A DNA stretch of 64,000 nucleotides from Hydrolagus colliei (lineage: Eukaryota): the NCBI GenBank assembly GCA_035084275.1, contig CM068778.1, forward strand, positions 1,054,001 to 1,118,000. The letters run 5' to 3'. The notes under the pieces are model-generated. The model was not told where the DNA came from and did not search any database. It saw only the letters and a program-made list of their open reading frames with translations. A program made the translations under genes and the position numbers. Shown piece by piece: positions 1-64,000 of the stretch (the first letter of the stretch is position 1; each line of letters starts with the position of its first letter).

Positions 1-254
1 AGCTGAGGAGAAATTTTTTCACTCAGCGAGTTGTTCGAATCTGGAATGCATTGCCTGAAAAGGTGGTGGAGGCTGATTCGATAACAACTTTTAAAAGGGA
101 ATTAGATCTTTATTTAGGGAGAACAGGTCTATTAGGCTATGGGGAGCGGGCAGGGCAGTGGGATTGAATCGCTCTTTTCAAAGAGCCGGCACAGACTAGA
201 TGGGCCGAATGGCCTCCTTTTGTGCCGTAAAATTCTATGAATCTATGAATCTAT
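1..254 (+). mobile_element. CR1 LINE 3' end with (ATTCTATG)-type tail
   Basis: Essentially the exact reverse complement of 9682-9917, the 3' end of the long CR1; ends in attctatgaatctatgaatctat repeats. Confidence 0.9.
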
Positions 255-269
255 ATAGTGATAAACCGG

Positions 270-375
270 GTAGGTGGAGCTGGAATAGATCAGCCAGAAT
301 CTTATTGAATAGTAGTACAGGCTCGAGGGTCCGAATGGCCTACTCCTGCTCCTAATTCTTATGTTCTTATGTTCG
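270..375 (+). mobile_element. Second CR1-family 3' end fragment
   Basis: ggctcgagggtccgaatggcctactcctgctcct stem followed by a (ttcttatg) tail; related inverted fragments lie near 20470, 21030, 30040, 30595 and 62335. Confidence 0.7.
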
Positions 376-769
376 AACATGCCATGCCTCCAGAGATTTG
401 GTTAGGTGAACTCAGTCGTATTTTTAAATTTGTATCAATTGGCTTATATTACCTTCAAAAAACAACCTTAGATTTCCTGAAATCTGCCATGCTATCTATC
501 TTGGCCTCATAGTAACACACAATAGGAACCACATGTCTAATCATGAAAACGTAACCACTTAATGCATCTAAGTACATTTTCATTTTTACTGTCAACGATT
601 GTCAGTGAATCAGCAGCTGTAGCTTCATTGTAATCTTCAACTACAATAATATATTTGCAGTATATTCTGTGGATCCCATTGACACTTACAGAAGGTGTGA
701 AAAGCACTTTATTAAATGCAAGGATTATCATAATTTATTATATTGCTCTCCACTCTCACTGATACATTC

Positions 770-1800
770 TTTACAAATGCCGTGTGCATAGAATCCACTG
801 TGCGACGTCCGAAGGCACTTGGGCGGACATACCAAGGCGCTGAACGATCAGGTCAGCACCCGAGCAGTGGGGGAAGGGTCGGGGTAGGGGGAAGGGGAAG
901 GAGAGTAAGAGAGGGGGGAGAGTTAGGAGGGCAGCAGAAGAGAAAGTTCTTGAGACCGACGTAGTAGTAGGAAAGTGAGGCAAAGGGATTGCAGGATGGA
1001 GTTCTACGGTGTTGGAGCAGAGAGGCTAAAAGCGCGGCCACCGATGGTGGGGCAGTTAGGTCGGTGAGCGTGGAGCAGGCCAGAGCCTGCTGAGTGGAGA
1101 GGATGGGCAGGCTGATGGGGAGACAGCAGGTCAGAAGGATAGATGGGGACAAGGCTTCGAATGGCCTTGAAGGTGGGGATGAGGATCTTGAATTCGATCC
1201 TCTGGGGAATGGGGAGCCAGTGGAGATGGGTGTGAGTGTGAGTGAAGTGGTCGCAGAATCAAATGCGGGAGAGCACACGAGCTGCAGAGTTCTGAATAAC
1301 CTGTAGCTTGTGAAGGGAGGAGCTGGTAAGGCCGATGAGGAGAGAGTTCCCATAATCCAGCCTAGATATGATGAAGGCATGTTTCAGTGTTTTGGCAGCA
1401 TGGGGGGGTGAGGCAGTTGTGGAGTCTGTCAATGTTATGGAGGTGGCAGAAGGCTGTACCAGTGATGGTGTGGATATGAGGGAGGAAGGACAGTTCGGGT
1501 TCAAACAAGATGCCCAGATTCCTGACTGGCTTCGAGAGGTGGAGAGAGCAGCCTTGAATGTTGATGGTGTCAGCACCTGAGGTGTGGAGGCGCTGAAGCG
1601 ATCTGATCAGGAGGGCCTCCATCTTGTTAATGTTAAGTGGGAGGAAAGTGGACCTCATCTAGGACTCAGTGTCGGACAGACACACAGCCAGTATTACTGG
1701 AATCGAGGGTGGACGCGGAAAGGTACAGTTGGGTGTCATCCGCATAGATGTGGAAATTTACCCCGTGTCTGTGGGTGATGTCACCCAGGGGGAGCATGTA
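770..1800 (-). mobile_element. Degenerate L2 LINE, RT C-terminal part
   Basis: Frameshifted peptides such as ISRLDYGNSLLIGL..LHKLQVIQNSAARVLSR are typical of L2 ORF2. Confidence 0.85.
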
Positions 1801-1804
1801 TCGG

Positions 1805-1946
1805 GTGAAAAGCAAAATACTGCAGATGCTGGAAATCTGAAACAAAACTAAAAATGTCTGGGAACACTCAGCAGGTCAGGCAGCATCTACGGAGCAAGGA
1901 AAAGTGAGTCAACTTTTCAGGTCTACGACCATTCATCAGAACTGGA
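1805..1946 (-). mobile_element. Penelope-like terminal repeat fragment with a degenerate hammerhead core
   Basis: Minus strand reads AGTT-CTGATGA-ATGGTC-GTA-GACCT-GAAA-AGTT-GACT (1943-1907). The family assignment is from recognition only. Confidence 0.5.
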
Positions 1947-2336
1947 GTGAATATTGGGAACTGCGGGAGATTATGTAGCTAAAACCTCAAAGCTGACAAG
2001 AGAAAGAACCCAGGAGTGGAACTTTAACTAAAGTGAGTTTCTTTTTATGTTGGTGCCAAAAATACCCATAAGAAAGTGAATATTTAGTTCACGGCTGTTT
2101 GTTGTGGGCAAATTGGTGCAGCGTTCCCCCAGATATACAAGGTGACCACATCCGTCAATCAAAAATAATCTTATGAAGTTCTTGGAGTTGTCTGGACAAT
2201 GTAATAACACACTGTCCCACTGTATGAAATGAGGGAAATCAAATCAAATCGAAGGACACTTATAATTATGGAAAATATAACAAAGGAATCAACTGCAGGC
2301 AAGATTTACTCCCAATCAGTCAATTTTCATTTGTCA

Positions 2337-2420
2337 GTAGTTGTGGCCGAGTGGTTAAGGCGATAAGACTAGAAATCCATTGGGAAACTTCCCGAGTATG
2401 TTTGAATCCTGCCGACTACG
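2337..2420 (+). tRNA. tRNA-Ser(AGA): tRNA-Ser(AGA), degenerate and probably a pseudogene
   Basis: GTAGTTGTGGCCGAGTGGTTAAGGCG..CTAGAAATCCATT..AATCCTGCCGACTACG; the anticodon stem is mismatched and the T-loop reads TTTGA. Confidence 0.85.
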
Positions 2421-2794
2421 TACATTGCCCACTGTTACTATCATTGTGCCACTGATTGTAGGAAAATGTTCACATTTATAATGATCGTACATTGTGGAAC
2501 CCTGTAGTGGAGACGTGATGGAGAGGAGACTTTCCCCTTGACCAATGAAAAGTTATCCTCACTGAAAGATTTCTTTCATGATACTGTTATTCAATTTATT
2601 TGAGACCAGGACATCAGGTGAGATAGGTTGATGGTAACAACTTTCCAAAACTTATTGAGAATTTGTTTTTTCGGTTCATTTTTATTGTCGAGTTTTCATA
2701 AGATTCATCACTTTCTCAAAATAGAACAAGGCAATGGTTATAGAAACAAAACAGCAATCACTGGGAACACTCAGCAGTCCGTGTTTATTTTAGT

Positions 2795-3538
2795 TTGGAA
2801 CCTCGGCGTCACGTTTGACCATAAACTCTCCTTCCTCCCCCACATCCGTGCCTTCACCGGCACCACTTATTTGCACCTGCGCAACATTGCCAGGCTCCGC
2901 AACTACCTCACCCCCCATGCTGCCGAAACACTCGTGCATGCATACATCACCTCACGGCTGGCCTACGGCAACTCTCTCCTCGTCGGCCTCCCCAGTTCCT
3001 CCATTCACAGGCTGCAGGTCATCCAAATCTCTGCAGACCGTGTTCTATCTCGCACCTGCCTTCGCGACCACATAACCCTCACCCTCGCCCGTCTCCACTG
3101 GCTCCCCACCCTCCAGAGGATCGAGTTCAAGATCCTCGTCCTCACCTTCAAGGCCTTACACGGCCTTGCCCTGCCCTACTTAACCAACTTACTCTCCCCC
3201 TATAAGCCCACCCGGACCCTCCGTTCAGCAGGTCTTGGCCTGCTGCAAGCCCCCCGCCCGAACCGCCCCACCAATGGAGGCCAGGCTTTCAGTTTTTCTG
3301 CTCCCACCCTGTGGAATTCCTTCCCCCAATCCCTCCATCTTGTTTCTTCCTTTTCTTCTTTCATGGCCGGTTTGAAGACTTTCCTCTTCGACCGTGCCTT
3401 TTGTTCCCCCCCGAATTTTTCGACCTCCCCTACATGTTTCACCGCTTCCCGAACACCCCCCTCCCAGCTCGGGTCACACGCCTCCTGTGCAGCACCTTGG
3501 GACGTCCTCCCGACATGAAAGGTGCTTTATAAGTTTAA

Positions 3539-3564
<26 letters not shown>
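2795..3564 (+). mobile_element. 5'-truncated L2 LINE with (TTG)n tail
   Basis: The L2 RT C-terminus is encoded within ORF 2628-3518; 3' motif ttgggacgtcctcccgac..gtgctttataa followed by (ttg)n. Confidence 0.9.
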
Positions 3565-3569
<5 letters not shown>

Positions 3570-3756
3570 GATGGTAAAGAGAAAGGCTGGGATTAGTTAG
3601 AGTTTAGCTCTCTTTACTGTAGTCGGCAAGACAGGAATATAAAAGTAATTTTCATAATACGTTTACACCATTATGTTTAAAATGAGAAAAGACAGCTGTG
3701 GTGTCTTGTTGGTGTTTGTAGGTGAAGGTTTAAACAACAAAATTAATATTCACAAA

Positions 3757-4053
3757 TAATAATAATAATCCTTGCATTTGATATAGCACTTTTCACTTCT
3801 TCTAGACGTCTCAAAGCACTTCACAGAATATACTGTAAAGTGGATTCTCTATCTATATATTTGTGAGCAAAATGCCAAATGCGTACAGCAATGTCCCACG
3901 AAGAGTCACTAATGTATTACTGGGTTTTTTAAATGATTATTATTAGGCTAGTGGAGAAAGGAAACTTGCCCAAGATTTCACACTGACCTGCCTGGAAGTG
4001 AACCCAGGTCTCTCACTTGTAAGGCAAGTGATCTAACCACTGAGCTGCAGGAC
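3757..4053 (-). mobile_element. tRNA-derived DeuSINE-like SINE (AmnSINE1/SacSINE1 type)
   Basis: Head gtcctgcagctcagtggttaga..cctgggttc, L2-like tail and (att)n. Many further copies, e.g. 8789, 21955-22380, 23460-23765, 24826-25292, 34300-34810, 38196-38660, 42340-42950, 47590-47850. Confidence 0.8.
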
Positions 4054-4519
4054 TCCATGATGGACGATGAGAACAGAAGAATAATTAAATGAAACAGGAA
4101 GAGCTGGACATTCTAATGACCTGATGCCTTTCCCATCCCCATTGTCAATTCCACAGTCACCCCCATATCACTCAATTAAAACTCTATCATAACCACCCTG
4201 ACATATCACTGAACTCCAATACTATAGTTCCCTTCCCCATATAGCACTGCACTGCACTGAAATCCTAGTTTGGCCTGGCTAATTTCAGACATTTTCATGG
4301 TCTATCAATCAAGCACATTATCCATGTTTGTTGATAGTTGGAATAATAGGCTGAGCTGTCTTTCTTCAAAATGAACCAATTTGCATGTCTAATAAATGTA
4401 AACTTGGACTTTAATATTCCAAGTAGTGTCTGATATGAAGAGTTCAACATAATTGGAAGTTGTTATTCTTGCTGTTGAAAACTAAAATGAGTTGCTGAAC
4501 CACAGAACATATTACAGTA

Positions 4520-4613
4520 GCTCTAGTGATGCAATAGGTTAGCGGGCGTGACATATATGTCAGAATTTGCTCGAGAAATGCCGAGGTTGTGAGTTCGATC
4601 CTAACCTAGACCA
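4520..4613 (+). tRNA. tRNA-Ile(TAT): tRNA-Ile(TAT), intron-containing, degenerate copy 1
   Basis: GCTCTAGTGATGCAATAGGTTAGC..ACATATA-intron-ATGCCGAGGTTGTGAGTTCGATCC, followed by a T5 terminator. Confidence 0.8.
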
Positions 4614-4988
4614 GGAGTTTTTATTGTTTTACTCCATTGATTTGCATCAGTGGACAACAGTGGTGGTCGCGGAGTAATATTTATGTGGTTATGATCCAGT
4701 GTGATGTTCTACAAAACCTGAATAAGCGTCCGTGACACAGTCCATCTTGCAGGGGGTAGATAAATAGTTATTGTTATAGTTATAGTTATAGTAATTTTGT
4801 TGTGGTTATGTCTGTTTGTGAACTCAGACTGTGGCCTCTGACTAATCAGCAGCATGTGATCATTTGTCTGGCAATTGGAGTTGAAGATCAAGATGAATTT
4901 TGATTAATGGGCAGGAAATCAACAAAGATCCCTTCAGATTCATAATGCCAATGTGTGTGTTGAAATGTCAGCTATGTGATGTATAAGT

Positions 4989-5020
4989 GGCTCATTGGTC
5001 CAGGGGTATGACTCTCACTT
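4989..5020 (+). pseudogene. 5' half of tRNA-Pro; further copies at 13328-13359 and 44218-44249
   Basis: GGCTC(A/G)TTGGTCCAGGGGTATGACTCTCACTT matches the tRNA-Pro 5' half and stops at the anticodon loop. Confidence 0.7.
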
Positions 5021-5964
5021 TAATATCAGAATTATTTGGACGACAGTAATGTACAGATTATGGGTGTAATAGAAACGCTCATTGAATCCAGAATCAAACA
5101 TTCCTGCAACAATCAAGAAACCTTCACGTTCAATGTTTCATGGAGCAGGAGTTTAGACTTTACAGATAGTTACTATATTTGGAAGGAAACTGTGCAATAT
5201 TGATATCTGCTCACAATATAAGTGTTTATCTAATCTTGTGAAACTCCAGTAAAGTACGATGTGACGCAAATATTGTACAAAAAAAGCATTTTAATTCAGA
5301 TGAGTAATATTTATATTAATATTTATATGTAAATAAATGTATACATCACAACAAAGCTTACATTTTGATGCACAGCTCACAACAATTGACATTGGCCAAA
5401 CCAATGTGCCAAACAGAAGGAGGATTAATGGCCAATTTATGTTTAATTTCACGTCCACGAAAGTATGCAGGTGCTGCTGCACAACTGCCCATTCGATCAG
5501 CAAAATGATACCCAGGTACTGCAGTAATGTAGTGTAAGAATTAATCTTGAATCTTCTTTCTTAGGAAGTGAAATATGGTGAGTCCAAGATCCACCGTCTT
5601 CATTTTTCTCCCTCGTCTTTATTCTTCACGTCGATCCCTCATTTTATGTTTTGTGTTAAACTTTGAAACCTACTTTCTTCTGCAAGAGGACTTTTCTGCA
5701 AAATCAAAGTTACACAGCTGTCTCTACAGCTGCTGACTATCACTCATTGAGAAAGACAACAATAAGAAATCAAAAAACTATTTGTTATCTAGAATGTGTC
5801 GAGAATCATTTCATTTACATCTTTTTGCTCCTACTGTGATGCCATCATAAGCGATCGATCACATGACTCAAATATATATTGTTAATGTAATGGATATATT
5901 AATGTGACACACTAATTACAGATCCTACAGTAATGTTGGAAGGTTTCCCTGTTTGCGAAGATAT

Positions 5965-8900
5965 TCACCAATGTTGCTGATGTTCAGCCGTATTTGTTGC
6001 CAACTTCTTTCCTACCTTGTGTTGATGATATTTTATCATGAATTTAGCAATGCTATGAAAGGGATAAACCAACCCTTTCTTAAACTCCTCTCTGAACTTA
6101 GTCTGAGTTAATGCATAGATACAGGTGTTTGCACAGCAACTCAACCTTTGCAGCATGATCCCAGTTTCTTGGAGAATATATCGGGTGCTATTGACAAATG
6201 TTTTGCTATAAGTCAAATTGGAAACTTGCCATATGAATGAATGTAGAACAAAGGTTACCCACAAAATTATAAAAGTGCCTGATATGGCGAACAGTAAAAC
6301 AACAGATTTTTTTCGGGTTTTCAACTCAGGATCATTTGTTTTCTCAGCATTTCTCTGACCCTGAAGCCTCCTGCGGACTTTGCTAGCCACCAGAATGTGT
6401 CTGATAACCACAGCATTGAACAGGCCAATCACAGCAAACACAAACAGTGGATTAAAAACACGGAGAAACCTTTCATATAATTTCCAGGTGAGCAACGTGT
6501 AAATGTTTGGTTTGAAGATACAGTACCATGGGGTATTGTTAACTATCATCGCAGGATCAAATATAAAGTAACAAGGAATGCTGGCTGAGCAGCTAAAAAC
6601 AGACAGAGTCACAATAACCCCTGTGGCCGTTCTCTCCGTGCAATATATTGGCCTGAGATTTTGGCAGCAAATGGCAACAAATCGATCAACACTGAAAGCA
6701 ACTGTGAACCACAAAGACATGAAGATGGCTGCAGTCCTCAACACAACACTGAAACTACACACTGGAGTGTAGAATAAGAAAGTTAATGGGAAATACAGAT
6801 TGTTAATTTTGATTAACAACACATCCACGAGGACAACGAGCAGATCCGAGGCTGCCATGGCCACCAGATAGCGAGTGATGCACTTAGAGAGACCACAGTT
6901 TCCTCTTGACAGGATCACAATCGCCACCAAATTAACTGCGTGAACGATAGAAAACAGGGAAAATTATTCATCTGAGTACAGGAGTGGGATTACCAGTTGA
7001 TGGGTGTGTCATATTTTGTTGTTTGTATATTTCAGTTAATTCAATTAATTCAGAACATTGTCCATATCTCAATCGTGTAACAAACCCGTTCATAAAGTTT
7101 GGATTTCTGGACTTGATGTAAGGAAGCCTGCACCAAACAATCAGCAAAATTATTTCACCTGATTACTTTCCAAAGCGTTGCTCTCAAACATCATCCTAGT
7201 TCACCTCTGGTTGCTGAATGGACAGGTGGCGGCCTCTGAACACACCTGGCTGAAATCTGGTCTAACAATAATACACTGGTATATCTGACTGCACCACATC
7301 AAAATCTATCACTGTGCTCTGGTCTCTGCCAAATCGTAATTCTACTCCAGGATAATCCTTGAGTTGAAGGATAACTACAAGTCCTTGTTCTCCGCAAGAA
7401 ACCGGCTACTCTGCCCTCCCCGTCACGCCTCTCAGATCCTCTCCTCCAACTCCCACTGCGAGGAGAAACTGGATTTCCACGAGTACAAAATCGAGGGAAT
7501 CCAATCAGGTATCACCACTTGTCCAACTTCCAACCCATCCACACCTCACCACCACACCACAGCGTCTACCCATCCATTCTTCCGCACCTTTGAACCTGTC
7601 TCCCCATACTCTGTCATCACCACCATATCCTCCATGAAGCCCACTACCTGTTCCCTCCATCCCCACCTCTCCTTACCTCCCAGCTCCACCTCCGTGCCTC
7701 TCCACTTGCTGATAAAGTCCACCTGTCCCTTTCAACTGACATTATTCTGACCCGCTTCAAAACAACCAACATCACCCCCATCCTCTCATAGCCAGTCAGG
7801 AACCCGGGCGTCTAGTTCGAAAGTGACCTGTCTTTCCTCCCCCATATCCACACCATGACCTGTACGCCCTTCCACCACCTTCGCAACATTGCCAGACTCC
7901 ACCATTGCCACACACCTCAGGCTGCCGAAACCCTTAACCATGGATTCATCACATCAAGGCTCACCTATGGAAGCTTCCTCCTCGATGTCCTTCCTGGCTC
8001 TTCCCTTCACAAGCTGCAGATCATGCAGAATTCTGCATCTCATGTCCTCTCCCACACCAAGCTCAACGACCACAAAACTCCTACCGTTCCCCGTCTTCAT
8101 CCCCAAATAATCGAATTCAAGGTGCTCGTCCTCACTTTCAAGGCCATTCACGACGTCACCCCTACTATCTCTCTGACCTGCTGTCCACTTATGAATGTCC
8201 CTGCCCCTTCCATTCAGTGAACTCCAGTCTGCTTCATATCCCATGCCCGACCCGCCCTATGCTCACTGGATGGGCTTTCAGCTTCTCTGCCACTACACGC
8301 TAAAATTCCATCCCATATTTCCTTCACCTTGCTTCTTCCCTGGCCTACTTCAAGGTTGGTATCAAGACCCTACTCTTCGACCATGCCTTCTGCTGCCCCA
8401 GTAACTCACTCCTGCCCATCCCCGCTACCCTACCCCTGTCTCTTGCTCATGATCCAACCTGGCTGTTCAGTGCCTTGGGACGTCCTCTGGATGTGAAAGA
8501 CAACAATTAAATTTTGTTGTTGTTGTAATGTTCAAATCCCAGACAAATGGCTCAACAATAGGAAAGTATAATTAATCGGTGCCTTCCACAAATAACGCAG
8601 CGACGCTGAATGCTGCAAATTATGTGTCCTTTTTTTATTCTGTTTTATTGCGAGTCAGAAAAGTTAGTATGGAATCATATATATTTACAAGCAAATTTAG
8701 ATTTTTGGGTCTTTGTGTCTGCACTAGCTCTCAGATCAAGTTATATATTCAGATTCACAGCCCTGAATATCCCCATTTCTGAAGCCAAGTCCTGTAGCTA
8801 ATTAACTAGAGCTCAAGCAATGCATCTGAGTTCGATTCCAGGCAGGTCAGGGTGAAACTTTGGCAAGTTTCCTTACTCCACATGCTGGTAACGATCCTTC

Positions 8901-9195
8901 ATCAAAAGATAATAAAATTGGTCATTTTCATTCATGATAGTTTGTAGGACACTAAAACACACAACTGGTTTTCTACTTTTGCCGACAAACACAAACACAT
9001 TTCACTTGACAGCATATTCTTTGAGTTGCTTTGAGATTTCTAGAAAACATGACAGAGGGCCATATCAAGTGACAATTGCACTCGTCTCTTCACGATTGCC
9101 ACAACATGAAAACAATTAGAATTACCCGGAATTGCAAATGCTGCCAGAATGGGGTAGTAAATAGCTACTACAGCGTACACTGTTGGAAATTCCAT
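5965..9195 (-). CDS. Class A GPCR, GPR139-like family; exon 1 9195-9126, exon 2 6935-5965, about 346 aa, intact
   Basis: Phase-1 GT-AG intron joins MEFPTVYAVVAIYYPILAAFAIP to VNLVAIVILSRGNCGLSKCITRYLVAMA; seven hydrophobic segments, a DRF motif and NTCIY in TM7. Confidence 0.9.
7140..8525 (+). mobile_element. Degenerate L2 LINE in the GPCR intron
   Basis: Fragmented L2 ORF2 peptides (HHLRNIARL, LQIMQNSA, IEFKVLVLTFKA) and a gttgttgttg tail. Confidence 0.8.
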
Positions 9196-9681
9196 GCCCT
9201 GTTTCACATGTTTTCCTGCTGAAGTGGAGGCTTGAATGAAATTAATGAACTCACACTGAAATAAATCTGTACTTATAGCAAATGTGAAGTTACCACTTGA
9301 ATAATTAATGCAGTTAATGCAATTAGTTCCAGACCAGTGAACAAACAAGAGTGTTTTCACATGAGAATTGCACACTGCAGTGTAATCTGTGGCTTGTGGC
9401 ACAAGGACACTTACTAAATGTGTCATCCTGCTGGGAATCGAACCCAGGTCACTGGCTTAGTAGGCGAGTGCTCTGACCACTGAGCTACATGAATTCACAA
9501 TGTAAAAGTTATTTTATTTTTCAGGCAAATTATTTATTTAATTGACAATCCCCAAAACAAACTTAGATTTCCTGAACTCTGCCATGCTATCTATCTTGGC
9601 CTCATAGTAACACACAAAAGGAACCACAGAGTCAGAGGATCCTCTGTCTAATCATGATAACGTAACCACTTAATGCAACTA

Positions 9682-12178
9682 AGAATTTTACGGCACAAAA
9701 GGAGGCCATTCGGCCCATCTAGTCTGTGCCGGCTCTTTGAAAAGAGCGATTCAATCCCACTGCCCTGCCCGCTCCCCATAGCCTAATAGACCTGTTCTCC
9801 CTAAATAAAGATCTAATTCCCTTTTAAAAGTTGTTATCGAATCAGCCTCCACCACCTTTTCAGGCAATGCATTCCAGATTCGAACAACTCGCTGAGTGAA
9901 AAAATTTCTCCTCAGCTCCCCTCAACTTCACCTTGAAACTATTTTAAATCTGTGACCACGAGTCACAGAATCGCCCACGAGTGGAAATAGTTTTTCTCTA
10001 TTTGCCCTGTCGAAACCCCTCATGATCTTATAAACCTCTATTAGGTCTCCCCTCAATCTTCTCTGCTCCAGAGAGAATAACCCTAGCCTATCTAGCCTCT
10101 CCTCATAGCTGAAGTCCCTCAATCCTGGCACCATCCTAGTAAATCTTCGTTGTACCCTTTCCAATGCCTTCACATCCTTTCTGTAGTGTGGTGACCAGAA
10201 TTGAACACAGTATTCCAGCTGAGGCCTAACCAAAGTCTTATAGAGGTTTGTCAGCACTTCCTGACTTTTGTACTCTATACCCCTATTTATAAAGCCTAGT
10301 ATCTCATATGCCTTCTTAACAGCCTTGTCTACCTGTCCTGCCACCTTCAACGAGTCCCCAGGTCTCTCTGTTCATTCACACCATTTAAAATTGTACTATC
10401 TAGCCTATATTGCCTCCCTTCATTTCTTCTCCCAAAATGCATCACCTCACACTTCTCTGCATTAAACTTCATCTGCCATGTGTCTGCCCACTTTACCAAT
10501 TTGTCCATATCCTCTTGCAGATGGCTACTATCCTCCTCACTATTTACTATTCTCCCTAACTTAGTGTAATCTGCAAACTTGGAAACTGTACTCCGTACAC
10601 CCAAGTCCAGATCATTGATGTAGATTGCAAACAGCAATGGTCCCAAAACTGATCCCTGTGGCACACCACTGCTCACTTCCCTCCAGTCTGAAAAACAGCC
10701 GCTCACTACAACTCTCTGCTTTCTGTCTCGCAGCCAGTTGTGGATCCACGCTGCCACTGTCCCTTTTACGCCATGGGCCTTTAATTTCCTAATAAGTCTC
10801 TCATGTGGCACTTTGTCAAATGCCTTTTGAAAGTCCATGTAAACTACATCAACTGCGCTACCATTATCCACCCATTCCGTTACCTCATCAAAACATTCTA
10901 TCAGATTTGTAAGGCAAGATTTGCCTTTAACAAACCCATGTTGACTGTCCTTTATTAGCCTATATCTTTCTAAGTGAAGATCTACCTTGTCCCTGATTAT
11001 GGACTCTAGAAGTTTGCCCACTACCGACGTTAGACTGACTAGTCTGTAGTTACCAGGCTTGTCCTTCTGCCCCTTTTTGTACAAGGGAGTAACATTAGCT
11101 ATCCTCCAGTCCTCTGGCACGACCCCTGCGTCCAAGGAAGATTGAAAGATCGTGGCCAGAGTCCCTGCTATTTGCTCCCGTGCCTCCCTTAGTAACCTAG
11201 GGTGCATCCCATCCGGACCAGGTGACTTATCCACCTTGAGCGACGTCAACCTTTTTAGAACTTCCTCTCTGGTTATAATTATTCTATCCATTTCTCCTAC
11301 CCTCTCCTCCAATACCATGGCATTGGCTGTATCCTTTTCTTTTGTGAAGACAGAGGCGAAGTACTCATTCAGTACATCAGCCATGCCCTCTGCCTCCACC
11401 ATGAGATTTCCTCCTAGGTCCCTAATTGGCCCCACCCTATGCTTGATCAACCTTCTACTCTTAATATGTTGTTAAAAAACCTTAGGGTTCCCCTTAATCT
11501 TACTCGCTAATTGTTTTTCATGCAGTCTCTTTGACCCTCCAACTTCCTTTTAAGTTCTATCCTACACTTCCTATATTCTGCTTGGTTCCCTTCTGAATTT
11601 TGAGCCTGACACTTATCATAAGCCTCTTTTTTTTGTTTTATTTTGGCCCCGATTTCCTTAGTCATCCAGGGAGGTTTGGATGCCTTACATTTCACCTTTG
11701 TGGGGATGCTTTTGACCTATGCCTGAACTATCTCCTCTTTGAACGCTGCCCACTGCTCGTTAGTTGTCTTACCTGCCAATTTTTCTTTCCAATCCACCTT
11801 GGCTAGGTCCCACCTCAACTCATTGAAATTAGCTCTTTTCCAGTTGAGTGTCCTCACCTGTGATCGTTCCTTATCCCTTTCCATAATTATTCTGAATCTA
11901 ACGATATTGTGGTCACTATTCCCTAGATGCTCACCTACAGAAACCTGTTGAACTTGCCCTACCTCATTTCCCAAAACTAGATCCAGCAATGCTTCTTTCC
12001 TCGTTGGACTGGAAACATACTGATCAAGAAAGTTGTCCTGCACACACTTCATGAATTCTTCTCCCTCCTTGCCCTTTACTCTACTATTCTGCCAGTCTAT
12101 GTTGGGATAGTTGAAGTCACCCATTATCACTACTCTATTAGCTCTGCATTTCTCCGTGATACGCTGAATCAAAAATCG
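9682..12178 (-). mobile_element. CR1 LINE, 5'-truncated ORF2 (endonuclease and RT), frameshifted and internally deleted
   Basis: APE motifs MGDFNYPNIDW and SDH; RT motifs DFQKAFDKV, GVPQGSVLGP and FADYTK; C-terminal VRPQLEY; CR1 3' UTR. Confidence 0.95.
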
Positions 12179-12517
12179 ATCATAACCACACTGACATATC
12201 ACTGAACTCCAATACTATAGTTCTCTTCCCCATATAGCACTGTGCTGCACTGCACTAAAATCCTAGTTTGGCCTGACTAATTTCAGATGTTTTCATGGTC
12301 TATCAATCAAGCACATTATCCATGTTTGTTGATAATTGGAATAGTAGGCTGAGCTGTCTTTCTTCAAAATGAACCAATTTTCACGTCTAATAAATGTAAA
12401 CTCGGACTTTAATATTCCAATTTGTGTCTGATATGAAGAGTTCAACATAATTGGAAGTTGTCATTATTGCTGTTGAAAACTAAAATGAGATGCTGAACAA
12501 CAGAAAATATTACAGTA

Positions 12518-12611
12518 GCTCTAGTGGTGCAATAGGTTAGCACGCGGGACTTAAGTGGCAGTACTTGCTCGAGAAATGCCGACGTTGTGAGTTCGATCCT
12601 CACCTAGACCA
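12518..12611 (+). tRNA. tRNA-Ile-type gene, copy 2, with the anticodon reading TAA
   Basis: Paralog of 43418-43511, but the loop reads CTTAAGT instead of CTTATAT. Confidence 0.75.
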
Positions 12612-13003
12612 GGAGTTTTTATTGTTTTACTCCCTTGATTTGCATCAGTGGACAACAGTGGTGGTCGCCGAGTAATATTGTTGTGGTTATGATCAAGTGC
12701 GATGTTCTACAAAACCTGAATCAGCGTCCGAGACACAGTCCATCTTGCAGGGGGAAGATACATAGTTATTGTTATTGTTGTTGTTGAAGTTGATTCAATT
12801 TAATTTCAAGTGAAAATCCTACAAAGAGATGTTGAATGATAAGGCAGGAGGGTGACACAGGAGGGTGGAATCGCAGGTATTGTGTGAGTTATTTCACCCG
12901 AGCTACACCGACAGTCTGACACTACATTAAATAAAAAGCTCGCAAGAAAACCAATTAATTTGTTGGCAGTTTGCAAAGAAAATATGTGAGAATATATTTG
13001 ACC

Positions 13004-13074
13004 TCCCATGTGGCTAGCGGTTAGGATTCCTGGTTTTCAACCACGTGGCCCGGGTTCGACTCCTGGTATGGGAA
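13004..13074 (+). tRNA. tRNA-Glu(TTC): tRNA-Glu(TTC), degenerate copy
   Basis: TCCCATGTGGCTAGCGGTTAGGATTCCTGGTTTTCAACCACG..GGTTCGACTCCTGGTATGGGAA; 1-nt deletion in the D arm. Confidence 0.85.
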
Positions 13075-13359
13075 GACACATTTCCACTGATTTGGGACGT
13101 GCTCCTGATGTGAATGGTGATATACAAGTGTAATTTTGTTGTGGCTGTGTCAGTTTGTGAACTCAGACTGTGGCCTCTGACTAATCAGCAGCATTTGATC
13201 ATTTGGCTGGCAATTGGAGTTGAAGATCAAGATGAACATTGATTAATGGGCAGGAAATCAACAAAGATCCCTTCAGGTTCATATTGCCAATGTCAGTGTT
13301 GAAATGTCAGCTATTTGATTTATAAGTGGCTCGTTGGTCCAGGGGTATGACTCTCACTT

Positions 13360-16010
13360 TCAGGATAGCGAAACAGCAGGTCAGAGAGATAGGCGGAGGG
13401 AAGGTCTTTAATGGCCCTGAATGTGAGGACTAGGATCTTGAATTGGATCCTCAAGAGATGGGGAGCCATTAGAGCCCGGCGAGGGTGGGAGTGATATGGT
13501 CGCAGAACTTGGATTGGGAGAGAAAACAAGCTGCAAAGTTCTGGATAATCCACAGCTTGTGAAAGGAAGAGCCAGAATAGCCGATGAGTAGGGAGTTTTG
13601 AATACTCGACCCTTGGTGTGAGGAATGCATGGACAATGGTTTCAGCAACCTGAAGTATGAGGCAGTGGCAGTGTCTGGCAGTGTTGCAGAGCTGGTGGAA
13701 GGCTGTACTGGTCACGGCTTTTGTGGAGGCAGGACAGTTCAGGATCAAACAAGACACCCAGGTTCCTGACTGGCTTTGAGAGATGGAGCCTTCAATGCCA
13801 ATCCTGCCAGCGCCTGAATTGCAGAGGCGCTGATGTGAGCCAACTGGGAGGATATTGTACTAGAGAAAGTTATCACACATTCAGGAATTATGTCAGACAG
13901 GCAGGCAGTCAGGGCACTGTTAGTCCTGGAGTTGAGGGTGAAAACAGAAAGGCAGACTTGAATGTCATTTGCATACATTTGAAAATTTACCCAATGACTG
14001 CGGGTGAAGTTACCAAAGCGGAGCATGCAGAACAACAACAACAACTTTGATTTACTGTAAATAGCGCCCTCCACACCGTATGGCATCTCAGAGTGCTTCA
14101 CAACAACGGATCCCGTGCACAAGCCATGGGCAAGGGTTAAATAAGGTGACTGAAGGCGTAGTCCAAAAGAAAGGTCTTTAGCCTAGATCTGAATTGAGGA
14201 AGAGAGAGGGCAAGACAATAGGAGTGAAGAAGGGAGTTCCAGAACTTTGGGGGCATAGTGGCTGAAGGCATGCCTCCCAATGGTGGACCAGAGGATTTCA
14301 GGGTCAAGGTGGAGACCAGAACCAGAGGAGCAAAAGCAACAGGTAGGGAGTGCACAAGAGTGGAGCGATTTGAAGACATGAGTGACGATCCTGAAACCAA
14401 TCCTCTCCGAGACAGGGAGCCAGTGAAGTCTGGAAAAGATTGGGGTAACGAGCGAGTGAAGTTTGGTGCCAATGAGAATGCAGGTGGAATGAGCTGGATT
14501 TTATGGATTATGGTGGAGGGAAGACCAGCGAGTAGTGCATTTGCATAGTCCAGCCAAGAGGTGAAAAAAGCAGAGACTAGAGTTTGAGAGGCTTTTTGGG
14601 GCAAGGTAGTGGAGGTGTAAAAAAGCGATGGTGATGATGGACCAGATATGTGGGAGGAAGGACAGTTGGGAGTCGAAACTGATGTCAAGGTTGAATGCCA
14701 GTTCGTAGAGTTTTAGGGGCAGGTCGCATAGGTGGAGTAGGAGAGACAAGTAATTGAAGATGTTGACGAGAGTCAAAGAGCATGGCTTCCATTTTGTCAT
14801 CATTCAGCTGCAGGAAAATCATGCTCATGAAGCTCCTGATGTCTGACAGGCAGGCTGACAGAACATGGGGGTACTGGGGGTCGCAAAGTGAGGTGAAAAA
14901 ATAGAATTGGATGTCATCCACATACATGTATAGGGTGAAGAGCAGGGGACCAAGGACAGAGCATTGAAGAACACTGCGTGCGACAGTGTGGGAGCTGGAG
15001 GAAAAGCTGTTGAGAGACACAAAGTGGAGACCATGTAGGACTGGAACCAGTCAAGATCAAAATCTTGAAAGTTGAGGTTGGGAGGAAAGGTGGTAGAGTA
15101 GGATTGAGTGGTCTACGATATCAAAGATGGCAGATAGGAAGAGGAGGACAAGGAGGCAGAGGGTGTCCTGGTCGAAATGTTTGGGTTATCATTTGTGACC
15201 TTGACCAGAGCAGTTTCATTCCTGTGAGTTGCTGGGAAGCCCAATTAGAGGTACTTGTGGAAGTAGTGGGATGAGAGTAAGGAGTGAAGCTGTGAGGCAA
15301 AGACTCCTTCAAGGACCTTTGTCAGACATGTAAAGTTGGAGATGGGCTGGTAGCTTGAAAGGTGCTTCACATCAATGGAAGATTTCTTGCGGATGGGGGT
15401 GATAGTAGCTGTTTTAAAGAGGGTTGGAGTTATGCCGGATGAATGGCACAGGTTGATTATGTTGGTGAGCAGTAGGCCAAGGAGGTGGAGCTGGGAGGTA
15501 AGGAGAGCGATGGGGACGGGGTGCAGGGAGCAGGAGGTGGACTTCATGGAGGATATGGTTATGATGACAGAGGATGATGAGACAGGTTCGAAGGTGTGGA
15601 AGAATGAATGGGTAGGTGTCAGAGTATGGGAGGGAGGTGGGGATGGGGGATGGAAGTTGGAAGAGCGTTGACAGCTGATCGGATTCCATCAATTTTGGAC
15701 ATGCGTAAGTCCGCATCTCCTCACAGTGGGGTTGGACAAAGTATCTGCGGGGCAAGCCGAGCATGGAGGAGGAGCCAGTTTGTCATGGGGAACAGGAGCC
15801 TGGGATTGTCCTTCACCTCCAGGATTATCATGGAGCAGAAGGAAGATTTGGCGGAGGCCAGAGTGACCGGTAGTTTTGATGTGATCCAGCCAAATATACC
15901 GGTGGACTATTGGTCCAGATTTGAACCAGGTGCTTTCAATGGCCCAGTGGCTTGAGCAAGCAGAGGTGGCCGGTGAACCAGGGTGAGGTTCTAGACCAGG
16001 AGGCGGTGAG
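13360..16010 (-). mobile_element. Stacked degenerate L2 fragments
   Basis: Broken L2 ORF2 peptides (SVLGPLLFTLY, DDIQFY, TATITPIRKK) and an internal (aac)n tail at about 14030. Confidence 0.8.
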
Positions 16011-17505
16011 TGGCGCAAGAGCTTCGACTATCGTGGAGAGAGTTATGACCAATTGCCACAATCAAAAGGGATATTTAATGTTGATAGGAAAATAGATTGA
16101 GTGCAATAATCACCTTCATCATGTCACTGCTTTCAGTTTATTGGATTCTGTCGCCAATGATTGAATAATTGAAAATGAATGGGAACTAAATCCACATCAA
16201 GTGCTTTAAAACTACATCAACAACAGAATTCAGTTCAGCAGCTGGATTCATGTTTTATATTTCAGTTGTTGCCTGAAATATTTGCAACAGTTTCTATCTG
16301 TTGATTTATTTTGATGGTGGTTGTGTTTTTTTTCTACTCCAACTTTTTCAATGTTGAAAGTGTGAGCGTGTGTATCAGTACATTTTGTAAAATAAAAGAT
16401 AATTAGATGTTTCCACCAGGTTTTGAACCTGGGACCTTTCGCGTGTGAGGCGAACGTGATAACCACTACACTATGGAAACTTCAGTGACATGATTACTAT
16501 CGACAGATTAATACAAAATCAATGATGCCTTTTGGGTCCATGACAAATCTCACATGCACGATTGGGGTTTAACAGACTCTTGGAGGACATGGATTCAAAT
16601 CCCACTGCTGGGAAATGTTATTCTACTAACTCCCAATTCGTGATAATGTGCCGTAGACACTGCCAACTTTGCCAGTTCCACCAGGCACATTATCCAAATG
16701 ACCCAAACTCCACCACCCACATACTCACCCTTACTAAACTGCCCCCTTCACACCAGTGCTAGCCACATCAACTTGTCCCCCATCACTGAACAGGTTCATT
16801 TCAAGATTCTCACCCTCGTTTTATTATCTCTTCTTAACCTACAATAATAAGCCTTGAATTTGATACAGCGCATTTCACATCTTCCAGACGTTTCAACGCA
16901 AATCACAGAATATTCTGACAGTATGGGCGGAATGCTGCAGCCAACAGCCGTGTTCCACAAACAGTTGTGGATTGAAGTGGCCAATTTATTATTGTATTTA
17001 TTTGAAGGGATTATTTTCAGGTGTGTGGGGTAAAGCAAGTTGCCCAAGGGGAGTATGGAATACAAATGTATTCACCTGGTAAACCATGTTCATTGCATTC
17101 CAAACATAGGAATGCACACGTGTAGGCAGCATAGAATTCTCAAACTTCGTACAATCCTGATAATGGGTTCCCAACACTCGGCTGACAAACAGAACATTTC
17201 ATTGTAGGTTCATTTGCTATAATATTTTTCCTTTAAAACAATCCTTGTTCTTCAATACTAGTTTATTGTATGGTTAAAGGTGGGGGAGTGAAGTACTATA
17301 ATGGCAGAATGAGGTATTCAACTCAAACCCCAACTGATTTTGTCATTGTAGGAGATAGTTCTGGTCCTAGACAAAATGATTTAATGTTAATATTGGTAAC
17401 TAAACTCGACTGGTTGGCACTTATTATTGTCAACCATCAAATATATTCATAATTCACCAAACTGAATTAATTTGCATATGACAGACGACATAACATGTGA
17501 TACCA
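15595..17505. repeat. Segmental duplication block (L2-Val); inverted copy at about 49685-51590
   Basis: Reverse-complement matches across the block; paralogous spurious ORFs 16796-17065(-) and 50123-50392(+). Confidence 0.9.
16408..16480 (-). tRNA. tRNA-Val(CAC): tRNA-Val(CAC), possibly functional
   Basis: GTTTCCATAGTGTAGTGGTTATCACGTTCGCCTCACACGCGAAAGGTCCCAGGTTCAAAACCTGGTGGAAACA; the acceptor and T stems pair fully. Confidence 0.9.
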
Positions 17506-17805
17506 ACAACAACAACAACAATTTACATTTATAGAGCGCCTTTCACGTCGGTAGGACGTCCCAAGGCGCTGAACAAGAGGCATGTGACCCGAGCTGGGAG
17601 GGGAGTGTTTGGGAAGGGGTGAAACACGAAGGGGAGGTAAAAGAGTTCGGGGTGGAACAAAAGGCACGATCGAAGAGGAAAGTCTTCAAACCGGCCTTGA
17701 AAGAGGAAAGGGAAGAGGCGAAACGGAGGGATTGAGGGATGGCATTCCATAAGGTGGGAGCGGAGAAACTAAAAGCCCGGTCTCCGATGGTGGGGCGGTT
17801 TGGGG
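17505..17805 (-). mobile_element. L2 3' fragment abutting the 3' UTR of unit A
   Basis: (aac)n tail and L2 terminal motif; it replaces the poly(A)-signal region seen in unit B. Confidence 0.85.
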
Positions 17806-17935
17806 GTGTCTGGGGGGAGGTGTGAGGAGAGGGAGGGGGGAGTGGAGGAGAGGAGGGTAGGGTAAGGGTAAGGGGTAGGAGGAGAGAGGTGCCGACAAAA
17901 GGAGCAGCCAACGGATGAAGCCAATGGGAAACACG

Positions 17936-20912
17936 TCATTGGCAGCCATTGACGTTGTCCATCAGGATGAGAGAGGGGTTTAGGAAACAGGGTTTACCGC
18001 TGAACTTGTTGATTGATCTGGTCTTGGGCTGGTCCATGGATTCGTGTCTGACCACACAGGAGTAGGTGTTCCCCTGCTCCCACTCGGAGCTCGAGATGGA
18101 CACCAGACTGTACATGGATTGTTTGAGTCCGGTCTCGTTTCCCATGACCTCCGTGTTGGAGTAGTTGCCCTCGCTAATGGCCCGGCCGTTGAAGGTCCAC
18201 TCCACCAGGATCTCCTCGGGGGCGAAGTCCTTCACCAAGCTCGTGAGGTTGACCGATTGGTGAGAGGAGAGCTCCTCGTCCAACAGGAGGAGGAGATACA
18301 CTGAAGGCTGTTCTGGGGAGACTGTGGGGAGAGTTGGCACTCGAATCAACGGCGGCAACAAAACGGACGATGCTCGTAGAGACACTTTCAAGTCAGGAGG
18401 ACGTCCCATGGCGACGGACAGTCACTGTGTCAGACCCGAGTGAGGGTAAGACGGGGGGTGGGGTGAGGGGGAGGGGAGGGAAGGGGGGAGATTGGGAGTT
18501 GCCGATGGGTGCATCGAAGAGGAGAGTCTTGAGGTGGGACTCGAAGGGAGGCCAGGGAGGGAGTGAGGGGGCGAGTGAGCGAGGTGGAGAGAATGTGGGA
18601 TGTGGGGAGGGAGGGAGGGAGGGAGGGAGGGAAGGGAGTGAGTGAAGGAGGGTGGGGGCGAGTGAGCGAGCGAGCGAGGTGGAGGGAATGTGGAATGTAG
18701 GGAGGGAGGGAAGGGAGGGAGGGAGGGAAGGGAGCGAGGGAGCGTGTGAGCGTGCGAGGGAGGGAGCGAGAGCAGATTGGGATAAGGAGTTCCAGTTGCC
18801 AATAAGCCAAATAAACCATTCGTTGGTCCTGAAAACCCCTGGCGTCCTTTGCTCACCTTCGCTCTTGGATATCTCTGCGCGCTTGGGAGAGGCCATGGTT
18901 GGGTGGCTGGCCTGGCAGGCGTATCACTTCCTACTGGCCCATTCTTCGGCGGGAATCTCCAACTCGGTGACCGCTCGCCGAGCCGAGCGACTCTCGTGCG
19001 CCGAATGTAAGGCCGTCTGTCCTCGAGTCCAACTCACGGCGACGTCGCTGGGGGCGTTGGTCACGACGCAGGTCAGGGTGATGGTGGCCTGCGTCAGCAG
19101 CTGCCTTGGTGAGGGCGGCAGCAGAGACACGCAGACTTCTGGCACGGCAGGCGGACAATCGGGAGGTCCTGCGGTTCGAATCCGGGCAGATCAGTTCAGG
19201 GTCCAGGGCAAGGCAGGGGGAGACCCTGGGCAAGTTTCCGTACGCTCCCCCCCAACACACGCATACACACACGTACGCACACACACGCAACACACACGTA
19301 GCACACACAACACACACAGTGTGAGTGTGTGGGGGGGCTGGGTGATTCTAATTGTGCGTGTGTGTGGGGGACTGGGTAATAACCCAGTCCCCCACAGTTA
19401 TTGTAATAACTCACAATAGTGAGTAGGTGTGTGTATGTGAGTGTGCATGTTTGTGTGAGTGTGTGTGTGAGTGTGCGTGTCTGCGTTTGTGAGTGTGTGT
19501 GTGCATGTGTGAGAGTGTGTGTTTGTGTATGTGTGAGAGTGTGTGTTTGTGAGTTTGTATGATTGCATGAGTGAGTTTGTGTGAGTGAGTGTGAGCGTGT
19601 GTGGGGACTGGTTTATTGTGAGTGTGTGTGCGTGTGTGTGTGAGTGTGAGTGTGTGTGAATGTGTGTGTGTGCGAGAGAGAACGAGTGCTCTGTACCACT
19701 GAGCTACAGGAGACCCCAACCCTACCTGGGCTCCAATTGGTGATGTTCTTGATGATGAGGGTCTGGGAGGGGTCATGGGTGACTTTGCAGGAATAAACCA
19801 CGTCTTTCGTCCAGTTTGTGGCCTGGATGGTCAGCCGGCTGTCAGTACGGAAGGTCCCATTGTCATTGAGCGAAGGGGAGCTCTTGAAGCCTGAGGCCAA
19901 GGCCTTCCCGTCCTTCAGCCGGTCAACCCTGAGCTTGTCCGGACTGAAGCCAGAGACTGAGCAGAGAAGGGTGGCCTGGTTGGCGAAGGCGAAGGCGATG
20001 TCTTCGGGGGACGTCTGCGTGAGGAGCACAACTGGGGGCGATGGCGACAACAACAAGGACAAAATTATACACGCACAGACAGGGGCTTTTGCGTCAGGAG
20101 GACGTCCCAAGGCGCGGACAGTCACTGTTTCAGAACGAAGCTGAGGACAATGTGATGGGGTAGGGGGGTGGGGGTGTGGGGTGTGGGGGGGGGGGGGTTG
20201 GGCTTCGAGGGTGGGGGAGGGGAGGGGGTGTGGAGTGGGGTGTGGGGGGGAGGGGGGTGGAGTGGGTGGTGGTTGGGGGAGATTAGGATTTGCCGATGGG
20301 CGCATCGAAGAGGAGGGTCTTGAGGCGAGACTTGAAGGAGGCCAGGGAGAGAGGGAGAGAGGCAGAGAGGGAGAGAGCGAGGCGGAGGGACTGGGGGATG
20401 GAGTTCCAGAGATTGGGGGGAGGTGGGCGGACGGATAGCGTAGCTGAAGGTTGGCCCATTTGGCTCACCGTCATAAGAGCATAAGCATTAGGAGCAGAAG
20501 TAGGCCATTCAGCCCTTCGAGCCTCGCGTGAAAGGCTCTACACAGGGGGTAATGTTGTTGTTGTTGTTGTCTCTGTACCTTTGGAAACACAAAACTAACC
20601 TGGGGTACAGATGTCGTCGCCTGACCAGCTACTGCTTTTGACTTGACAACAGAGATTGGAGATGTCCACCTGAGATGCCCGCATGGTCAGCTGGCTGCTG
20701 GCTGTGTAGAGACCGTCCTTGCTGAGCACCGGGGGGTAACTCCTGACTTGGCCTTCGTTGGCGATGGGACATCCATTGGAGGTGCAGCTGAAAGTCGCCG
20801 GCTCGGGGGAGTAGTCGGCGGCCAGACACCCGAACGTGAGTCGGCCGTCGGGGGTGGGGGTGCGATCCGCAGATGGACCGGAGGGCGTAAAGACTGGGAG
20901 CTCTAGGGGTGG
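17936..20912 (-). pseudogene. ighm: IgM-type constant region, unit A (CH1 20912-20600, CH2 20031-19726, CH3 19138-18857, CH4+sec 18321-17936)
   Basis: Phase-1 C1-set exons paralogous to unit B. Lesions: +4 nt frameshift and W>C in CH1, W>R in CH2, TGA at 18926-18924 in CH3, C>S in CH4. Confidence 0.92.
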
Positions 20913-22057
20913 CTGGAAACGCGGAGAGAGCAAAGTTAGACCCCCGCCCACCAGGTTTCCGCCGTTGTCCATTTGGGTCAGACGCCACAGATTCACTGGA
21001 CTAGACCTGCCGCACGCGTCAATACACACACAGGAGTAGGCCATTCAGCACCTCGAGCCCGCCCCGCAATTCAATAAGGTCACGGCGGATCTTGTAATCT
21101 AACTCCCCCCACCTTGTCCACATCTCCCCTTAATCCCTTCATACTCAAGAAATCTCATCAATCTCAGTCTTGAATATGTCCAGGGACTGACTGAGCATCT
21201 ACAGCCCTTTGGGGTAGAGAATTCCATCCATTCACTATCCTCTTGAGTGAAGATGTTTTTTTTCAACTCAGTGTGAAAAGGCTGACCCCTCGTCTTCAGA
21301 CTGTGACCCTCTAGTTATGGTTTCTCCAACCAGGGGAGACAGTCTCCCACTGTCTACTGTGTCAATGCCCCTTAATTATCTGATAGGTTTCTATAAGATC
21401 ACCTCTGATTCTTCTAACCAGGTCTCACACTCAATCACAGCCTGAACCCTGACATCTCAAACGCAAACTGTTTCCGTCCAATAACCCACAGTTTACTGAA
21501 CACACTCCTTCTCTCAGCCAGACGCTCTCTCTCCCTCTCTCTCTCTCTCCCTGTGTCCCTTTCTCTCGCTCTCGGTGACTGGCCAGCCAGCTCACACTCT
21601 GTCCTTCCACGTCACAACACGGAGCGTTCAATCTGCGTTTCGCCCACAAACGTACAGTCACTACACATGACAGTCTATTCTGTGAAGCGCTTTGAGACAC
21701 AGTCGATCGGATGTGAAAAGCCGCCACGTCTAACGCAAGGATTGTTCTCATTACTAACACCTGGATCTCTTATACAGAGTTTACGCTGTGTGTTCGATTG
21801 AAATCAGATCTGTGTGTGTTTTCTCCGCCGATCAGTTGGTGCGAAACAGGAACCAGATGATTGTAAAGCAGCAACGGCCTCTAGTGTCTACTGTGCGCTG
21901 TGAGGAAGCCTCACTCAATTGCCGTGAAAATCAAATTGAAATGAAATTCTGAGCTCCTGAAGCTCAGTGGTTAGAGACACTGACTCGCCTCGCAAGCGCA
22001 AGACCTGTGTTCGAATCCGGGTAGATCAGGTCAGGGCGTGACCTGGGGCCAAGTTTG

Positions 22058-22198
22058 NNNNNNNNNNNNNNNNNNNNNNNNNNNNNNNNNNNNNNNNNNN
22101 NNNNNNNNNNNNNNNNNNNNNNNNNNNNNNNNNNNNNNNNNNNNNNNNNNNNNNNNNNNNNNNNNNNNNNNNNNNNNNNNNNNNNNNNNNNNNNNNNN
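22058..22198. other. Assembly gap; others at 37835-37996, 38952-39081, 39552-39695, 41193-41356
   Basis: N runs. Confidence 1.
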
Positions 22199-23309
22199 CA
22201 TCCCTCCAAAAGAAACCACAAAAATAAAAATTGTGATTTTCAATCCACGGCTGTGTGTGCGCAATTGACTGCCGTGTTTCGCTCTCCCACAAATATACAG
22301 TCACTACACTTGACAATCTATTATGTGAAGCGCTTTGAGACACAGTCGATAAGATGTGAAATTTATTATATTATTGTAATATCCTTGCAGTTTTAGTGAC
22401 TGTATTTTCAATGACATCCCAGCAGTGTAAACCCACATTACTCTCAGTCTCCCCCCCCCACCACCCCAGTCTCCCCCCCCCCCCCCCCCCCCTCTCCCCC
22501 GGACGAGCCTCTTTCCTTCCTATAAAACAACCGACTGAAATTCAGATTGGAACCGATCAGACAGGCTGCCACTCGCTCATCCCACAACATTCAGGCCCTG
22601 ATTCCCAACACGCGGCAAAAGTTTCAAACGTATTTATACAATTCTGATCCCAACTTACCCCCATAATCAACAGACGGCATCACCACGATCAGACATCGCA
22701 GGAAGTCTGTCAGTGTGACTTCAGCTGTGCAGTCACTAACCACCGAAAATATACCAGTAATAATACTAACAATATAATTATAATGAAATAATTCATATAA
22801 ATGTTAAATGTAACGTGTGACATTTAAATTGAAAACTTAATTTAATTAATTTAAATTTGAAAATTTAAAATTTAAGTTAAAATTGTTAATTTAAAATTGA
22901 AAATTTTAAAATTAGAATTTTCCATTGTCGATTTTCCATTTTAAATTTTTTTAATTAAAAAATAAATTTTAATTTTAAATGTTACATGCTACATGTTAAA
23001 GTTAAACTTTAAATTTTGAACTTAAACAGTAAACATTGAATATCAAGCATTGAATAATAATCATTATATTTGATATCGCGCTTTTCACATTTTATCAACG
23101 TCTCAAAAGCTCTGCACAGAATACACTGAATTGACAATATATTTTGCGGGAGAGACGAACGCGGCAGCCAATTGCGCACAGCAGCTTCCCCACAAATAGC
23201 CGTGGATTGAAAATAACCAATTTTATTTCAGTGGGATTATTATTGAGCGAGTGAGTGAGCGCGTTCTTTCGCTCATTCGTTCGTTCGTTCATTCGCAAAT
23301 GATTCTTAC

Positions 23310-23365
23310 CGTCAGTCACTGTCAGCCTGGTCCCTTGTCCCCAGAAGTCAAGAACTCCAGTTGTG
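23310..23365 (-). other. ighj: JH segment of unit A, probably D-J joined: TTGVLDFWGQGTRLTVTD
   Basis: WGQG motif, donor G|gtaaga, perfect heptamer at 23366-23372, no recognisable nonamer at 12 or 23 bp. Confidence 0.88.
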
Positions 23366-24356
23366 CACAGTGATACAAATACTGGCCTCGGTCTCTGCTC
23401 TCTCTACACTGGCTGCCAAAAGTCACTGAAATGGGCTATTTTAATGCCAGACAGAGTCTCAAATAATAATAATAACAATAATAATAATTCTTCTATTTAT
23501 AACGTGACTTTTCGCGTCACACGCCTCCTGTGCAGCGCCTTGGGACGTCCTCCCGACGTGAAAGGCGCTCTATAAATGTAATTTGTTGTTGTTGTTGTTG
23601 TGTGTCTGTGTCTGTCTGTGTCTGTGTGTGTGTATGTTTGTGGAGTAAGGAAACTTGTCCCGAGGTCTCTCCCTGACCTGACCTGCCTGGATTCGAACCC
23701 ACGTCTCTCTCTCGCGGTTTGTAAGGCGAGCTAGTGCGTTGCTTTAACCCACTGAGCTGCGGGAGCTCCCAGTCAGACGTCAAGAAACACACAGAACTCA
23801 TGTCTCGAGCAACAGGAAAGAGAGGGAGTCAACAGTTCACTGAGTTCTATCGTTTATTGAGAGTTCGAGTCCGACAAGCCGACAGTGTCTGTGGCGACAA
23901 CAACGACAACAGCAACACAACCACACTGGTACAGACAGAGCCTCCCACGTCAGGGGGACGTCCCGAGGGTCTGGACAGTCAGGTCAGGGCCCTGGGGGGG
24001 TGGGGGGGGGGGGTGGTAGAGTAGGAAAGGGGGGAGGATAGGAGGGTAGCAGGAGGCATGGTCGATCAACACACACGCACACACATACACACACACACAC
24101 ATATATATACACACACACACACACAGAGGCTGAAATTATTAATCGTATCTTTCATTTTATTTTCCAGGTGAAATGAGTCTCTTCACCTCAGCTTCACGGA
24201 CGAGCCTCGCGTGTGTATATGTGTGTGTGTGTGTGGGTGTCTGTGTATGTGTGTGTGTCTGTGTATATGTGTGTGGCTGTGTGTTGATCGACCGTGCCTA
24301 TATGCCGTGCACATATACACACGCGAGCCTCGTCCGTGAAGCTGAGTTTAAGAGAA

Positions 24357-24798
24357 TCATTTCACCTGGAAAATAAAATGTCTCTCACACTTCTAAGGCG
24401 AGTGAGTGAACGAGTTCACTCGTTTGTTCGTTCGCGAGTGAGTGGGTGGGTGGGTGCACTCCTGAGTTCACTCGTGAGTTCGTTCGTTCCTTCATTCGCT
24501 CGCTCGTTCGTTCACTTGTTCATTCGCTTGTTCGTTCGCTCATTCGTTCGTGAATGTGTGAGTGAGTGTGTGAGCAAGCGAGGGAGAGAGTGGAGGGGAG
24601 TGAGTGAGTGAGTTCACTTGTTTGTTTGTTCATTCGTTCGTGAGTTCGTGAGTTGCCGTCTCCTCACCGTAATCAGAGTGACGGTGGCGCTGTAGAACAT
24701 ACTCAGGAAGAAGAGGATGATGAAGGTGGAAGCTGTAGGCCAGAGGTTGCCACTTTCATCTGATGAGAAACCCTCCAGCGTCATCTCGGCTGAGAAAC
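24357..24798 (-). CDS. ighm: Unit B membrane exons: TM1 24798-24668, TM2 24365-24357
   Basis: [44 protein letters not shown]|VK*; conserved antigen-receptor TM motif; GT-AG phases match the internal CH4 donor at 27022. Confidence 0.92.
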
Positions 24799-25439
24799 CT
24801 GTGCGGATACAACCCGGAGATATATAATAATATTAATATTAATAACAATAATCCTGGCGTTTGATGTCGCCGCTTCTCGCGTCTCACCGGCCGCGTCTCA
24901 AAGCGCTTCGCGGGATAGACTGTCAAGTGTAGTGACTGTGTATATATCTGTGGGGAGAGCGAAACGCGATCGGCAGCCGATTGCGCACGGCAGCGTCCCC
25001 CCCCCCCCCCCCCCACACACAGAGCCAACAGTGGGTTGAAAATGACCGATTTTTATCAAAAAGGGATTATTATTAGGTATGAGTGTGTGTATGTGTGTGT
25101 GAGTGTGTCTGTGGTGACTGCATGTGTGTGTGTGTGGTGACTGTATGTGTGTGTGTGTGCGTGTGTGGAGTAAGGAAACTTGTCCCAAGGGCTCCCCCTG
25201 ACCTGCCTGGATTCGAACCCAGGTCTCTCTCTCTCAGGGCTTGTTAGAGTGAGTGAGTGAGTGAGTGTCTCTAACCCACTGAGCTACAGGACTTTGCTGC
25301 GTGTGGGTTGTGTGAGGCTGATTTGGGGGGTGGGGGTGTGGGGAGGGTGATCAGACACTGTCCCTCACAGTCGAAGTGAAGTTTCGTAACTAAGGGAACA
25401 ATGACGTGGAGTTTATTGTCGAAAATAACTTCAGATTCA

Positions 25440-26400
25440 CTTCAAATAAAACGCTGACTTTACTCTGTGTGTGTAACAGCGATAGAGGGAAAGGGGGGAT
25501 GTGTGTGTATGTGTGAGTGTGTGAGCTTGGGTAATTGTGAATGTTATTGTGTGTGTGTGTGTGTTTGTGAGTGACTTTGTGTTAGTGACAGTGTGTGTGA
25601 GTGTATGAGTGTGTGTGTGTGAGTTTGTATGGGCAGGGGGATTATGATTGTGTGTGTGGGTGTGACTATGTATGTGTGCGTGTGTGTGCGAGCTTGGGTA
25701 ATTGTGAATGTTAGTGTGCGAGTGTGTGAGTGACTGTGTGTTAGTGTGTGAGTGACTGTGTGGGTGAGTGACTGTGTGAATGAATGAGTGGCTGTGTGAG
25801 TAATTGAGTGACTGTGTGAGTGTGTGAGTGAGTGAGTGAGTGAGTGTACGAGAGTGTGTGTGTGCTGGGTGATTAAGATTGTGTGTATAGGGGACTGGGT
25901 TATTGTCAGTAGGTGTGAGTGTGTGAGAGTGTGAAATGGTTGATATTGCGTGTGGGTGTGTGTAGGCTTTCATAATCGTGAGTCTGTGTGTGTGTGATCC
26001 TAGCTGGGTGTGTGTGTGAATGTGTGTAATTCTGGGTGGATAGGAGAGTATGTGTGTATTGGCCTGTGTGTGTGTATTATTGTATGTGGCCCTAGTAGAT
26101 GAGATTGCTTGTGAGTGTGTGCGTGTGTGTGTGTGTGAGCCTCGCTGGTCATGGGTCCACAGCAGTGTGTGTGACAGTGTATAAGTTGAGACGGATGTGA
26201 GTGTGTGTGAGCCTGTGTGTGTGTGAGTGTATTATTGTGGGTGTGAGCCTGGGTGGCTGTGAGTGTGTGTGAGAGTACAGGTGAGTGTGTGAATGAGTGT
26301 GAGTCTCTGTGAGTGTGTGCACGCCTGTGTGGGGGTTTGTGTGTGTGACCCTAGCTGGGCATGCGTAAATAGTAGTGTGCGTGAATGTGTGTCAATCTGG
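25440..26400. repeat. Degenerate (GT)n/(GTGA)n microsatellite tract; counterparts at 37060-37830, 39700-39960, 40390-40670
   Basis: Low-complexity sequence seen directly. Confidence 0.9.
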
Positions 26401-26785
26401 ATGGATCGGAGAGTGTTTGGGTGAACGCCTGTGTGTGTGTGTGCGAGTGTGTGTCTGTGTGAGTGTGTCTGTGTTTGAGTGTGAATCGGTGTGTTTATTT
26501 GAACATGTCCGAGTGTGGCTGAGTGTGTGTATAAAGCTGTTTGCGTGTGGTGGGTGGGAGGGGTGGAGGATGTGGGAGGTGGAAGCTGCTGTTTCGCTCT
26601 CCCACAAATATATGTACAGTCACTACAATTTACGGTATATCCTGTGAAGCGCTTTGAGACACAATCTAGAAGACGTGAAAAGCCGCGATATCAAACGCCG
26701 GGGTTATTATTATTATTATAATTAGTACTAATTGAATGAAACCTTCCCCTTTGGGACCTTGACTCGTAACTTACAATAAAGATTT

Positions 26786-26791
26786 TTTATT
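26786..26791 (-). promoter_or_regulatory. Poly(A) signal for secretory IgM of unit B
   Basis: AATAAA about 170 nt after the secretory stop; the unit C counterpart reads ACTAAA (about 36745). Confidence 0.65.
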
Positions 26792-26959
26792 GGAGTTACT
26801 TTCTTTCCATTACTTCAAATTAGTCAACGTTAGGGAGGGGGGGAGGTGGGAGCAGAGGGAGGGGAGGGGAGGAGAGGAGAGTAGGGGGAGGGTAAGAGGT
26901 AGGGGGAGAGTGGTGCCGACAAAAGGAGCAGCCAACGGATGAAGCCAATGGGAAACACG

Positions 26960-27345
26960 TCATTGGCAGCCATTGACGTTGTCCAGCAGGACGAGAGACG
27001 GGTTTACGAAACAGGGTTTACCGCTGAACTTGTTGATTGATCTGGTCTTGGGCTGGTCCATGGATTCGTGTCTGACCACACAGGTGTAGGTGTTCCCCTG
27101 CTCCCACTCGGAGCTCGAGATGGACAACAGACTGTACATGGAGTGTTTGTGTCCGGTCTCGGTTCCCATGACCTCCGTGTTGGAGTAGTCGCCCTCGCTC
27201 ATGGCCTGGCCGTTGACCGTCCACTCCACCAGGATCTCCTTGGGGACGAAGTCCTTCACCAGGCACGTGAGGTTGACCGATTGGTGAGAGGAGAGCTCCT
27301 CGGCCAACAGGAGGAGGAGATACACTGAAGGCTGTTCTGGGGAGA
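26960..27345 (-). CDS. ighm: Unit B CH4 plus secretory tailpiece
   Basis: Open exon with both Cys and the Trp; tail GKPCFVNPSLVLLDNVNGCQ with a penultimate Cys. Confidence 0.92.
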
Positions 27346-27866
27346 CTGTGGGGAGAGTCGACACTCGAATCAACGGAGGCGACAAAACGGACAACGCTCG
27401 TAGAAACACTTTCACGTCAGGAGGACGTCCCATGGCGAGTGACAGTCACTGTGTCAGATCCGAGTGAGGGTAAGACGGGGGGTGGGGTAGGGTGAGGGGA
27501 GGGGAGGGATTGGTAGTTGCCGATGTGTGCATCGAAGAGGAGAACCTTGAGGTGGGACTCGAAGGGAGGCCAGGGAGGGAGGGGGCGAGTGAGCGAGGTG
27601 GAGGGAATGTGGGATGTGGGGAGGGAGGGAGGGAAGGAGGGAGGGGAATGAGTGAGGGAGGGAGGGGGCGAGTGAGCGAGCGAGCGAGGTGGAGGGAATG
27701 TGAGATGTAGGGAGGAAGGGAAGGGAGGGAGGGAGGGAAGGGAGCGAGGGAGCGTGGGAACGTGCGAGGGAGGGAGCGAGAGCAGGTTGGGATAAGGAGT
27801 TGCAGTTGTTAATAAGCCAAAGAAACCATTCGTTGGTCCCGAAAACCCCTGGCGTCCTTTGCTCAC

Positions 27867-28148
27867 CTTCGATCTTAGATATCTCTGCGCGCTTGGGAGA
27901 GGCCATAGTTGGGTGGCTGGCCTGGCAGGCGTATCTCTTCCTACTGGCCCAGTCTTGGGCGGGAATCTCCAACTCGCTGACCGCTCGCCGAGCCGAGCGA
28001 CTCTCTTGCGCCGAATGTAAGGCCGTCTGTCCTCGAGTCCAACTCACGGTGACGTCGCTGGGGGCGTTGGTTACGACGCAGGTCAGGGTGACGGTGGCCT
28101 GCGTCAGCAGCTGCCTCGGTGAGGGCGGCAGCAGAGACACGCAGACTT
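27867..28148 (-). CDS. ighm: Unit B CH3 exon (94 codons)
   Basis: Open, phase 1-1; TLTC..SW..YAC motifs. Confidence 0.9.
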
Positions 28149-28698
28149 CTGGCACGGCAGGCGGACAATCGGGAGGTCCTGCAGTTCGAATCCGGGCAGA
28201 TCAGGTCAGGGTCCAGGGCAAGGCAGGGCAGGGGGAGACCCTGGGTAAGTTTCGGTAATCTTCCCCCTCAACACACACACACACACGTACGCACACAAAC
28301 ACACGTACGCACACACACGCAACACACACGTAGCACACACAACACACAGTGTGAGTGTGTGTCTGGGGGGGGGGGCTTGGTGATTCTAATTGCGCGTGTG
28401 TGTGGGGGACTGGGTTATTGTGAGTAGGTGTGTGTGTATGTGAGTGTGCATGTGTGTGTGTGTGAGTGTGCATGTGTGCCTTTGTGAGTGTGTATGTGTG
28501 CATGTGTGAGAGTGTGTTTGTGTGTGCGTGTGCATGTGTGAGAGTGTGTGTTTGTGTGCATGAGTGAGTTTGTCTGAGTTAGTGTGAGTGTGTGTGGGGA
28601 CTGGGTTATTGTGAGTGTGTGTGTGAGTGTGTGTGTGTGTGTGTGCTAGAGAGAGCGAGTGCTCCGTAGCACTGAGCTACAGGAGACCCCAACCCTAC

Positions 28699-29643
28699 CT
28701 GGGCTCCAATTGGTGATGTTTATGATGATGAGTGTCTGGGAGGGATCATGGGTGACTTTGCAGGCATAAACCACGTCTTTCGACCAGTCTGTGGCCGGGA
28801 TGGTCAGTCTGCTGTCAGTACTGAAGGTCCCATTGTCATTGAGCGAAGGGGAGGTCTCAATGCCTGAGGCCAAGGCCTTCCCGTCCTTCAGCCAGTCAAC
28901 CCTGAGCTTGTCCAGACTGAAGCCAGAGACTGAGCAGAGAAGGGTGGCCTGGTTGGCGAAGGCGATGTCTTCAACAACAACAAATAAACAACAAATTACA
29001 TTTATAGAGTGCCTTTCAAGACGGGAGGACGTCCCAAGGCGCTGCACGGGAGGTGTGTGACCCGAGCTGGGAGCGGAATGTTTGGGAAGGGGTGAAACAC
29101 GAAGGGGAGGTAAAAGAGTTCGGGGTGGAACAGAAGGCACGATCGAAGAGGAAAGTCTTCAAACCGGCCTTGAAAGAGGAAAAGGAAGAGACTAAACGGA
29201 GGGATTGAGGGATTGCATTCCAAAGGGTGGGGGCGGAGAAACTGAAAACCCGGCCTCCGATGGTGGGGCGGTTCGGGCGGGGGGCTTGGAGCAGGCCAAG
29301 TCCTGATGAACGGAGGGTCCGGGTGGGCGTGTAGGGGGAGAGTAGATCGGTTACGTAGGGTGGGGCAAGGCCGTGTAAAGCCTTGTAGGTGAGGACGAGG
29401 ATCTTGAACTCGATCATCTGGAGGATGGGGAGCCAGTGGAGACGGGCGAGGGTGGGGGTTATGTGGTCGCGGAGGCGGGTGCGGGATAGTACACGGGCTG
29501 CAGAGTTTTGGATGGCCTGCAGCCTGTGAATGGAAGAACTCGGGAGGGCGACGAGGAGAGAATTTCCATAGTCCAGCCGTGAGGTGATGTATGCGTGCAC
29601 AAGTGTTTCGGCAGCGCGGGGGACGTCTGTGTGATGAGCACAA
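28699..29643 (-). pseudogene. ighm: Unit B CH2 exon split by an L2 insertion (29643-29618 and 28972-28699)
   Basis: The two halves are contiguous in unit A (20031-19726); read-through into the insert stops at 29459. Confidence 0.92.
28973..29617 (-). mobile_element. 5'-truncated L2 (about 645 bp) inside the CH2 exon, same sense as the Ig gene
   Basis: Open L2 RT C-terminal peptide (ORF 29016-29684) and a (TTG)n tail; no clear TSD. Confidence 0.92.
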
Positions 29644-30165
29644 CTGGAGGCGACGGCGACAACAACAAGGACAAAATTAGACACGCACAGACATGGACTT
29701 TTGCGTCAAGATGACGTCCCAATGCGCTGGACAGTCACTGCTTCCGAACCGAGCTGAGGACAATGTGATGGCGTTGGGGGGAGGGGTGGGGGTTGGGGTG
29801 GGTTGTGGGGGGGAGGGATGTTGAGGGCGTGGGGGGTGTGGGAGATTATGATTTGCTGATGGGCCCATCGAAGAGGAGGGTCTTGAGGCGAGACTTGCAG
29901 GAGGCCAGGGAGGGAGAGAGGGAGGGTGAGAGGGAGCGAGGCGGAGGGACTGAGGGATGGAGTTCCAGAGATTGGGGTAAGGTGGGCGAACGGATAGAGT
30001 GGCTGAAGGCTGGCCGATTAGGCTCACCGTCATACGAGCATAAGCATTAGGAGCAGAAGTAGGCCATTCAGCCCCTAGAGCCTCGCGTGAAAGGCTCTAC
30101 ACAGGGGTAATGTTGTCGTTGTTGTTGTCTGATCGTCTCTGTACCTTTGGAAACACAAAACTAAC

Positions 30166-30474
30166 CTGGGAATGTGACATTCTCGGCTGACCAGCTGCTG
30201 CTTTTGACCTGACAACGGAGATTGGAGATGTCCACCTGAGATGCCTGGATGGTCAGCTGGCTACTGGCTGTGTAGAGACCGGCCTTGCTGAGCACCGGGG
30301 GGTAACTCCTGACTTGGCCTTCGTTGGCGATGGGACGTCCATTGGAGGTCCAGCTGAAAGTGACCGGCTCGGGGGCGTAGTCGGCGGCCAGACACCCGAA
30401 CGTGAGTCGGACTTCGGGAGGGGGCGATCCGTAGGTGGGCCAGAGGGCGTAAAGACTGGGAGCTCTAGGGGTAG
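30166..30474 (-). CDS. ighm: Unit B CH1 exon (103 codons, not shown in the ORF track)
   Basis: Manual translation: ATPRAPSLYALWPTYGSPPPEVRLTFGCLAADYAPEPVTFSWTSNGRPIANEGQVRSYPPVLSKAGLYTASSQLTIQASQVDISNLRCQVKSSSWSAENVTFP; cag acceptor and gttagt donor. Confidence 0.92.
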
Positions 30475-31649
30475 CTGGAAACGCGGAGAGAGCAAAGTTA
30501 GACCCCCCCCTCTTCCAGGTTTCCTTCTGTGTGCAATTGGGTCAGACGCCACAGATACACTGGACTAGACCTGACACACGCGTCAATACACACACAGGAG
30601 TAGGCCATTCAGCCCCTCGAGCCGGCGCCACCATTAAATAAGATCACGGCTGATCTTCTAATCTAACTCCTCCCACCCCCTGCCTTGTCCCCATCCCCCC
30701 TTAATCCCTTTATCCTCAAGAAATCTCATCAATCTCGTCTTGAAAATGTCCAGGGACTGACTGAGCATCTACAGACCTTTGGGGTAGAGAATTCCATCCA
30801 ATCACTATCCTCTTGAGTGAAGATGTTTTTCCTCAACTCAGTGTGAAAAGGCTGACCCCTCATCTTCAGACTGTGACCCTCTAGTTATGGTTTCTCCAAC
30901 CAGGGGAGACAGTCTATAAGATCACCTCTGATTCTTCTAACCAGGTCTCACACTCAATCACAGCCTGAACCCTGACATCTCAAACGCAAACTGTTTCCAT
31001 CCAATAACCCACAGGTTATTTGCTCCACACAAACACACACACACACACAGAGACACACACACACACAGAGACACACACAGAGACCTATCATCATCCCTCC
31101 AAAAGAAACCACAATAATTAAAATTGGGATTTTCAATCCACAGCTGTCTGTGGGGGATGCTGCTATGCGCAAATTGGATGCCGCGTTTCGCTCTCCCACA
31201 AATATTCAGTCACTACACTTGACAGTCTATTCTGTGAAGCGCTTTGAGACACAGTCGATAAGATGTGAAAATTATTATATTATTGTCATATCCGAGAAGT
31301 TTTAGTGACTGTATTTGCAATGACATCCCTGCAGTGTAAACCCACTTTACTCTCAGTCTCCCTCCCCACCACCCCAGTCACCCCCCATCTCCCCCGGACG
31401 AGCCTCTTTCCTTCCTATTTAACAACCCATTGAAATTCAGATTGGAACCGATCAGACAGGTTGCCACTCGCTCATCCCACAACATTCAGGCCCTGATTCC
31501 CAACACGCTGGAAAAGTTTCAAACGTATTTATACAATTCCCGACCCCATCGTACCCCCACAATCAGCAGCCGGCATCACCACAATCAGACATCGCAGGAC
31601 GTCTGTCAGTGTGACTTCAGCTGAGCAGTTAACCACAGAAAACATACCA

Positions 31650-32220
31650 GCAATAATACTAATAATATAATTATAATGAAATAATTAATATAAATGTTAA
31701 ATGTAAAATGTTAAATGTTACATGTTCCATGTTTTAATTTAATTAAATTTAAAAATTTTACATGTTACATGTAAAATTACATGTTACATGTTACGTGTAA
31801 AAAAAAATATTTTAATTAAATTTAAAATTAAAAAAAAATTAAATTCAACATTAAACATTAAAAATTAAAAAATTAAAAATAAAAAATTTTAAAAATAAAA
31901 ATAAAATTAAAAATTAAAAATTAAAAAAAAAAAATTAAAATTTTAAATTTAAAATTTTAAATTAATTTAAAAATTAAAATTACAAAATCACAAAATTACA
32001 ACAAAAAAAAACAAAAAAAATTAAAAAAAACAATTTACATTTTACATTTTAAAATTTCCATTTAAATTTTTTTAATTTCCATTAAAAAACATTTAAAATA
32101 AAATACAAATTAATTTTAAATGTTACATGCTACATGTTAAACGTTAAATTTTCACTTTTCAATTTTAAACTTTAAACTTTAAACAGTAAAATCAAACATT
32201 AAATAATAATCATTGCATTT
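31650..32220. repeat. Extremely AT-rich low-complexity tract in the J-CH1 intron; paralog at 22770-23060
   Basis: Near-pure A/T runs seen directly. Confidence 0.9.
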
Positions 32221-32463
32221 GACTTTGCGCTTTTCATATTTTATCAACGTCTCAAAAGCTCTGCACAGAATACACTGAATTGACAATATATTTTGTGGGA
32301 GAGCCGAACGCGGCAGCCAATTGCGCACAGCAGCTTCCCCACAAATAGCCGTGGATTCAAAATAACCAATTTTGTTTCAGTGGGAATTTTTTGGGGGACG
32401 GATTATTATTGAGTGAGTGAGTGAGCGCGTTCTTTCTTTCGCTCGTTCGCAATTGTTTCTTAC

Positions 32464-32511
32464 CGTCAGTCACTGTCAGCATGGTCCCTTGTCCCCAGTA
32501 GTCAAGATATT
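32464..32511 (-). CDS. ighj: JH segment of unit B: YLDYWGQGTMLTVTD
   Basis: WGQG motif, donor G|gtaaga, heptamer-like CACAGTA at 32512-32518. Confidence 0.92.
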
Positions 32512-32919
32512 CACAGTAGTCAGTGGTCTGCTCACTACAATAACTTGCTGTGAGGACAGGTCACACAAACAATCTGTTATTCCAAATGGTAAATTTCCTC
32601 CCAAAACAAAACGCAGGGAACCGTCTCTCTCTGTCATGTTCCCAACACCAACAACAACAACAACCGCACAGAACAATCTGCGTTCGCCTGTTGTTAAACG
32701 CCTGTGTCTTTCTGTGTTCCCGACAACAAAACAGCCCCCATTGCGATTGTCGCCCACGGATTTGAGATTCAAAATTCGACGTTTTATGTGTTTTTAAGTC
32801 AAATCGACTGAAAATTCCTCAGCGGTGGGTCTCCTCATACACACGTCAACTCTCCGAGCGTTAATTGGGACCTTCACAAGCCGGCGATGGGAGAGATTGA
32901 GAAGGTTTTGCTGTTGGAG

Positions 32920-32947
32920 GGTTTTTGTATTGACAGTTAACGCTGTG
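32920..32947 (-). promoter_or_regulatory. 12-bp-spacer RSS 3' of the V-D exon
   Basis: CACAGCG-TTAACTGTCAAT-ACAAAAACC, with a perfect nonamer. Confidence 0.92.
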
Positions 32948-33470
32948 ACCGTAGTGTACCCGGTAGTGCGGTCTTGCACAGTAATATATGGCGGTGTCGT
33001 GAACTGTCGGACTGTTGATGGTCAGATCGAAGATGTTGTTGGAAGTGTCTTTGATGACAGTGACACGGCTTTGAATGCCGGGCGGGTAATATTGGTAGCT
33101 TGAGCTGTAATACCACAGGAGCCATTCCAAGCCTTTCCCAGGAACCTGCCTAACCCAGCTCATGTACCAGCTGCCGAGATTGAACCCGCTGGTTTTACAG
33201 GTGAGTCTCACGGCCGTGCCAGGCTTCCCGGTTAGAGTCGCCGGCTGTGTCAGCACCACAGCGCCCTGGACGCCTGCGAGAAACGAGAAAAACGGGACCC
33301 GAGGTTAATTACGACGAGAACCGAGATCCGTGGTCGCGGAGACAGAGAGAGAGAGAGAGTCAGAGAGAGACACACGGACGCAAGCGAAAACAGCGAGACT
33401 AGGGTAGGACGAACGCCGACTCACATGAGAAGAGAGCCAGCAAGAGGCTGAGAGATATCAGGGACCTCAT
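32948..33470 (-). CDS. ighv: VH gene: leader 33470-33425, V exon 33273-32948 with a germline-joined D-like tail
   Basis: [15 protein letters not shown]|[69 protein letters not shown]; shark-type VH framework, open. Confidence 0.95.
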
Positions 33471-33650
33471 GGCTTCCCAGACAAAGTATCAGAGTTTGAC
33501 GCTCTGTTTGTTTGAACCACAACAGCCGAGAGACAGACAGCTGTCGGGTGGACAGATGGGGTCTGTTACACACTGAACTGCTATATAACGAGGGGGACGA
33601 GGCCAGGTGTCTGGGGAACGGACCAATGAGGTATCAGGCTGACTGGGGAA
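33471..33650 (-). promoter_or_regulatory. Putative VH promoter without an octamer; paralog at about 35000-35178 (+)
   Basis: Both copies share ATTGG, the E-boxes CACCTG/CATCTG/CAGCTG and a GCGTCA CRE-like half-site; TTATATA is present only in unit B. Confidence 0.55.
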
Positions 33651-35178
33651 GCGGCGGTGGGAGGGAGAGAGAGGGGGTGGGGGGAGGTGAAGGAGGTGGG
33701 AGAGTCAAAAAAATGTGAGTGTGTGTGTGTGTGAGTGTGCGTCTGAGTGTGAGTGTGTGTGTTGAAAGCTTGAGCTGTTTGTTGGAGTATTTTTAACCAG
33801 TCTCCAGTGGTCGGCTTTCAGGTCAGGTCAGTATTAAGAGGCAGAGACTCTAATTCAGTGGCAGAGAGAGCAGGTGTTTCCTGTGGATAAGGAACTGAGC
33901 CCTTCTCACATCATCAGATTTGGGTCCCCAGACACATACACACAGTCACTACACTCGACGGTCTATCCTGTGAAGCGCTTCGAGACACGGTCGATAAGAC
34001 GTGGGAAGCCGCGATATCCAAACGCCAGGATTATTATTATTTATTATTATCATGTCTCCACCGTTTAAAACTCGCGAAACAATTAAGTTAAATTAGTTAA
34101 ATTGAATTAAATCCGCTTAATTTCGCTTCACGTTCCACCAAAACCGGAGTGGTTTTGTGAGGCGGACACACGCGGCTGTGTGTGCGTGTGAGTGTGTGCG
34201 TGTGAGTGTGTGTGGACGTGTGTGTGTGAGTGTGTCTGTGTGTATGTGTTTATTTGTGTGTACAGTGTATATATGTTTGAGTGTATGTTTGTAATAATAA
34301 TCATAATAATAATCCTCACGTTTGATATCGCGGCGCATCACCTCTTATCCACGTCTCAAAGCGCTTCATAGAATAGACTGTCAAGTGTAGTGACTATATA
34401 TGTTCTGTGGGGAGAGCGAAACGCGATCGGCAGCCGATGGTGCACAGCAGCGTCGTCGTCGTCCCGTCCCCCCCCCCCCCCCCCCCCCGCACACACAGCC
34501 AACAGTGGATTGAAAATGACTGATTTTTATTATTTTATTTTTATTATAGTGGGTTTGTTTCTGGAGGCATTATTATTAGGCGTGTGTGTGTCTCTGTGTG
34601 TGTGTGTCCCTGTGTGTGTGTGAGTGTATGTGTGTGGAGTAAGGAAACTTGCCCAAGCTTTCGCCTTGACCCGACCTGATCTGCCTGGATTCGAAACACA
34701 CAGATCACTCATGCTTGCAAGCGAGCGAGAGAGAGAGAGAGAGAGAGCAAGAAAGAGAGAGAGATAGAGCGAATGAGTGAGTGAGCGAGTGCTCTAACCA
34801 CCGAGCCACGGAAAGCTCCCACTATTGACACTCGTATTAATTAATATGAACTTTGCTGCCGTCCAAGCAGAAGGTAAATTAATGATCAGTGCGGGGGTCT
34901 GAGGGAATGTGAGGTGCGACTCTCCCCCCCCCCCCCACCTTCCCCCGCCTCCCTCCCCCCAGCTTCTCCCCCCCCTCCTCCCGCCCTCCGCCCCCACTCC
35001 CCAATCAGCCCTGGAACCTCATTGGTCAATTCCGCAGACACCTGGCCTCGTCCCCCATCATACAATATCAGCTCAGTTTGTAACAGACCCCATCTGTCCA
35101 CCCGACAGCTGTCTGTCTCTCGGCTGTTGTGGCTCAAACAAACAGGGCGTCAAACTCGGATACTTTCTCTGGGAAGCC

Positions 35179-48050: not shown

Positions 48051-49330
48051 CATAGAATCATAGAGCACAAAAGGAGGCCACTTAGCCCATTGTGTCTGTG
48101 CCAGCTCTTTAAAAAGAGCAAAAGAGCTCTTTAAAAAGTGTATCGAGCTACCAGACTCCTCAGCTCTCTGTCCATAACCTCGCAAACCTGTCCTCCCCAA
48201 ATAAATGTCTACATCTTTTTTAAAAGTTATTCTTGAATCGGCCTCCACCACCTTTTCAGGCAATGCATTCCACATTCGAACAACTCGCTGAGTGAAAACA
48301 ATTATCCTCACCGCCCCTCTGCTTCTTTTTGAAAATATTTTAAATTTGTGACCACGAGTCACTGATACGCCCACCAGTGGAAACAGTTTTTCCCTATCTA
48401 CTCCGACGAAACCCCTCATGACCTTAAAACCATCCATTAGGTCTCCTTGGAACCTTTTCAGTTCCAATAAGAATAAACCTAGCCTACCTAGCCTTTCATC
48501 ATAGCTGAAGACCGTCATTCCTGGTACCAACCCAGTAAATCTCCTCTGCACCCTTTCCAATGCCTTAACATCCTTCCTAAAGTGTGGTGACCTGAATTGT
48601 ACACAGTACTCTAGCTGAGGCTTAACCAAAGTTTTATAGAGATTAGTCACAATTTCCTGACTTTTGTACACCATCCTCCTATTTATGAAGCCTAGTGTCC
48701 CCGTCCCGTATGCTTTTTTGATGGCCTTAGCTCCCTGTCATGCTACATTCAAAGAATCAATCACATTGAGATCCCCAGATCTCTCTGTTGCTTCACACCT
48801 TTTAAAATCGTACTACCTAATCTATATTACCTCCCCTCATTTCTCCTCCCAAAATGCATCACATCACATTTCTCTACATTAAACATCATCTGCCACATGT
48901 CTGCCCCTTTTACCATTCAGTCTATATCTTCTTGCAGATGACTACTATCCTCCTCACTATGTAATATTTTTCTTAACTTTGTGTTATCTACAAACTTCGA
49001 AATGGTACTCCTTATACCCAAGTCCAGATCATTGATACAAACTAAAAAGAGCAGTGGTCCCAACACCGATCCCTGGGGGACACTACTGTACACTTCCCTC
49101 CAGTCAGAAAAACAGTCATTCACCACAACTCTCTGCTTTCTGTCTCCCAGCCAGTTCTGGATCCATGCTGCCACTGTCCCTTTAATGCCATGGTCCTCTA
49201 TTTATGAGTCTTATCAGCCTTTCTGTGGCACTTCGAACGTCCATATAAACTATACCAACTGCACTACCCTCATCCACCCATTCCGTTACCTCATCAGAAA
49301 ATCCTATCAGATTCGTCAGCCAAGCTTTCC
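48051..49330 (-). mobile_element. Older CR1 LINE fragment with deletions
   Basis: RT peptides VPQGSVLGP and LVKPQLEYCVQF; catagaatcataga tail. Confidence 0.9.
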
Positions 49331-49484
49331 CTTTAGTTGTTGAAATATAAAGTATTCTGCATTACAGGAGTCAGGGAAAATACATCCATAATTACAGGGA
49401 ATAACCTGTTAATTATCAAAATATTATTGCACTTTTTTTCTTATGTTTGTTGGTAACTACTGTGTACATGGAGGCAAGCGAACA

Positions 49485-49556
49485 GCAGTGATCGTATCAT
49501 GGTTATTACTATGTGTTGTGGCCACAGCAAGCTTGGTTCGAATCTGGGTCATGGCA
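49485..49556 (+). tRNA. tRNA-His(GTG): tRNA-His(GTG), degenerate
   Basis: GCAGTGATCGTATCATGGTTATTACT..TTGTGGCC..GGTTCGAATCTGGGTCATGGCA; many substitutions. Confidence 0.8.
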
Positions 49557-50707
49557 ATCAGCATTCTTTTGCGCTTTGATTTAAAAACTTTTTTTAACGT
49601 AATCTCAGTCCACAATTAATGTGTATTTGATAAAGCCCCCCCTTTGCAGTTAACCACTAATAAAAATGACAATACTTGCATTCGGTATAGTATGTTATGT
49701 CGTCTGTCAGATGCAAATTAGTTCAGTTTGGTGAATTATGAATATATTCGATTGTTGACAATAATAAGTGCCAACCAGTCAAGTTTAATGACCAATATTA
49801 ACATTAAATCACTTTTTCTAGGATCAGAACTATCTCCTATGGTGATCAAATCAGTTGTTTTTTGAGTTCAGCACCTCACTCTGCCATTATAGTACTTCAC
49901 CTACCCCACCTTTAAACACACAATAAACTAGTATTGAAGAACGAGGATTGTTTTAAAGAAAACATATTGCAGCAGATGACCTACAATGAAATGTTCTGTT
50001 TGTCAGCCGAGTGCTGGTAACCCATTATCAGGATTGTGTGAAGTTTTAGGATTCTATGCCGCCAACATGTGTGATTTCCTATGTTTGGAATGGAATGAAC
50101 ATGGTTTACCAGGTGAATACATTTGTATTCCATACTCCCCTTGGGCAAGTTGCTTTACTCCACACACCTGAAAATAATCCCTTCAAATAAATACAATAAT
50201 AAATTGGTCACTTCAATCCACAACTGTTTGTGGGACACGGCTGTTGGCTGCAGCATTCCGTCCATACTGTCAGAATATTCTGTGATTTGCGTTGAAACGC
50301 CTGGAAGACGTGAAATGCGCTGTATCAAATTCAAGGCTTATTATTGTAGGTTAAGAAGAGATAATAAAACGAGGGTGAGAATCTTGAAATGAACCTGTTC
50401 AGTGATGGGGGACAAGTGGATGTGGCAACCACTGGTGTGAAGGGGGCAGTTCAGTAAGGGTGAGTATGTGGGTGGTGGAGTTTGGGTCATTTGGATAATG
50501 TGCCTGGTGGAACTGGCAAAGTTGGCAGTGTCTACGGCTCATTATCACGAATTGGGAGTTAGTAGGATAACATTTCCCAGCAGTGGGATTTGAATCAATG
50601 TCCTCCAAGAGTCTGTTAAACCCCAATTGTGCATTTGAGATTTGTCATGGATTCAAAAGGCAGCAATGATTTTGTATTAATCTCTCGATAGTAATCAGGT
50701 CACTGAA

Positions 50708-50780
50708 GTTTTTGTAGTGTAGTTGTTATCACGTTCGTCTCACACGCTAAAGGTCCCAGGTTCGAAACCTTGTGGAAACA
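50708..50780 (+). tRNA. tRNA-Val(CAC): tRNA-Val(CAC), degenerate inverted paralog of 16408-16480
   Basis: CTCACAC loop and GGTTCGAAACC, with several stem mismatches. Confidence 0.85.
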
Positions 50781-52089
50781 TTTAATTAACTTTTATTTTA
50801 CAAAATGTATTGATACACATGCTCACACTTTCAATATTGAAGAGGTTGGAGTAGAAAAAGAACACAACCACCATGAAAATAAATCAACAGATAGAAACTG
50901 TTGCAAACATTTCAGGCAACAACTGAAATATAAAACATGAATCCAGCTGCTGAACTGAATTCTGTTGTTGATGAAAGCACTTGATGTGGAGTCAGTTCCC
51001 ATTCGTTTTCAATTATTCAATCATTTGCGACAGAATTCAATAAACTGAAAGCAGTGACATGATGAAGGTGATTATTGCGCTCAATCTATTTTCCTATCAA
51101 CATAAAATATCCCTTTTGATTGTGGCAATTGGTCATAGCTCTCTCCACGATACTCAATGCTCTTGCCCCGCTCACCGCCTCCTATTCTAGAACCTCACCC
51201 TGGTTCACCGGCCACCTCTGCTTGCTCAAGCCACTGGGCCATTGAAAGCACTGGTTCAAATCTGGACCAATGGTCCACCGGTATATCTGCCTGGATCACA
51301 TCAAAAACTACCGGTCACTCTGGCCTCCGCCAAATCCTCCTTCTGCTCCATGATAATCCTGGAGGTGAAGGACAATCCCAGGCTCCTGTTCTCCATGACA
51401 AACCGGCTCCTCCGCCATCCCCGCCTTGCCCCACAGGTACTTTTCTCCAACTCCCACAGTGAGGAGATGCTGGGCTTATGCAAGTCCAAAATCGATGGAA
51501 TCCGCTCAGCTGTCAATGCCCTTCCAACTTCCACCCCTTCCCCACCTCCCTCCCCTACTCCGACACCTACACATTCCTCCTTCCACCAATTCAAAACAGT
51601 TCTTGTAGCTCAGTGGTTAGAGCCCTGGTGTCGCTCGCAAGCCACCATCTTGTAACTCAGTGGTTAGAATCCTGGCCTCGCAAGCCAAAGTCCTGTAGAT
51701 CAGTGGTTAGATCCCTCTGTCTCTTAATCTCTATCTTTCTCTGGCTCTTTTTGTGTTTTCATATCACATGCTTGTGGTCACTCAACCTACCATTGACTCT
51801 TTGTGGGGACGTCGCTGGGCGCAATTGGCTGCCGCATTTCGCTCTCCCACAAAACACACACAGTCACTACACTTTACAGTGTGTCCCTGTGAAGCTCTTT
51901 GAGATGACTCGATGACAGGATAATCTGCAGGGTCAAACGCCAGGATTATCATTATAATAATTATATAAATATTATATGATTGTAGTATTATCTTCTGATC
52001 ATTATTATAGTGTTACATTATTATAGTTATATTACTGTTTTATTACATGGTACAGTATAATGATATTCTCAATGATTTTAATGAAAAAA

Positions 52090-52790
52090 GAACTACAACT
52101 CCCAGGATCCACTGTGGCTGCACATGGAGTCAACGTGTGTTCCTCTTGTGGAATTGGAGCTGGCTTGTGTGTCCCTGGTGGACTACAGGAACTCTCTCTT
52201 CATCAGCCTTCCTAGCTCCTCCCTTCACAAGCTGCAGACTGCAGCTCATGTCCACTCCCGCACTAGGTTCCGTGACCACATCACTCCCACCCTCTCCCTT
52301 CTCCACTGGCTCCCCATCTCCCAGAGGGTTGAATTAAAGATCCTCGTCCTCACTTTCAAGGCCAATCACGGCCTTGCCCCCAACTATCCCTCCAACCTAC
52401 TGTCTCCCTATCAGCCTGCCCGTCACCTCTGTTCAGCAGCCTCAGGCCTGCTCCACGTCCCCCGCCCAAACTGCCCCACCATTGGCGGCCGGGCTTTCAG
52501 CCTCTCTGCCCCCACACTCTGGAACTCCATCCCACAATCCCTTCACCTCGCTTCCTCCCTTTCCTCCTTGAAGGCCAGTTAATAGCTCAATACCTTCCTC
52601 TTCGACCGTGCCTTCTGCTCCCCTCCTAACTCTCTCCCCTCTTCTACTCTCTTTCTCCCTACACTGACCAATCCCCTCCCCTCACCCCCCCACCCAACCC
52701 CCTGCTTGGGTAACGGCCTAACTTTTCAGCATCTTGGGACATTCTCTTGACGTGAGTGGCGCTCTATAAATTCAATGTTGTTGTTGTTGT
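52090..52790 (+). mobile_element. L2 LINE 3' fragment
   Basis: RFRDHITPTLSLLHWLP..KILVLTFKA peptide and a (ttg)n tail. Confidence 0.85.
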
Positions 52791-53335
52791 ACCTGCCCCT
52801 TTGAGGCACAGGCGTTACAGGTTTTACAGGTTTTGGGGCGGGTCCCAGCCAGAAAAAAGGGTGATGTTTCTCAGACAGAAGCTCACAGGGGATGTTCTGT
52901 AGCTTTAGCTGATTGTACCATAGAAGTCACTCCTCCCAACACACTCAGGGTCCCTGAGCCTCGAATTTTACCAATATTCTCCAACATTGCACGTTTTGAT
53001 TTTATTTGTGACCCTGTGGTGAAGTACTGACTGTATTTCTTGTATATCATGTATTTCTTCAATATAGATCAAAGTCTGAGAAGTGGTTTTCAAAGTCTAT
53101 TCAGCACGTGTTCAAAAGTACAGGTAAAAAAGTTTATTTGTGTTGCTCTAAGTGATTCTGAACTAACAAAGAAAAGGGGTGTAGTTATAGTGTGGGTGAC
53201 TAACTATAATGTGCACCTGGTGTTTTGTGTAGACAAGTTGTTTCTCTCCCATTTGCTCGACGTTGCTGACCATGCCTGTGTTGTGGATAGATTGTTTAAA
53301 TTGGTGCCTGACTGGAACTAACCTTAAGTCCTACG

Positions 53336-54181
53336 TAGGGTTCGGCAATATATCGATATATCGGTTATATCCGACATAAGTTTCATATCGATACACTGAT
53401 ATAAGCATTTTCTAAATATCAATATACGAAAAAGTCAATATATCGAAAAATTCGGAATGCGCGCGCACTGAACTACAAGACCCAGAATGCTCATCTCTAT
53501 ACACAATGCACAGACCGAGATACAAGCCGACATATTGTATTCATAGTCCTCGAATACAATATACAGGTATGCAAGGGGTGGGGGGGGAGAGAGACAGCGG
53601 GGGGCGGGTGGGGGGGTGAGAGAGGGACGGCGTTGGGGGGGGTGAGGAGAGAGGGATGGCGGCGGAGGGGGGGGGAGAGCGATGGCGGCGTGGGGGGGTA
53701 GAGGGGTACGGCGGCTGGGGGGGGGGAAGAGAAGGATGGCGGCGGGGGTGGGAGGAGAGAGGGACGGCAGCTGGTGTGGGGGAGAGAGGGACAGGGACAG
53801 CGGGGGTACGACAGACGGGTGTGGGGAGACAGGGTGGATGTGACAATATACAGGCAGGCAGGGAGGCAGGCCGGGGGAGGGAGGGAGGGAGGGAGGGCGG
53901 GGGGGAGAGAGAGAGAGGGAGGGAGAGAGAGAGAGAGAGGGAGAGAGAGAGACAGAAAAACACAGAGATGGAGAGAGTGAGTGTGAGAGACACAGAGAGA
54001 GAGATATTTACCTCCGGAGGAGATAGCCCCGAATGCACGTGCACTTCCGAATGTGCGCGCACCTCGCAACGCACGCGCATGCGCAGTACTAAAACCCCCG
54101 AAAATATGGATATATCGGTATATCTTGATATGAGCCGATCGATATATCTAAATAGGAAAATTTCCATATCGACGGACCCTA
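53336..54181. mobile_element. Non-autonomous hAT-type DNA transposon (846 bp); truncated second copy at about 62890-63261
   Basis: Imperfect TIRs TAGGGTTCGGCAATAT / TAGGGTCCGTCGATAT; perfect 8-bp TSD GTCCTACG at 53328-53335 and 54182-54189; subterminal ATCGAT-rich repeats. Confidence 0.88.
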
Positions 54182-55280
54182 GTCCTACGGCATTCACATG
54201 ATGTTCACGTGAACCTTCAGTAGTTAGTCCCTATCACTGACAATGCACAAATATTGTAGAAAACAAATATAAATCTTTATTCATTCAGATTAGTAATATT
54301 ACTGGTGATTAAAATCATACACTAAATCTTATTTGTCCCTGTTCGGTTCTCTCAGTGGTTACATTGACCAAACCAATGTTACAGAAGAGATGGAGAAGTC
54401 ACTTCCAATTTAATATCAAATAACATGTACCGGTACGCGTTCGAGTAGCAAAAGCATAATCAGGTACTGCAATAATGTTGCTTAGTTTGCTAGTGTCAAT
54501 ACACATGTTGACAGTCATATTTCTAGAGCGTCTTTCACATAGGGAGGACGTCTGATAAGTCGTATATGTCTTAATTTTGAACTTCTTACACCTTCTCCCA
54601 CACCTTTTTTCTCTCTCAACTCCAAATCGGGTGGTGAGATATCACTGGGGAGTGATGTGCAGTGTCCTGGAGAGATGAGCGTCGCTGTTTAAATGTAATT
54701 ACAATTTTATTGCTAATTAAACGTCTAAAAGCCCGTCATAAACTGTCAGAACAATAATCCATTCACATTGAGTACCCAATGTTTTGTTTGGTTACAATGG
54801 GACACTTTGTCAATGGTGAATAGGGTACAGTACAATATTCAGTATTTTCAATTCAAATTCACCAGATTGATTGGGCTTCAGAATTGCATACATGAGAAGC
54901 AACAGCACACTAAACGAGCAAGCTGCCTCCATATTGAGGCTCAATTTAAGTTGTCTCTTTCAATTACAAAATTGAACTATGTAATTTCAGGCTTTCAAGC
55001 AATACACGGAATTAAAAAAAGTTATTGATACAATGCAGCAGTCATTTCACTCCATTCTGATCCTACAGTTAGAGGAAGTTGCTGGAGATGACTTAAGCTG
55101 CACTGACCATCCAAACACAATCATGGCCATCTGGCCTTGTTGAACTTGTCAAGAGAATGGGCGTTGAATGAGCTATAGTAGAATTGGTCACTGTTTCCCC
55201 AAGCCCTGAAATATAGTTTTATTAGCTCCATCGCTATTGCAGGTGCTGAGCAAAGCCATGTCCATGTTTCCCTTGCTTTG

Positions 55281-58200
55281 TTAGGCCCACAGTTGTTGGT
55301 TGTGTTGCTTGCTTTTGTCTGGTAACAGATCCTGGTTGCTAGCGACTTTGGTTAATAACTCTGCCTGTTTCTTGACTTGACTCAATGATTGAATGCGGTC
55401 CTGGTACCCAGGTTTTACTTCTTGTTTCTCCCCTTCAATCAGCCAATCAATGTACTCCGGAGTCGACAGTGGATTTGGTCTGAGAGCTATTTCTTTAAGC
55501 CGTGTCAGGCAGAGAGATAATGTTTCCACCAGCCTTAGAACCTTTTTCTGGATGAGAAACAGATCCTCTTCTAGTTTCTGCATTATCTTCTCTTGGGTCA
55601 TCATTTCACCACTCGACTTCTCATACTTTTCTTTCAGATTCTTATACGTTCTCTTTTCTATAGTTTCAACATATTCAAATTTGTAATGTTGATTGTGATG
55701 AACACTCCAAATACATTTGCCAGGACAGACCATGCAGTATCCACTCTTGTCCATAGCTGCACAGTCATGTTTGTCACCATCATTAGGGATAAAACAGGGA
55801 TGGTGGCAGGTGATGTGACACTGCTGACAATTAGTTATGTAATCTCTAGTACCACTGATATCCTTCTTTACTGCTTTTGTCACCTTAATTTCATATTCAA
55901 AGTTTTCATTTGCCTTCACTTCAGCTTTGTGCTGGTTCAACACTTGTTTTGTCTTCCTAATCTCTTCTAGTTTGCACAGACCCACATTGATCTGCGGTTG
56001 CAATCCCTCCACAGTAACGTCCAGCTGATTTCGCTCCTTAAGAACCTCCTTGGTTAAACATAGACTCTTTGATTTAATTGTGCTAAGAGAGCTAAAGAAG
56101 TTCCTCATGCTGGATGATCCCATTCTCCAGAACATTTTGTCAAAGTTCTCCTCATCACTTCCACACTTCCCCGAGGTTCCACTTTGAGCGAATATGGCTG
56201 AGTTATTGAATTTGAAGTGAAGTGGTTGACCTTTATTATCTTTGGGACATGGTATCTCAGATTCGTTCACCGCCTCAAGAACAGGAGGAACCTGCCCATC
56301 TGCGAAGGTGACCAAAACGCGAATGTTCTCTGCAATATCTTTGCCAAAAATTGAAAGAATTGAATCAAAGATGTATTTCTGTGTCGGAGTCAGTCGGGCT
56401 AAAGAGGCTTGGACAACAAAGCAAACAACATCAATTTGATCTATACCATGTGGGGAAGTAAAGAACTCTCTGATTTGCTTTGTAATATTTTTGTCTCTTG
56501 TTATTCCTTGGGTGTCTCCATATCCTGGGGTATCTATAATATTCAGTGAGTAACAAACTCTGTATCCTTCTTGGTGGCTGAATTCATAGGCACTGATTGA
56601 AGAGGTTTGGCTTTCAGCCTGTGATCTATTTGTCTCTTCATGTATTAACTTGTATCGGAACTTGTCCTCCCACTCTACTCCGAGGATGTAGTTGACCATG
56701 GCGTTAATGAGGGTGGTTTTTCCTGAGCCTGTCGCTCCAAGGACCATGATGGTCTTGACATTGTGTATGGGGGATTCCTTTCCAAACCTGTATTTTACAG
56801 GGTCGCCATTATTCTCACATCTCAATCTCTTCACAAGGAGCTGGTAAATTGCAGGGTCCCCTTTGGTCAACAATTTGCTTTCCATGACATAACGTCCAGC
56901 CAGTAATTTTGGATTTTTCTCTGTGTTTGTTTTCTTTGGTGCGTATGTTGTTGTTTTTGATTCTTCTTTCTTTTCCTTACTCTCTATCTTTAGTGAGGCC
57001 TCATGACTCAATGAACTCTCACCAGCCTGACCACAGACTGCAGATACTACCAGCATGTAAGTTGCACTGGGTATCAATCCTCGTAATATATAAAAACATT
57101 TACTGTCCTTTGTTGTTGTTTCCTGCCATCGGTCACCCTCCGCACTTGAGGTGTTCCTACGTACTTGGTATTGTATCTTGTAGTGATGTATAGTCACACC
57201 ATCTCCCACCACACTGGGCTTCTCCCAGGTCACTTTCACATCAAACCCTTCTACCTGAGCCATTGAGAGCTTTCCAGGGGCATTCGTGGGAAGTGTGGTC
57301 ACTCTCAGACTATCACTGGCCAGGCTGACCCATGGGTTACTCACTGTTCTGTATTGTAACTGATACTCTTTGTATGGACTTAACCCAGTTATGGTGCAAG
57401 GGTTTGATATCCCACTTATGGTCTGAATGTCCCAGGTTTCCTGTTTGGCCATACGAAATTCCAATCTGAAGCCCACAATCTGACCATTTTGGTCTGCTGG
57501 CCGTAAATTCAGGCTGACACTGTCATGGGATCTACTAAACACTGAGGGAGTGACAGGTTTTACTGGGGGTTTGAAGCAGCTGCTCACCAAGGTTGCATCT
57601 TCATACAGGTAAATTGATGCTCCTGTATGGTCCTGATCCGGCACAGAGGCAACAAGGAAACTTGTGCTCGCATCTGCTCTGTTGGCCGCGTAAAATTCCA
57701 CGAAAGATTGTGCACATTTCCGCATTTCCTGGAGCAAGTGATGGCATGATTTCTGGCCAGGATTGGCTGATGTTGGCTGATATGCTTTACCAGGGCTTTG
57801 AGATCGAAGGTAATTGTCTATTTGTGACAGATAGGTGTCTTCTTGATCCAGTGATGTGAATGTGAAGCAGACGAGGTACTGCGTGTTTAGGTCAAATATT
57901 TGTGTTTCCAGCTCAACCTGTGATTTCGCCAAATTTATGCCTTTCATTTTATTGAGGCAAGCTGCCACCAAAGACATTTCCAGGTGTTTGTTGTCCAGCC
58001 ATTCCGTCAGTAACTGGCTTCCCAGTGGAGATTGTTCTGTATTGATCAGAATATCTGCCAGGATTCCCTCCTCTGCACCCCCTCCCCGGATAGATGGCAG
58101 GGCACTGGCCAACCTCTTTTGGAAGGCATGCCTGTGCTGCAAACATCTCGCTCTGAATCTTTGGAGGTTTAGTTTGATCGCAGGAAATGGGACATTGGGA

Positions 58201-60537
58201 CATTCTTTGATCATATCACTGCACCGCATGTCCACCTCATCGAGGAACTCCAGGATAGCCTGTGAGCGACTGATCAGATTGACACCGATGCATCGTACAA
58301 GCTGTGCTGCTTTTCCGTTCAGCTTCTTGAGTGGATAGAGCCAGACTTTCATGGGCACTGCATGTTCCCCATTCTCTCCCAGACCTTGTGGGAGACTTTT
58401 GTAAATGTCGATGGCATCTAGAAAGCTGGTGGGATTAGACTGAAGGGAATAATCACCATAAAAGGTGCAGCCAAACATCTGGACATTAGCTTTTTCTTCT
58501 TTTGACAGGTCCAGGGAAACGTCACCCACAATTCCAAACTTGGGGATATTGTTAATCTTTGCTTCCATGTGACCCTGAATATCTCTTAGATTCTCTGAAG
58601 ACGAGACCTCACGATCAAAAACAAAAAAGGCATGAGCCCCGAACAGCAGAGCAGTCACTACGTGGGTGGCCATGCCCTGCTCAAACACTTCAGGGTAAGA
58701 AATGTTCTGTTCTGCCAAGTGGCTCATGGTCAGCTGCTCAAACCTGGTTGTGGTGGAATACTGCAGTGTCACTCGAGCATGTTGCTGGGATTTCTTTTTG
58801 TCATTCAGATACTTCCCAGATCCTTCTACCTCAATCATTCCTCCCATGAGGCTGGCCTTCAGATCTCCTGACACATTCAGGGCAGAGGATTTGTCATCAA
58901 TGGAGTCTGACACAATGACCTGAAACTCTGTGTTGGGTTTAGGAGTCACGTCCCTGTTAGCTCTCAGTGTTTCTAAGTCCCACAGCGTGACTCCTGCACA
59001 AGCCAAAGATACATGTTTTAAAATAGACAACACATTTGAGCCTCAATCAGTTGGAGCAAAATCTCAATTCTGAAACTCAAGTTTGTGGGTTCTAATCCCG
59101 AATCACGGATTTGGTACAAACACAATGTAGCGGACAATGCAGTTCACTGAGGAGCACTATATCGGGGAGCACCCATCCAACCATTCCAGAAAACCTACCC
59201 ATGTGAGGCGTGGGCTCTATCCATTGAGCTACAGGACTACAATTTACAAGGCTAGGGCTCTAATCACTGAACTGCAAAACTGGTTTGCGAGGTGAGGGCT
59301 GTAATTGCTGAGCTACAGGACTGTGGCTCGCGAGGCTAGGGCTGTAACCACTGAGTAACAGGACTGTTGCTTGGGAGGCAAGGGCTATAACCACTGAGCG
59401 ATAGGATTCCTTGGACATATTTCCAGGGATGAGAAGATAAAATTAACAGAAATGATTGGAGAGATGAGAACTTTTTGCTTTTCATTTGAGATTCAGAGGA
59501 ATATTCCAGATCTCACTGCTACCACTCCACTCCTGCCACTTCCTTCCCCATCATCATGTCGTGCCCAACGACCTTGCTATACAACTATGCTGAAGGTCAT
59601 CATCCACCAGCTCAAAGACATGCTGCACCAGGTCAGGACCCGAGCATGGGAGAGGGGCAGGGTAGATGGGAGGACTGGGAGTGAGTTGGGAGTGGAGGGA
59701 GAGAGTGGGGAATACAGCAGAAGTCAAGGTCGAAGAGGAGGTTCTTAAAGGAGGTGAGGGAGGGAGCAAGGCAAAAGGACTGTGGGATGGAGTTCCAGAG
59801 TGTGGGGGCAGAGAGACTGAAAGCCTGCTCGCTGATGGTAGCAGGTGAGAGACATGAAGGAGGCTGAACAGAGCTGAACTGGGGGGTGCAGGAAGGTTTA
59901 TAGGGGGACAGCAGGTTGGAGAGATAGGACTGGGGGGGGGGGGGGGGGCAAGATTGTGAATGGCCTTGAAGCTGAGTATGAGGATATTAAATTCAATTCT
60001 GTGGGGGATTGGGAGCCAAAGGAGCTGGGTGAGGATGGGTGTTTTGTAGTCATGGAGCTTGGTGCGGGAGAGGATACAAGCTGCAGAGTTATGGATCTTC
60101 TGCACCTTGTGAAGGGAAGAACCAGGAAGGCCAATTATGAGGAGGGAGTTTGCATAGTTGAGCCTTCATGTGCTGAATGGGTTTCGGCAGCATGAGGGAT
60201 GAGGCAGTGGTGTAGTCTAGCGATTTTGCGAAGGTGGTCATGGTGCACATTTGGGGGAGGAAGGACAGTTCAGGATCAAACAAGATGCCCATGTTTATCT
60301 CTGTGTCTGACCCCCGATGGCGATTTCCAGTTTAATTCCTTTGGCCTAATATTGTACACAACCCAAATTTTGCCAGCCATCAGCTGAGCAGAGCAGATCA
60401 ATGCCTGACTAAACACCAATGCTGTTGTTTTGTTTACCTGGGATAATGCTGTCTGTTCGACAGTCGTACAACATTCCCAGCTTGAAAGAACGTCCCAGAC
60501 TTGCCAGAGTCTTGGTTTCATTGTTTTCATTACCCAT
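55281..60537 (-). CDS. Stonustoxin/verrucotoxin-like pore-forming protein fused to 2xFN3 and a P-loop GTPase; exons 60537-60438 and 58993-55281, about 1270 aa, intact
   Basis: Exon 1 LASLGRSFKLGMLYDCRTDSIIP joins G-VTLWD through a phase-1 GT-AG intron, resembling the SNTX N-terminus. GATGSGKT at 56738-56715, DTPG at 56534-56523, AATAAA at 55223-55218. An in-frame ATG at 60597 is an alternative start. Confidence 0.88.
59530..60295 (-). mobile_element. Degenerate L2 in the toxin-gene intron
   Basis: QKIHNSAACILSRTKL..IEFNILILSFKA peptide. Confidence 0.8.
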
Positions 60538-60659
60538 TGCTAAGATCGTGCGAGAACTGTATCTCAATCTCTCTTCCTCCTGACCTCTTTGGTCCATTCA
60601 CTCCAGGATAATCCGCACGTTCCTTGTTAGAAAAGCACAAATGTAGCATATCATGAGAA

Positions 60660-62020
60660 TCAGAAATACCCTGAAATTCCCTTCCCACTGTACATACTCC
60701 CAGGTTAGGGTTAGATACACAGTAAAATCTCCCTCTACACTGTGCATTCTTCCGTCCACACTCCCAGGTCAGGGTTGGAAACACTATAAAGTTCCCATTA
60801 CACTGTTCGTCCCTCCATCCACATTCCCAATTCAGGGATAGAGTCACAGTAAAGTTCGCTTTGCACCTGTGCGTCTGTCCATCCACAATCCCAGGTCAGG
60901 ATTAGAGACACAGCTCCTTCTACATTGTGTGTCCATGCATCCAAACTCCCACTTTAGGGTTAGCGTCACACTGAAGCTCCCATTACACTGTGCATCCATC
61001 CATACACACTCCCAGGTCAGTGCTAGAGACACAACAAAGCTTCTATACTAAAAGTACATCTGCCACACTCCCAATTCAGGGTTGGAGACACAGTAAAGCG
61101 CCCTCTGCACTGTGTATCCATCCACCATCCCATTTTCATGGTAGGTACACAGTAAAACTCCCTCTACACTGTGCATCCATCCATCCAATCTACCAGGTCA
61201 GGGTTACCGTCCCCATAAAGCTCTCTCTATATAAGGTGCATCCATCCATCCATACTCACAGTCCAGGGTTAGAGACACAGTAAAACTGCCATTACACTGT
61301 ATTCGTCTGTCCATACTCCAAATTCAGGGTTCGAGACACAATAAAGCTCGCTCTACACTCTGTTGGAATGTAGCCGTTTTGTGTGTGACTCTGTAACAAC
61401 AGGCTTGTGCTTTAGACTAGTTTAGACCAGATCAGAAGCTTGTGGCCAGATAACTTTAATTGGCTGTAGGCTGAGATAACATAGTGGAGAAATACTAGCA
61501 CGAGATAGAAGTTACGTGCGGTCCACGCTGATTGGACAAGGCAATTATATCATGCACTGTGCTGTCTTAACTGATTGGGTCCTGTAGGACAAAGAAAGCG
61601 AACCGAGTATATAAGTTGGCTGTTTCGTTTGTAAACTCTCTCTCTGGTCGACCTACCAAGCATTGTGCCTGTACTATAACTGGGATGTAGTACTGAATAA
61701 ACATCATAAAACTCCATGGTGACTGAAGAGCGTTTCATTGAGAAAACACCACGAACACCCATTTCTTCCGAATCTAACACACTCCCAGTTCAGGGTTACA
61801 GATACAGTGCAGGTCATTCTACACTGTGTGTCTATGCATCCACAATCCCAGGCAAGGATGAGAGACACAGTAACATTCCTTCTGCACTGTGAATGTGTCT
61901 GTCCACACTCCCATTTCAGGGTTAGAGACACAGTAATGCTCCCTCTACACTGTGCATCTGTCCATACTCCTAGGCCAGGGTTAGAGACACAAACAAGCTC
62001 CCACTACACTGTATATCTGT
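60660..62020. repeat. Minisatellite with a unit of about 59 bp, interrupted by a solo LTR
   Basis: Tandem units like ctacactgtgcatccatccacactcccaggtcagggttagagacacagtaaaactccct. Confidence 0.9.
61361..61779 (+). mobile_element. Solo LTR (419 bp)
   Basis: TGTTGG...CTAACA termini; 5-bp TSD CACTC (61356-61360, 61780-61784); three ATTGG, TATATAA at 61608, AATAAA at 61696. Confidence 0.85.
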
Positions 62021-62334
62021 GTACACTAGATCAGGACAGCAAAAGAAAAGCAGAGGAGACAAGCCTTACTTATGTTCGATCATCCAAAACCCACCAGATT
62101 CTTTGTCTTTGTGTGTATCCGATATAAAGGGCACTGTATAAATGCAATTTTGTTGTTATTGTTGTATCTGGGAGCTTAGCACTGAGTGAATTCCCAATAA
62201 GGGTAGTTAGAGGAAATCAGATACTTTCCGTTGGGCTCAGACTTTCCTCAATGCTGTAGAGTATCGGAGATCGAGGGAAGAGAGTTTCTATCCATCCGTT
62301 TCCTGGCCGATAATTATCCAGATCAAAATATTTA

Positions 62335-62885
62335 ATAGGAACATAGGAATTAGGAGCAGAAGTAGGCCATTCGGCCCCTCAAACCTGCCCCGCCCTTCAA
62401 TAGATCATGGCTGATCTTTGAACGTAAGTCCATCTGCCCACCCTATACCCATATCCCTTAATCCCTCAATCCATAATAAATCTATCAATCTCAGTCTTGA
62501 ATATGATCAAGGACTGAATATTTACAGTCCTTGAATTCCATAAACTGAGTTGAGGAAGTGGTTAATCTTAAGAATGTGACCCCTTCATTATAGATTCTTG
62601 TAGCAAGGGAAACAGTTACTTTCAACAACAACAACTTAAACTTATAAAGCGCCTTTCACATCGGGAGGACGTCCCAAAGCGCTGTCTACCCTGTCATGCC
62701 CCTTAAGAATCTTAACGGTTTCTATAATATCATCTCTAATCCTTCTATATTCTACAGAATATAGCCTAGTTTACTCAACCTATCCTCCTAGGTTAACCCC
62801 CTCATCGCAGTAACCAACCTAGTGAAACTATGCTGTACCACCTCTAAGGCGAGTATGTCCTTTCTTAAATAAGGAGACCAAAACT
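62335..62885 (-). mobile_element. CR1 3' fragment with a nested SINE/L2 tail
   Basis: aacataggaattaggagcagaagtaggccattcggccc motif; an (aac)n tail is inserted at about 62620. Confidence 0.7.
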
Positions 62886-64000
62886 GCACACAGACGGGAT
62901 GGGGGGGAGACGAAAGGGATGTGATAATATACAGATAGACAGACAGGCAGGCAGGCAGGCAGAGATGGGGGGGATGTGAGAGAGAAGGCTAATGGCATGT
63001 CTCTCCCCCACAGACAGACAGAGACACAGACAGAAAAACACAGAGATGGAGAGAGTGAGTGCGAGAGACACACAGAGAGAGATATATTTACCTCATCAGG
63101 AGATAGGCCCTGAATGTGCGCGCACCTCCGAATGCGCACGCACCTCACGATGTGCGTGCATGCGCAGTACGAAAACCCCGAAAATGTCAATATATCGGTA
63201 TATTTCGATATGGGCCCATCGATATATCTAAATCAGAAAATTTCCATATCGACGGACCCTAATTCTAACCCTAGTTTAATTCATGCCAACATGCCATTAG
63301 CCTTGTTTGGTGCTTGCTGTACCTGCATACTAAGTATTTGTTACTGGTGTACAAGGACAACCTAATCCCTCTGAACACGAACACTACCTCATCTCTCTCC
63401 CTCGTGTTTCACGTTGCCTATCTTTCCATTGTGCCAAATACCCCAAAGTATTTAGCTCCCACACTTGATCTCCCTGTAACCACGGATCAGTAACAACAAC
63501 AAAATTACATTGATACCGCGCCTGTTATGTCGGGAGGATATCCCAAGTAATGGCAAATAGATCATACCCATTTGTTTCTATTTGTGCCAAGTATCAGTCT
63601 ATCATATTACGAACGCTTTGTTCATTCAGATACAGCACTTTCAACTTTGGCTTCTACTATTTGCCCTACTCACTGATGCCCTATTTTCTTTTGATGAGCT
63701 TTGTGTCCCTCCTTTATACACTATTTATCTAGCTCGCTAATTTGCTCTACCACAATCATCGTTTGCAGTTTTTCCCTGACAGGGAATCAAACTCGGGTCT
63801 CCCTCTTGGGGTGGGAGACAGATCTGCATCATGAGACTGTCAAGGAAACATTTACACCTGATAAGAATGGTCTGTAATATATTCTCCTTTCTTATCTTAA
63901 AGCGCTTGACTGTGCACGAAGGGATTATCATTATCACATCCGCAAATGCAGCCCAGAAATCCCAGTAACATATACAGACAGGGACAAACATGGATGCACA

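What the first reader, a model, noticed from the sequence alone, without database searches (positions are those of the whole stretch)
55281..60537. Pore-forming toxin domain fused to FN3 repeats and a GTPase: candidate nucleotide-gated lytic immune effector
Seen: one intact ORF with an SNTX-like N-terminal region, two FN3-like repeats, G1 GATGSGKT, G3 DTPG, a TFAD G4-like motif and a coiled-coil tail. Known: stonustoxin is MACPF/CDC-FAT-thioredoxin-PRYSPRY. Here PRYSPRY is absent and a septin/AIG1-like GTPase module follows instead. No signal peptide is evident. Inference: a cytosolic protein in which GTP-driven oligomerisation controls pore formation, combining GBP/GIMAP-like sensing with a perforin-like effector. 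Similar fusions may already exist as uncharacterised fish proteins, so the novelty would be functional.
Basis: partly seen in the sequence, partly recalled or inferred. Interest (0 to 1): 0.8.

Follow-up and report, generated by a model that had tools for sequence, protein, structure and literature searches.

The report
Stonefish-toxin-like pore former fused to GTPase
This is an intact two-exon gene of a chimaera-like fish whose protein joins a stonefish-toxin-type pore-forming head to a septin/GIMAP-like GTPase; the fusion is conserved from sharks to birds but has never been studied, and it hints that such "toxin" heads began as nucleotide-controlled immune weapons inside cells.

Summary
A minus-strand gene (exon 1 60537-60438, GT-AG intron, exon 2 58993-55281) encodes 1270 aa with no stop. 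Its domains, in order:
- an SNTX-type MACPF/CDC head, a FAT-like helical domain and a thioredoxin-like domain (PDB 4wvm_A, E 3.7e-90)
- two FN3 domains
- a G domain with G1/G3/G4 motifs that are near-invariant in 77 of 77 same-architecture relatives
- a helical tail

PRY/SPRY is absent.

The G domain belongs to the septin/Toc34/GIMAP superfamily but is a full member of none of those families. The tail has no Pfam family and no PDB fold match.

The fusion is not unique to this window. It is annotated, uncharacterised or misnamed "stonustoxin", in chimaera, sharks, rays, ray-finned fishes, turtles, crocodilians, lizards and ostrich. Two papers passed over such long genes without naming the GTPase.

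Related heads carry other tails: PRY/SPRY, an IRG-type GTPase and, marginally, ApoL. dN/dS against the Callorhinchus counterpart is 0.37, and lowest in the G domain and MACPF.

GTP-driven assembly gating pore formation is a reasonable inference but is untested.

The parts
60438..60537 (-). Exon 1: start codon (60537) and the first 33 codons plus one base; N-terminus of the MACPF/CDC-like head
   Evidence: tblastn of relatives' residues 1-34; sequence read; same exon in C. milii
58994..60437 (-). Intron (1444 nt), GT..AG, phase 1; holds an interspersed repeat (about 59631-60295)
   Evidence: intron position shared with C. milii L001; repeat matches
55281..58993 (-). Exon 2: rest of the CDS through the stop codon (55281-55283), with no further intron
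58257..60537 (-). MACPF/CDC-like pore-forming domain, SNTX type (aa 1-279; the span includes the intron)
   Evidence: 4wvm_A/B alignment E 3.7e-90 / 1.1e-86; Pfam MACPF_SNTX 24.4 bits, below cutoff; dN/dS 0.25
57972..58256 (-). Stonustoxin helical (FAT-like) domain, aa 280-374
   Evidence: Pfam PF21109 96 bits
57567..57941 (-). Thioredoxin-like SNTX domain, aa 385-509; no CxxC pair in the sequence
   Evidence: Pfam PF18078 113 bits; sequence
57288..57566 (-). FN3 domain 1, aa 510-602
   Evidence: Pfam fn3/FN3_DSCAM; PDB FN3 tandem alignments
57000..57281 (-). FN3 domain 2, aa 605-698
   Evidence: Pfam fn3
56913..56999 (-). Lys/Glu-rich linker, aa 699-727; lies within the least conserved segment measured
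   Evidence: 46% identity and dN/dS 0.73 for the segment aa 701-775 against C. milii; low pLDDT at the start of the model
56187..56912 (-). Small beta subdomain plus G domain, aa 728-969, of the septin/Toc34/GIMAP superfamily
   Evidence: Pfam Septin/AIG1; Foldseek GIMAP7, GIMAP2, Toc34, septin-2; profile and sequence against PDB; dN/dS 0.21 for the segment aa 776-975
56715..56738 (-). G1 / P-loop GATGSGKT, aa 786-793
   Evidence: G786, T788, G789, G791, K792 in 77/77 fused relatives
56523..56534 (-). G3 DTPG, aa 854-857
   Evidence: D, P, G in 77/77; T in 76/77
56298..56309 (-). G4-like TFAD, aa 929-932
   Evidence: F, D in 77/77; T in 76/77; aligns with the equivalent stretch of Toc34
55932..56159 (-). 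Long helical stalk, aa 979-1054
   Evidence: AF2 helices 260-286 and 293-335 in fragment numbering
55647..55898 (-). Beta-rich Cys/His module, aa 1066-1149 (C1089, C1092, C1096, H1097, C1100, C1111, C1120, C1123, C1127, H1132); probable metal-binding site
   Evidence: Invariant in 76-77/77 fused and 44-48/49 headless relatives; pLDDT about 85-95; no Pfam family, no PDB fold match
55341..55646 (-). C-terminal helical bundle, aa 1150-1251; the last ~19 aa are modelled at low confidence (pLDDT below 50)
54852..55000 (-). Block 3' of the stop that is conserved with the C. milii locus (73% identity); probable 3' UTR
   Evidence: blastn L001 18556-18700; AATAAA/ATTAAA candidates start 58 and 570 nt after the stop

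Best explanation
SHOWN. This is an intact gene under purifying selection. Its protein is a single chain with these parts in order:
- an SNTX-type MACPF/CDC pore-forming head, a FAT-like domain and a thioredoxin-like domain
- two FN3 domains
- a G domain of the septin/Toc34/GIMAP superfamily with intact nucleotide-binding motifs
- a helical stalk
- an invariant Cys/His module
- a helical bundle
There is no signal peptide and no TM segment.

INFERRED. The protein acts inside the cell as a cell-autonomous immune effector.
- GTPases of this superfamily are switched by nucleotide-dependent dimerisation or oligomerisation across their G interfaces. This is established for septins, Toc33/34 and GIMAP2/7.
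- MACPF/CDC pores need many heads brought side by side into a prepore.
- So GTP-dependent self-assembly of the C-terminal module most likely sets the local concentration and register of the heads, and thereby licenses pore formation on a target membrane.
- The FN3 pair and the Cys/His tail would supply spacing and target or partner recognition, the job PRY/SPRY is thought to do in stonustoxin.

Which membrane is attacked is not decided by the evidence. Candidates are a pathogen vacuole, a cytosolic microbe or the host cell's own membrane.

The anatomy is about 95% certain. The confidence given here (0.4) is for the mechanism.
For: - Gene model and intactness.
- Head homology to stonustoxin over about 490 residues.
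- Domains.
- G-domain fold closest to GIMAP7, GIMAP2 and Toc34 (Foldseek E 5e-8 to 2e-7), then septin-2. Septins are best by profile. Toc34 aligns across G1-G4.
- G1/G3/G4 conserved in 73-77 of 77 fused relatives and Cys/His ligands in 76-77 of 77.
- dN/dS 0.37 overall against the C. milii counterpart, 0.21 in the G domain and 0.25 in MACPF. Both ends are constrained together.
- The architecture is kept across jawed vertebrates, 77 of 212 fetched proteins.
- Sister architectures join the same head to PRY/SPRY, to an IRG-type interferon-inducible GTPase (P0202, IIGP E 6e-69) and, marginally, to ApoL (P0162).
- No signal peptide or TM segment.
- Circumstantial: SNTX-like transcripts rose in immune tissue of vaccinated Arctic charr (PMC6369366). 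Others have argued for an immune role of SNTX-like proteins in non-venomous fish (PMC12107551). Two Ig heavy-chain-like constant-exon clusters lie 26-38 kb away in this window.
Against: - No expression, localisation, nucleotide-binding or membrane data exist for this gene or any family member that I could find.
- Stonustoxin also lacks a signal peptide yet acts outside the cell, so absence of one does not prove a cytosolic site of action.
- G-domain matches to every characterised family are partial or marginal, so dimerisation behaviour is extrapolated at superfamily level.
- FN3 domains are commoner in extracellular proteins.
- The NJ tree of heads groups them by taxon rather than by tail type. 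The head-tail pairing may therefore be evolutionarily fluid rather than a co-adapted machine.
Confidence: 0.4

Rival explanations
1. Released defensive cytolysin. Like stonustoxin, the protein leaves the cell without a signal peptide (holocrine release or cell rupture) and acts on foreign membranes outside. The GTPase/tail then serves only for intracellular storage, auto-inhibition or packing, or as an inert binding module.
For: The head is a close homologue of a venom cytolysin that has no signal peptide. FN3 domains are typical of extracellular proteins, and the FN3 hits include receptor phosphatases and fibronectin. 'Stonustoxin' was detected in the sturgeon ovarian-fluid and egg proteomes, architecture not stated (PMC11077782).
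Against: Nucleotide-binding motifs are conserved in 73-77 of 77 relatives, and the G domain has the lowest dN/dS. That is hard to explain if the module worked only where GTP is scarce. An invariant Cys/His cluster suits a reducing compartment (inference). The top FN3 match is intracellular titin. Sister fusions carry cytosolic immune modules: IRG GTPase and PRY/SPRY.
Confidence: 0.2
2. Non-lytic membrane or scaffold protein. The MACPF head is used for membrane binding, remodelling or signalling rather than for lysis, as in the non-lytic MACPF proteins astrotactins, BRINPs and Torso-like (established knowledge). The septin-like GTPase builds a filament or scaffold.
For: Septins give the best sequence-profile matches to the G domain. 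MACPF_SNTX scores below its Pfam cutoff. No lytic activity is known for any SNTX-like protein of a non-venomous species; PMC10566576 states these probably are not active toxins.
Against: The head is far closer to a proven cytolysin (306 bits over 486 residues) than to any non-lytic MACPF. No non-lytic MACPF protein appeared among the PDB sequence hits. The septin match covers only profile positions 6-77 of 280, with no septin-specific C-terminal element. The family shows copy-number expansion and tail swapping, which is typical of immune genes.
Confidence: 0.12
3. Not a real single gene: a pseudogene, a read-through of two neighbouring genes, or an assembly chimera.
For: Several database relatives are clearly concatenated or truncated gene models: doubled heads, and lengths of 1700-2000 aa.
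Against: Head, FN3, G domain and tail lie in one uninterrupted exon with no stop. The same two-exon layout and split codon occur in C. milii. There are 77 same-order relatives in many orders of vertebrates. dN/dS is 0.37. No N run lies in the gene.
Confidence: 0.03

Closest known systems
Stonustoxin alpha/beta (SNTX; PDB 4wvm) and SNTX-like proteins (neoverrucotoxin, verrucotoxin)
   Same: MACPF/CDC-like head, FAT-like helical domain and thioredoxin-like domain, co-linear from the N-terminus (E 3.7e-90). No signal peptide. A short first coding exon followed by a long second exon.
   Different: PRY/SPRY is replaced by two FN3 domains, a G domain and a Cys/His-bearing helical tail. Exon 2 runs on to the stop instead of splicing to a third exon; the same was seen but not interpreted for four 'longer sntx-like' genes in the stonefish genome (PMC10566576). 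There is no evidence of an alpha/beta pair or of venom use.
GIMAP2 / GIMAP7 (AIG1 family immune GTPases)
   Same: Best structural matches to the modelled G domain (Foldseek E 5.5e-8 and 7.2e-8). Pfam AIG1 scores above its cutoff. They belong to the class of GTPases that act through nucleotide-dependent dimers or oligomers (established knowledge).
   Different: The Pfam match covers only profile positions 2-127 of 212. There are no phmmer hits to GIMAP chains. This protein has a 300-residue tail with a Cys/His module and is fused to a pore-forming head.
Septins
   Same: Best sequence-profile hits for the G domain (E about 1e-6). Pfam Septin scores above its cutoff. G1 and G3 context aligns with Cdc11.
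   Different: Only the first quarter or so of the septin profile matches. The septin-specific C-terminal element of the G domain is not matched.
Toc34 / Toc33 chloroplast import GTPases
   Same: The sequence alignment spans G1 to G4 and beyond. Foldseek E 1.7e-7.
   Different: These are plant organelle receptors with a TM anchor. E-values are marginal (about 5e-4). The relation is at superfamily level only.
SNTX head + 2 FN3 + IIGP/IRG GTPase of turtles (P0202, P0207), and head + FN3 + PRY/SPRY (P0175)
   Same: Same head and same FN3 pair, with a different immune-type module in the same position. This shows the head is a cassette that takes alternative C-terminal modules.
   Different: The GTPase there is of the dynamin-like IRG family, unrelated in sequence to the one here. 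These proteins are likewise uncharacterised.
Two-part cell-autonomous systems: GBP or IRG coats that deliver membrane-damaging effectors (for example GBP1 with APOL3), perforin-2/MPEG1, gasdermins
   Same: Works-like comparison only, from established knowledge: an immune GTPase assembly marks a membrane and a lytic protein breaches it.
   Different: Those are separate polypeptides of unrelated families. Here sensor-like and effector-like parts are one chain. Nothing here tests this analogy.

Membership tests
SNTX-like branch of the MACPF/CDC superfamily | N-terminal MACPF/CDC-like domain homologous to stonustoxin | tested here: met
   phmmer 4wvm_A E 3.7e-90 and 4wvm_B E 1.1e-86, co-linear. 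By Pfam PF24674 alone it would be inconclusive (24.4 bits against a cutoff of 27).
SNTX-like branch of the MACPF/CDC superfamily | Stonustoxin helical (FAT-like) domain | tested here: met
   PF21109 96.1 bits, profile positions 2-96 of 96
SNTX-like branch of the MACPF/CDC superfamily | Thioredoxin-like SNTX domain | tested here: met
   PF18078 113 bits, profile positions 1-126 of 126
SNTX-like branch of the MACPF/CDC superfamily | C-terminal PRY/SPRY (B30.2) domain of canonical SNTX | tested here: not met
   No PRY or SPRY Pfam hit. tblastn with PRY/SPRY-bearing relatives finds no such exon in the window.
SNTX-like branch of the MACPF/CDC superfamily | Pore formation or haemolysis; alpha/beta heterodimer | not testable with these tools
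   Needs protein-level data.
Unnamed metazoan 'septin-like G domain + Cys/His helical tail' family | G1/G3/G4 motifs together with a C-terminal tail carrying 8 invariant Cys and 2 His | tested here: met
   Alignments A1/A2. Column shares 76-77/77 and 44-48/49 for the Cys/His positions. 2179 clusters at 50% identity match the tail at E<=1e-3, and 625 at E<=1e-30.
Septins | Full septin G domain including the septin-specific C-terminal element | tested here: not met
   Pfam Septin matches profile positions 6-77 of 280 only. PDB septin alignments stop after G3.
Septins | G1, G3 and G4 nucleotide-binding motifs | tested here: met
GIMAP / AIG1 | AIG1 domain over its full length | tested here: inconclusive
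   PF04548 35.5 bits (cutoff 27) but profile positions 2-127 of 212 only. Foldseek's best hits are GIMAP7 and GIMAP2, with TM 0.48-0.59 normalised to the target. No phmmer hit to GIMAP chains.
GIMAP / AIG1 | Family-specific conserved box between G3 and G4 | not tested
   I had no tool-derived reference for it. A recollection from memory was not used (see the slip paragraph in the full report).
Toc34/Toc159 | G domain alignable through G1-G4, and plastid outer-membrane context | tested here: inconclusive
   The alignment spans G1-G4 at E about 5e-4. An animal protein cannot share the plastid context, so the relation is at superfamily level only.
IRG / GBP dynamin-like immune GTPases | IIGP or GBP domain | tested here: not met
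   No PF05049 or PF02263 hit at E<=0.1. A sister architecture in turtles does carry IIGP.

The most novel reading that the evidence does not exclude
Jawed vertebrates other than mammals keep an unstudied class of single-chain, nucleotide-gated pore formers. A perforin-like SNTX head is armed by self-assembly of a septin/GIMAP-like GTPase, or in sister genes by an IRG GTPase or a PRY/SPRY sensor, to breach pathogen-containing or host membranes from the cytosol. Stonefish venom toxins would then be a late, externalised offshoot of this ancient cell-autonomous immune system.
Probability: 0.3. Interest if true: 0.85.

Novelty: new variant of a known kind. Interest (0 to 1): 0.6.

Why it matters
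What the many SNTX-like proteins of non-venomous vertebrates do is an open question. The finding bears on it in three ways.

1. One large, conserved subfamily has a GTPase of the immune/septin superfamily in place of the PRY/SPRY domain. Sister genes carry an IRG GTPase, PRY/SPRY and, marginally, ApoL. This points to an intracellular immune role and gives a concrete hypothesis that structure can check: nucleotide state controls the spacing of the heads.

2. It exposes two database gaps. The roughly 300-residue Cys/His tail is shared by more than 2000 sequence clusters but has no Pfam family and no solved fold. Many of these genes are also mislabelled as 'stonustoxin subunit alpha', which has already fed into comparative studies that treated them as plain toxins (PMC12107551, PMC10566576).

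3. If the mechanism holds, it would be a one-chain counterpart of the GTPase-plus-lytic-effector pairs known from mammalian cell-autonomous immunity.

Tried and rejected
1. Tail model against PDB by Foldseek: nothing significant (best E 1.1). Pfam finds nothing in the tail apart from one weak sub-threshold match that I read as spurious, Csm2_III-A (E 0.07, 14.3 bits against a cutoff of 24.8).
2. Literature: six searches combining stonustoxin/SNTX-like/MACPF with GTPase, AIG1, GIMAP, septin, fibronectin or interferon found no description of the fusion. The neoVTX multi-omics paper does not mention these domains. The key structural paper, Ellisdon et al. 2015 (PMC4687532), is not held. I therefore could not map the membrane-inserting helix clusters or the alpha/beta interface residues onto this protein.
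3. An alternative 3' PRY/SPRY exon in the window: none.
4. Pseudogene, read-through or chimera reading: rejected.
5. Species identification: not achieved.
   - No identical protein in the 5.8-billion-protein set.
   - The best relative is Callorhinchus milii LOC103171780, at 67% aa and 76-78% nt identity and dS 0.58. The interspersed repeats and the upstream 63-bp array are shared.
   - The source is therefore probably a holocephalan or a diverged paralogous locus.
   - The GPCR ORF was unsuitable for an exact look-up because its N-terminus is missing.
6. The head itself was not modelled.
7. The NJ tree of heads is a quick distance tree. It includes isoforms and imperfect gene models, so it is indicative only.

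Full report
**1. The observation**

The minus strand has a stop-free frame of 1250 codons at 55281-59033.
- tblastn with four relatives (chimaera, shark, alligator, tuna) aligns their residues from about 34 onward starting at 58994. It aligns their first 33-34 residues to 60537-60436.
- The DNA shows an ATG at 60537, 33 codons plus one base, a GT donor at 60437-60436, a pyrimidine-rich run, and an AG acceptor at 58995-58994.
- Joining the two exons as they stand gives 3813 nt, 1270 aa and one terminal stop.
- No N run touches the gene.

**2. Domains**

Pfam gives the following:

| Family | Score | Note |
|---|---|---|
| Stonustoxin_helical | 96 bits | |
| Thioredoxin_11 | 113 bits | |
| fn3 | E 7.7e-17 | two stretches |
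| Septin | 36.6 bits | above cutoff, profile positions 6-77 of 280 only |
| AIG1 | 35.5 bits | above cutoff, profile positions 2-127 of 212 only |
| MACPF_SNTX | 24.4 bits | just under its cutoff of 27 |
| PRY or SPRY | none | |

- Against PDB sequences, the head matches stonustoxin alpha and beta (4wvm) at E 3.7e-90 and 1.1e-86. The single co-linear alignment covers toxin residues 29-516.
- At that level of similarity the same fold is a safe inference. I did not model the head.
- The N-terminus is co-linear with the 703-residue toxin chain. Hydropathy shows neither a signal peptide nor a TM segment.
- So 'no signal peptide' is true, but it does not distinguish this protein from stonustoxin.

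**3. The GTPase and tail**

I aligned residues 720-1270 with 39 relatives (A1) and modelled them (pLDDT 80, pTM 0.77).

G domain:
- Foldseek against PDB puts GIMAP7, GIMAP2 and Toc34 first (E 5.5e-8 to 1.7e-7), with septin-2 at 1.2e-5. Only the G domain of about 260 columns aligns.
- A profile search of PDB sequences puts septins first for the G domain (E about 1e-6).
- The G domain alone reaches Cdc11, Toc34 and Toc33 only at E about 5e-4. The Toc34 alignment runs from G1 through the TFAD stretch.
- The domain is thus a member of the septin/Toc34/AIG1 superfamily but of none of its characterised families.

Tail:
- Modelled alone (A2, pLDDT 79), it is a long helical stalk, a beta-rich module and a helical bundle.
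- It has no significant PDB match (best E 1.1) and no Pfam family apart from one weak sub-threshold match that I read as spurious (Csm2_III-A, E 0.07).
- The beta-rich module carries eight Cys and two His that are invariant or nearly so. It is probably a metal-binding site.

**4. Relatives**

The same order of domains occurs in proteins of about 1250-1330 aa from the following:
- Callorhinchus
- many sharks and rays
- sturgeon, paddlefish, gar, bichir and teleosts
- turtles, alligators, lizards and ostrich

All are 'uncharacterized protein' or carry toxin names such as 'Stonustoxin subunit alpha' or 'STXB'.

- By my own domain census, 77 of the 212 proteins fetched have head-FN3-G-tail.
- The G domain plus tail also occurs without the head, often with a second G domain or with FN3 repeats. 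Examples come from a coral (Montipora), amphibians and many unnamed eukaryotic sequences.
- The tail alone matches 2179 clusters at 50% identity (E<=1e-3), of which 625 are at E<=1e-30.

The head in turn occurs with other tails:
- PRY/SPRY, the canonical form of about 700 aa, also present in Callorhinchus
- two FN3 only
- two FN3 plus PRY/SPRY (turtles)
- two FN3 plus an IRG-type interferon-inducible GTPase (turtle P0202, IIGP E 6e-69)
- FN3 plus a marginal ApoL match (catshark P0162, 25.9 bits, at cutoff)

A quick NJ tree of heads groups them by taxon more than by tail type. This suggests repeated exchange among paralogues. The tree includes isoforms and imperfect models, so it is only indicative.

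**5. Constraint**

The C. milii locus of the best relative (P0012; L001) compares as follows:
- It has the same two exons and the same phase-1 split codon.
- CDS identity is 76-78%.
- It shares a conserved block 3' of the stop and a 63-bp tandem array upstream of exon 1.

Nei-Gojobori dN/dS by segment, with dS 0.58 overall:

| Segment | dN/dS |
|---|---|
| Whole CDS | 0.37 |
| G domain | 0.21 |
| MACPF | 0.25 |
| FAT-like | 0.31 |
| Cys module | 0.36 |
| C-terminal tail | 0.44 |
| Stalk | 0.47 |
| FN3 pair | 0.49 |
| Thioredoxin-like | 0.52 |
| Linker | 0.73 |

- In the 77 fused relatives, the key residues G786, T788, G789, G791, K792, D854, P856, G857, F930 and D932 are each present in 77 of 77.
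- The remaining motif positions range from 63 to 76 of 77.
- The Cys/His positions are present in 76-77 of 77.
- Both the pore-forming end and the nucleotide-binding end are therefore kept working.

**6. How it most likely works**

Shown: the anatomy, its intactness, its conservation, and the absence of secretion or membrane-anchor signals.

Established knowledge:
- GTPases of the septin/Toc/GIMAP class act through nucleotide-dependent dimers or oligomers.
- MACPF/CDC proteins must assemble side by side into a prepore before inserting.
- The stonustoxin heterodimer resembles such an early assembly. PMC10566576 summarises this.

Inference:
- GTP-dependent self-assembly of the C-terminal module sets the proximity and register of the heads, and so licenses pore formation.
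- The FN3 pair and the Cys/His tail take the recognition role that PRY/SPRY has in the canonical protein.
- The sister fusion to an IRG GTPase is the strongest indirect support for an intracellular immune setting.

I put the mechanism at about 0.4. The target membrane is open.

Rivals:
- A cytolysin released without a signal peptide, 0.2.
- A non-lytic scaffold role, 0.12.
- An artefact, 0.03.

**7. What is known**

The literature I could search does not describe this fusion.
- The stonefish genome paper noted four 'longer' sntx-like genes that lack the third exon and have an extended second exon. It did not name the extra domains (PMC10566576).
- A survey of gene transfer among teleosts lists a 'stonustoxin subunit alpha' orthogroup with a 3804-bp alignment, the size of this CDS (PMC12107551).

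The gene is thus a member of a database-visible but undescribed variant of the SNTX-like family. I rate it a new variant of a known kind. The novelty lies in function and in the unrecognised tail module.

- None of these letters entered a tool call, a script or a conclusion.
- The membership row that would have needed them is marked not tested.

**9. Limits**

- The species was not identified.
- The head was not modelled.
- There are no expression or protein data.
- The Ellisdon et al. 2015 paper was not available.

Noticed in passing
window 17936-21044 (-) and 26960-29140 (-): There are two sets of three ORFs with Ig C1-set domains: 20595-21044, 19613-20305 and 17936-18409; and 28646-29140, 27454-28155 and 26960-27433. 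For the two ORFs searched against PDB (19613-20305 and 27454-28155), the best matches are immunoglobulin heavy-chain constant regions. They lie in GC-rich, G-skewed stretches. This looks like two Ig heavy-chain constant clusters about 9 kb apart, as in the cluster-type loci of cartilaginous fishes, 26-38 kb from the finding.
   Followed up: partly
window 60698-61300 and 61818-62027: A tandem array with a unit of about 63 bp starts 160 bp upstream of the start codon. Similar repeats lie upstream of the Callorhinchus milii counterpart (L001 7087-7794 and 9661-9781). Whether it has a role, for example in regulation, is unknown.
   Followed up: partly
window 5965-6930 (-): ORF with a rhodopsin-family 7TM domain (Pfam 7tm_1, E 2.9e-17). 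The open frame begins inside the receptor, so the N-terminus is missing or lies elsewhere.
   Followed up: partly
window 10347-11450 (-): ORF with a reverse-transcriptase domain (RVT_1, E 7.5e-34); a retroelement. It was not examined further.
   Followed up: no
window 59631-60295 (intron of the gene): An interspersed repeat carrying a 183-aa ORF with no Pfam hit. Copies of it and of several other repeat families are shared with the C. milii locus at about 65-80% identity.
   Followed up: partly
window 53580-53808: G-rich tandem repeats (units of 55-109 bp) about 1.5 kb 3' of the stop codon. Overlapping ORFs on both strands there have no Pfam hit.
   Followed up: no
window 39699-39965 and 40401-40671: Long imperfect (CA)n and (GT)n arrays lie in the stretch that also holds four of the five N runs (37835, 38952, 39552, 41193). 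The N runs were left as they are.
   Followed up: no
relatives P0202, P0207 (turtles) and P0162 (catshark): SNTX heads are fused to an IRG-type interferon-inducible GTPase (IIGP, E 6e-69 for P0202, the one I re-scanned) and, marginally, to an ApoL-like region (25.9 bits, at cutoff). These are further undescribed pairings of a pore-former with an immune module.
   Followed up: partly
relative P0145 (Callorhinchus, 1159 aa): This protein is annotated with PRY/SPRY, yet it aligns to the window through the G domain (residues 31-983 against 58994-56061). It is either a head-FN3-G-SPRY hybrid or a merged gene model.
   Followed up: no
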